Below, one piece after another: positions 1 through 64,000 of a stretch of DNA of 64,000 bases (the first letter of the stretch is position 1; every line of letters starts with the position of its first letter). Location of the stretch: assembly GCF_001194135.2 (NCBI RefSeq), contig NC_068990.1, forward strand, positions 48,271,271 through 48,335,270, in the 5' to 3' direction. A program made the position numbers and the translations under genes. The stretch comes from Octopus bimaculoides (Eukaryota). Under the pieces are notes generated by a model. The model was not told where the DNA came from. It saw nothing but the letters and a program-made list of their open reading frames with translations, and made no database searches.

Positions 1-298
1 CATTGACCACCAGATAAGGGATCGGGGGACCCTGTCAAAGGCTTTCTCCATGTCAACGAAAGCCAGGTACAGAGGTTTATCCTTGGCTAGGTATTTCTCT
101 TGCAACTGTCTCACTAGAAATAAGGCATCAGTAGTGCTTTTACCTGGCACGAACCCAAACTGCATCTCATCTAAATTGATTCGCTCCCTAATTAGTTGGG
201 CTATGACCCTCTCTGTAACTTTCATAACCTGATCTAACAGCTTGATGCCTCTGTAATTATTTGTATCTAAAGCGTCCCCTTTACCTTTGTAGCAGTTA
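1..298 (-). mobile_element. RTE-clade LINE, reverse transcriptase fragment (5'-truncated at ~298, runs off the left edge)
   Basis: Manual minus-strand translation gives an uninterrupted frame NCYKGKGDALDTNNYRGIKLLDQVMKVTERV...EMQFGFVPGKSTTDALFLVRQLQEKY...LYLAFVDMEKAFDRVPRSLIWWSM, matching early non-LTR RT motifs of the RTE clade. Confidence 0.9.
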
Positions 299-3200
299 CA
301 CATTAAGTAATTTCATGCTTTCCATTTTCCTCTGTTAACTTTCATTTCTTTCCTATTTAACTGTCTTCTCTTCTGATCTTACCCCTTCATTTTGTTTGCA
401 TTTCTCCCCCACCCCCACCCATATTTAAAATAAGATTTAACCAAGATTATTTAAATCAAGGAAAAAGAACAGTGTCCATAGCTCTTGCAGAACCCACTTA
501 GTTGGTCATGCCTTTATAAAGACTTACTAAGGCTATGGACACAACCCACATAGCAAGTCTTTATAAGGGCATGTGAGTTCAATGTGGTTGATGTTAAGCG
601 ATCATCATAAAAAATAACAAAGCACAAAACTGGAATATTTTTAAAAACTCACATCTAGAAAAAATGCTATTTTGATCCTTAGTAAAGAAAGCTAGATTTT
701 CCATCTAATCCAGTTGATATTATTGTAAGGATTTTTTTGATTACACTGATGCCATAGATTGCAGTTGACAGATTCTTCTTTAACAATAAATAATGAAAAC
801 AACAACATCAAAAACGATTTCTAAATTGTTGCAACAAAACTGCTTTCTTCAAGCTCAAAATATTAGCAATAGAAACTAGAACAATGTACAAATGTGACAA
901 ACGTTATCAAACAATAACATTCACAGACAATACACACATGATATCGATAAGATACACAAAACTGCAGTCAGACATTTTTTTTATTATTGTTATCCAGTTT
1001 TTCAGTTCTAGCTGTTTGTTTATAATGAAACTCTTCAGAAACTGACAGTATCTGGTTCACAAAGTATCAGTAATGACAGTTAGTATCAAAATATTATATT
1101 CTATTCAATCATTATATCATTATTCATTATCCTCACAGAAAATGTATTCTGTGAAAACATTTGAGGTTAGGTGTTAAACTTTTAATTTCAGAATAGTTTG
1201 TCAAACTTTACTGTGAAAAATCTTCAAGATCTACAGCATAGATTTTTCATTATTTGTGTCTCTAGCTGATGCATACATCATGCAAGAATGAGCCTGATGG
1301 TAACATCCCACAGTTTCTCTTGAGTAAAATAATAAGTTTACATTCGTTCTTGATATGATGATAAGTTTGCACTTTCAAAGATCTGTGGAATAAGAAAATC
1401 CCTTATTTATAAAAGAGCTATGGATTGGTGAAAGGAAGAGCATCTGGTTATAGAATTCTGCTTCAGATGTATCCCTGTCCATCTCACAAAAACATGGTGG
1501 AAGAACATATGTTAAAATGAAAAAAAAACAAATGGAGAAGATTTTGGGATAAGTATAAGAGTACAAATAGGAAGTATGAACATCAGTAACCTTATATGTA
1601 AATGGTACTGCTACAGTAACTTTCAACAGAAATTATCTAAAGAACCCTGTGACAACACTAAATGACAAAGGAATGGAAATGGATAGAGAGAAAACAAAAT
1701 CAATGGTTATTTGCATGAAACAGCAGTCACCAAATGTAAATGTTATAATTAAGGAAAGCCAATTGAACAGACATCAAGGATACACCTATGATATATGCAA
1801 TCAGAAAATGAGAAATATGAAGTGAAAAAAAAGATTGAGATAGCGTGAATGCTTTCTGCTACACTATGTTCCTTAGGTTTAAGGACAATATTGCTCATCA
1901 GGCAGTGTGTAAGATAAATAAATACTTATGTATATACATACAAATATATGACAATTTAGTTAATCAAGATGGCCAAGAATCAGAAGTAGTATTGTGACCA
2001 GTGGTGTATAAAAACATCTGACAGTCTAGTTGATACAGTGAAATACATGTGTGTGTGTGTGTGTGTGTATGTGTTGTACATACATACATACATACATTAA
2101 TTGTGAGACTATGAGGAGAGTTGAAAGTACATCTATATTCCAATTCTACCACCACCACCACCACCAAGATAAATGAATACCAAATACATTCTAGACAATC
2201 TTTCCACGAATTTTTGTAAGATGAGTTGAATGCAACTGGTCCATATTTTTTGTTGCTTTTTCCCCTTGATGTTTGTCATGTGTCTTGTATATAAGAAGCT
2301 CAAGCAAGCTTAGGCAAGCTACACTTTGTCAGTTCTTCAATGTCTATTGATTCTCTCCAAATAAGCCTTAGTGCTTCTGTTCAACATATTTACTCAGGAG
2401 ATGCACATGAAGGTTATTTTTAACCAGTTAGAGGTTCTAGTGAAATAGATTCCACTATATTCACTATAAAACTCATGAAGAAATCAATGTCTTGAAGATA
2501 TTCTTTCATCTCTTATGATAGTTGAGAGGAAGTAAAAAAAAAAAGTATGAGAGAATATGTGTGAGAGGGGGAGTGAAAATGCATGTATAACTGAGACATG
2601 AAGAGTGTGATAAAGTTACAGCAATATAAATGGGAGGTGTATGGCAATAAAAAGAAAGAAGATAGATAGTTGGACAAAGAGGTAGATAATAGTATTATGT
2701 AAATAGTATAAAACTAGGTAGATAAAGACCTGTGAGGAGATCAACAACTACAGGGAAATAAGAGATAGAGAAACAGAAATGTGAAATAGAAAAACAACAA
2801 CCAGTAGATCATATTAAGGAAACAACAGGAAAAGAAGGAAAAGAAAACAGGTAGATAGAGCAGCAAGCTAAAAATAAACAAAGATATAAAAGCAGAAAAA
2901 TAGACAGATAGGCAGACAGACTGACAAAGATAGATAGATAAACACAGATAGACATTGATAAATAGAGAGACAGACACATATGAAAACATATATGACAATG
3001 CCATGAATAATGATAGTGAGGGCCAAGAATATTACACTGGACTTAGAAAAATGTAGCAGTCAGAACTCTCCTCTTACAAGTCAGTGTCCCACAATGCATT
3101 CAGAGTACCAGTGTTGCTAACAACATTTAGTGCACCTGACTGGTCTGAAAAGGAAATACACTCGAAAGACATTAAAACCCATATGATCTTGACATCAATT

Positions 3201-4382
3201 ACAAACTTTCACAGAAACAATGATATTGACAGGCTCTACTTAAGAAGAGATGAACGAGATAGAATGCTTGAGATCAGTGTAGACAGCCTCTGAATGCCAT
3301 ATAATCTCTCTTGGACAGCACTTGCTAAACAATAGCAGCAAAAATAAATATATAAACCTAGTGCTGAGAAGTGAAGAGAACAATATACTGTGTGTTGGCA
3401 GTGAGATCCTCAGGAAGTACTCTTTTCCTGACAATCTCATTCAATCCCAAAATAGCTGAACTGCCATACCTCAAAGAAGACCTGGATGTCAAATACTCAG
3501 TATACCAAATAAAGATCATACATGGATATGTTTACCCCCAAAAACTTGAAGGTGACACTAATATTGACATGAAATTCAGCTTTTGTTTGACTTATAACTA
3601 CCACATTACATCACACTCCAAAAGTTACGCATTAATAATCCAAAAACAGATTACTATAAATTTACTTTAAAAAAGTTAGAGACAGTGATGGCTTTGGTGT
3701 CCTAAGGTGCAACCAAAAATATCAATTATGTCATATTTCTGTGAAAGACATTACACATGTGTTCAGTAGCTGCCCAAAAATGTCATCAAGGTACTACCTC
3801 CCATTGTGATTTGATATTGTCACTGAAACAATATTCAATGCCTTATGAAAAAGAAGTGACTATCCTGGGATGAACATAGAATATTCCCCTGTTAATAAAT
3901 ACATGCACAAACATCAATACAAGGAATATTGGTAGAACAATCTCATCAAAATTCCACCAGGTGTAAACACAGTGGCAGATCTACAATATTGGGGCTGTAA
4001 AGCTTAAAATGTTATGGAGGACCCTTTACAACCAGCAACAGTAGGGTAACATCCAATTAGGGTGAAAGAATTTTCGTGCCCTTGCAAAGAACTCCAGCTT
4101 GAGGCCCTAATTGCCCAAATGGTGGAGTCCTTAAAAAGAAGTTTGAAAATGAGACTTCTTTCCACCAGAAACGAGGTGTGGATAATCACTGATATCCTTG
4201 TCAATGTGGTTGTTCCATGGTAGATCACTACAAATATTTTCCAGGCTATGCCTTATACTTTTAGAGTTATGGGGGTTGAAAATTAGGGAAGCATTATATA
4301 CATGCATGATGCATCATTAAGATACATATAAAAATTACAAAATAGTCTTTTTTCTGCTTTTTGTAGCAACAGTTTTGCCATA

Positions 4383-4583
4383 TTACAGCTTCCTTGCAAT
4401 GTAATTTTCTCGAGACAATATGCATAAGGAACTTAAGCACTCTTCAGTCATGGTAGACCAAAATTTATTCTTAAAGGAAAGCTTTGAGGAACACCTTTCT
4501 GCTTCACAGCTTATGTGCAGTGATAATATTAAATTCTTTGCATCTCGCTTACATTCAGACTTTTCTTCTGAGTTTTCAAACAT
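4383..4583 (-). pseudogene. hAT transposase C-terminal dimerisation-domain remnant
   Basis: CEAERCSSKLSFKNKFWSTMTEECLSSLCILSREN resembles the hATC consensus (C.AERSFSKL..IKN..RSTM...RL..L.ILSIE). Confidence 0.8.
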
Positions 4584-5039
4584 ATATTTGAAAGTTTGTA
4601 AAATATCTCTATATCCATTTTTAATTGACCAGACTGCTTTATAGTGTGAAGTATGAAGGCCATCTAGTTACACTTAAGCTCTTTAGAGAAAAGGCTAGAT
4701 TGCCCTGTGTTTTTAAAATCCCCCATCTTTGAGGAGATTGAGAAAAGAAAACATACAGCTGCTGCAAGATGCCAAAATAGTCAACAACTTCAGGTACAGT
4801 AGACACTGCCTTTTACCAAACAAGTTTGAGTGAATGGCTTGCACATGGTACATAGTCTGCATACCTATTAATGTTTTTAAGAAGTGCTTGTAGCCCTTTC
4901 TCCGAGCCCTTCATCGTAAGACTGACCATGGATAGTGAAGGCTTATGCTCCCCCAGAAATTGTTACTTTGTTGAACAAGGTCGTGGATGAATGTTTTTCT
5001 ATTGGCAAAAGTGCTAAAAATCTCTCGCAGGGTTTTCCA

Positions 5040-5666
5040 TTATAACAGTATCGAACCACAGTTACCAGCTAGTGTTATGTCAGGTGTAAAGTCAATAATA
5101 ATTGAGTAGTATTTGATGTCTAGGTTGTTGATCTGATTCACCACTTCATCTTTCACATGTTTTCCCATGATTTGTATCAATTCTTCATACACAGATTTGG
5201 ATAGGTAAGTAATATTTACTTTTTCATTTTTACATTTCTCTAAATGTTCATGTAAAAATGGGTCAAACTCTGCAATAAGCTCAATGGCCCCTACAAAATT
5301 TCCATTGTTCGGGGAGCCCCACTTTTCCTCATGAATTTTAAATGCTAAACCTCTTTCACTTAATGACTTTATAACTGCTACAACTCTTTTTAGTACTTGA
5401 AAACAGTACTGCATGTTTTTTTTCAACTGTTCCTCAAGTTGCTGATCCACAGTGTTTTTATTTGACTTTTGAGTTAGCCAGCTCAACATCGCCCTGTTAT
5501 GTTCCATGCTGTCTTCATGATTTTCTAGAGTTCTGAGGATATTCATCCAATCAGAAAACCTACTTGTTGTAAGTGATATTTGGTATTTAGAAAAGAGTTT
5601 GCTCTTTGAGTAAACTAACCAGGATCTCATCACAGTCTGACAATTTTCCAATCTTTTTTTTTTCAA
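5040..5666 (-). pseudogene. hAT transposase remnant, DUF4371/ZMYM1-like region
   Basis: ORF motifs FSDWMN..LENHEDSMEH, LSERGLAF, NNGNFVGAIELIAEFDPFL.EHL, YLSKSVYEELI and YYSIIIDFTPDI are typical of hAT transposase N-terminal halves. Confidence 0.85.
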
Positions 5667-6246
5667 AGTACTTGTTTGAGAAACTTCAATTTACCTGTTT
5701 GTAAGTCTTGTTGGATTCAGTATATATTATCTGATTTTTATTTTGAAAAATATACTGATGTCTTGCATTAAACAGTTTTGTATGAAATCATTATCAATTG
5801 TTTTGGGCTAGTTTACCAGGTCACTGCATTCTTTGAAATCACTTATTTGCTTCCAGTTTCCTGTTTCTGCTCTCCCTTTTCTCGAAGTTCTTGACCACCA
5901 TGATCATCATCTGCACCAAAAGTGTCAACAGTAGGTTGCTTATTGCTAAACAGAACACTCATGGTTTGTGCACTGTCACTGACTTCACTGGTGCTTGCCT
6001 GGCTTGTTTCAGTTGCAGATGATCACTAACTTTTACTTGACATTGTAAAATAGTTTGATAGTTTTTGATATTTAGAAATTTCGTTAGGCTGCTTTTCCTT
6101 GAGTTGGCATTTCTGGTATCTGCTTAAGTACTTTCTTGAAGACATTACTATTCCTCTTGGGGCCTCGACCTCTGTGACAAAAAAATTGGGGTAATAGCCG
6201 CAGCGAGACAGAGATTGATCAACATAAAGGTTCACAACTTAATATA

Positions 6247-6601
6247 TACTCTTTTACTCTTTTATTTGTTTCAGTCATTTGACTGCGGCCATGCTGGAGC
6301 ACCGCCTTTAGCCGAGCAAATCGATCCCGGGACTTATTCTTTGTAAGCCTAGTACTTATTCTATCGGTCTCTTTTGCCAAACCGCTAAGTGACGGGGACA
6401 TAAACACACCAGCATCGGTTGTCAAGCAATGCTAGGGACACAAACACAGACACACAAACATACACACACACATACATATACATATATACGACAGGCTTCT
6501 TTCAGTTTCCGTCTACCAAATCCACTCACAAGGCTTTGGTCTGAACCCGGAACCATGTGGTTGGTAAGAAAGCTACTTACCACACAGCCACTCCTGCGCC
6601 T
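6247..6601 (-). mobile_element. tRNA-derived SINE, family A (inserted in the hAT element)
   Basis: The minus-strand head GGCGCAGGAGTGGCTGTGTGGTAAG...GGTTCCGGGTTCAG has A/B-box-like motifs. It has an internal (CA/TA)n and a (TAAAAGAG)n tail, and is highly similar to the copy at 21092-21512. Confidence 0.85.
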
Positions 6602-8595
6602 ATAGTCATAAATGAAAAATTGTTCATTTTGTACAAGGTAGATATTCAAACAATTTTTAAAGCAGAAAAAATGCTTTGTCACTGAGTAGATTGTAAGTCC
6701 AAAATTAGGAGACAAACCCTTCCATTGGTCATTACATAATGGTATGAAAATAAGAATTCTTATCTCTACCGTGCTGATGTAGTAATAGACATATTTGACA
6801 ATGGGAGGGGTAGGGCCGGAGTTTCCAAAATAATTCAAGTAAAGCGAATTATCTGCGAGTCACTTGTATTTTCAATTTTTATGCTACTCCACACTGGCAG
6901 AAACAGCAGGTGAACAACTCATGGCTAGATACTGCGTGTCTAGACTCTGTGTAGGAGTATGATATGACGTCCATTAAGACTGGTAACAGCAATCTGCATG
7001 GCAAAATACAAAAAACAAGAAAATTGACAGAATGAAAAAATTAAGTTGCTTTAGAGGGGTCCCTCTGGGATTAGGGGCCCCTGAAGCTTAAGCTTCATTA
7101 GTTTTATGGTAGATCTGCCACTGTGCAAACATAATAGGTTAAATATTGTTAGGGACAGACAATAAAAAGTATGTATTGTCACAGGGGTAATCTACCTCAT
7201 CAAAAACTTTTTAAAATGAGGATAGCTATGAACAACTGCTTAAAATCTTCAGTTTTTATACCTAGATTATAAATTCACATTTATACCAATAATAATTAGT
7301 GCCCTTGGTTTTATTAGTAAATACCTTATTGACAACCTGGAAAAGCTAGTTTCCAGAGGAAGAAATCAACCAGCTAATACACGCATTACAAATACAATCT
7401 GTTAGCAGAACAGTAAAAATATGCAATACTGTTCTTATGTTCAACATGTGACAATGTTATTATTTACTTTCAAACAATAGAGAGCTTTGTATCTTTGTTA
7501 GAAACCAGCTCCTTCACTACAGCAGGACTTCAAATTACTAAAACAGAATAGAACACATGCATATATACATGTATACATATACACATGCATACATAAGTGA
7601 AATTGCTAGAAAAGAACTCTCAATAGAAGAACTGAAGAACAGGTATTTAAATTTGTTTAGAAGCAAAAAAACTGCAAATAATAAATAACAATTAAGAAAT
7701 TTGTTTAAATTTTTTAAAATTTTATTTTTCATGCATTTCATTTTGAAGTTAGCAACATAACATGTGCATAAGTAAGAATTCTGTGGAATGTAAAACAACA
7801 ATTACAGAAAATGTTGTACACTCAGCCATGTGTAAACCAGTTTTAATTTGTTTCTGGTTGAAACACAAAGCCCAATTTCTTCTTTAAGACGAGAACTTCA
7901 AAAATACAAATAGTATCACTGTCCACTGGTCAATTATCTTCCAGAGACGGTTTACAACAGCCATCCATTATTAGTAGAAAGGGAAATATTCTTATTTTTT
8001 AATATAATTTTAATCATTTTTTTTCTTTTTCTATTTTTCTCACAGTATAAAAATATCTTGAAAACAGATTAGACAAGCAAAAATGAAAAAGAAAAAAATA
8101 ATAATGTATTCAAAAGGAAAAGAAAGAAAGGAAGAAAGAATTGTTATAATGACAGATGCCACATTGTGGTGTCATCATAAAATATTTATACATTGGAAAA
8201 TTGACTATGAAGAAGTTGGGTTGAGAATATCTTTGAAACACAATATTGAGATAAATATGGTATGTTGACAAAATTCTGCTGAATTAACTTGAAAATAGTC
8301 AAAAGTTGATCATCCCTTAAATACAAAGCTGTAAGCACCCAAGAATAAAATAGAACATTCACAACACACACATTTTTTGGATTTTCAGAAGTTTTAGTGC
8401 ATACATATATACAATCTGCTGCTCCGTAGAAATGCTGCAGGTAAACACCAAACAAACAAATATATATAGGAATAAATTGATATCTCCAAATCTGATTCCT
8501 CAATTAGAGATGACATTTAATAACATTTTTGCTTATTAAAATCATAATTTTTCTAAGAAATCTATCTATTGATCTTTATTTCTATCTGTCTATCT

Positions 8596-8598
<3 letters not shown>

Positions 8599-8636
<38 letters not shown>

Positions 8637-8950
8637 GTTTGTGTGTGCATATATGTAAATATATATATATATATATATNNNNNNNNNNNNNNNNNNNNNN
8701 NNNNNNNNNNNNNNNNNNNNNNNNNNNNNNNNNNNNNNNNNNNNNNNNNNNNNNNNNNNNNNNNNNNNNNNNNNNNNNNNNNNNNNNNNNNNNNNNNNNN
8801 NNNNNNNNNNNNNNNNNNNNNNNNNNNNNNNNNNNNNNNNNNNNNNNNNNNNNNNNNNNNNNNNNNNNNNNNNNNNNNNNNNNNNNNNNNNNNNNNNNNN
8901 NNNNNNNNNNNNNNNNNNNNNNNNNNNNNNNNNNNNNNNNNNNATATATG
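8599..8950. repeat. (TA)n microsatellites flanking assembly gap 8679-8943
   Basis: Seen directly. Confidence 0.95.
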
Positions 8951-9649
8951 AGAAAACAAAAAAAGGAGTAAAAGTTAAGTTCTTCACATATTTTTCTTTA
9001 TAGAGTTGCTATTTGCAGAGAAGTGCCAAATGGTAAAAATATATGTGTAAAGCAGTTTTATAACAACAAAATAAAAATGTTTTGATTTTGATTTTTTTGT
9101 GTGTGCGCGCGTTAGTAAATTTTCATGTCAGGCTGTAATTTTGATGAAATATTTTATAAGATTTAAACTGAGTTTTTTTTATGTTTTTATTTAACTGATT
9201 ATTTTTCTAATTATTGTTGTCTAGCTTTTGCAATCTTTACTAATTTAAATTGCAATCAATTTAGATAAATTTCAATGAATACACACACAGTTTGAAGGCC
9301 TCAGTGTTCACCAGTTCTATCATGTAAATTGTTAATCTATATGATATCAAGGTAAATGATTTACATATTCTATTTATGTTTGAAGTTCTGTAACCAAATA
9401 TAGTAACAGCCTTGGCTGTTGTTACATTCTGAATTATAAAAAGTTAAAATAGTTGAACTGATAAGGTGATGACATTGCTTATAAATGATATATGTAATAA
9501 TGAAATGGTCCAGTTGAATTAGATATAAGTAATTGCTTTAAGTAGGTAAAAGTTGAAATTATAACAGTAGTAGGAGCACTGTAAAATCGGCAGCTATTTT
9601 GTTACTATGCAGAGTTGAATTATAGTATTGTTGCGCATATAGCTTGAAG

Positions 9650-10295
9650 AGGTAATGATGGACACTACCAGGTTGACTTTCTCTAAGCATACAACATGAA
9701 GATATATTTATAGGTATACAAATAAACCATCCCTATCATCAGATATATCTGAAGACATTGGTATACAAAATTCTGTTTATTACATCAGTGAAATTTGTAC
9801 AAGACTGATTTCTGTAAATTTCATTCGAGGCAATTTTACATATGCTCTCTTGATATTGGCTGCAGTGGTTCAAATGTAGTACTTAGATTCAAGACATACT
9901 ATGAATTATAGCATTTTATTAGGCCACTATAGCATATCACTCCTACATCTGGGACAGTGCAATTACTGCATTAGAATACAGCCTTCAGTCTGATTGGCAT
10001 AAAACACTCACAGACATGTGCTAGTCTCTGGCTCACTAGCATGCTCTTTCATTTCTCTGTCTTTTCCACTGTTATTATATTGGTTGCTGATCCTTAGAGC
10101 TGGCTGGGCTCATGTCAGGCATTCCCAACTCACTCATCTTTCCTCCCCTGTTGTGCCCAACCATTAGCCCTACACTATACCCAGTCCTTCCTTCCCAGAA
10201 TGTCAACACTCTGGAATTTCCTCCTTGTTCAGATTTTTCCTACAAGTAGCAGCTTACAAAGTTTCAAGAGTAATGTTAATCGTGTCAATTTCACT
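9650..10295 (+). mobile_element. Highly degenerate CR1/L2-like LINE 3' fragment
   Basis: Remnant C-terminal peptides TLWNFLP (ctctggaatttcctcc) and FKSNVNRVN (tttcaagagtaatgttaatcgtgtcaat); left boundary uncertain. Confidence 0.45.
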
Positions 10296-11564
10296 AGTTT
10301 AGAGAGCCTTGCAAAGGACCTTCTAAACTAGTGAGATTGACACTTCCTCCTATTCAAACAAGTAGGATCTGCTATATTGCTTACTTTGAAACAGGCACTA
10401 GTTTCATCCATGAAAAGTGATTATTGCTCTAAAGAGTATCAAATTGTGATAACACTAGCTTTAAAATAATTGTAAATACTGAAATTTGCTGAATCATTTA
10501 ACCACAGGGGAAAATGTGATATTCTTTTCTAAACATTCTATTTTATGGAGATCTTTTGACATAGATCTTTAGGCAATTATTAATTTAACTCTAGGTCAAA
10601 CTTATAGGTATAAAGTTACACTACTTAAAAGTGGGAACTTCTCCTGGTCAGACGAACAGGAAGAAATAGCAGCCTCATTTCCCTCAAATCACACTTTGTT
10701 ATCTTCAAAGAAAGTTAAGAAAACACATTTGCTAATGTACTTCTAAACACACTCCACAAAATAAGATGAGATGGTCGTAGTTGGAATGTCTCTGATCATA
10801 GTCAGTTCAAACACAGCTGATCAGGAATGAAACAATAATATAGCAATAATGTAATTTAACATTTCCTAAAATCTTCCTAGCTTTATTCTGAATGAAATCA
10901 CACAAGTAATCCCTTGATGAACTAAGCAATTTGCTTGGTGAGGTGTGTTGTTGCTATTAAAGGCTGATAAAATCTAAGTCCCCTAAGAAGAGTTAATCAT
11001 TCATTAGAAAACAAAATTGCAAACATTGATGTGTTTAAATAGTTAATATAACTGTCTTAACAAAGCTAACACAGATCATCACTAGCAGCAAACAACTGTA
11101 TGTGTACACATTATTTTTATGTTTATTTATTTGTATGTGTCAGTGTATGTGAATGTGTATGCATGCATGCATACATGAAGACCATAACTTTTTGAGCTTT
11201 GAATCAGAAATTCTAAACAGTAGATAATATTGCTTAAATGATCGAATGAACAATAATATCTCACTTAAAAATTAATGTTACTCTGAACCAATGTATTGGA
11301 GAACAAAAATATACTATACAGAAATTCATATAGATTGACTTTGTTATCAGCAGAACTAATGCTTTGCCACCAGAAAGGCACTGACTTGGTACAGAAGTCA
11401 ACATAGCAGAACTTTCAAGCTGCACTCATTAATACAATGGATGTACTGAGGTGGGGAGAAATGAATTGATTGACTTTACCACAGTTCAAATATTGTATCT
11501 TTTTCATGTATTTTGTTGAGGATTATATTATATTATATTAAATTATGTTATATTATATATGTAT

Positions 11565-11602
<38 letters not shown>

Positions 11603-13595
11603 TATGTGTATATATATATATATATATATGAATGACTGCATAAATATACATGCATATATTGGTATATGTATGGTACATATATATATAATACATACATATA
11701 TGTATAATAAACATACATGTATGTATCTATATATATATTGCAATCATAAACAAACTATAAAAATTGTCAACAACAAAAAAATATTATATTATACTGAAGT
11801 ACATTTTCTTTTCTCTTAATAAAGATCATCCGAATTATGTTGATGCTTACCAAATCTCAATTTTCTTTACAAATTATGGCAATTACCAACGTCTTCTGCA
11901 AACTATTGCTTTCGAAAGACCTTACATACACACATACTCAGACATACACATATTTCTTAAATAGCTATAATGCCTTGGATTTGTAGGAAAAGAATAAGGG
12001 GAATCTTTAATATTCATGTCTTTTCCAAGAGCATTAGTTATATTGTTGAAATTGCTCCATCTAGTACACAAAACTAAGGGTTAGAGAGTTGAAGGCTCAC
12101 TTTCCCTGCAAAGACATATAGCACATCACATTTGCCACAAATATTTGTATAATGAAGAAAAGCTTGATGAGTTTTTGTTTTTATATTTTCTTCAAAAAAA
12201 AAGCATATTTTAAACATTTCTAAATGTAGAAATGAAAAAATTAAATATCTTTTAAAAAATATCTTTACAATTATTAAAAAAAAGCCAATATAGGAATTAA
12301 GAAAAAATTCCTGAACAATGAAGAGAAAAACCTCACAATGTCTTTCACACTCAATTATTGTTGGCCAAATAGTTTAAATCAGTTAAGTTAATGATCAGAC
12401 AAATAAAAATTAATAAGTAAATAAAATAAAACATTTACTGTGTTCAGTGTTAAGAAATGATTGTATTGAAATAAATTTTTAAACAGTTAAATTTCGAGAG
12501 AACTGAAGAAAAAATGTTCACAAATGGAAGGCAAATGATGGGGGGAGAGAAAAAATTTAAGTGATAAAGATAGTAAAAGATATGATTGAGTTTGGGAGAA
12601 AAGAAAAAAAAGGAGGGGTGGAGAAAGCCTTTTGCAAGTTTTTAAACAGTAATTCTTTCAAGTAGCTATTTTATAGTCTCTATCATATGTATACATTGCT
12701 TCTAGTGGTTGCAAGGCAACAATCTGGGTCTGTTTATTATTATTATTTTTTTAATTATTATTATTATTACTACTATCATCATCATCATCGTCACTATCAT
12801 AAGGATGATGGCTTTGTAGAATTGTCGGAACATCAGAAAAAATGCCAGACATTATTTGTGTTCTGAGTTTTTACAGTCTTAGTTCAAATCCTATTAAAAT
12901 CAGTTTTGTTAGATATTCTTCCATGGTTGATAAAATAAAGCACCAGTCATGTATTGAGGTTGCTTTCATCAACTAAACTCCTCTCCTAAAGTTTCAGGTT
13001 TTCTGCCTAGATTGAAAAGAATTAATAATACTATTATTATCATCTCTTGCAGAGTAGCTTATGTGCATATAATGTCTCTGTATAAAGATGTAAAAGAATA
13101 CATGTGTAAGTATATAATTGCATGCATAGATATGCTTGCATTTATATGCAAACATACATATATACATACATATATGCATCGACACAAACATATATATATA
13201 TATATACATACATAAAAATACATATAGATATACACATACACACACATATAATGTTAACGTTTTTGCTCCTGCTAATTTCTATTGGTTCCAGGCAGTATTA
13301 TGTTTTAATGATGTTGACTCCATAGGATTGAATAGTACTGTTCAGGTGTTGAAACCATTGTAATGTCCATTTAGCAGCTGATAATGGAAATGTATATTTG
13401 ATATGCTTATTTGTGAATTTTTGGGGGATATTGTTTTTCTAAGTTGTCTTTCATTCTCGTAAAGCTGAAAGTGATTGTGGACTCATGGTTTAAAATGATT
13501 ACTTATATTGATATTGGTTGATTTACTTCATAGATAATCTTATTATGCTTGGATAATGCTTATATGATGGTTTCTAATTTTGGGAGGTTCTGTGG

Positions 13596-13647
<52 letters not shown>

Positions 13648-13651
<4 letters not shown>

Positions 13652-13800
13652 GGCATAGCTGAATGGTTAAAAAATTTGCTTTATAATCATGAGGGTCTAG
13701 GTTCATTAAATACCATCATGCATCAGTATCTTTGATCAGAGCCTAGAGTTAAACCACTGGAATGAAATGGGATACACAGAAACTGTGTGGTAAAGTGTTC
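13648..13800 (+). mobile_element. Degenerate SINE family A head
   Basis: gcaggcatagctgaatggttaaaaaatttgct...ggttc resembles the tRNA-like head of the other copies and follows a (TA)n run. Confidence 0.5.
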
Positions 13801-14076
13801 AAGACACAGTGACTGTAATATAAATAGCCAGCTTTCTCACTTCTGTATTATATTGATTGTGCATGAGAATTAGATTTAGATTATATAGGTCTTTGGAAAA
13901 CACTGCCAGTTTATGCTGTAATTCAATGAGAAATGCAGTGATTTGATCAAATGAATTACCTTCTCAATGACAAAATAAGTACTTCAGTTGATTAGAGTAG
14001 AATTCCTCATCAAAACTAAGGGTACATTTACATTTATCTTCTTATATAAGTGTATGTGTATGGCCTTTAGGCTAAG

Positions 14077-14131
<55 letters not shown>

Positions 14132-15493
14132 GTGTGTGTGTGTGTGTGTATTTGTGCATATATGCATACATAAATGTAAGTTTACTTGTGGTTGTCCCTT
14201 GAGCATAATGTTGACCATCTTTGCCTTTGTGAATCCCGTAGTAACTCCACATTTTGAAATAAGTACACATCTTTCTGTGTGTATGTATGTATGCATATGT
14301 GTTTGTGTGCTTGCATGTGTTTGTGTGTGTGTTGTTGTTGGTGATGGTGGTGGTGGTGATATGTGTGTGTGTGTGTGTAATGAGGATAAGCATGTGTGTG
14401 AACTTGGATTCCTTTATTACACTTGTTATATATGTTTCAGTATTCGGTAATAAAATGGTTTCATGCTATAAATGCAATTGATACATGCAACTTACAAGTG
14501 CAAGCATACATAGTCAAAACCAGACACCTTCTTGGACATATATACATACTCACATACATTCACGGACACACACACACACACACACAGATGGGAGAGAATG
14601 AATAAGACATATGGTAGTCATCAAGTTGATTATGAGCATGATCACTTTCTCATTGAAAACATATCTGTTTAAGAGCTTTTCAGCCATAATCTCTCAAATG
14701 ACTTTCCTAACCCCGATTTACAAAACTTTGTGAGAAATGAACANNNNNNNNNNNNNNNNNNNNNNNNNNNNNNNNNNNNNNNNNNNNNNNNNNNNNNNNN
14801 NNNNNNNNNNNNNNNNNNNNNNNNNNNNNNNNNNNNNNNNNNNNNNNNNNNNNNNNNNNNNNNNNNNNNNNNNNNNNNNNNNNNNNNNNNNNNNNNNNNN
14901 NNNNNNNNNNNNNNNNNNNNNNNNNNNNNNNNNNNNNNNNNNNNNNNNNNNNNNNNNNNNNNNNNNNNNNNNNNNNNNNNNNNNNNNNNNNNNNNNNNNN
15001 NNNNNNNNNNNNNNNNNNNNNNNNNNNNNNNNNNNNNNNNNNNNNNNNNNNNNNNNNNNNNNNNNNNNNNNNNNNNNNNNNNNNNNNNNNNNNNNNNNNN
15101 NNNNNNNNNNNNNNNNNNNNNNNNNNNNNNNNNNNNNNNNNNNNNNNNNNNNNNNNNNNNNNNNNNNNNNNNNNNNNNNNNNNNNNNNNNNNNNNNNNNN
15201 NNNNNNNNNNNNNNNNNNNNNNNNNNNNNNNNNNNNNNNNNNNNNNNNNNNNNNNNNNNNNNNNNNNNNNNNNNNNNNNNNNNNNNNNNNNNNNNNNNNN
15301 NNNNNNNNNNNNNNNNNNNNNNNNNNNNNNNNNNNNNTGCAGTAACAGCAACTTAATGTGGCAGTCCTAGGAAAGGGAAGAATGCTACTGCTATTTAGCC
15401 CCACCACTTCTAGTTGGCTACATGACACAAGCATTCTGTGTCCTTAAGTTTTCAAACAGGGGAGATAAGCACCTCCACCCAACAAAGCCAGTA

Positions 15494-15536
15494 TTCAGAG
15501 ACTAGTTTCAGAGTAGTTGCCCTTCATCAGTCTGGA
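15494..15536 (-). ncRNA. Minimal type-I hammerhead ribozyme motif (copy 1)
   Basis: Minus strand: UCCAGA-CUGAUGA-A-GGG-CAACUAC-UCU-GAA-ACUAGU-C|UCUGAA. Core intact, helix I 5/6 bp, palindromic helix III ACUAGU, GUC cleavage triplet. Confidence 0.7.
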
Positions 15537-15786
15537 GTAGCTTGGCTTTGCTAGCTGTCGGTGCTAAATTCCCTGATCTACAAAATAGCAGTAGCATTCT
15601 TCCCTTTCCTGGGACTGCCACATTGAGTTGGCAACAACCCATCACTTTATCGTGCTGCTACTGCACTCTCTGAGAGATTTAGAAATGCAATATTTCTAAT
15701 TTTATAGATCAGTAAATTTATTTCACTTGAAATTCTATAAATTTTCAACAGCGATTTAGCACTGACAGCTAGCAAAACCAAGCTAC

Positions 15787-15829
15787 TCCAGACTGATGAA
15801 AGGCAACTACTCTGAAACTAGTCTCTGGA
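15787..15829 (+). ncRNA. Minimal type-I hammerhead ribozyme motif (copy 2)
   Basis: UCCAGA-CUGAUGA-A-AGG-CAACUAC-UCU-GAA-ACUAGU-C|UCUGGA. Perfect 6-bp helix I, 3-bp helix II, palindromic helix III; predicted cleavage after C15823. Confidence 0.75.
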
Positions 15830-16069
15830 TGCTGGCTTTGTTGGGTGGAGGTGCTTATCTCCCTTGTTTGAAAACTTAAGGTCACAGCATACTTGTGTCA
15901 CGTAGCCAACTAGAAACAGTGTTTCTTGGGGCTAAAAAATAGCAATAGCATTCTTCCCTTTCCTGGTACTGCCACAATAAATTGGCAACAAACCATCACT
16001 ATATATATATATATACATACATACATACATACACACACATATATATAGACATATATAGATGTATAGACA

Positions 16070-16200
16070 TAGGCATAGTTGTATGATTAAGAAGATCACA
16101 TGGGTTCGAGTTCAGTCAGAGTTTGTTATAACTTGGGAAAATGTCTCCCACTAAATCCCTGGGAAAGCCAAAGTCTTGTGAGTTGATTTGGAAAGCAGTA
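16070..16200 (+). mobile_element. Degenerate SINE family A head
   Basis: aggcatagttgtatgattaagaag...ggttcgagttcag...gggaaaatgtctcc...ccaaagtcttgtgagttgatttgg matches the family A 5' half. Confidence 0.55.
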
Positions 16201-16746
16201 ACTATCTTCAAAAGTGTGAATAGTATTCTATGAATTCAATTCAGACTTGGCAGGTTTCTCAATACAAAACAATTCAGTAACATGAATTGACTGTTACTAG
16301 ACTGAATCAATTCTATTGTAAAAATAATATACCCAATTTATTATTTAATATACAACCACCTCTTTTTTTCTGACTTATGAAAACTTATTAGACAACTACA
16401 TATATTTATATGTATGTATGTATGTATGTATCTATGTATGTATAACATGGAACAGTAATATTTTTATATATTGTCAAGCAATATATTATAGGTTATGGCA
16501 TGTAACTGATCAGAATGTTACAGTTGGCTTCATGCTGACTATTACACCTAGACAATATTGATGACTCTTCAAAAATTTTGCTTAGGTGCAATATCTGGTA
16601 TCAAAACCACCAGTAGCATTCTGACCAGTTATATGATATAACCAATAAACACACACACACAACATATACACACATATACATAAGCCATATCCTGTACAAC
16701 AAGTCATGAGCACACCTTTCTCATTGTCCAACATTATGCAACAAAC

Positions 16747-16777
<31 letters not shown>

Positions 16778-16780
<3 letters not shown>

Positions 16781-19687
16781 CAGAAATATCCAGCATTGCC
16801 TGTGTTAAAGAAAATAATAAATTTTTTAAATACCGTCTAGATTACACACCAACTTTCTACGTAACTCTGCAACCCATACCAATATGGAGCATAGACGTTA
16901 AGTGAAATGTGAAAGGAAAGTTTTCATCTCTTATATGTATATAAAGTAAATACACGTTCACCTAACTTATTCTGTAACCAAAAAACAGGCACAGATTATA
17001 AACAATGAAAGGCTGTGTGTAGAGTACACACACACACAAACAGACGATGAATATGTCACGTTATTGTTTCACTTTTATACATTCATGCATGTTAGTCAAA
17101 AAGTGAAAGTGTAATAGTAATTAACACTCAATGGTTTTACACTTTTGTATATGACATGGACCTACTATTCATGTAAGTGCTTCTTCATATACTATGTTTT
17201 CTGTCTTGCCATGTTTATCACTGAAAATGTAGAGGTTCTTTTCATCTCCAATTCTAGAACATCCAACATACAGTTGACATGTGAGAAGCAAGGTTGAAGG
17301 AGGTTAAGTCCCACCACCTTTAGAGACTGACATTGTGCTTTGTTGATAGACGTTGCAAAGCTTAGTCTGACAGAAAACTGCAGTCTCTTGAACTGAAAGG
17401 GGAGATCATTTGAGATGAGAAGTATCCTTGGAATAAAGATATCATGTTGCCATGATGGAGAAGAGGTTTCTCAGCTGCATAGGAGACTTGAACATGTGTG
17501 CTTCTGTCAGAGTGGCATCCCAGTGTGCATCATCTTCCAGAAGACCTCTGAGATGGAAAGTCTAGTGATATGTTCGACATATTATGTTATCAACTGTATA
17601 TAAAGCTGTGAATGATGTGGGTCCCTTGACATGGTGTAATAGTTAGGATGGACAACATAGACTCTGCCAAGTGTGTCTGATTTCTTGATTCCCAGATGAT
17701 GCATGAGTGCTCCAAGTGCACGTCTTTTCCAATAGTTTTGTTACCAAGTATGGAATTGTGGAACTTCATTGTATAGCAGTCTTGTAGCGAATTCATCATC
17801 TTGACAGATCTTGAAGAATGCTGTGAGTGTGGTATTTTTGGGAGCTTCCATTTGTAGTTGGACTGTGTCTGTCAGTATGTTGTCTCTGAGATGGAGGACA
17901 AGTCCATGCTTTTCATGTTCTTGCCCAACCAGAAGCACAGCTATTTCATTTGTTGTTGGTGCATTAAACCTCCCTCCATGTTGACCATATGATTTCTTGT
18001 CTGATCTGACAACTATCTTGTAATTCATGGAGTCATGTGGAATTGTTTCAAGTGCAGTCTTGAAGCTTCTGATCAGGTTGTTGTTATGCAGCATCTTTTG
18101 CAGAGACACTACAATGTTCATCCTGATGCCAGAAATGTTCTTGCACCTCTCTTGCCCTTTTTGTTGAGAATCACACATAAAATATATTTGAAGGAATTCT
18201 GGTGATTCATTTGGCAGAGGTAGTAGAGAGCCAAACTGATGATAAATTTGACCTTGGACCTTAAAAATTTGCATGAATCCTGGCTCAGTTATATTTCTTG
18301 TAGCTCCAGATAATGTCATCTGTAGTGCAGCATTGTACTGTCTAATTCTGTTTTGGAAGTGCATGGAATCTCGGTCAGTTGATGACAACAATTTCTTCAA
18401 TGGCTCTGAAGGTTGGAGGATAACCTTTCCACCACTACAGTACGGTGCAGGTGTCTCTCTACACTACTTCTTTGCTTTACAATGTATGCACTCAGTTGTC
18501 ACTGCACCAATGGAAACTCTAGTGTCATCTACATAATGAACTGCTGGATCATAATTGAAAGCTGCTTCATAGGAGTTGCTTCTCTAAGCTGTTGCAACTG
18601 CTCATCGTTCTGCAGTAGAGATGCTATTCCTTGTCAGTTGTGCATACCTCTATTCATCACTTTGAGATGCTCTAACTTTTATCATGCACAGTCTGTTTGT
18701 TTCTTGGCATGCTTCCCTTTCTGCAGCTATCTCTCTTTCCCTGGACAGAGACATTATTTTGGCTGACCTTGATATTGTAGACAAAGTGGCATAACTACAG
18801 ATTTCAGCCCGCCCCGACTTTGGATGACATTAACTTTCAGAAAAATGGATATTTTAAATGAAATTGTCTACAAATATACCTCGGACAGTGTAGATTCCAA
18901 GGACATAGGAATTTGGGGGGAAAACAATTGGGGGTTACTTTTGAGAACTGTTCCCATATTTGTTTCATTTTCTCAGTTTTGTGCAAAAATTATGGTAATG
19001 GAAATTATGTTTCTTAATATGATGGGCAGAAAGTAAATAAGAAATTTTAACAGAAAATCAAGTATTGTATGGGATGAAGTGAAATTAGTCACTCAGTGAA
19101 CCAAAGAGCCAGTATCGAAGAAACCAGAAACCGTCAACAACAGAAAAACACAAAACCGTACAGGTTGAAGTGAAATTTATGAAGATACTTCTGACAGTAA
19201 ATTATGAAATTACTTACATCAGTAATTGTGAACTTCTTTCTGTCAGTGATTTGCCATTGTTTGTTTGTAAATAGTGATTGAAAACTTAGACTTACAGTGA
19301 AAACAATAACAGGGAAGTTAAACAATGGCATATGAAACTTGAAAGTGAAAAGAATAGCATCTGAAAAATGAAAGTGAAAACAAGAGATATAGATAGACAG
19401 ATATGTTACAGAGAGATGGATAGAGAGATATACATTAAGAGATATGTTACGTCACTGATGCTAGAAAACCGAAAGTATATATTTTTAAAACTTTCAAAGA
19501 TGTGAATGTAATATAAAAAGCAATATTTTTCATTTTTTTAATAATTTTTAATAAAAGAATCAAATGAACAGCCTATTATTTGTCTGAGGTCAAATTATTA
19601 ATGCATCACAAGTATGAAAGCAATTGGTGAAGTTGTTTTCACATGAAAAGTGAATGTACACACATCTCTATTTTATATATTATTAGA
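16778..19687 (-). mobile_element. Helitron, internally deleted and degenerate (RepHel remnants)
   Basis: ORF 17741-18400 carries HFQNRIRQYNAALQMT, FKVQGQIYHQFGSLLP, PEFLQIYF, RFNAPTTNEIAVL and NTTLTAFFKICQDDEFATRLLYNEVP. A helicase C-terminus (IFIPRI, DLPFQFKRLQFSVRLSFA.SINKAQ.QSLKVVGLNL) lies at ~17290-17430. The 5' TC end (TCTAATAATATATAAAA) is at 19687 and a decayed 3' hairpin/CTAG-like end at ~16778-16805. Confidence 0.88.
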
Positions 19688-19694
19688 CATTACT

Positions 19695-19697
19695 TAG

Positions 19698-19741
<44 letters not shown>

Positions 19742-19800
19742 GGGGAGAGATAGACAGATAGATATATACATATATATATGTACACACACACACACACACT
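19695..19800. repeat. Compound (TA)n/(GA)n/(CA)n microsatellite
   Basis: Seen directly. Confidence 0.9.
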
Positions 19801-19949
19801 TTCTTCAAAGAGTCTCAAAAAATCAGCCCTGAGATCTATATGCCAAGTTGGGTATTTCATAAGCTTTAATATACTAAAAACTTGCCCATGTGCTGCTGAA
19901 GTTGGATGTGTCTAATATGCCCTTATGTCATTTATGCTACTAAATATGG

Positions 19950-19987
<38 letters not shown>

Positions 19988-20295
19988 TACATATAATCAG
20001 TTGCAATCAATATAAATAACAGAACAAATATAATTTTGTATTATCATTTGCTCCGGACCTAAATTTCTGAAGAGTTGTCAATATTATTTAGAGGCATTAT
20101 TCAATGTGAAACCAAGAATAACACTCTGATTAGTTATATGCTATAATATATTGTAATATATTGACTGAAAACGTTTGTAAATGTACGTGAATATGCATGT
20201 ATATATGTGTGTGTGTATTTATACACACGTTTATAATGTATATGATTGTATATGATTATATATACATATGCAAATAAGTGTTTGTATCTACATAC

Positions 20296-20334
<39 letters not shown>

Positions 20335-21091
20335 NNNNNNNNNNATATATATATATATATATATATATATACTCACACACACACACACACATACTTTCAG
20401 ACTCACATGTTCACATGTGCATGCACATAAAATGATTACATGAATGCATTACCTTGTCAGATGATATTTGTCTCATTATTTTCAGTCAAACTTCTAAACA
20501 TCATATACTCATGTGCTCTGAGGTGACACTTAAGATCAACTGATTATTTACAAGGTCAAGAACCAACACAAAAAACAAATCATTACAACTCCATTGGTAT
20601 GACCAAACATGTCTCTGATGGCATTCTAGTGACTGAGTCTTCTGAGGCTAAGGTTAAATTTACGCAACACACTGCAGAAGTGGGTATGCCATCTATAATA
20701 CATTAAAAGTCAGATTGAATCTTGCTTGCTTGCAAGCAATGTAACCCAGCCAAACTGGCACATAATGGGAAAATGCTAGGACTTAAGTGAGCCCTGAAAT
20801 GTAAATACAAATGAAATGAAACAAATTTTGCATAAATTGGATGAGTGGTTGTGAAGATATTTAGGGTTTTTAAGGTATAAATACCCAAAATGGTGCATAA
20901 TGGAAAAAGTCTCCGAAATTTACTTAAACCTGAAGGAAAGTAACTCTTACCTTTTGATTAGACTAATGAAAAATACAATTTATTTTTTTACAGTAAATAA
21001 TCATTTAGAAATATGTGATTTCAAAAATGTAAGTTGTTTGTACAATTAGTATTTATATTTTAGCTTGCTTTTAAACAGATAATATTTTTTT

Positions 21092-21265
21092 TATTCTTTT
21101 ATTTGTTTCAATCATTTGACTGCGGCCATGCAGCCAGGACTTCTTCTTTGTAAGCCTAGTACTTATTCTATCGATCTTTTTTGCTGGACTGCTGAGTTAT
21201 GGGGAATACGCCAGCATCGGTTGTCAAGCGATGTTGGGGGGACAAACACAAACACACACACATAC

Positions 21266-21355
<90 letters not shown>

Positions 21356-21512
21356 GACGGGCTTCTTTCAGTTCCTGTCAACAAAATCCACTCACAAGGT
21401 TTTGGTCGGCCCAAGGTTATAGTAGAAGACACTTGCCCAAGGTCCCATGCAGTGGAACTGAACCCAGAACCATGTGGTTGGTAAGCAAGCTACTTACCAC
21501 ACAGCCACTCCT
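21092..21512 (-). mobile_element. tRNA-derived SINE family A, near full length, with expanded internal (TA)n
   Basis: Co-linear with the 6247-6601 copy; retains the segment ggcccaaggttatagtagaagacacttgcccaagg that copy lacks. Confidence 0.88.
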
Positions 21513-22509
21513 ATATTTTTTTTCAAATTATTTTCAAGTGAATAACATTACAAATTTTTTTTGTCCTAAATATTTGGTAAAAGACCCATTCATAACCTGG
21601 GTGTGAGATCATTTTTTTCCATTGACTTTTTCAAGTGCATTCAACATATCTCACTTCCAAAGATTTGGTTGCTATTTCTAGCACGCCCTGCTACCACATA
21701 ACTGTTATTTGCGATAAAGGACCCAAAATACCTGTTACGTGGTAGCAGGGCGTGCAAGAAATAGCAGCCAAATCTTTCCTTTTGCTGGGGAAAGGTGCCA
21801 CTTACATGTGATTTCAATGTCACATTCATTGAAAGCATGCAAAATAATCTGGAAAAGAAAAAAAACACGAAACTCTAGCATATAATTAAATGGAGGCTCC
21901 TAGAACAACCAGAGTCATACTTCAATGGGAGCAAAAGATGTAAGCCTTATGTGACTCAAAGATCAAGAATCCTGAGAAACTCGCTTGACCTGGGGACCTT
22001 TTTAAACTCCAAAAAGGTGTTTAGTAAGTGCCCTCATCAGAGGAAATTTATGGTACAAACATGGAATTCCTCATCTACCAACTAGAGAAATGCTGCCAGG
22101 TTTGGACATCTTTGGCTGGCCCATCATGGATATAACTGATACTGGTCTATGTGGAATAACTCCACTGGTCACTCTGTGACCTGTCATAACAAACAAACTT
22201 CTAAATATATTTATATATGTATACATATGTATATAAAATCACTTATTGTCATCGTTTTATTTTGCACTTACTATTACAAAGGAAGCGAGGCCTAATGAGG
22301 GATATTTACACACATTTATGCATACATACATATTTCTCATCTTCATTGTTTTACATATACATTCTCTGCTAGCATGTGGTGGATAAATTGCCAGTTAGAA
22401 TCAGTACATACTCAGTGGTATTGCTCATTTAGACATGTCAGTGGTACTGCTCATACTCAGTGGTACTGCTCATTTACACATGTCAAGTGAATATATAGAG
22501 ATGACACAT

Positions 22510-22860
22510 TGATAGGGTAAGGGTGTGATGCATATCATGATGACATGCATCAAATTTCTATACAAGATGTTTCTCTTGCACATTACATCTGATTCCTCTT
22601 ATATTCAGTTGTTCTCTCAGTTTTTTAATACTTCATCATTCATGCATACTTACATTGCACATCAAATGAAGCATGCTTGCTTCAATTATTTCAAGTCCCT
22701 GCAAATTCTTTCTGTTCAAGAGCCATGTCTCCCTATCATGCAACATTGCATTTCATAGACATGCAGTGCACAATGTGCCTGTCATCCTTAAGAAGTGCTC
22801 TGTTGAGAGCATAAATCATAGCTCCTTGAACTTCTTTCAGTTTGTTCTTACTTTAGATAC
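22510..22860 (-). mobile_element. RTE LINE 3' fragment (degenerate)
   Basis: Minus translation AMLHDRETW...EASMLHLMCNVS...LREQLNIRGIRCNVQE matches the RTE C-terminus. Confidence 0.75.
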
Positions 22861-23237
22861 CATGCTCTCTAAACATCTATTCCACTGTTAATTAGATGAC
22901 TGATGCAACAGAAACTAACAATTCTAGGGAGCTTTTCAAGCATTCAATAATCTCCAAGGCTCTCAAGCAACAAAAAGTCTGGACACCACCGAAATGAGCC
23001 TTTTGTTGACAAAAGTTGCACATGTCGGGACTTACTTAGAAGCCCAGACAAGATTTTGTAATGGACTGCAAGCAAATGACACCATTTGCAGTCATTATTT
23101 ATAACCAATGAGTGAAACAGACACATAGACATAAAGGAAATACAAAATTACTCACACAAATACACACACACACACATACACATATATGATGTCAATCAAA
23201 TCCACTTCTAAGGCTTTGGTTAGCCTGGACCTGTTGT

Positions 23238-23530
23238 AGGCACTCCATCGCTTACGACGTCGAGGGTTCCAGTTGATCCGATCAACAGAACAGCCTGCTC
23301 ATGAAATTAATGTGCAAGTGGCTGAGCACTCCACAGACACATGTACCCTTAACGTAGTTCCCGGGGATATTCAGCGTGACACAGTGTGACAAGGCTGGCC
23401 CTTTGAATTACAAGCACAACATAAACAGGAAGTAAGAGTGAGAGAAAGTTGTGGTGAAAGAGTACAGCAGGGTTCGCCACCATCCCCTGCCAGAGCCTCA
23501 TGGAGCTTTAGGTATTTTCGCTCAATAAAC
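23238..23530 (-). mobile_element. tRNA-derived SINE family B (head lost in gap 23531-23723)
   Basis: Reverse complement of 48005-48295 at high identity. Confidence 0.88.
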
Positions 23531-24554
23531 NNNNNNNNNNNNNNNNNNNNNNNNNNNNNNNNNNNNNNNNNNNNNNNNNNNNNNNNNNNNNNNNNNNNNN
23601 NNNNNNNNNNNNNNNNNNNNNNNNNNNNNNNNNNNNNNNNNNNNNNNNNNNNNNNNNNNNNNNNNNNNNNNNNNNNNNNNNNNNNNNNNNNNNNNNNNNN
23701 NNNNNNNNNNNNNNNNNNNNNNNCCAGCCATTGGGCTGTGCATATTTGAAGAACTAAGGGACATACTATCTTGCAGGTGAAGGGTGGTGACTGGAAGAAC
23801 ATCCAGCTGTAGAAAACTTGCCTTAACAAGTTTTGTTTGAATCATACAAGCATGGAAAAGTGGATGTTAAAATGTCAATGATGACCTTGATAATGATATA
23901 TATATATATTGTTGGGTGGGGGGATACATGCATATGTGCATGTCTTTGTGTGTGTGTGGAGGGGTTTCTTTTAAGAAGGCAACTGTACAGCAGTTTGTTT
24001 TTTTATGAAATGCTTTTCATATTTTCCAAATTTTTCTTTTATATAATGTTTGGGACAATAAAAGTTCCCAGATTCATCAACCAAATATCTAGACTTTAGT
24101 AATCCTATCTTCTGAGTGAATCATTGCAACAGTTGATGCCTACCATAAAAGCAGATATATCATGGCAATGATATGCAGGTTTCTAATTCATTCTAACAAT
24201 ACTTTTCTTTCAACAATGAACAAATGCTGACTGTTAAAATCTAACTAGTTTTAGTAGAGTACATTATCTAGTAGTTATGATTTTGTACTGTTATCCTAAA
24301 TTTTTGAGAACTCTGTACAAGACAGAAAGACTTCTAATAGTAAAACTATCTCATTTTTGTTATGTAATATCATTGCACTAGCTATGTTCATTTTATATGT
24401 CCTCAGTTGCCAAGAAAGTTATCTGAGTTTGTAAAATAAACCGGTCATCAGGTATTTATTAATTAACTCAGAGTTTTGTTGTTGACATGGCTTAATTTTT
24501 TGTAACATCAAGAAATACCTTAGGAATGAGAACCCAGGTTTGAAATTTCCCCAA

Positions 24555-24600
24555 GACACCTGATGAAGGCTGGATGGTATATCAGCCAAAACGTTGTGTT
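24555..24600 (+). ncRNA. Degenerate minimal type-I hammerhead motif (G12 replaced by A) in a short Penelope-like repeat remnant (~24515-24645)
   Basis: GACAC-CUGAUGA-A-GGCUG(G)...(U)CAGCC-AAAACGUU|GUGUU. Helix I 5 bp, helix II GGCUG/CAGCC, palindromic AACGUU; the core GAAA reads AAAA. Confidence 0.55.
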
Positions 24601-25435
24601 AACAAGATGAGGACAAATATTCGTCAAATGTAAATAATGTACATCTATCTTATACTAAAAGGTTAGTTGGAAGAGCTAAATACAATGCAGAATTTTTGCT
24701 CTGAGATAGATAGCATATCCCTAGCAACAAACTACAGGCAAATTATTTTCTGAACAATGTTGAGTTTAATAATAAGGAATAAGAAGCAGATGTGCCATCA
24801 CTCATCTCAATAATGCATGCAATGAAATACCGACAATAGACTGTTAAAAGACTTAGGAACATTAATAAATGACTAATTAAGAAATCTTGAAGTCCTTAAT
24901 ATAAAAGATAAAAACAGGAGTATAATCAAGTTTTTAATACATGCATGCACACACACACAAATATATCATTATTTGTGGGTATGTATGTGGTGGTGGGGGG
25001 GGGGTAACAAAAAAGGTAGCACAGTGAATGGAGGGGCAACAGGGAAAATTATAGTCACAACAAATGTATGCAAACACATACAATCCTTGCCTCCATTTTC
25101 AACATCTTACACAGACATCTGTATGTGTATGTGTGTACATATATAAGTCAAACATGATACTGAAATGTAATTCAAATAAAACACTGTTTGGAAATATGTT
25201 ATACTTAACAAATAATATGTCTACAAATGCATACACAAATTTCTATATCAAATTTAGGTTAGCAGGAAACATATTCATGTTTTGCAGGGTGCTTACATTT
25301 TGTCTGAAGAACTATCAGAATCAATGTGAAAATTTATTTCTATTATGGAGGAGACAAGGATATTAATTGTAAGAAACGATATTCTGAACATGGGCATTGC
25401 AAAATGTATAGATTCTTTGATGTATGATATATATA

Positions 25436-26020
25436 TTAGGTCATCCCATAAATAATGTGATTCTTTTGTACTTATTTAATTTTTCAAAATTAAGATAAAC
25501 GAATTTCTTTTTCATCTATGATATACTCTCCTTAATTTTCAACAATGCTCTTCCACCTATCTGGTAGACTTGCAAGGCCCCTCTTCCATAATTCATTTGT
25601 CCATGAAGAAAAATACTCCTTCAGTACTGTTCTGACCTCATTTAGAGAATTCATATTTTTTCCATCCAAATGATTTTGAAGACTGCGAAATAAATGATAA
25701 TCAGATTGGGCAGTGTCCGGCAAATGTTGTGGGTGGGGTACCGCTTCCCAAAGTGTTCCAGTCTTTGGACTGTCATCCTTGCTGTATGTGGCCAAGCATT
25801 ATCCTGATGGAAGAACACCTTTCATCCTGAAACCAAAGATGGTACTGACTTGAATGACTAAATCCAAGCTTCTCTGCTAGTTCCTCAACAGTTATGATGG
25901 GATTTTGTTCCACCAAGTTTTGCAGGACATCCTCATCAAGCTCTACAGATTTTCCAGGATGAGGCTCATCTTCTAGGCTGGAGTTTCTGGCTCAGAATTT
26001 CTGGAACCACCGTTGACATG
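25436..26020 (-). mobile_element. Mariner transposon fragment (internally deleted)
   Basis: C-terminal peptide WEAVPHPQHLPDTAQSDYHLFRSLQNHLDGK...LPDRWKSIVEN (25532-25795). N-terminal HTH remnant CQRWFQKF..SLEDEPHPGKSVELDEDVLQNLVEQNPIITVEELAEKLGF (~25860-26020). TA plus TIR-like TTAGGTCATCCCATAAATAATG at 25434. Confidence 0.85.
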
Positions 26021-26029
26021 GGTTTATGC

Positions 26030-26200
26030 TTATTATCCAATCCCCATATACTATTCTTTGTAAGCCTAGTACTTATTCTATCGGTTTGTCTTGCCGAACC
26101 ACTAAGTGATAGTAATGTAAACACACCAACATCGGTTGTCAAGCGATGTTGGGGGGGGGGACAAACACAGACACACAAACATATACATACATACATATAT
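26030..26200 (-). mobile_element. SINE family A, 3' half
   Basis: ttctttgtaagcctagtacttattctatcgg...aacatcggttgtcaagcgatgttggggg is shared with the other family A copies. Confidence 0.8.
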
Positions 26201-26297
26201 ATATATATGTATATATTCATGCAACTGAAAAAAAAACACATTATTTATGGCTTGACCCAATGTGTGTGTGTGTGCACGTGCATGCACAACTTATATG

Positions 26298-26340
<43 letters not shown>

Positions 26341-29300
26341 TNNNNNNNNNNNNNNNNNNNNNNNNNNNNNNNNNNNNNNNNNNNNNNNNNNNNNNNNNNN
26401 NNNNNNNNNNNNNNNNNNNNNNNNNNNNTATATATATATATATATATATATGCATGCTTGCTGCCGAGAAATAATTTACCCAGATTCAGTATTTAGTGGA
26501 AACAGATGAAAACGACTGCTTATAATGTCTGCAGGCAAGGGGGAACCTCTTGCTTATGAGAATTATAGCATTTGAGATTAGATATGGGTTCAATTTTCAA
26601 TAAAAGGTGGCTGGGTGGAGCATTTATATTCTTAAACATCTTTAAATATGCTTTTCAAATATACTCTTAAAAATGTGATGAAACACTGGCATGTTGGCAT
26701 TCATACGTATCTTGGTCAAGACAGAAATAATAGTTTGTGTGGAAATCACATTCTCTTTTTAATCTATTTAATATCTTTATATCGATGCATGTTTAATGAA
26801 ATAACATTTGTTAATATATCATAGCTAAAAATTGTTAGTAGCTGGTTAATGCTGTCCTAGTGGGAGTCAAAGATTTAGTTTAATGATTTAATGAACCTGT
26901 TTTAACTTCTTGACAGAGTGGTCTTTCTATCATAATGCACTTCACAAAAGTCTTATTCATACATTTTTTTACCAACTTCAATAAATAAGTTATTCCAGCA
27001 TATTTTAATTCAGATCTAATTGAAATATTTTCTAAATGATATATAAAGTTAGCTCTCATTTTACACTGAACTAAATATGATTCTAGAGTTACACCTATAT
27101 GTTGCCAGGAGGCAACACATAAGCACATCAAACTAGGCTACAGATGTTTTCTTTCAAAAGTACTTAATCTATAAAAAATATATATCTCGCTTTGGTGACA
27201 CTTAACAATGGATTGACCTTAATGTTTTTCAACTAAATTTAAACTACTTTTTTTGTTATAAAATTAGAAGTATCTATGCTCTGGAATTTTATCCTGGTTG
27301 GAATTAGTTGTTTTTCCAAAAGATAAACAAAATTTGTTTTTCTTTTATAACATTAAAAAGAAAGAGTAAAAAATATCTTTTGCACAACCCATAGCCTATA
27401 GAAACAGTCCTAGAGAAGACAGATAAAATATGGTCGAGACATTTAAGTAATTGATTTTGCTTATGAAACATCAGACAAGTGTTTTTATTTATATGATTAT
27501 ATTCTATATGTGTGGAAAGAAAGAAAAAATGGAAATAAATATCAGTAAAGGGAAAGTTTCTTTGTTTCACAACATTATACAATATTTGGAGCCCATAAAT
27601 AGAAAAGATGTTTTTAAGTAGAATTGACTTTTGAAAAAGAGAGAAAATATTGGAATAATTTGGCTATATTAAATATATAAAGTTTCCTAGAAAATTAATT
27701 AGTAGCACTTAAATTTAGACAATGTAAGGGTTTTTTTTTTTTGCATTTCTATCAATATAATTTTAAAGACTCAAGGCAATATAAATTATTGTTGGTGTAT
27801 ACTGATTGTATGACATAGATAAATGCATAAAAAGCAAGTGACCTTGATGACATTGTAACGATCGAGATAAAAGTTTTACTTTGAGATCAGAGAAAGATAT
27901 TGCAAATTCTTTTATGCAAGAAATAATAGTTATCGTAAAGCTTCTTTATCAAATTATCATATCATAAAACCTTTTAATTTTTAACATTTATCTTAATTTT
28001 GATGGTAAGAACTTTTTTGCAATAGGCAAACTCTCAGTGATCTGAGGTAAAAAAAAAAACTGGCTCCAATTCCCTATTTCATATACACTACTATGTCACA
28101 TTATTCCATTTTCTTCCTCCAAAAGAGCTGTACTTTTATACCAAGGCAGTAAATTTTCTTTGGTAGGTGATACATGAATAGGCTTCAGGAGAACTAAACA
28201 TGTAATCTGGCTTTGATTTCCATTTGTAACCATTTCTATTCATTTACGTAGCTAATACTCTTGAGGAAATCATGACATCATGGTTATATACTACAAGTCT
28301 GAGATTTTGTGTCATTCTAAGAATTAATAGTTTAGATTATTTTAAAGAAAATGAAAGAATTCTGTGTGGTATATTGATAAACCATACAATAAACCAGGCA
28401 TTTCATTGTACCAAATTTTGTTTGAAATTCTGCTGATACATACACAAAACATTTCATATGTAGATGAAAAGCTAGAGCAGAGTGAATTTGTGCTGTGATT
28501 AAGGCATTTTCAATTTTTTCTTATTACATGGTATTAATTAATTTAGCCACATAGGATTTTCTTTAATATTTCTTTATTCTGTATCTCACCATTCCACTGT
28601 TTACCACTAGATTTAGTGTTAAGGATGAATTGTTTTCTTAATTATACCAAAAAGGAAACCTAATTTCACATGCATCTGAAAGTTTTTAAGTAACAAATAA
28701 TCTAGTTGAACTTTAAAGAAAGAAATACATGTAATTTAAACAGCTATTTCAGATCTTTCAAACAAGTAATTTTCTTAGTTGATCAAATTATCTCATACAA
28801 GATATCTTGTATTATATTTTATGGAACCATTCATAGAAAAACAAATTATATTAAATTATTCTCTATTACTGTTTTGAGTAAGTACATTTAATCTTGAATT
28901 TAAGATCTATAATGAAACCATTGAAAGAACTTTTGAGTTTAAAAGCCTCAAAATAAAATCAATAGTGTTAGGGTCCAATTCTCTTCATATTTAAAAGGCC
29001 CTTATTTAATCATGATTTCTAAGAGTGTATCCTGACAAAAAAGATAAAAAATCTATGCTAACTCATATACACACAGACACACACACAAAATCATTCTTTC
29101 ACTCTTTTTTCTACCCTGTTATTAAATCTTTAAAGCAAGAATCAGAAAAACAAAATTGATTAATGTTTCAATATTTTACATTACCAATTAAATAAACATC
29201 TGATATCTAACTCTTTTCTCTTATATTTAATTTGTAATAACCATAAGAAAATTATAAAATTGCGTTAAGAGCAAGGCTAAAAATAGTTTATTGTAAAATT

Positions 29301-31409
29301 AATTAATTAATTTATGAGGAAGTCATTTTCTAAATAGCAGGTACATTCACCAATAAAAACTTTTTGTATTATAAGAAACTAGATTTATTATAACTTGCAT
29401 GATTGACTGCTTAATGTTGTGATCCAGGACTTAAATATTCAAAGAATCAGCAACATTTTCTACAAAATATTCACTGAATTGTTTTAACTGAGAAGCAAGC
29501 TTAAACTTCATTGGTCTACAAGGCAGTGACAGCTTTAAGAATAAGACTACTTGTAAGTTTTTATATTGCAGTGGATAACAAACTCACTTTAAGACCTTAA
29601 AGTTTAACCTGTTAAGGACTATAGGCTCTACGATTCTCAAGTGGTGATTCTTTAAAGGTTGAAGGACAACAGTTAATTTCAAATAATCCTATAATATAAT
29701 TTATCTATATTCACAGGAAAATGCCTGCTTTAAATTGAAATTGATTGCTTTCTTCTTGTAAAACAAATGCAAATGAAAGAAAATATCATTTTGATCCATT
29801 GTAAAGATTATATTAATTGGAAACTTATACATGATCAAATGAATTTACAAGACACACAGTGAGGTTTTAGTGTCACATTTGGCTCATTTAATCATTTCTA
29901 TAGCAAATGCAGTCATGAAATAATAATAACTGCAAGTAAGTAATATATGAACAGGTAAAGATGAACAAAATTAAAATGTCATTTGAACAGAAAACATACC
30001 AATAAAAGATTTTTAAAAATCTGTTAAGTATTTTTCTCTGTTTTACAAAAAAAAAAAAAAAAAAAAAATGGATATTGCATTAAAAAATAACTTCTAACAA
30101 AGAATTCAGTTCAGGTATAATTTTATGATTGGAAATAGAAATAGACAAATGGGAATTATGTAAAAGAAACAAACTCCATGTTCTTATGGGACACACTTTC
30201 AATTTTTTTTTTTTTGTTTTTGCTAGCTGACTGATAATATCCATGCATGTTAACAATTATAACTGAATAATCGATAACAAAAACACAAGGAAAATTTTAG
30301 TCAGCACTGAAAAAACTTTAGCTAACAAGAAATTCAATGATCCTTAAACAAAATCATCTTTTTATCATGAGCAAAATAATTGTAATCTGAAAAGAAAAAT
30401 ATGGTTCTTAAATTTCGAGCATTTTTTGTCTGGTTTTCTTGATTTGTTTCAATTGTTTTTATTTATTCTTAAAACTGAATTAAACACAAGACTATTTGAC
30501 TGAATATCAACAATTAACAAGCCAGTCAAAAAGTAATTCATCATGGAAAATAGTTATGTAATATCAAATTTCAGGTTTTTCTTTTACTTCACTGAAACAA
30601 ATCCTGAATCGGGATGAAAAAAGCTTTTGAAAACAAATAATAAAAAGACAATAATATTTACTGTAGGGTTATGGATGTTCATGTTGTGTATGAGATTATG
30701 TGTGCAATGAAATCTTTGAAACTGAAAAGAATTCCTCCTTAAAATGTCCATCACAAATTCCATAAATATATTCAAACACCTAATATCACAGCAGACCAAA
30801 TGAATAAACAACTATCGGTCAGCTTTTATGTATCTTTATAACAGAAAAAAAAAACAACAAAAACAATAAGTTATGCCCGATACCTGAAAAATTAGGAACC
30901 TTGACATAAAGATAACAACCAGACCAAAAAGGAAAAAGGTATAAGTGAAATTGTTTTTTTTTTTTTAAAGTTAAATAATTAGTTTTCATTCATAGAAACA
31001 CTTTCACATTGAACTCTATGTTCCCCTCTACTCATTTCATGAAGAATCTTTCAATAAACAAACTGTTCAGAAGTAGAGAGGAAAAACACTTTAATTACAT
31101 TGTTTTCTCATCCTGTTTTTATTTGGGCATTACTTTATGTCCCCAAAACAACATTTTCTGAGCAGTTCTTTTTACAAACATTTATATATATACATATNNN
31201 NNNNNNNNNNNNNNNNNNNNNNNNNNNNNNNNNNNNNNNNNNNNNNNNNNNNNNNNNNNNNNNNNNNNNNNNNNNNNNNNNNNNNNNNNNNNNNNNNGTG
31301 TTTTCTTTCCTCTTTCTTTTTTTGTTTGATTTTTAGATTTAAGTGAAAAAATACACAGGACATTGAGAAATAGTTTTGGAACACTTGATGAAAACTTTAT
31401 AAAATAAAA

Positions 31410-31660
31410 GAACTACAACTATTGTGCTAGCAACAACCATAAAATAAATGAGACATTTAAAGACATTTTCATTCTCAATAACTATAAGATAGACCTCTAG
31501 ACACAATTGTGCTAGCAACAATCATCAAGACAATTAGACTTTGTAAGACATTCTACTAGCAGCAATCAAACAGACTTTATAAGACACATTGTGCTAGCAA
31601 CAGTCATCAAACAATTTAGATTTGTAAGATATGCTAGAAACAACCATCAAACAATTTTCA
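31410..31660. repeat. Degenerate ~45-bp tandem repeat, about 5 units
   Basis: Recurring gtgctagcaacaa(c/t)catcaa(g)acaat(t)agactttgtaagac unit. Confidence 0.7.
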
Positions 31661-34600
31661 TATGGCTCAGTTAATTTTGTTTGATAACAATTTTCAAATA
31701 GAATTTTTCAAAATATTTTTCAGAAACTTTTATAATTTTATCTTTAATTTCTTTCTTATTTTTTAAAAAATTTTTTGAGGTAGGTGGATTATCTTGCGCA
31801 GAGTTACAATTGAAATGATTTTCAGTAAACATTTTTGCCCTGTCAGTACTGATGAATGTGGGAAATCATTTGTAAATAAGCAATAACATGTTAATCTTTT
31901 TCCTTCTAGCTCACTATTAGTGTATCAAATAATTTTATACATGAATGAAATGGAGAAAAGATGATGGTAATCTAATTCTATATGACATAGTTCAAATCAA
32001 TAGAATAATTCATAAAATAATCAAAATGTATTTGATCTATTCATCATCATCATTGTTTAACATCTGTTTTGTTTAAGTATAATGCTGGCATGCATTGTAC
32101 TTAATAACTAGTATAAATTTATTTTAAAAGACTGATTAACTCTAAATCTATATTTTCTAAAATTATCTTCTACTAAGAAAATTCCCCAAAACGTTTGATC
32201 CTGTGATGCCTTCTATTTATAGTTGCTTTTGTTGATTTCAGATAGTTTTGAACAACTTTTGTGCCACATATTCATCATCAGTAGATTAATTTGGAATTTT
32301 TTGTCTATCTTGCTAAAACACACAAGAATATAGATCTGAAAACTGCTAAGACATGTTTTTGACAACTGAAAGGACTTGGTGTAAATGGTAGTGCACTATC
32401 TCCACTTTACATCTTGGCACCACACAGATAAGTTGTTAAACCCTCGGATGCTAAACAGTGAGACTGAAATGATCTTTCCAAATTCCAAAGATTACTCCCA
32501 AAATGTTGAGCATTGCTGACAGATTTTGAAGACCAAAGCTATCTGGTCAACAACAAAATGTACAATGGAGAAGACATCATAATTGTGAGTCAGCGTTCGA
32601 TAATTTACCCGTCCGCAAAAATATCTCAAACAATTGTTTGTAATGAAAAATTGAAAAATAATTTTTTTTTGTATTTTTTTAAAATTTATTTTGGAGGGAT
32701 AAAGAGAATTTATATTTGAGTTATTTTTATAGAGTTAAAGAAACGGAAAAATATCTTCATATTTCATATTCTTTTATTGAAAAGAGGTATATAAAAAGTA
32801 TAAGTTGAAATTTAGCACACTGAAACAGTTCTAATAACTATATAATACTCATGTTTATTTCTTAACACAGTAGTTAATTCAGTATCTGTATGTAAATAAA
32901 AGTTAACTAACTCATAAAAGCATTTAATTATATGAATAAGTGTAGCAAAATAACAAACCAACAGATTAGTATGAATTTTCAGCAGTAGTTAGATAAATTA
33001 CGATTTAGATAAGTTAGATAATAAAATGTCTACAGGTTGGAACATTTCTCACTCAAAAGGATTTAATACAAAAGAAACAAATATTTTACTGGTAAAAACA
33101 ACATAGGTGAAAAAATAACAAAAAGAATTTAATTTCTCATTAACCAAAATGTTAGATATGTAAGGTATAAACTGATGAAAAAGGAAAAAAAATGTAGAAC
33201 TGTCTAAGCTGAGACTAAGCTTCAGACCATGCATTGAACAGAGAAGGAATATTTATAAGAAACACCTTCTTGCAAACTTAACAAACGAATCAACAACAAT
33301 CAAAATAAAAATACATTCTTCAGAAATGTAAAAATGGCAATTCTTTCTGCATTTGATGGAATAAGAGTCAAGTGTGAAGCTACATTTACTAACAAGAAGC
33401 AGCAAAACTGTTGAAAAAATTATGGAAGTAAGCAAACTGAAAATTTATACCCTGAACAGTATTATAAGAGGGCGCTGAAGCTCTTGGAAATCATTTAGGG
33501 ATGCAAGAAGCATTGATAAAGATGTTTAGGGAATATTTGCATTCCTACTAAAAATTAAATATGCTTTATTTTTAAGAGAAATTTGTTTCAAACATATGAA
33601 GTGTCCTTATAGGGAGAATATTGGTATTAAAAGTAACAATTCAAGTTTTCATTGTCAAATGATACAATATAGTCATTAAAAGTAACAGCATAATTTTAAT
33701 TTAAACAAAATAAGCTAAAAATGAATCCAATTTCAAAATTATTTAGTGCCAATAATGTTTTAAAAAAAGAACTATAAATATCAAGAGTATTTCATAAGAT
33801 TGATTAATATTAATTTGCATATTCTTAGAGAAACAAAGGTTTCTATCTTTAGTGGAAATATTTTAAAAAGAAAATAGTACTAAAAAGTGTTATATAATAT
33901 TGCTGTTATTATGACATTAAATACTTGCTATAAGGCTGCAATAAAGAGGCTTATTTCTTTTTCCTTAATTCTGATCTGAGTATACAACTTATAAATATAT
34001 TTTGATTTCCATTGCAAGCAGTGTATGATAATGAAGTTATTCTACATTTATTTGTAAATAAATAAGTTTTTGTAAAAGACTTGTCAAGAATTGGAAAGAG
34101 AATAATATTTATATATTTAAAAAAAAATTAAATAAGGATGCAAGCACAAATGACAAATATAAAAATGAAATAAACTTTTTAAATCTTTCATATGTGTTGT
34201 TAACATTCATAACCTCACTTGATTTTTTTCTAAAAATATATTTAAAAATAAATTCTGAAAATGCTTTACAATCACACACAGTTATATTGTGATAGTTATC
34301 TATAAATACTTTAATCTCCCCACACATCTTTTTATTTTAGCAAGCAACATATCTATATTGTCCTTAAGGAATAGAATAGGTAAAATAAAATTGCACAACT
34401 TAATAAATTAGACTCCCAAGTACATAACAGGAATATAACTCAGAAGAACATAGCTTAAAGCTGCCAGAATCCTGGCTCAAGTTCTGACATTAGCTGCCTG
34501 GAATATGATTGGTGTACAATTGGAAATTACTAGTTAATTATTGTTTTATCTTGCTTTGCATTACCGCCCTAACTTCCAGGTCTTGGGGGGGGGGGGGTTA

Positions 34601-35720
34601 AGTTTATATCCCATACCCACATAGGCATGTGAGGCAAGGGTTAGAAAAAGGCAACTAAAATTTCCCTGCATGAGTTTTATTTGGGATTAATACCATCATA
34701 AACTAATAGAATGTGAAATGATCTAAAAACAAGAAATGGATCTTTATTGATAACAATTCAATATTTCAAGTTCACTGAAAGATAAACAATTCACAGAATT
34801 AATGTTTCATGCTAATTAAATTATATTCCATCAGTAGACAAGCCTTCTTAGGTCTAATCAATGAGGCCTTTACAAACATTTCTGTGGGGATATTAGAACA
34901 TTTAAACAATCTATTAATTTAATTAGGGTACTGAGATATGAGCTTCAAATTGTTTTTTAATTAAGGCAAAATAGCCATTTCAAGAATTGCAAGTAATTTT
35001 GAACTTAAGTTTATTATAATATTGTGTTTACACTTGAACTGCCAAATAATGTTACAAAGTTACAAGTTACATGTTATAATAATCTCAGTTGAAAAAAATC
35101 ATGCATTCAAATTTTTAAACATTTAATCTATATTTTTGTATTTTTCATACTTTAAATTTATATTTTTTAAAGTTTGTATTTGTGTCAATCAAGTTATCAT
35201 TTCATTTCAGTATTGAAAATATACAAATATAATCTAATTTTCAAGATATTCATTTATCAATCATTTGTAATTTGAAATTTTAGAACGAATTAGAAACAAT
35301 AGCATACATGCACACATATACAGAGGCACACACACATGCACACATGCATGCATTCAGAGAGAGAGAGAGAAGTAAAGGAAGAAAGAAAGATTATTTTATA
35401 AAAAGAGCTTGGGCTTTTGTGAAATGGCATCTCCAAACACAACTGCTCTTTTGTTAACTGTTTACAGAAGCAACTGCCTTTCATACAATCACAGCCTGTT
35501 TTCTTTTTTTTTCTTTTCCTTGAGCTTCCTTGTGGCAGTAATACAAGCAGCATATATCAATCCAGTAAGCTGTGGCCTCTCACATACTCTTTATCACCAA
35601 CGAAGCTGTAATTCCTTAAAGATGAGGTGGTTTCAAGAGTTTTGTTCATTTTGTACATGATCACAAACTCTTAATGAAAATAATCACCTACAGTGGTGCA
35701 TATTCATAGAATGGCTGCTG

Positions 35721-35860
35721 TCACATTCTGTTACTCATGTTTGCACGTAACATAAGAGTTCCATCAACCCAAGTGTTTGGTCTAGATATCATTGACTGCC
35801 ACAATGAGATTTCATCACCAACAGCATCCATCCAATCAACATATCTCCGACTACAAATAC
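35721..35860 (-). CDS. SYTL4/5: Synaptotagmin-like protein, last coding exon (end of C2B, stop TGA)
   Basis: Acceptor ttctctttAG at 35862-35861, phase 1. Encodes (G)ICSRRYVDWMDAVGDEISLWQSMISRPNTWVDGTLMLR...*, matching the Slp4/5 C-terminal motif VDWMD..GEE..LW..M...P..W.EGTL.LR. Confidence 0.93.
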
Positions 35861-37564
35861 CTAAAGAGAAAATATTTTTAAATATATTACTTAAAAATAC
35901 ATCAGAAGGGAATTTTCTATATTTTATGTATTTTGTTGACAAAATTTATGTTATATTAACTGACAAGTGTTAACTCATAGAACAAACAAAAAAATGTTAT
36001 ATCATGCTAAGTAAATAGGATATACCACAACCACCACCATCTGCCCTACTGCCACCACTTACATGACTTACAAGTATTTTTCTGACAAAGAAACATATGG
36101 AACAAGTTGCAGCAGCAGTAATGTAATTCCACCTTGTTTTTAATTGTGAAATATTTTGATTAAGTATATTCTCTATTCTTTTGTTATACATACTATTTTT
36201 TATAATGAAAACATAAAAAGACAAAAATAAAATGTCATTAGTGTAAAAATCTATATCTTGTACAATAGTACTAAACCACAATTTTGTCAACTTGCAAGGA
36301 AGGTTAATCCAGCTAAGAAGCTAGATACTTATTTGGATTATGATGCTATTCCTGTATTCCCAAACACTAATTGTAAATCAAAATTAAAATATCTTCCATC
36401 TACATGCCTGAGAGTCAGATACTATTGCAGCAGATCTGTTTACATACACTGGTGCATATAGATGTGAACAGTGGAATCCAACATCTATCCTAATATACTT
36501 ACAAGCAAGGAGAGAGAAGTAAATTCAGCACTGGAAAACAACGCCATGTAATTTGATTTTTAAAGTGTTGTCAATAATTAGAGCATTGAGAATGTCCTCT
36601 TTTGGTATCTATTTACAGTTGAGTGAATTGGAGCACTGAGAGCTGAACAACTTTTCAATGGATGTAGCATAGCACCAATGACTAAGAACAAACTGCTAGT
36701 ACATTTACTCTACAATCAACCAGACATCTATAGTTCTAGAACAATAACAATCTTAATAAATACTAATTTTGGTTAAACTTTATCAATAAAATTTAACATA
36801 TGCCTCTCCAGATTTGATAATTTTATGTAGAACTAATGTTTATTAGTATTATCATAAAATATTTTTCTCCCCAAGCTAGATGCATTTACCTATATCCCCA
36901 TAGGAGAGAAAATTCAGACAAAACTTATGCATTCTATTAGTTTTTCATACTTATAATAAATTCTTAGATGATCAAGATCTCAATTCATATTGACCAAATT
37001 TTTAAACAGTTATAGCTTCATTTTGTTTCACTCACAGCTTTTCTTTAATTTGAAATAAATATAAGTATAAAATGTATTTTAGAAAAAGGTATTCACAGTT
37101 GTTTATTTTTAATTAGAAATAAATTTATCACTCTATTTTCATACATTGTTTGGGGGTGGCATATAAGTAGCCTCAAGAAATGCTTGAGAATGAAGTAAAC
37201 ATTGCTAATTGCAGTTGCTTCAGTTTAATGCAAAAGTAATGAAATACACTAACTAGATGTTTCAATTAATTTCAAATGATCAAGATTTTAATGGGATGAC
37301 ATACATATATGTGTGTGTGTGTGTGTGTGAGTGTATTTATTTATTCCATTAGACTTTGAAAGTGTAGAGCTACATGATACATATTTCACAAGGACTGTAA
37401 ACATAACATCACCATTTTGCTCAGACAGCCTCACACAAAGATGCAAAATATCAATATTCACAAACAAGCATACAATAGGATTCTAAGCAGTTTCCTTTTA
37501 CATGTCTAAGTATAATGTTCTTATAATAAAACTCTAACATAACATGATGAACAAAAATTCTTAC

Positions 37565-37773
37565 CTGATCCTAAATTCAATCGAACGCCACCAAGAAAAT
37601 CATTACTTGATATACGATCATAATCCCACAGAGTGAGTTCTAGGCATCGGTCAGCCAGCAAACTAGCAGACACATCTTCAAATATAAAGCAATGATTCCA
37701 AACCGGGTTGCAATTTTTCTTTACCACTGGAGTTTTTTGCTTTGATGATCGGTTCTTTTCTGGTAATAAATAC
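37565..37773 (-). CDS. SYTL4/5: Synaptotagmin-like protein exon (C2B core)
   Basis: gcAG|...|GTaaga, phase 2 to phase 1. Encodes YLLPEKNRSSKQKTPVVKKNCNPVWNH...LELTLWDYDRISSNDFLGGVRLNLGS. Confidence 0.95.
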
Positions 37774-37799
37774 CTGCAAAGTGAAATAGAATTCTTTTA

Positions 37800-38157
37800 T
37801 TTTTTAACTGGTTTCAGACTTTGGACTGTGACCATGCTTGGGCACCACCTTCAAGAGTTTAGTCAATCATATCAACTCATCTCCCCAGTACTTATTTTTA
37901 AATCTGATACTTATTATATCTACTATATATCTATTTATTAATATCCATTTGTTGAACCATGAAGTTATGAGACATAAACAAACACAGACACACACATACA
38001 ACAATATTCCTTACAGATTCCATCAGTCAAATTTCACACAAAAGGCATCAGTCAACTTGAGGCAAAAATAGAAGACACTTGCCCTAAGTGCTACACAGTG
38101 AGATCAAACCCAAGACTATATGGTTGCAGAGTAAACTTCTTAATCACACAGTCATGT
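37800..38157 (-). mobile_element. SINE family A (degenerate, intronic)
   Basis: Co-linear with the 21092-21512 copy (tggactgtgaccatgct..., gaagacacttgccc..., taatcacacagtcatg). Confidence 0.75.
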
Positions 38158-38189
38158 AAAACTTATTCATAGCCAAACATTTTACAAAC

Positions 38190-38345
38190 CTAGGCTTGTG
38201 GCAGTGAGATTAAGAAGTTTGCTGCACAGTCACTTGGTTCTAACTGTGACTTCTCTGCATGGTAGCTTGGGCAAGAATCTTCTACTATGGACTTGGGTTG
38301 ACTTGAGTGGAACTGGGTGAACAGAAATTGTATAAGCCCATTGAA
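38190..38345 (+). mobile_element. SINE family A head, inverted relative to the adjacent copy
   Basis: gattaagaagttt...gggcaagaatcttctactat...gttgact matches the family A 5' half. Confidence 0.6.
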
Positions 38346-39963
38346 TGGGCTCTATTTGTGATTCATGGGTCCAGTCATGTTAAACAGTGCTGCACTACTC
38401 TAGCATGAAGATTATATTAAGGGTATGAGTATTTGTGATATACTCATCCATTTCCATTATAACTCATTAACTAAGTGGTTCTGTAGATGGAACAACTGGA
38501 TCTCACATTCATCAAAATCGAAAGACAGTCAATCATTATGATCCCATATTAGCACTTATTTCATATGTGACTAAATACATACATATTCAAATATTCCCAC
38601 ACAGGAACATGTGCTACAAGATAGCTTAAGTATTAACAGATTGACATATGTATTATATAGATGGTTACATGTGTTACCAGCACAAAAATAGATCTACCAA
38701 CCAAAGTTTGATATACTTCATGTTCTAACATGTGATTCCATAATCTGGCAATATACCAGAAAGATTAAAAATACGCAAATTACTTTTGAAGTAAAATGGA
38801 AGAAAATTTTAGATAGTAGTTGGAACAAAGTTTATCAAACAAGTAAGAATGATATAAAAACAGCCATACATAACAACTGTGATTAATAAGAAATAAGAAA
38901 TGAATATGCTAAAGTCATATCCTCTAAATAGTCGATGAAAAACTTCCAAAATGTAACATAAAATGGAAATACTAAAATGGAAGAAAGCCATATATACATT
39001 GAAAACATTACAAATACAAAAGAGTTAGCCATCATCAAAGCATGAACAACTAGATGTTAGATAAGTTAAGTCAATTTATAAACATGAGCTCACACACAAC
39101 TTCCATTAGTTTCTAAATGGATTAAATAACTACTGTGTTAATAGTGGCTGCTGCGAAATAGTAATGTACTTATGATCTAGAAAGTACTTATGATATTAAG
39201 AGGTGGTAAGAGAAAATGTTTACTGAAACATAAGGAAGAATAACAGAAACATTCCTACTAAACAGAAGACATAATAATGGTGCCTTCTAATGAAAAGTGA
39301 CCAATACCAAGATGAAATGTCAGCAAGAAAATTCCTTAAATATGGATTGAACTAATACAAGGTATGCCTACTGTTTTGATTTATTTAATATATAAGTCAA
39401 AGCAACAGAAACTGTTTATGAGAATAAAGAGAGAAGAGAACACACTTATACACCAGTGCTCTCTTCTGTGGTCAAATTAGTAACTCAAGTTTTCAGTTCA
39501 GCAATGAAGTGAAAACTTACTGAAACATCTATATGTTCCTTTAGATAACTTGAGATAAATATTCTTTATTTTCTTTATGGGCTATATTTGAAGTTCAATG
39601 TCACTGATTATTTAATTCACATACAATATGTGAAGAAATTGACAAATAATCAGTTTTCTGCTTGATATAATGTATCAGACAATATTTCTTCTTGTCTTGA
39701 AATGTGCACACTGATTGTGAACAAAGGGTTATTGTTCATAGAAACAGTATCATTTGTTTACAATCATCCATAAAAGTATATCTAGGCTGTTGTTCATTAG
39801 AATAGGGGAGACATTACCTATGCTGGATATGAGTAGGGATTGGCAACAGGAAGTGCATTCAGTAGTAGGAATATTTGCTTCAACAAAGTAATCATATGAC
39901 CCATGCAAGTACAGAAAACTAGACCTTTAAAATGATGACTGTTTGTTCGTTTGTTTGTTTGTA

Positions 39964-40255
39964 TGTATGTCATTATTCAGTTTTATTTCAAAATTTTTTG
40001 CCAATAGAGAAAGAGTTGATTTCTAACCTAGATCCTGGAATTTCAACAACATTAACAAGATATTTTTGCATGTATGTGCGTAAATGTGAGTATTTGGAGT
40101 CAATGCATGTGCAGACTTGTATGTTTTGTTTTATGTATGTAGTCTCATGTATACAGTTGCATGTCTAGACATGCGCATATGTATATGTGTATGTCATTAT
40201 TCAGTTTTATTTCAAGATTTCTTGCCAATAGAGAAGGAGCTGGTTTCTAACCTAG
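39964..40255. repeat. ~70-bp direct duplication about 223 bp apart
   Basis: tgtatgtcattattcagttttatttcaa...gccaatagagaa.gag.tg.tttctaacctag at 39964 and ~40187. Confidence 0.8.
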
Positions 40256-40344
40256 TATGTATATATGTAAAATCATTGTCATTATTATCGCCTTCCCCTA
40301 CTTGCATGGACTAGAGAAGTTTTTCCCAATATTGTGTCTCATCC

Positions 40345-40700
40345 CTTGCTGCTATCTCTTGCCATCCTATTCTTGATATTCAGCATCCTGAGATCAGCCT
40401 TCATCAATTCTTTCCATATCTTCCTTTGTTTTCTCTTTTATAGGGTCCTCTATTTGTACCACTTGGCCCTTTTTCACCAAATCCTCATTCTTTGTACACA
40501 TCAGGTGTCCATACCATCTCAGTCTTTCTTTGTCAGCACACTCATGCTTCATTGTTCATGCATACCGATAATATTACATATCCAGTGAAGCATGCAAACT
40601 TTACTTCTACCCAGCCTTTGCACATCTTCCACATTCAATGTCCATTTTCACTACTGCGCAACATTGCCATTGCTCCATCACTCAGAGCATTGTTTTGGTG
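40345..40700 (-). mobile_element. RTE LINE 3' fragment (degenerate, intronic)
   Basis: Minus-strand remnants of the RTE C-terminus (ctgagatggtatggacacctg = LRWYGHL; MLHWICNII). Confidence 0.65.
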
Positions 40701-40729
40701 CCATATATCATTTTAGTAAAACAACTTAC

Positions 40730-40953
40730 CCTTTACAGAAAGGATCAGAATATCCTCCAGATCTAACTGCTGTCAAATTTTTGGCCTCTTTAATGTAAAC
40801 ATGAAGTTGTCCTCCATCTGAAACTTCAGATCTGCCATCTCTACTGTGCTTTAAAGATGTTGTGGACCCCGTTAGCAGTTTATCACCAGTTACAAACTTT
40901 AATGACAAGGTCAGCTCGCCTTTGTATGAAAGAGATGATGGCAAATATTCTTG
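40730..40953 (-). CDS. SYTL4/5: Synaptotagmin-like protein exon (C2A-C2B linker and start of C2B)
   Basis: tctgtAG|CAA...GG|GTaagt, phase 0 to phase 2. Encodes QEYLPSSLSYKGELTLSLKFV...GQLHVYIKEAKNLTAVRSGGYSDPFCKG. Confidence 0.95.
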
Positions 40954-41041
40954 CTACAGAAAACAAAAAACAAAAATTTATCACTGTTAATTCATTATTG
41001 AAATAGTTTATTAGTTTTGTTGGTCCCTGTGGCTTTCTTAA

Positions 41042-41313
41042 CCCTTTAACATTTGGACTACTCAGTCAAATGTATCACTTATTTTTTTCAAATTGTTTTG
41101 ATTAATTCAAAAAAAAATAAGTGATACATTTATTTTTTTCAAATTGTTTTGAATTAATCATTTATTATCTTGTAGCTTTGAGGCTTCTATGATGTGACAG
41201 TTTATTTTCAAAATTACATTGTAGGGTAGGTGTGAGAGGCTAGATCTGGCTGATTAAAGCAAAAGATATATAAAATATTTGGGCCAGATATGGTCAGTTT
41301 AAATACTAAAGGA
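41042..41313. mobile_element. piggyBac-type MITE
   Basis: Flanked by TTAA at 41038-41041 and 41314-41317; imperfect TIRs CCCTTTAACATT / AATACTAAAGGA. Confidence 0.55.
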
Positions 41314-41749
41314 TTAAAAGAAAGCACCGTTTCTTCATTCTAATTCTAAGTTACTTAGTTTTCTTTTTACATCATACATTTTATGAAAATCAGCACCATT
41401 TGTTATAGGTTTCCAGTGGACCAATCACAGGTTTATAGTCTTTCTTATGTAAGAGACTGATAAAGAGGAGCCTGAGTGGCTTGGACACAATAAATAACAG
41501 ACACATTGAACAGTTTGTGAATTTATGCCAACATTTCTTGGTGCTTAATAATATACATTACTTTACAAATAAAAGTAAATATAAAATAAATATAATAATG
41601 GCTTATGTGTTTTTTAAACAGCTATTAAGATATTTTCACAATGTAATTATTTTAGCTTCAACAAACAACCTGAGACTAAGCCATTTGCCAAATAAATACA
41701 ATTCTGAACTCAAACTACTTTTTGGTATGCAAAGCCAATAATTTTTTCT

Positions 41750-42128
41750 CTTTGTTATTGGACTGTGACCATGCTGAGCATTGCCTTAAAGGGTTTAGTT
41801 AAACAAATCAACCCCAGTACTTATTCTTTTTAAGTACTTATTCTATCAGTCTCTTTTTTTTTATAACCAAACTGCAAAATTACAGACATAAACAAACCAA
41901 CACTGGTGGAGAAACACATGCGTGTGTGTGTATGTGCATGTGAGAGAGAGAGAGAAATAGTCTTCCACACAGTTTCAGAGTTTCCATCTACCAAATCCAC
42001 TAATAAAGCATTGGTTGGCTCAGAGCTTTAGTAGAAGGCACTTGCCCAAGGTGCTACACAGTGGGACTGAACCCAAAACTATGTGGTTGCAAAGTAAGTT
42101 TCTTAACAGCATAGTCATGTCTGCATCT
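41750..42128 (-). mobile_element. SINE family A (degenerate, intronic)
   Basis: Co-linear with the other family A copies (ctaccaaatccact..., gtagaaggcacttgcccaaggtg..., gggactgaaccc). Confidence 0.8.
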
Positions 42129-42197
42129 AAAGGTTTTTATCACAAAATGTTTCCACTGGGAACCCTGATGAAAATAAGTTTATAGATACTTTTGTTA

Positions 42198-42467
<270 letters not shown>

Positions 42468-42627
42468 CTAAAAGAGAAAGGTAAGTGAATGAGAGACAAT
42501 TTCACAAATAAAAACATACTGTATTTTATAGAATAAGGGATGCACAGGCACATTAGATATACCACAATTTCAGCAGTATATGTTTAAGAAAAAGATTTTT
42601 AGTGCCTTATTAGCCCAACTTCACAGA

Positions 42628-42829
42628 CTGTATTTTCCGCACAGAAGTCAATGTAGTATATAGTGTAAACTTGTAGTTTAAATATTCAAATATTGTCACT
42701 ATCTTTCCAAATACTGAATTTCACATGAAATTTTTGGTTCTCCAAAGTTGTCTTGGTGTATAAAGTAACCTACCTTTTGAGTTGTAAATTTTGGTCTGAA
42801 AAATTTGGCTTGTGTGCTGGAAAATATGG
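42628..42829. mobile_element. Tc1/pogo-type MITE (same family as 49255-49433)
   Basis: TIR-like ends CTGTATTTTCC... / ...GGAAAATATGG-TA; shared internal gtaaattttggtct...tttg.cttg segment. Confidence 0.55.
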
Positions 42830-43005
42830 TAAGGACCTGGGGTGATCTTTTTGAGACATTTCATGGAGGAGAAAAATGTGTGCCATATTTGTCATCAAAT
42901 ACAGTAAATTAAATTTACGAAAAACAAGAAAATGTTTATAATGATAATTATTAATTTTCAGGTTGTTTTATACTCAAAAATGATAAATTACCAAACTGTC
43001 TAGAG

Positions 43006-44946
43006 CAAAGGTTCTCAACCCATTTTGGCCAAAGGCCCCCTTCTGACCCTTGGAGTCACCCCCCCACCGCTCTAGAAAATATTTTTATTTTTCAATATAC
43101 TACTTATTTTGATATTAGCAGGTAATGATTAAAAAATAAAGGACGTCATTTTACCTATGTGCTTGTATGCAGTCAGGAGTACAGATGTACAAATTGAAAT
43201 GTAAAAAAAACAAAAAACAAATAATGAATTGAAAGTTTGGTAATTGCATTTATTTCCACCATGCAACACTTATGAGATCAACATGTTGTCTATCAAAAGA
43301 GTGCTCTTTGGTACAAGTAAATGCCAATGAAATCATTTCAAACCTTTCTGATTTCCCTTATCAAAACTTGTGCAACAATCTGACATATAAGTTATTGTCA
43401 CCTGGGAAGAGGATTTTTTATGCTCAAGAAAGAGAGTGTATTTGATAGAAAATGTTGAAATACATATGTACTTCATAAAAGTAGAAAATTGTGGAGGATG
43501 GTATTCACTGTACTTGGATCTAGTTTGACTGAGCCACAAAATCAGCTTCCTTTTAAAATGATGTAAAAGAATCTGAAAATTTGTCATATTAAAGGTTCAT
43601 TAAAGGTTATTCAGGATCTAGTTTGTTTCATTCACAAAATCTGTATATTTAAAAGGAAGTAAAAAATCTGAAAATTGGTTATCTTGATGCAGTTTTCCAT
43701 GCTTATTCCTATGAAGCCATCAACTTCTGGAGAAAAAATTTGACACACACAAAATCTTTTTTTAATTTCTGGCTTCATAATACAGAATTTCCAAATAATT
43801 TTTTAAATACTTCAAAATCAAAATTGCGTAAATATGTGTGTCAGAAACAGTAGTTAAAAAATAAGAAAATAGATTTTGGGGAGATCTCTTATTATGACTG
43901 ACTTTTATTCCATTATTCTAATATCTTCACCACTCTTCCAATTTCATTTTTCTTCTTAAAAAGAAGGCTTTCATCTACTTGGAGCATATGTTGTACTACT
44001 GCATGGCTGTCTGTCTGCTAATATTGCTGATGGACATGCAGCATATCACTGGCATTTCACAAATAAAGTCCGGGATTATGTGAAAAAGTCTGGAGACTGT
44101 CAATTGACTCTCATCCATAAAAGTATTTAAAAATTATTTGGAAATTATAAAGAGAAACAGATGGTAGATTTGGACTGTCTGTATTTTAAAACCATAAATT
44201 TTAAAAAAATTGGTGGGAGGGGAGATTTTATTCTTGTATAATCATATCAATTCCATTATGCAGGAGTCAGAAAAGGAAAAAAAATTTGTAAAAATTCATA
44301 AAAATACAAAAGTTATGAGGTGTTTTAAGCACACNNNNNNNNNNNNNNNNNNNNNNNNNNNNNNNNNNNNNNNNNNNNNNNNNNNNNNNNNNNNNNNNNN
44401 NNNNNNNNNNNNNNNNNNNNNNNNNNNNNNNNNNNNNNNNNNNNNNNNNNNNNNNNNNNNNNNNNNNNNNNNNNNNNNNNNNNNNNNNNNNNNNNNNNNN
44501 NNNNNNNNNNNNNNNNNNNNNNNNNNNNNNNNNNNNNNNNNNNNNNNNNNNNNNNNNNNNNNNNNNNNNNNNNNNNNNNNNNNNNNNNNNNNNNNNNNNN
44601 NNNNNNNNNNNNNNNNNNNNNNNNNNNNNNNNNNNNNNNNNNNNNNNNNNNNNNNNNNNNNNNNNNNNNNNNNNNNNNNNNNNNNNNNNNNNNNNNNNNN
44701 NNNNNNNNNNNNNNNNNNNNNNNNNNNNNNNNNNNNNNNNNNNNNNNNNNNNNNNNNNNNNNNNNNNNNNNNNNNNNNNNNNNNNNNNNNNNNNNNNNNN
44801 NNNNNNNNNNNNNNNNNNNNNNNNNNNNNNNNNNNNNNNNNNNNNNNNNNNNNNNNNNNNNNNNNNNNNNNNNNNNNNNNNNNNNNNNNNNNNNNNNNNN
44901 NNNNNNNNNNNNNNNNNNNNNNNNNNNNNNNNNNNNNNNNNNNNNN

Positions 44947-44993
<47 letters not shown>

Positions 44994-45555
44994 TTGGGTC
45001 TTTAACAATCAGGGTCAATTTAAGTTCAGTCACATAAAGGAATTAAAAACTGCAACACAGCAATCATATACATGCAAACATACCCATACGCACACACACA
45101 AATACATACCTATTAGCCACTCCCAAAAGCCAGTTTGATCCAAAATTCTGACCACCATTCTTTATATATTTGCACAAAAACACACACACATTCAGCTCTT
45201 CACTTTTATTCATTTTTTTCTTTTAATCGTTTGTCACTGAATAGTGACAAATAGATGAATATCTATTTTTAGTTTTTGTTTTGGGGGTTTCACTTTAGTG
45301 ACACCAGTTATACATGGTACCAGGAATTTGCTTAGTATCGTCAAAGTGGAAAAAGTGCTTTTTTAGTTTTTGAAAATTTGGAACAAAAAGGCATGGTTTT
45401 CTAAACTGACTGTCGCAGAGATGTGAAAATATGGCTACTACTTGTTGATTTCAAATTAAACTTACCAAAGACGAGGGTCTTCCAGCGCCCCCATCAGTCT
45501 CTTAATGCTCCCATAGTGCCCCTTTGCTCCAAAACGCCCCCATTGAAAACCTTTG
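43006..45555 (-). mobile_element. hAT/Charlie-type transposon, degenerate, spanning gap 44335-44946
   Basis: TIRs CAAAGGTTCTCAACC / CATTGAAAACCTTTG and a perfect 8-bp TSD GTCTAGAG (42998-43005, 45556-45563), the NTCTAGAN target typical of Charlie elements. Decayed transposase-like sequence inside. Confidence 0.85.
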
Positions 45556-46794
45556 GTCTAGAGCTATCATAGGAAGTATTTCTATTTTAGAGTTTTATTT
45601 GAATTCAATGATTTTTCTGTGGTAAAAGTAGTAAATTGTTGAGAAAACTGAAATTTCATGAATGAAATTTAAAATGGCAAAACATATAGCATACACATTT
45701 AACCTTGAGTAGTTCATGAATTATAAAGAGAGAAAGAGAGAGAGAGAGTAACTGAGAGAAAAAAAACATGCAGTTACAAAGAACTATAATGAACAAGTGG
45801 GGTACTAAATTAAAGTTTCTTAGTACATGACTTTGATGATTGAGAACATAATTTGAATACACTTCACATTGTTTTCATTATAATCATTGTCATCATCATC
45901 TTTTGACATCTATTTTTCATACTGACATGAGTTGAATGGCTTGACAAGATTCAATGGGTCTGAGGACTCCAATGTCTATATCAGAAAGGTCTCCAAGGCT
46001 TGATACTCTTCCTAGTACCGACTATTTTGCAGGGTGTACTGGATGCCTTTTTTTTTCATGACAAGTACATTAATGAGGTCACCAAGCAGCTCACAAGATT
46101 AAGAACCCCTTCAACTGAGTGGAAGCAGCTAAGGGAAGAAGTTGTATGCTAGGAGACAAGACAATAAAGTATGAAAGAAGGAGCCAGGACAGATTTCTTT
46201 ATGTGGAGGAGCTACATGGTTACTCATGTTATAAAAGACTGTAATCAAGAGAGTAACCAAAGTGGAGCTGGTGGATACAAAATTGTGGTGATAAGATGTT
46301 AGGACAAACTCTTAAGGTTCAAAAAGGTGAACATAAGTGAGTGGAGATAGTGGGGTGGGTAGAGTTTGTAAGAGTGTATGGGGAGAGTGAGTGACAGATA
46401 AACAGAGAAAGATGAGGAGTGAATGAAGAACAAGGATTAAGGAGTGGTTATTTGTAATCTATAACATCCCTTTTATCTTCATGGCTCTCTCCTCTACTAC
46501 CCTCTAATTATCTCTCCCTGCTCCTCCTGTATTCCAGTTGATTTTTCTTTTAGTGACAGAATAGTTTAGTGAGCAAAATGTATCAGGGGCAAAGAAAGTT
46601 TAGAGAATTTATAAACCTGCTAGAAACAAAGGGTTTTTGTTTATATAGCAAAAACAGATTACATGGAGCATTGCTTAAGATCATGATGTTGCATGACAGT
46701 GAATAAAACTGAATCACAGTGATTGGAAATGAATAGTAGAATATGAGCCATTGTAAAAATGCTAAATGTAAGTAAATTCAGAAAGCAATTCGAT

Positions 46795-46985
46795 TCTAGA
46801 CCTTGCTTCCACACCTGAAACTACTCCTCTAGTTCTGATATTGACTCAGCTATTAGAGCAAGGTCATCAGCACAGAGAAGCTCCCAGTGGCATCCTGTCT
46901 TGAATTATTGCCTGGAGGACTATGATGAATAAGAGGGGGCTGAGGACTGATCCTTGGTGGACCCCTACCCCTACCCAGAAAGAAA
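46795..46985 (-). mobile_element. RTE LINE RT fragment
   Basis: Minus translation VGVHQGSVLSPLLFIIVLQAI followed by a decayed YADD region. Confidence 0.8.
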
Positions 46986-46994
46986 ATCCATCAG

Positions 46995-47840
46995 CTTGTG
47001 CATGAGGACCATCAGAGGACAATCAACGACATTGCTGGTTTGTCATATGGGTCCATGCAGGCAATCTTAACAGCTGAATTGAACATGTGGCATGTCTCTG
47101 CCAAGTTTATCTCCCACCTGCTGACCACTGAGCTAAAAGAACATCACATTGAAGTCAAGATTTCCATCAGCATGTTCCTGATGACCCATCCTTCATGTCA
47201 AGGATCACCACTGGTGATGAGAGTTAGGTCTATGGATACAACCCCGAGATGAAGCAGCAGTCACCACAACGGAAGTGTTCTTCATCTCCACAACCAAAGA
47301 AGGCATGACAGAGCTGCAGCTCAATCAAGAGCATGCTCATCGTTTTTTTTTTAGACATCCGCAGTATTGTGCATTGAGAATTCTTCCTCCAGGGCCAGAC
47401 TGTCAACTGTGATTCTATTTTGACATTTTGAAGTGTTTGAGGGAGGACATTCAGCAAAAGCAGCCAGATCTGCAGAGCACAAGAGATTGAATACTTCTCA
47501 ATGACAATGGATCCTTCACTCATGAGTTTCTCACCAAAAACAACATGGTATCACTTCTGCACCCACCCTATTTGCCAGATTTAGCACCTATGGACTTCCA
47601 TCTCTTCCCCAAGATGAAAATGTAGCTCAAAGACCACTGTTTTAACACCATTGTCAAGATCGAGAGTGAATCACAGGAGGTCCTTAACTCACTTATGGAA
47701 AACAACTTCCAGGCTGGATACCAAAAGTGGTAGAAATGCTGGGACTGGTGTAGTGCTGTGACTATTTCAAAGGAAATGATTTAAAATAAGTTATTTTTTA
47801 TTAAACATAACTAGTCCAGGAATTTTTTGATACCACCTCA
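46995..47840 (+). mobile_element. Mariner transposon, 5'-truncated and degenerate
   Basis: Remnants GLSYGSMQAILTAELNM..VSAKF, RITTGDES, HPPYLPDLAPMDFHLFPKMK. The right TIR ...TTTTTTGATACCACCTCA is followed by TA at 47841. Confidence 0.88.
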
Positions 47841-47915
47841 TATAATGCAGGATCGCAGAGTAGTTCAATTCCTGACAGTGTGGAAAAGTAATACTCACAA
47901 GATAATAATAATAAT

Positions 47916-48487
<572 letters not shown>

Positions 48488-49254
48488 TTAGAAAATCATA
48501 TTTGAGGAAACATTATAAAAATGCCTTCACATTATTAAGTAATAATTTTATGAGGGTTCTCAATTTCTAAAACAACAACGGTCTTTTTTTTTTTTTTAAG
48601 TACAGTTTCTATTATCAGTACCTCTAATATCTATATACCCCAAAAATGTTTAAATCATTACATTTAAGGCAAATGGAAATAATAAGTTTTAGATCATAAG
48701 AATTACATATCACTCCAGGCATTTTAGGTAAGAAAAAAAAAGAAAAAAGTATTATCACTATACACCGTTATCCATTTTCATTTCGTTACACATTTAAGAT
48801 TGGTTCTTGGATTTTAATCCCACTTAATAGAGCCCTAAGCCATAATGACATAGGTTAAAGAAATGCAAAATTGTACACCAGGCAAAATTTATAAATTGTT
48901 GTCATTAGTGGACAAATTTGAAAATTAATTAGTCAATTGACATAAGACTAGCACTGTGATACCCACCTCGAAAGGTCTTTCCAAATACATACTGAATCAA
49001 CTTAACTCCAAATATTTGAGTTGCATAGCTCATTTCAGCAGAAAATTGCAATGAGTTTTGAAATGTACACTGTTTTTAAGATATGGAAAGCTTTAGAATA
49101 AACTTACATAGTAAAATCACTCACACTCAGATAATTTTGTGATCAATAAACAACTTTTACACAATATTTCACTAATCCTATATGAAGTAATATGAATATA
49201 TATTTATAAAAATAAATATATACAATCAAACAAAGGCAAGATATTAGAATTGTA

Positions 49255-49433
49255 CTGTAGTTTCCAGCATACAAGTTGATGCAGTATATGATGTGTCACT
49301 ATTTTCCCAAATCCCGCAACATTTCACATAGAAATTTTAGTCCTCCAAAGTCCTCTTGGTATATTAGTCAACCTGCATATTTTGACTGTAAATTTTGGTC
49401 TCTACAATTTGACTTGTTTGCCAGAAAATACAG
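49255..49433. mobile_element. Tc1/pogo-type MITE with TA TSD
   Basis: TA-CTGTAGTTTCCAGCATACAAG ... CTTGTTTGCCAGAAAATACAG-TA. Confidence 0.65.
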
Positions 49434-49461
49434 TACTTCAAAGTAAATAAATATTTCTTAC

Positions 49462-49646
49462 GGATCTGATTTGTTCTTCTTGACATCAGCAGGGGCTAAA
49501 TTACGACACTGCTTGACACGAATTTCAAGGCAACTTGTCTTATAGTCATAGTCCAAACCAAACTGAATGTCGCCAGTCACATTTATTTTACCATAGTTGA
49601 CTTCACCGGCATTGCTGTAGTAACTGCTTAGACTGTCACGGCTTCC
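49462..49646 (-). CDS. SYTL4/5: Synaptotagmin-like protein exon (start of C2A)
   Basis: tttcAG|GGA...CC|GTaaga, phase 0 to phase 2. Encodes GSRDSLSSYYSNAGEVNYGKINVTGDIQFGLDY...RNLAPADVKKNKSDP, like the Slp4/5 S.YSEAG.FG.I.VTG.I.F.L.Y motif. Confidence 0.96.
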
Positions 49647-50084
49647 CTGAAATGAGATGATTTTAATTAGCATGATACAAATATAATAGAGAAGAATAAG
49701 TGAAGTGATGGATTGATGACGATGAAGAGGCAATATACAAAATAGTTGTTTGTATTTTTTTTTAATAATTGATTCATTAATATAGAATAGAATTATAACC
49801 TACCTGAGTGAAAAACAGCAGAATGCATGGAGAGGAACAATTCAACATTTAAGAAAAATTCAACATTTAAGAACTTCTTGTGAGAGTGCAATTTGTTGTT
49901 TTTTTCAGAAACAACAAATGGTGAAAGCAGGTTACTGATATAAAACAAATTCATTACAAAAAGTTGATGAACCAAGTGCAAAATTAAGAGAGGAGAAAAG
50001 TGGGTCCAATGTTGGAAGGTTCAAGTGTAAAGGAAAATTTAAAACCTTAAACCTGTGCATAAATTATTTATCCAGAAGTGACTC

Positions 50085-50290
50085 TAGGTAGGCTGAAGGT
50101 GATGTGAGCAAACAAGATTATTTTTTTACCAAAAGATGGTTATAAGTAGGTTGAAGGTGATGTGAGAGAACAAGATGTTTTTTTTTTGCCAGAACAAAGT
50201 GGTTATAAGTAGGCTGAAGGTGATGCGAACAAACAAGGTTTTTTTTTTTTTGCCAAAAGGTGACTATAAGCTAAAGATAATGTGAGTAGA
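50085..50290. repeat. Degenerate ~62-bp tandem repeat, about 3.5 units (intronic)
   Basis: The unit ggttataagtaggctgaaggtgatgtgagcaaacaagat(t)ngccaaaa recurs. Confidence 0.85.
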
Positions 50291-50458
50291 CAGGAGCAAG
50301 CAAAACAGAGAAAAGCAGGAAATTGCCAGCTATCTCTTCTCCAGAAAGCTATTTTGTGTTTGTTATGTTTTGTTTGTATGTCACTGTAGCCAATCAGCTC
50401 ATATGAAGGCTTATTTGTGCTTCGGGTGTAAAGGAGGGAGATCAACCATTTCTCTTAC

Positions 50459-50575
50459 CATCGATGATGTCAAGCCAAGACTGGAAGACATGCTCTGTCC
50501 ACTGCGTATAGATTGGCTGCCTTTCATAAGAAAATCGTGGTTTTCCCCATCACTTTCGCCATGAGTCGATGCTAA
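50459..50575 (-). CDS. SYTL4/5: Synaptotagmin-like protein exon (Ser-rich pre-C2A linker)
   Basis: ttttctttctggcctcAG|TTA...ATG|GTaaga, phase 0/0, 39 codons LASTHGESDG...SMSSSLGLTSSM; phase fits both neighbours. Confidence 0.88.
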
Positions 50576-53023
50576 CTGAGGCCAGAAAGAAAAATTCCAC
50601 AATAAAGAAACAGGTCTACCAGTTGGTTACCGCTACTACTAGTTTGATTAACAATTTCATCATGGAAGAGCCATTTAAAAATACAGACAAACTCTTGAAT
50701 TCACCTTTCATTTATTTCATGAGATGTCAATATTTTCATCACACAGCTGTGAGCTAGTCACTGACTAAGCTCCAGGTTGCCGTGATGCAGTGAAAACTTC
50801 AACACCACATGAAATGAATTAAAAATGAAATAAATTAAAAGTGAATTTAACAGTTTTTGTGTGCTTTAGATGGTCAAAATGGCTCTTCCATCATGTAATT
50901 GTTTCAGTTTTCAACATGAGGTCTCAGATCAAGTCACTTGCTAGACAAGTACAACTCCGAGTGAGATACAAACTAGTGAGATACATTTACTTGAAATATG
51001 TCTCTTCAACCATTTTACATTCTCAGATTTATCATCAATAAACAATTTAAAACACTAACTGTTTATACTTTAAATCATAATCCTGAAAGAAAACATCAAG
51101 TTAAATACATCTCACTTGAAATCAAGTGACTGACAATTTCTGAAATTTTTCACATTCAGGTAATTTACCCTTTATTTTATTTACACACACACATGCATCC
51201 ACCCACTCATACACACATCCACATACACATGTTCACATATACTTGCTCAGTCATACATACATACTCACAGACATCACAAATGACTGAGTAAAGTATTTGT
51301 AGACTAGATAGCATTAGACTCCAAAGTGGTGCATTGCAAGAGGTATCTAGAGGTGCCATGGATCTTTAAAAATATAATTTAAGGCTTCAGAAAATTTATA
51401 TTAATACTGGAGTGTCTTGAAAATTTTGTTATAATTTACACACAAGTATGATTAATAAAACAAAGTAAGCAATAGATTTCTACATTTTTCTAACATTATT
51501 TTAAACTTTAAGCAATTCTTTAAAAAAATTTCATGCAAATGGACCAGTAATTATTTTTATGTGATCTCGAGAACATCACAAATTGAAAAAGACTGAGAAC
51601 CCAGGAGAAGAATATTAATGCAGAAGTTAAAGTACTTTAATGCATTAATTAATTTTCACAACACTTCAATTATTTATGCAGTGAGTTAATAGCACAGAAT
51701 TGTATCATGTTATTAGACGCAGTTCAGTTGTGACATTCAATGTGAGTAGGTGATTTAGAAGAAGTGAGTCATGTCAGTTGTACTTAATCATATTATTGTG
51801 AAGAATACATTATACTTACAACACTTCATCAGAAGGTGTAATTGAACTCAACTCATTATATGTGGTAGATGAACTCTCAGTCAGTGCTGATTGAGCAAAC
51901 TGATCATCAAAAACTTTCCAGCCATCATGTCTTTTAAAAGTGTGTCTAAGATTACATTATGTTATGTAATCCTAGATATCCCTATCTTTTCTAAAATAGT
52001 ATTCTTTGAACAAACCGATGTTCAAATACATTCTCATTCTGTCTTTTCAGAAGTGTTTAGGATTATATCAGATTAAGCAATCTGAGAGATCTCCATCTTT
52101 TCCAAGATAGTAGAGTATGATTTTAGGAAGATTTCTGACTACTGTTTCTAGCATGTTAAGCAACTACATAGAGACTGGTTCAATAGCTTCCTGTTATGGA
52201 ATTAAATGCAAGTTCTTTCTAACAAGAATGTCAAGAACTCACTCATGTCCAGAAAATTATTGTCGTTGACTCCCAAGTAAGCCTCAATTGAGCTGATCTA
52301 TTGGTCTAAGACAATCCAGCCATAACGATCTTGCCTTATTTTCAATCATAGTATAGCTATTATTATTCCATATCACCTACCTTATTTTAAGACAGAATAT
52401 GGTCTGAGAGGTTTGATTGCTATTTCTTGTAGGTTCAGTGACCATATAAGAACCTCATTTTTGGCTTGTGCTATCAGCAATGTTATTGCTTAAGATTGAC
52501 CTTTTCCAGTTATAAATTTTAATAATATCAATAATAGCTTTTAAATCAAATGTACCTCAATACACTGAATCAGTAGTGTATTGGAGTAAATGCAATTTTA
52601 ATGTCCAGTTACAATCACTTTACATTTAAGTTCAAATCCTAGAGGAATTGCTTTTGCTTTTCATCCCCCAAGCATTGATAATAGAAGTATACTAGTTTTA
52701 AATTATTGAAACTCTTCCTTTGGACCAACATAAGAAATCAAAAGCAGCCTTTCTTAAAATACAACCTCAGTTTAAATTCCTTTTAATATCTTCTTTCATT
52801 GTCATCCTGTTTCAATGCCTTTGAACATCATCATCATTCAGCGTTTTCTAGTATCAAATCCTCTAGTATCAAATCTCTTTCACTGTTCTGATCTATCAGT
52901 TCCAATCTATGTCACCTTATACCCCATATCCTGTTTTACAGCCAATCCCAATTTTAGTGCCTACAATATCTCTCCCACCCCCAGAGACCTTACAGAAGTA
53001 AATCAGTCAAAGCAAAAACTCAC

Positions 53024-53220
53024 TCCTTCAGCTTCTGATATTGTGATTGATGGTAAAGATGGGTCTATATCTAATCTACGTTTGCTTCCATTGGTTCGGT
53101 GGTCTGGTGTAGTGTGAACTGAACTGCTGTCACTTTGTTGATCATACATATAGCTCTGATTGCTGATTTCAGATCGAGCATCCTCACTGCTTGCTTGAGA
53201 TGCATGCTTTTGTTTCTTCC
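53024..53220 (-). CDS. SYTL4/5: Synaptotagmin-like protein exon (linker)
   Basis: ctttgtatttttAG|GG...GGA|GTgagt, phase 1 to phase 0. Open frame (G)KKQKHASQASSEDARSEISNQSYMYDQQ...PSLPSITISEAEG. Found by manual translation; not in the ORF track. Confidence 0.8.
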
Positions 53221-53383
53221 CTAAAAATACAAAGAAATTAAAGGTGAAATAAATTCTAAATAACAGAAATCAATATAAGCAGAGTAATGAATTAGTTATG
53301 CAATTAGCTTATTCTTTTGTTTTATTAATTAAATCATAATTTAATTAATTTACACTGGCTTTTCCATGTTGGAATGGGTTATA

Positions 53384-54256
53384 TGAGGTCTGATCAATAT
53401 GTATCCAGACTGTTGCCATAGTAACAAAGCTAAAGCACACAAAGTGAATTCACTTGGCAAAGATTGACATTAAACTCTGCTCTGCATGTGCATTAACTTT
53501 TAACATTCTAGCTCATTTCCACTGTTTACAGCAGTGATTGGCAGGAAGGTGTGTAATGTGTGATCGTCGCATTAACCATGACACAGAAAGTTGTTATGGT
53601 GATATCTACTCAGAGGCCTATGCAAAGTTGCAGAAAGTGTATAGAGAGGAGTGTATGAGCCACACACAAGTGTACGAGTGGTTCAGACATTTCCAAGATA
53701 GCTGAAAAATATTGATGAATGTTCTGGGAGACGCACAACCAGTAGAACTGAGTAAAATATCGCAGATGTGCATGCAGCTGTGAGGGGAAATCGTCAAATC
53801 ACCATCCGGGAGTTATCAGAGGATGAGCAGATTAGTTACGGTTCAGTTCAGTCCATTATCACTGAAGATTTGGGCATGAGATGCATGTCTGCCAAGTTTA
53901 TGCCAAAACTGCTTTCAGCTGACCAAAAAGGCACTTGGGTTTCAGCTGCACAAAATCTCTTTGATTGTATCAAGATTGATGAAAACTTTTTGAAAACTTT
54001 TGCATAGGCCTCTGAGCAGGTATTGCCAAGCTTTTGACAAAATTTGGTGCAGATTCTCAGTCATGGTCAATGCAAAGAATACATGCTACACACATTACTT
54101 TCGAGCACTGCTGTAAACAGTGGAAGTGATCTAGAACATTAAAACTTAGTGTGCATGCATAGCAGAGTTCATAGTCAATCTATGCCAAGCAGCTTCACTC
54201 TGTGCCTTAGCTTCATTATTATGGCAACAGTCCGGATACTTATTGATCAAACTATG
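53384..54256 (+). mobile_element. Mariner element with both TIRs, catalytic domain deleted
   Basis: TIRs TGAGGTCTGATCAATATGTATCCAGACTGTTGCCATA / TATGGCAACAGTCCGGATACTTATTGATCAAAC. Only the N-terminal region is left (QVYEWFRHF...NRQITIRELSED..ISYGSVQSIITEDLGMR..SAKFMPKLL). Confidence 0.88.
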
Positions 54257-54689
54257 TGTGGACCATCATGGTTTGAGTCAGTTTTTATTCATCACTTCTA
54301 ACCCTGAAAGACAGGTTGACAAGCCCTGTCTCCTCTGTATGATTTCTTTCTGGCTTGGTTTCTTTGGCTTATTGCTCTTTCTACAAACATTCGGTCAACT
54401 CCCAATGGCTGTGAACTTAATCAACTGAACTACTGTGCAAACAGATAGCTATATTATGTTTGCTTACTTTTAATTACCTGATTGGACATCCAGTTGTTAA
54501 AAAGGTTGAAAAAAGCAAAATTCCAACAATTCATAAACAAATTCCCAAATTTTCAAAGATTCATGCAAGCATGGAAAACAAAAAAGAAACAAATGCAAAA
54601 ATAAATGAAGAAAAAAAGCAAATTTGTTGTGATTCTTCACTTATTTGGTTTACCATGAGATCATAACTTTATGATATACGTACAGAAGT

Positions 54690-55060
54690 GTCAATCTTCA
54701 TCAGTCCTTTGCAAATGTCAACCTTCACTTAACTCTTGCATGTCTCAACCTTCACTAACCCCTTATAGGTATCAACTTTCACTATCTTCTTACTAGTGTC
54801 AGCACTGTCTCCTTGCATGTATCAACATTCACAGCATTCACTGTCTCCTTGTGAATATCAACACTTACTTCCCCTTACAAATGTCAACATTTGCTACCCC
54901 TTAAGAATGCCAATACTCACTGTCCCTTACAAACGTCAAAATTCAATGTCTCCCTACAAATGTCAACCTCCATTGTCCATTTACAGATGTCTATACACAC
55001 TGTCCTGCTGAGAAATGTTAACATTCATTGTCCATTTACAAATATTAACCTTCACATTTT
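54690..55060. repeat. Degenerate ~27-bp minisatellite, roughly 13-14 units
   Basis: Recurring cactgtcccttacaaatgtcaacatt-like unit. Confidence 0.8.
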
Positions 55061-55738
55061 TCTCATATAAATTAATCCTTTATAATGGGGCCATAGCATC
55101 TTTTATTGTAGCATTTTCTTCATGTTATAATCAATTGACTGAGTCAATTCCTCTTGTGGGATAGATTGAACTCTGAAGGAAACTCAATAGCAAAACACCT
55201 AGGTTAATTGCTAAGAAACCTTGTTGTTCCACAAATATGACTTGATGGTCTTTCCAGAACAATTACTTCCACAAATAATAAATCAGAAACATTGATGAGC
55301 ATAATAAAAAAAGAAACTCCAAAGCAAACTTAAACAATTGTATCATTGCTGAATGAAACTACTTTAAAAATATGACAAGTAGGAAATGATCTATAAAGTG
55401 TTATGAGTGAACAAGTGAGTGAGTCAAATGGTAATCTATTCGCTAGAAAGTGATACATCTAAACCTTGAAATGAATTGGAATGTATTCTTAGGTCACATG
55501 CATCACTCAAGTTGCCTCAGACCAACACGTTAGTGTTTGATGTTAATGCAAGTGACAAACTATAAGAAAATGTGTTAGATTAATTTATGCAATTATTTTG
55601 AACTTGCAAATTTTATAAAGTATGATTAAAAAAAAACTTTTTATTTTAAATTATAATTAATATTAGCCTAAAATATGGTTATTAATAAAGCTAAAAATAA
55701 ATACTTATAAAAGTTTATACTTTCCATGAAATCTCTCT

Positions 55739-55773
<35 letters not shown>

Positions 55774-55909
55774 TTATACTTCTGAATTGAGGTTACCACC
55801 TCCTCCAAAACAAATCACCTAAGTATTCTGTAAATCCCACCAGTTATAGTCATTTTTAAAATTATTAATTTAGAACACACAGATAACTTTAGGGCATACT
55901 TAACTTATG

Positions 55910-56100
55910 TTGCTTGGCCAGATTATGCAGGAGAGACATCTGTACTGGTAAGAACATGTAATGTGAGTAGATGATACATGCTGGGTGGAAAAGAGCCATT
56001 TATTGACAGTAGAGTGCACTGTGGTTGAGAGAGACCAAGAATAACTTGGAAGGAAGAAGTAAGATAGCATCAGAGAACAATGAGCCTCACATAAGAATTG
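55910..56100 (+). mobile_element. RTE LINE 3' remnant
   Basis: atgcaggagagacatctgtactggtaagaacatgtaatg resembles the RTE QERRLRWYGHVM segment. Confidence 0.5.
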
Positions 56101-56397
56101 ACACAGAATCAATACAAATGAATTGGTACCGTATTACAGATATGTTAAATCCATACTAACGTACAAGAATGGAGGTTAAGAATACAATATCACTACAGTT
56201 TCTGATGACAATAATAATTTTATGCAAAAATAGTTATTTTTGCATAACTGAAGCAGGAGAGGTCAATTTCCTTGTGAGTGCCTAAACACATTAAAATATA
56301 AACAACTAACTCGATAGGATAAACCTAATACAGTCACTGAAATTGATACATGATATTAATAGATAATAAATAAAATTTCAGATGATGAACAGACTAA

Positions 56398-56401
<4 letters not shown>

Positions 56402-56466
<65 letters not shown>
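56402..56466. repeat. (CT)n microsatellite
   Basis: Seen directly. Confidence 0.97.
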
Positions 56467-56470
<4 letters not shown>

Positions 56471-57164
56471 ATGTCAATTATCTTATTTAACAATGCTTTA
56501 TTCTTTAAGGGATCTCTACAGAAAACAATGTGATCTCCCTGTATCATATATTTGATAACTTCAAGCTAAGTTAGTGAGTCTTTCTGAAAATGTCTTCGAT
56601 ACTATCAGTGGAGAATAAATGAGACTAAAATTCCAAATAGCAGCAATGTGTCGACAACTAATTAGTACAGTGTCAGGTTTCTATAGCAGACCATGACAAA
56701 CAGAAAATGTTTGTGATATAATTTAGGATTCAACTGCCATTGGATTAAAAAATGAAAAAAAAGGGTAAATAGCTGATTCTAGAGTATTGGTAATTGAGTC
56801 TTTACCAAACACTATTTCTTCTCTGATTTTTCTAGTGCTTTTACTATATCATCCTCATGTCTTCTGAAAAATGAATACCAAACCCACCCACCAAAGTTGA
56901 TTTGATCTCGCTTCCCTTTCTTTGTTATCCCTCCTGTCTCTCACCCACCAAAATTCACATTTGATAGTTTCAAAAGGTACAACTCCTTTGAAATTTTACA
57001 CTACCAATAATTTTCTTGAGGACATCAACTTTCAGGAGGTTTGGTCTTCAGTCTTTAACTAAACAATAATTACTTTTTAAATAATACATTGCTCATGACA
57101 TAATCCAAATTCTCATGGTCACATTATCAGTAGACATGATTAGTTTATTTTTTTAAACTTTTAT

Positions 57165-57510
57165 ATTTTACTTGTTTCAGTGCTATGCTGTGGCACTGCC
57201 TTGAAGGGTTTAGTTGAACAAATTGACCCTAATATTTATTTCTAACTCTGATATCTATTCTATCAGTTTCTTTTGCCTACTTATTCTATCTCTTTTGGTG
57301 GGTACAAGCACAAACACAAAGACACACACACACACATGTATATATACACACACATGATGGGCTTCCATACAGTTTCTGTCTACCAAATTTCACTCACAAG
57401 GCATTGGTCAGTCCAAGCTATAGTAGAAGACACTTGCCCAAGGTGTCACTCAGTAGGACTGAACACAAAACCACATGGTTGCAAATGGAGCTTCTTAACA
57501 TTGCAACTAT
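57165..57510 (-). mobile_element. SINE family A (degenerate, intronic)
   Basis: Co-linear with the other copies (tacttgtttcagt..., ctaccaaatttcactcacaagg..., gtagaagacacttgcccaagg). Confidence 0.8.
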
Positions 57511-58032
57511 GCCTGCACTTTAAAATGATAATACAAATGATTAAAATTGTTAGAAAATATACTTAAAATAATTTGCATCAACATGAGGAAGATGGACAAA
57601 AAAAAATTAGTATTCACTAGTTTCAGATGTATTAATAGAAGTCAGAAAGTTTTACCAGTTTATAGAGATAATTCCATCAAAGCTCTAAAAGCATAACAGA
57701 AGGTTTAAAATAAATATCAAAGTAATTTTATTTAAAATTGGGGATAATTCTGAGCAATATATAACCAACAGAAATTCAAAATGTTAAAAATAGAGGTGCA
57801 CAGGTACAAAGTATAAAATATAAAAATAGAGGTGCACAAGTTATGTTAGCTGAGAAAATTGAATAAATGATATAAATTCACTTTATTGTCCAAATAATAG
57901 ATACTGATACAGTGGTTAGTTGATATAATAAAAGAGTTCTTCACTTTACAAGGAAAGTAGGAAAAACAAATTAAAAAGAAGACAGTCAGTATTGTTGATA
58001 TCAGTTTATGAGAGGATATTAAAGATGTCTAC

Positions 58033-58108
58033 CTGAGTCCACAACAAAATCAGATGAATCAGTGTTTACATACTGTTGAGGAGAATCTGTTAAATCTGAC
58101 TGAACAAA
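58033..58108 (-). CDS. SYTL4/5: Possible in-frame continuation of the giant exon after the TAA, ending at a phase-1 donor
   Basis: The same frame stays open as FVQSDLTDSPQQYVNTDSSDFVVDS, then CAG|GTAGAC at 58033/58032. The phase matches the phase-1 acceptor at 53220. Confidence 0.5.
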
Positions 58109-61100
58109 TTAATGTGATGGTTGAGTGTTATATTTTGCTTTGTTCCTGTTGGGTGTAGCAGGATTTGGTAACATTTCAGAAGCAGATGAAGTATATTCAA
58201 AAGCATCACTTAATTCTGTGGGTTTAAAGATATTGTCATCCTCATACAAAGGATAATTCAGTGCTTTTGCTGAATATTGATTTTCAGGAGATTGTTTTAA
58301 GTGTTTGTAGTTTCTAGAAGTATTATTATTTAGGAATTGTTGATATGCAATTTTTTCATCATTGAGAACCATATCACGGAGATTTGCAATTGCAGACATT
58401 TCTCTAACAGGATGACTTTGAGATGAGCATGATTCTAAAAATGATGGGGTGTCTTGATAATTTCTTTCTCTAGGAGAAAAATCTGACGTAATAGATTTTG
58501 CTTTGACAGGACTATCAGTATCATTCCATTTAGATAGTGTGTCTGTTTCCGAATTATTCTCAAAGTGTGAATCAATTTCAGTTTCATTTACACTTTCAGT
58601 GAAATGAGGTGAATAATTTTTCTGAGACTGTCTCAATTTTATTGCAGGTTTTTGTGGATCATAATGATCAGAACTTGACTGTTTAGAAGGGTCTGATTCT
58701 GCATAAGGCTCTGATGACAGGTTTTGATGCTTGGGATATGATGAATATGATATAATGCCATTATTATATTCAACAGGATAACCAGAGATATTTGATTCTT
58801 TATCATCATCAGAATTCATTTCAACAAAATATACTCCAGACTCAGATGTTTTGGACAAGTTTTTGTTATTGCTATCTGATTTAGATGGTTTTCCGAACTT
58901 TTCTGACTGAGAACTATTAGGTTCAATAGAAGTATATTCCTTGACAAAAGTAAAAGATTGATCATCAGGTTCCAGAGTATCTGTTCTAGTTACATCCTGA
59001 TTAAATTCTAATTCAACTTTTAATTTTATACCGTCTTCCTCCAGAGGGTAGATATCCTCATTAGAATTTACACTGTCAAGTCCATATCCAGCTTTTTTAT
59101 TCAAATATGTGTCTTCAATACTTTTTTGCTGAAGATTGTTTTCCTTTATAGGAAAATCAGCTGTATTGTGAGTTTCCAGTTTATTCCCATAGCTAGATTC
59201 ATACTTAACAAATTCATTAGACTTTTCACTTCTCCCAGAAGTTTTTATATTATTGTCGTTTTTAGCAAATAACTGTGGTCTTGTGTATGTATATATCCAA
59301 TGTCCAGAATTTGTTTTGGAATCAGAAAGAAAAGATTCCTTCCTTTCAACCCAATAATCTAGCAATGGCTCTGAAACATCAGTGGTCATAGATGGTGCAG
59401 GAGGTAAGTTTTTATTTACTCCAACCACATCATTAAATTGTTTTATGGTATTTTTTGTTTGTGCTAAATCCTTAACATCTAAGTTTTTATCTTCCTTCAT
59501 TGGCATGGAGTATTGTTTCTGGTTATGCTTGATGCTAGCACTTCCAACTGATTCAGGGGTAGAATCATTTTTCTTAAAACCAATCCATGAACTGAATCTT
59601 GGTATTATTTTACTACTAGAGAGTGTATCTTCTGACACAGAGTTAAGATTGACTGCTTCAGATTCATTCTTTGATTGAGAAACTTTATTTCCAAACGAAA
59701 CAGAAGTAGTTGATAAAGGTTTATGTTGTAATCCAAACCCTGATGATAATTTTTCCTCAAATGACTGAGAAATTACAGGTCTCTTTTTCTTCAATGATGC
59801 TTTACAGTTTGGAGAAAATGTGTTTTCTTTTCTGTCAATCCAGTGAACAGCTTCATCCTCAGGTTTACTAAGGACCAAAGTTGTATCACTGTTCTCCTTT
59901 TTATCATCAATACTTAGTTCCAGTTTATTACTGGTCATTGTAGAGTGGACATCAAGTGAAGAACTACTTAGTTTATCTAATTCTTTCCCCATTTTTTTTG
60001 GCAATATTTTATTATCAGCAGATACGCTTACTTCTGAACTAACTGCCTCTTTTGATTTTGGAGAAACCAAATTTGCCACATGTTTGTCAGCTGATATGTT
60101 TCCTTCTGAACCAAATGTCGTCTCTTTTGATTTTGGAGAAGCCAAACTTGCCACATGTTTGCCAGCTGATATGTTTTCTTCTGAACCAAATGTTGTCTCT
60201 CTTCTTTTTGGAGAAGCCAAGTTTACCATATGTTTATCAGCTGATATATTTTCTTCTGAACCAAACGTTGTCTCTCTTCTTTTTGGAGAAGCCAAATTTG
60301 CCACATGTTTGTCAGCTGATATGTTCTCTTCTGAACCAAATGTTGTCTCCTTTGATTTTGGAGAAGCTAAATTTGCCACATGTTTGCCAGCTGATGTGAT
60401 TTCTTCTGAACCAAATGCTGTCTCCTTTGATTTTGGAGAAACCAAATTTGCCACATGTTTGTCAACTGATATGTTCTCTTCTGAACCAAACGTTGTTTCT
60501 TTTGATTTTGGAGAAGCCAAATTTGCCACATGTTTGTCAGCTGATATATTTTCTTCTGAACCAAATGTTGTCTCTCTTCTTTTTGGAGAAGCCAAGTTTG
60601 CCACATGTTTATCAGCTGATATGTTTTCTTCTGAACCAAACGTTGTTTCTTTTGATCTTGGAGAAGCTAAATTTGCCACATGTTTATCAGCTGATACGTT
60701 TTCGTCTGAACCAAATGTTGTCTCTCTTCTATTTGGAGAAGCCAAGTTTACGACATGTTTATCAGCTGATATGTTTTCTTCTGAACCAAATGTTGTCTCA
60801 TTTCTTTTTAGAGAAGCCAACTTTGCCACATGTTTGTCAGCTCGTATATTTTCTTCCGAACCAAATGTTGTCTCATTTGATTTTGGAAAAGCCAAGTTTG
60901 CCACATGTTTATCATCTGACATGTTTTCTTCTGAACCAAATGTTGTCTCCTTTGATTTTGGAGAAACCAAATTTGCCACATGTTTATCAGCAGATATGTT
61001 TTTGTCAGGACTAAATGTTGATTCTTTCGCTTTGTATATCGTCATTTTTGCTAACTGTTTAACAGCAGATATGTTTTCTTTTGAGCCAAATGCTGTCTTT

Positions 61101-64000
61101 CTTTCTGGAGTAGCCAAACTCGCTACATGTTGTTCAGGTGATTTTTTTGTGTGTAGGCTAATGGTTGTCCCTTTTGCCACATGTTTATCCTCTGATATAT
61201 TTTCTTCAGAACCAAATTCTGTCTCATTTCTTTTTGGAGCATTCAGTTTTGTTACATGTTTATCAGCTGGTACCTTTTCTTCTGAACCAAATGTAGTTTC
61301 TTTTGTTTTTGAAGAGGTCACTTTAGGACCAAATGTTGATTCTTTTGTTTTGGGTAACGTCAATTTTGCTAACTGTTTCACAGCAGATATGTTTTCTTCT
61401 GAGCCAAATGTTGTCTCTTTTGTTTTTGGAGAAACCACATGTACCACATGTTTATCATTTTGTGTCTTTTTATCTGGATCAAAGGTTGTCTCTTTTGCCA
61501 CATATCTATTTTTTGTTATACTTTTATCTGGCCCAAATGTTGTCACTTTTGTTTCTGGAGAATTCAAATTTGCATCAAGTTTGACAGCAGTTATGTTTTC
61601 TTCTGAACCAAATGTTGTCTCTTTTGATTTTGGAGAAACTAAATTTGCCACATGTTTGTCAGCTGATATGTTTCCTTCTGAACCAAATGTTGTCTCTTTT
61701 GATTTTGGAGAAGCCAAATTTACCACATGTTTGCCAACTGATATGTTTTCTTGTGAACCAAATGTTGTCTCTTTTGATTTTGGAGAAACTAAATTTGCCA
61801 CATGTTTATCAGCAGACATGTTTTCTTCTGAACCAAATGTTGTCTCTTTTGATTTTGGAGAAACTAAATTTACCACATGTTTATCAGCAGACATGTTTTC
61901 TTCTGAGCCAAATGTTGTCTCTTTTGATTTTGGAGAAACTAAATTTGCCACATGTTTATCAGCAGACATGTTTTCTTCTGAACTAAATGTCTCTTTTCTT
62001 TTTGGAGAAGCCAAATTTTCCACATACTTATCAGTTAGCACCTTTTCATCTGGACCAAATGTTGTCTCTTTTGCCACATGTCTATTCTCTGATATATCCT
62101 CATCTGGCCCAAACATTGTCTCTTTTGTTTTTGGAGAAGCCAAATTTGCCACATGTCTATCAGCTGATACCTTTGTGTCTGGACCAAATGTTGTTTCTTT
62201 TGTTTTTGGAGAAGTAACTTCTGCCACATATTTATTATCTGGTATCTTTATATCCGGGCCAAAAGTTGTTTCTTTTGATTTTGGAGGAGTCTTGTTTGTT
62301 ACAAGTTTGTCAGAAGATATATTTTCATCTGGTCCATCTTTTGTTTTTTGAGAAGCCAAATTTGCCACATGCTTATCAGCAGATATGGTTCCAGATGTTT
62401 CATTTTCTAAATTCAGTTTCATATCAGGTTCACTACTGAACACCCCTACATTTTCATAAGTTGGTATATTCTTCTTATCAATTTGTTTATCAACATGAAC
62501 ATTGGATATGTTAGCAGTTGATTTATCAGATTCACAGTGAGGTTTTGATACAACATCTTTGGGACAATCTACAGTTGTTTCACTCTTATAATCAACATTT
62601 ATTTTTAATGGAGCTTTGCAAGTTATTTCCTTAACTGGGGTGGTTATCAAACCAGATTTTTGCATAGCTTCACAAGTTCCAAATTTCTTTACTTCAGAAT
62701 GATTACTACTTGAGAATTTCTTTACTTTATTATCTGATTGGGAATGTCTAGGAGGACTTTGATCAACTCTACCTGGTCTATTTTCAGCATACTTCTCTGG
62801 AAATGACTTATAATCATTAGATGTAGATTTTTTCTCGTTTGAGTCATCTTTTTCAGATTTGTGCTTGCTTCTTGTTGCTTTTGTGCGCTCAGCAGAAAAG
62901 AATGTCTCTTTTCGATCTATCCAATAGAGAGATGTCTGCTGAGAGGTTTGGGCTGCAGTAATAGGCTTAGAAAGGGAACTACTAACTGTAGGCTTATCAG
63001 TTACTGGTTTTGATGCTAAGTGAGAGCTTACATCAGAAGGGACCACATGACCTATAGATAAAATATCTCCAGAATTATTAGAAGTTTTAGGTTTACTTCT
63101 TTTGATGGTTTCTCTAGAACTAAGTGGTAATTTAGTTTCTGTATGATCTATCCAATCATTTGTAGATGACAAAAGACTTGATTTAGTTGATATTAATTCA
63201 GGATGGATGGGTACCTTTCTACTATCACTGGCTGCAGGTAATAACCTAAGTTTATCATTGTTATATTTTTCAGGATCAGATACATCCTTCTGTTCAGATC
63301 TTATTCTTGAGACTTGGTTAGTGTTATTTGAAGGTGAAGGCAAGGATAGTGATATTTCATCTTTATGTGAAAAAGAATCCAACTGGGATTCCTTAACAGA
63401 GGAGATTATTTCTTTTTTGTCTTGAATAGGGCTTTTAGAATTATTAACTGAGTGAACACTTTTTGGTTTCGTGGCAAGAAACGTAGGTTCCTTTTGAGAA
63501 TTAGGGTACTGGATACCAGAATCTGAGTGGAAGTCTTGAATATTAGTTTTGTAAAAATCTGTTTGTGGTTTATGTTGAATGGTATGATCTTTATCAGAAA
63601 CTTGTCTACTTCCATTGTTTTCTGTTTCCTGAGACTCTGAAATTTGCTTATACTTAGCGTCCTTCACATCAGCCACTTGATTCTCTGGAGTATCTTTACT
63701 TGAATGATGAAGTGGCACTTCTCCTCTAAATGAAAATCTAGATTTTCCTGCAACTGTAACTGTTTCTATTTGTGAATTTTTCTTCTTTTTAACATTCTTT
63801 ACTTGCTCTGAAGAGCTCTTAGCTGGTGTACATTTAGAATTTCTCTCACCTGAGGAGTCTTTAATACTTCTTTCAAGTAAATTCCTTGATACACTGTCAC
63901 TGGGTTTCTTTCTTGAGAATACAATTCTTTGTTTTTCTTGGATTTGAATTTTTAACTCAGATCTGTCAATAAAATATGTATAATCTGGTGTGTCACTTGT
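58109..64000 (-). CDS. SYTL4/5: Giant coding exon (at least 5.9 kb, ~1960 codons, low complexity S/K/E/T/D rich), probably part of the synaptotagmin-like gene; acceptor outside the window
   Basis: ORF 58109-63718 (1869 aa). The listed start is only a GTG; manual translation shows the frame stays open to the window edge (TSDTPDYTYFIDRSELKIQ...FRGEVPLHH). Same strand and 5 kb upstream of the Slp exons; assignment to the gene is inference. Confidence 0.82.
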   Translation of the reverse strand, partial: TSDTPDYTYFIDRSELKIQIQEKQRIVFSRKKPSDSVSRNLLERSIKDSSGERNSKCTPAKSSSEQVKNVKKKKNSQIETVTVAGKSRFSFRGEVPLHHSSKDTPENQVADVKDAKYKQISESQETENNGSRQVSDKDHTIQHKPQTDFYKTNIQDFHSDSGIQYPNSQKEPTFLATKPKSVHSVNNSKSPIQDKKEIISSVKESQLDSFSHKDEISLSLPSPSNNTNQVSRIRSEQKDVSDPEKYNNDKLRLLPAASDSRKVPIHPELISTKSSLLSSTNDWIDHTETKLPLSSRETIKRSKPKTSNNSGDILSIGHVVPSDVSSHLASKPVTDKPTVSSSLSKPITAAQTSQQTSLYWIDRKETFFSAERTKATRSKHKSEKDDSNEKKSTSNDYKSFPEKYAENRPGRVDQSPPRHSQSDNKVKKFSSSNHSEVKKFGTCEAMQKSGLITTPVKEITCKAPLKINVDYKSETTVDCPKDVVSKPHCESDKSTANISNVHVDKQIDKKNIPTYENVGVFSSEPDMKLNLENETSGTISADKHVANLASQKTKDGPDENISSDKLVTNKTPPKSKETTFGPDIKIPDNKYVAEVTSPKTKETTFGPDTKVSADRHVANLASPKTKETMFGPDEDISENRHVAKETTFGPDEKVLTDKYVENLASPKRKETFSSEENMSADKHVANLVSPKSKETTFGSEENMSADKHVVNLVSPKSKETTFGSEENMSADKHVANLVSPKSKETTFGSQENISVGKHVVNLASPKSKETTFGSEGNISADKHVANLVSPKSKETTFGSEENITAVKLDANLNSPETKVTTFGPDKSITKNRYVAKETTFDPDKKTQNDKHVVHVVSPKTKETTFGSEENISAVKQLAKLTLPKTKESTFGPKVTSSKTKETTFGSEEKVPADKHVTKLNAPKRNETEFGSEENISEDKHVAKGTTISLHTKKSPEQHVASLATPERKTAFGSKENISAVKQLAKMTIYKAKESTFSPDKNISADKHVANLVSPKSKETTFGSEENMSDDKHVANLAFPKSNETTFGSEENIRADKHVAKLASLKRNETTFGSEENISADKHVVNLASPNRRETTFGSDENVSADKHVANLASPRSKETTFGSEENISADKHVANLASPKRRETTFGSEENISADKHVANLASPKSKETTFGSEENISVDKHVANLVSPKSKETAFGSEEITSAGKHVANLASPKSKETTFGSEENISADKHVANLASPKRRETTFGSEENISADKHMVNLASPKRRETTFGSEENISAGKHVASLASPKSKETTFGSEGNISADKHVANLVSPKSKEAVSSEVSVSADNKILPKKMGKELDKLSSSSLDVHSTMTSNKLELSIDDKKENSDTTLVLSKPEDEAVHWIDRKENTFSPNCKASLKKKRPVISQSFEEKLSSGFGLQHKPLSTTSVSFGNKVSQSKNESEAVNLNSVSEDTLSSSKIIPRFSSWIGFKKNDSTPESVGSASIKHNQKQYSMPMKEDKNLDVKDLAQTKNTIKQFNDVVGVNKNLPPAPSMTTDVSEPLLDYWVERKESFLSDSKTNSGHWIYTYTRPQLFAKNDNNIKTSGRSEKSNEFVKYESSYGNKLETHNTADFPIKENNLQQKSIEDTYLNKKAGYGLDSVNSNEDIYPLEEDGIKLKVELEFNQDVTRTDTLEPDDQSFTFVKEYTSIEPNSSQSEKFGKPSKSDSNNKNLSKTSESGVYFVEMNSDDDKESNISGYPVEYNNGIISYSSYPKHQNLSSEPYAESDPSKQSSSDHYDPQKPAIKLRQSQKNYSPHFTESVNETEIDSHFENNSETDTLSKWNDTDSPVKAKSITSDFSPRERNYQDTPSFLESCSSQSHPVREMSAIANLRDMVLNDEKIAYQQFLNNNTSRNYKHLKQSPENQYSAKALNYPLYEDDNIFKPTELSDAFEYTSSASEMLPNPATPNRNKAKYNTQPSH
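60010..62385 (-). repeat. Coding tandem repeat, 75 bp / 25 aa, about 33 units (consensus SEENISADKHVANLASPKSKETTFG)
   Basis: Period 75 seen directly (e.g. tttgattttggagaa at 60426 and 60501); units counted from the translation. Confidence 0.97.

Follow-up and report, generated by a model that had tools for sequence, protein, structure and literature searches.

The TAA at positions 58111-58109 (minus strand) of a 64,000-nucleotide stretch of Octopus bimaculoides DNA, referred to here as the window and numbered from its first letter, is probably the genuine stop codon in the last coding exon of a giant C2-less FYVE_2 protein of the Slac2/exophilin-like type (probability of about 0.72). The locus is the O. 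bimaculoides synaptotagmin-like (bitesize-type) locus. The TAA as the end of a 3013-aa product is already known from the public annotation of the same assembly, in which the coding sequence ends exactly at 58109. The codon itself matters little, as this end is already public and the puzzle seen in it by the initial annotation, which noted the open codons and the phase-compatible GT that follow, vanishes on comparing orthologues. We suggest that the exact stop position may drift between species in a low-complexity, near-neutral C-terminal tail: O. bimaculoides would stop at the TAA, O. sinensis, with AAA, 30 codons farther on, and Argonauta at about the O. bimaculoides position. Evidence for transcripts at the locus was taken second-hand, from gene models.

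The giant exon and its orthologues

The giant exon and its end are defined by two features.

58109..64000, minus strand: giant last coding exon, in-window part, 1963 sense codons plus TAA (open-frame reading and orthology)
58109..58111, minus strand: TAA stop codon, annotated end of the coding sequence of the 3013-aa product; AAA (Lys) in O. sinensis (annotation and DNA alignment)

The minus-strand open reading frame (ORF) holds 1963 sense codons before the TAA, which bears out the open frame of about 1960 codons described initially. It exits the window at 64000, and in the GCA_001194135.2 record, which the window matches exactly, it stays open for another 890 nt upstream. The in-window part encodes linker and tail sequence of low complexity, with a 75-nt (25-aa) tandem array in it; no Pfam domains were found in the giant ORF. 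The next annotated gene after the 3013-aa product is a C2 protein starting at window position 54890.

In O. sinensis, LOC115215841 is orthologous to the giant ORF, with 76% identity. A Pfam scan placed FYVE_2 at residues 9-120 of this orthologue (E = 5.3e-18; 65.8 bits versus a cutoff of 27.2), and FYVE_2, without C2, is the sole Pfam domain listed for its isoform clusters. We examined 21 isoform sequences, out of a set whose annotated numbering reaches X32. All 21 run unspliced through the candidate donor described below and stop at the second in-frame stop, ending in ...NTQPSHKFVQSDLTDSSQQYVNTDSSDFVVDSGRHL and reading ...DS-G-R-H-L-stop across the donor. At the site of the TAA, the two species differ by one T/A change (CAT TAA TTT in O. 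bimaculoides, CAT AAA TTT in O. sinensis). A sense codon in an orthologue, which by the terms of the initial annotation itself would count as a refutation, is present as AAA (Lys).

The giant-exon orthologue of Argonauta hians is a 7722-aa ORF (match E = 5e-108), annotated as a separate product that carries FYVE_2 (PF02318). It ends at its own TAA, 22 residues past the last aligned block versus 16 in O. bimaculoides, which puts the two stops no more than about 6 codons apart, and a second stop follows two codons later. No alignable sequence, ORF or comparable donor was found past the Argonauta stop. This length argument mildly favors an early stop as the putative ancestral state. Argonauta was rejected as an outgroup for the polarity of TAA versus AAA, as the last 16 to 22 residues and the downstream sequence are unalignable.

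The FYVE_2 Slp-homology domain (SHD) is therefore found in the giant products of O. sinensis and Argonauta; by orthology, we infer that the O. bimaculoides protein, whose N terminus lies outside the window and is without a Pfam hit on record, probably carries it as well. Slac2 proteins are, by definition, SHD proteins without C2 domains (PMC10153138). This combination is seen in O. sinensis and Argonauta and, judged by the end of the coding sequence, in O. bimaculoides, while the tandem C2 domains that would mark an Slp in the same product are absent, the giant ORF having no C2 match. Among the four options that the initial annotation left side by side, that of a C2-less, Slac2/exophilin-like terminal exon fits all the annotations reached, from O. 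bimaculoides, O. sinensis and Argonauta. Beyond the SHD, orthology to vertebrate Slac2 proteins (MLPH, EXPH5, MYRIP) was not found.

Giant-exon orthologues were found by an exhaustive HMMER search, in which the last 760 aa, compared with 1.84 billion representatives, matched only the O. sinensis and Argonauta orthologues, apart from one spurious repeat match. These orthologues were missed by a word-index protein search, which gave only the two C2 proteins; its chimeric query combined the tail, the post-stop peptide and the 53220 exon.

The DNA of O. bimaculoides and O. sinensis is 93 to 97% identical in coding and noncoding sequence alike. The omega between them was 0.60 across 561 codons and reached 0.95 in the last 100, compared with 0.75 to 0.84 in control frames and 0.44 to 0.92 in noncoding DNA; hence, it fails to set the true frame apart from either control. 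The 87 nt after the stop contain two substitutions, a rate equal to that of the flanking noncoding DNA; one is synonymous and one nonsynonymous, too few to show constraint. Given the 93 to 97% identity everywhere and the uninformative omega, conservation was dropped as a coding test for the post-stop peptide. The C-terminal tail appears to evolve near neutrally, under weak constraint, and therefore a 30-codon shift of the stop between species would be unremarkable. In this unconstrained tail, a single base change places the stops of the two congeners 30 codons apart.

The one-base difference could also arise if the T at 58111 were not fixed, with AAA as the usual O. bimaculoides codon; the T would then be an error of base calling or assembly, or a nonsense allele that is heterozygous in, or private to, the sequenced animal. 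Only a single base differs, the 29 following codons are intact and lead to the same second-stop position as in O. sinensis, and O. bimaculoides has one assembly lineage; because the v2 assembly re-uses the original contigs, the T has no independent confirmation. Nevertheless, the two species differ at about 3 to 7% of positions throughout, and one more difference is expected. The site lies far from any gap, the nearest run of N being at 44335-44946, and in a nearly unconstrained tail a stop need not be deleterious. Moreover, Argonauta ends at about the same position, and 87 intact nt over so short a divergence are uninformative. We regard a nonfixed T as unlikely. The sense codon in O. sinensis fits a variant of the initial option of a nonsense allele or error, namely, a real one-base difference between species, which need not be an error.

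Open codons and candidate donor after the stop

The 25 open codons (58108-58034, minus strand, FVQSDLTDSPQQYVNTDSSDFVVDS), the phase-1 G/GTAGAC 76 nt past the stop and the two AATAAA motifs described initially are all present on the minus strand.

58022..58108, minus strand: 29 open post-stop codons, FVQSDLTDSPQQYVNTDSSDFVVDSGRHL, untranslated in O. bimaculoides as annotated and equal to the C-terminal 29 residues in O. sinensis (frame reading and O. sinensis alignment)
58019..58021, minus strand: second in-frame stop, TAA here, TGA and annotated stop in O. sinensis (frame reading and alignment)
58027..58035, minus strand: candidate 5' splice site CAG/GTAGAC, phase 1, used by no gene model retrieved (sequence and donor matrix)
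57887-57882, minus strand: AATAAA, 222 nt past the TAA, a plausible poly(A) signal, kept in O. sinensis like all its surroundings (motif scan)
57732-57727, minus strand: second AATAAA, 377 nt past the TAA, present in O. sinensis too (motif scan)

The last exonic base of the candidate donor would be 58033, with the GT at 58032-58031. The O. sinensis frame reaches this GT without a stop and closes 4 codons past it, which gives it the same look as an unspliced internal exon and runs counter to an ordinary stop. The AATAAA motif has a background of 1.4 per kb on the minus strand, and the two copies may provide the poly(A) signals of the terminal exon.

Stop-to-stop intervals of at least 25 codons make up 19% of those in the noncoding DNA of the window, and a post-stop frame as long as the one observed is open by chance in 15 to 19% of cases. 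Scored with a generic donor matrix, the GT at 58032 ranks in the top 3.4% of 3413 GTs, although it lacks a G at +5. A phase-1 GT scoring as well or better occurs before the next stop after 2.3% of noncoding stops. The combination of stop, open frame and phase-1 GT is mildly unusual, but it was picked after the fact. Most likely, the GT at 58032 is a fortuitous match, located in the 3' untranslated region in O. bimaculoides and in the last codons in O. sinensis. As a point of method, a post-stop open frame and a phase-compatible GT weigh little in AT-rich DNA whose relatives are about 95% identical throughout. Another GT, at 58209 (taa/GTGATG, phase 1, conserved, TELSD codons), was rejected as a donor; 23% of GTs score as well or better, and it has no model support.

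The 29 open codons past the stop might instead be translated if the UAA were recoded, either through programmed readthrough or through two A-to-I edits that turn it into UII (decoded as Trp), so that a 30-residue extension or a spliced C2 product was also made. Single edits of UAA by ADAR give only UGA or UAG; two are needed here. Coleoids edit heavily. Stop-loss editing of UAG to UGG is recognized in analyses of their transcriptomes (PMC8382921). The present site resembles those sites in that the frame continues open after an in-frame stop; unlike them, its stop is UAA, is without local structure and is not conserved in O. sinensis, where the codon is plain Lys. Folding of the 300 nt surrounding the stop is no more stable than that of shuffled sequences (minimum free energy of -44.5 versus a shuffle mean of -47.9 kcal/mol; z = +0.78; 156 of 200 shuffles at least as stable), and no local double-stranded RNA that could serve as an editing substrate was found in these 300 nt. 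In Argonauta, the second stop comes two codons after the first. Furthermore, the chance level given above applies to the open frame, and the two post-stop substitutions are silent on constraint. The recoding option put forward initially finds neither a conserved stop with a conserved downstream ORF nor an excess of RNA structure, and we consider it very improbable.

C2A/C2B exons and the partners of acceptor 53220

The C2 exons lie 5 kb downstream of the giant exon on the same strand.

53024..53220, minus strand: first shared exon of the C2 part (-KKQKHASQ...ISEAEG), phase-1 acceptor, donor GGA/GTGAGT (Argonauta conservation and protein match)
54869..54890, minus strand: alternative first coding exon MLTFVRG of the C2-only XP_052826916.1, donor GAA/GTAAGT, phase 1 (annotation and sequence)
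54794..54818, minus strand: alternative first coding exon MQGDSADT of the C2-only XP_014784551.1, donor CTA/GTAAGA, phase 1 (protein and sequence)
35724..50575, minus strand: overall span of the remaining C2A/C2B coding exons (tblastn, approximate limits)
50575-50459, minus strand: C2 cassette exon (tblastn, approximate)
49667-49461, 48454-48353 and 42467-42297, minus strand: C2-part exons (tblastn, approximate)
40953-40729, 37826-37536 and 35921-35724, minus strand: C2-part exons (tblastn, approximate)

The downstream products, annotated separately with 413 to 467 aa, contain two C2 domains (Pfam), and A0A0L8G3J5_OCTBM matches the exons of the window at 100%. The acceptor at 53220 (tttttag/GG, phase 1) receives the internal first exons, which join as MLTFVRG/R and MQGDSADT/R. 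We propose that the C2A/C2B exons would be expressed from these internal first exons, at about 54.8 to 54.9 kb. They may also be reached by a splice from an exon far upstream, with the giant exon skipped, as in one O. vulgaris model: in CAI9729431.1, residues 13-299 match residues 150-436 of the giant protein of O. sinensis at 100% identity, and GKKQKH comes directly after them. RefSeq has no join of this type in O. sinensis or O. bimaculoides. The O. vulgaris gene models come from a pipeline that combines ab initio predictions with Iso-Seq, RNA-seq and protein alignments (PMC10700109), and the join could be an annotation merge. Because 53220 has documented alternative partners, the premise of the initial annotation that the giant exon must splice to it in frame is not needed. 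Between 58033 and 53220, blastn and tblastx searches against Argonauta for extra conserved exons gave microsatellite matches only.

Nevertheless, the 58033 donor might be real, either at a low level or ancestrally. O. sinensis would then obtain a giant Slp of approximately 3,600 aa (SHD, linker, C2A and C2B), and in O. bimaculoides, where the TAA precedes the junction by 76 nt, the spliced transcript would be subject to NMD or would yield just the truncated protein. The phase 1 to phase 1 geometry is correct, the donor rank has been given above, the chance level of the configuration is about 2%, and in O. sinensis the donor is identical and the frame open up to it; in addition, a bivalve orthologue (Dreissena) unites SHD, long linker and C2 in one protein. 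However, in the models retrieved from O. sinensis, O. bimaculoides and Argonauta the giant product is always C2-less and the donor unused, and neither a similar donor nor an open frame past the stop is seen in Argonauta. The +5 G is missing, the donors of the two internal first exons are much better, and conservation of the donor is meaningless where the flanks are 93 to 97% identical. A real donor therefore seems doubtful. Its more specific form appears somewhat more doubtful still, namely, that the GT at 58032 truly serves as a donor, though at low usage, that O. sinensis and O. vulgaris (AAA) make a rare giant Slp of that size, and that O. bimaculoides, with a premature UAA, has lost it by NMD or rescues it by recoding. 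If true, one isoform class of a membrane-trafficking gene would have been lost or rescued recently and specifically in this species. The poison isoform proposed initially is not borne out, as no retrieved model, O. vulgaris included, uses the 58033 donor; the 76-nt distance from stop to junction, compared with the 50- to 55-nt NMD boundary, applies only if it is used.

With the TAA as an ordinary stop, the giant exon and the C2 exons could each be an alternative 3' end of a single ancestral Slp gene. Either one gene having two ends or a pair of genes may be present. Since the C2 exons lie downstream on the same strand, the C2-less octopus product appears to be an alternative 3' end of the single invertebrate Slp gene, or to have arisen from it by fission, and not to be a separate paralogue.

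Comparison with known Slp and Slac2 systems

No literature on synaptotagmin-like proteins in octopus was found, and the comparison was made with human, fly and bivalve proteins. In human EXPH5 (exophilin-5, Slac2-b), pathogenic variants from c.1395 to c.3650 are all in exon 6 (PMC4695416). Like EXPH5, the octopus giant protein has no C2 domain, and its long low-complexity remainder is encoded mostly by one huge last coding exon. Unlike EXPH5, it has no detectable similarity outside the SHD, no myosin- or actin-binding region was identified in it, its Rab27 binding is putative, and the Slp C2 exons are found 5 kb downstream.

Drosophila bitesize (btsz) is the single fly Slp gene, and all its isoforms are reported with C2 domains (PMC10153138). 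The octopus likewise has a single Slp locus with many isoforms, some of which have an N-terminal zinc finger/SHD, and its C2-only products of 413 to 467 aa from internal starts are like BtszF (PMC10153138). In contrast to btsz, the octopod giant-exon products carry zero C2 domains. In the bivalve Dreissena polymorpha, LOC127850016 (2051 aa) has an orthologous SHD, with 40% identity over residues 8-224, and 60% identity in C2A/C2B; unlike in octopus, its SHD and C2 domains are in one annotated polypeptide with a long linker between them. This linker could not be aligned with the giant exon of octopus, and the Dreissena Slp was set aside as a guide to the ancestral exon junction.

Overall, the SHD part and the C2 part of a single synaptotagmin-like locus would be largely separate products in octopods. 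The giant C2-less and short C2-only octopod products would thereby parallel the split between Slp and Slac2 paralogues in vertebrates.

The stop codon and its flanks

On the minus strand, the giant ORF is already open at the window end (64000) and runs for 1963 open codons to a TAA at 58111-58109. The 25 sense codons downstream (FVQSDLTDSPQQYVNTDSSDFVVDS) are followed by G|GTAGAC, with 58033 as the would-be last exonic base and the GT at 58032-58031, in phase 1; a second in-frame TAA lies at 58021-58019. The acceptor at 53220 (tttttag|GGAAGAAA) is also in phase 1. Every coordinate of the initial annotation was correct, and its sequence features were confirmed on the minus strand.

AATAAA hexamers downstream of the TAA
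57887-57882, minus strand, AATAAA
57732-57727, minus strand, AATAAA

The window has a G+C content of 32%. Its non-coding stop-to-stop intervals reach at least 25 codons in 19% of cases and at least 29 in 15%, and AATAAA occurs at 1.4/kb on the same strand. All GTs were scored as donors with a generic metazoan matrix untrained on octopus; by this matrix, CAG|GTAGAC falls in the top 3.4% among 3413 GTs, close to the weaker true donors of the same gene and well under GTAAGT donors. A phase-1 GT scoring at least as high before the next in-frame stop follows only 2.3% of non-coding stops. The configuration of stop, open frame and GT is mildly unusual, yet it was spotted post hoc. Seven N runs (1861 nt in all) are present, one in the intron separating the C2 exons at 48353 and 42467 and none close to the TAA.

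N runs (assembly gaps)
8679-8943, 14744-15337, 20335-20344, 23531-23723, 26342-26428, 31198-31297, 44335-44946

The same sequence is found in GCA_001194135.2, chromosome CM046610.1 (stretch L003; window coordinate = 64891 - L003 coordinate). There, the CDS of a 3013-residue product ends at L003:6782, or window 58109, which makes the TAA the annotated stop. Next comes the gene for synaptotagmin-like protein 5 (XP_052826916.1, 413 aa), from L003:10001 (window 54890) onward. No Pfam hit is recorded for the 3013-aa product (L003:1-6782), unlike its FYVE_2-bearing O. sinensis and Argonauta orthologues; either the exons of the Slp-homology domain (SHD; Pfam FYVE_2) are absent from the O. bimaculoides model, or the model was unscanned.

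Orthologues and constraint

With the final 760 residues as query, an exhaustive HMMER search found two orthologues, in O. sinensis and Argonauta. The isoform clusters of the first, LOC115215841 (isoform numbering up to X32; lengths 2482 to 3205 aa), contain FYVE_2 and lack C2; in its giant protein P0004, FYVE_2 lies at residues 9-120 (E = 5e-18). The C-terminus reads ...NTQPSH-K-FVQSDLTDSSQQYVNTDSSDFVVDSGRHL in 21/21 isoform sequences read. At the DNA level one base differs, CAT TAA TTT in O. bimaculoides vs CAT AAA TTT in O. sinensis, whose CDS stop is a TGA at the position of the second O. bimaculoides TAA. Because all 21 isoforms continue to this TGA, the O. sinensis models run through the proposed 58033 donor, which argues against its being real; we consider a functional donor there unlikely. 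It is similarly doubtful that the T of the TAA is an allele or an error. Recoding of the stop is highly improbable: UAG-to-UGG stop-loss editing is known from coleoid data sets (PMC8382921), but UAA demands editing of both adenosines, a 300-nt stretch centred on the stop is no more stably folded than shuffled sequence (z = +0.78), and the orthologue codon is simply Lys. The initial annotation had itself named a sense codon in an orthologue as refuting its more exotic options, and O. sinensis has one.

The Argonauta hians orthologue is a 7722-aa FYVE_2 protein, whose last exon matches the octopus tail at 35% identity (E = 5e-108). The alignment stops 16 residues short of the O. bimaculoides stop and 22 short of the Argonauta TAA, two codons past which lies another stop; beyond the Argonauta stop, no alignable stretch was found before the KRQKH exon. 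As the two stops nearly coincide, two octopod families end the giant ORF at about the same place. The Argonauta length favours the early stop as the putative ancestral state, but the residues there are unalignable.

Between O. bimaculoides and O. sinensis, identity is 93-97% in 200-nt windows spanning 59800-54400, coding or not; of the two substitutions in the 29 post-stop codons, one is synonymous and the other non-synonymous.

Nei-Gojobori omega
Non-repeat tail, 561 codons: 0.60
Last 100 codons: 0.95
Two wrong frames: 0.75-0.84
Downstream non-coding DNA: 0.44-0.92

The tail of the giant ORF is nearly unconstrained over this time scale, so a 30-codon shift of the stop is plausibly neutral. 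Judged by sequence comparison, the intact post-stop frame is no evidence for or against, and conservation is non-decisive.

Pfam returned no domain for the part of the giant ORF within the window. A tandem array at 60047-62286 (minus strand, coding) has a 75-nt unit in ~27 copies with 73% matches, and encodes 25-aa units (KETTFGSEENISADKHVANLASPKS) that are hugely expanded in the Argonauta protein. A 755-aa ORF with a TTG start (plus strand, 60084-62351) lies antisense to the array; it most likely results from the periodicity of the repeat and is not a gene. The motif W-[IV]-[DE]-R-K-E-x-F-x-S occurs four times in the giant ORF (58112-63997, minus strand; LYWIDRKETFFS, VHWIDRKENTFSP, DYWVERKESFLS, NDWIDHTETKLP), is kept in Argonauta (HWIDRKE, YYVDRREYFHS) and may be a linear interaction motif.

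The C2 exons and their upstream exons

Downstream of the giant ORF, the exons match O. bimaculoides A0A0L8G3J5 at 100% identity, and the C2 part encodes two C2 domains.

Exons of the C2 part (limits from 50575 downward approximate, from tblastn)
53220-53024, minus strand, C2-part exon
50575-50459, minus strand, C2-part exon, cassette
49667-49461, minus strand, C2-part exon
48454-48353, minus strand, C2-part exon
42467-42297, minus strand, C2-part exon
40953-40729, minus strand, C2-part exon
37826-37536, minus strand, C2-part exon
35921-35724, minus strand, C2-part exon

First exons in RefSeq models, joined to the phase-1 acceptor at 53220
54890-54869, minus strand, MLTFVRG, ATG...GGA A|GTAAGT, phase 1, strong donor
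54818-54794, minus strand, MQGDSADT, ATG...ACT A|GTAAGA, phase 1, strong donor

The 117-nt exon at 50459-50575 (LASTHGESDGENHDFLMKGSQSIRSGQSMSSSLGLTSSM) is included in XP_029640499.1, XP_014784551.1 and A0A0L8G3J5 and left out of XP_052826916.1 and O. vulgaris CAI9729431.1; it is therefore an in-frame cassette between linker and C2A. The annotated first exons of the C2-only models (54700-54900, minus strand; L001:9977-10069 at the Argonauta locus) fall in short tandem repeats, with units VDTYKG and VKVD in Octopus and a 24-nt MSRDLYGE in Argonauta, where the start especially looks like a predictor's choice, not a verified start.

Residues 13-299 of CAI9729431.1 (705 aa, gene range 194 kb) match the O. 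sinensis giant protein (residues 150-436) at 100% identity, and the sequence then reads ...ISQTKKT|GKKQKH. Because KKT runs directly into GKKQKH, the giant exon is skipped in this model. Giant isoforms follow KKT with E in O. sinensis and with D in Argonauta; both codons begin with G, as a donor shared in phase 1 would require. The junction stands in this one O. vulgaris gene model, from an annotation that drew on Iso-Seq and RNA-seq as well as aligned proteins and ab initio predictions (PMC10700109), any of which may lie behind it.

About 900 nt of O. bimaculoides (about 53400-54300) align entirely to gaps at the O. sinensis locus (L002, MAFFT); the intron immediately preceding the 53220 exon probably carries a lineage-specific insertion here. 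The interval from the giant exon to the C2 exons holds a (TC)33 microsatellite (56402-56467) and further dinucleotide runs (55740-55775 and 57304-57354); in blastn of this interval against Argonauta, every apparent match corresponded to dinucleotide runs.

Preferred reading and known systems

Overall, this is an ordinary stop codon that public annotation already records. The C2-less terminal exon, one of the options listed in the initial annotation, is supported by the CDS end at 58109 and by a giant product lacking C2 in all three annotations (O. bimaculoides, O. sinensis and Argonauta). The best explanation as a whole, with a probability of about 0.72, combines an ordinary stop, C2 exons joined to internal first exons or to upstream exons, and alternative 3' ends. 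The TAA would close the last coding exon of a giant protein with an SHD but no C2 domains, and a single substitution in an unconstrained tail would account for the different stop positions of the congeners. The C2 exons would be expressed from internal first exons and, per the O. vulgaris model, also reached from upstream exons skipping the giant exon; under this model, an ancestral SHD-linker-C2 gene would have two alternative 3' ends, one formed by the giant exon and the other by the C2 block. In Dreissena, SHD, linker and C2 are still together in one 2051-aa protein.

Among known systems, the Drosophila bitesize locus resembles the octopus one in its many isoforms and short C2-only forms. 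However, all Btsz isoforms are reported with C2 domains (PMC10153138), whereas the octopod giant products lack them. In Slac2/exophilin proteins, SHD is present and C2 absent (PMC10153138), and the octopod giant product, likewise SHD without C2, resembles them in architecture and may do so in function. Vertebrate Slac2 orthology was rejected, since similarity is confined to the SHD: neither the HMMER scan with the last 760 residues nor the Pfam scan of the giant ORF gave any outside it. Closest among the Slac2/exophilin proteins is exophilin-5; most of its coding sequence sits in a single large last exon (PMC4695416).
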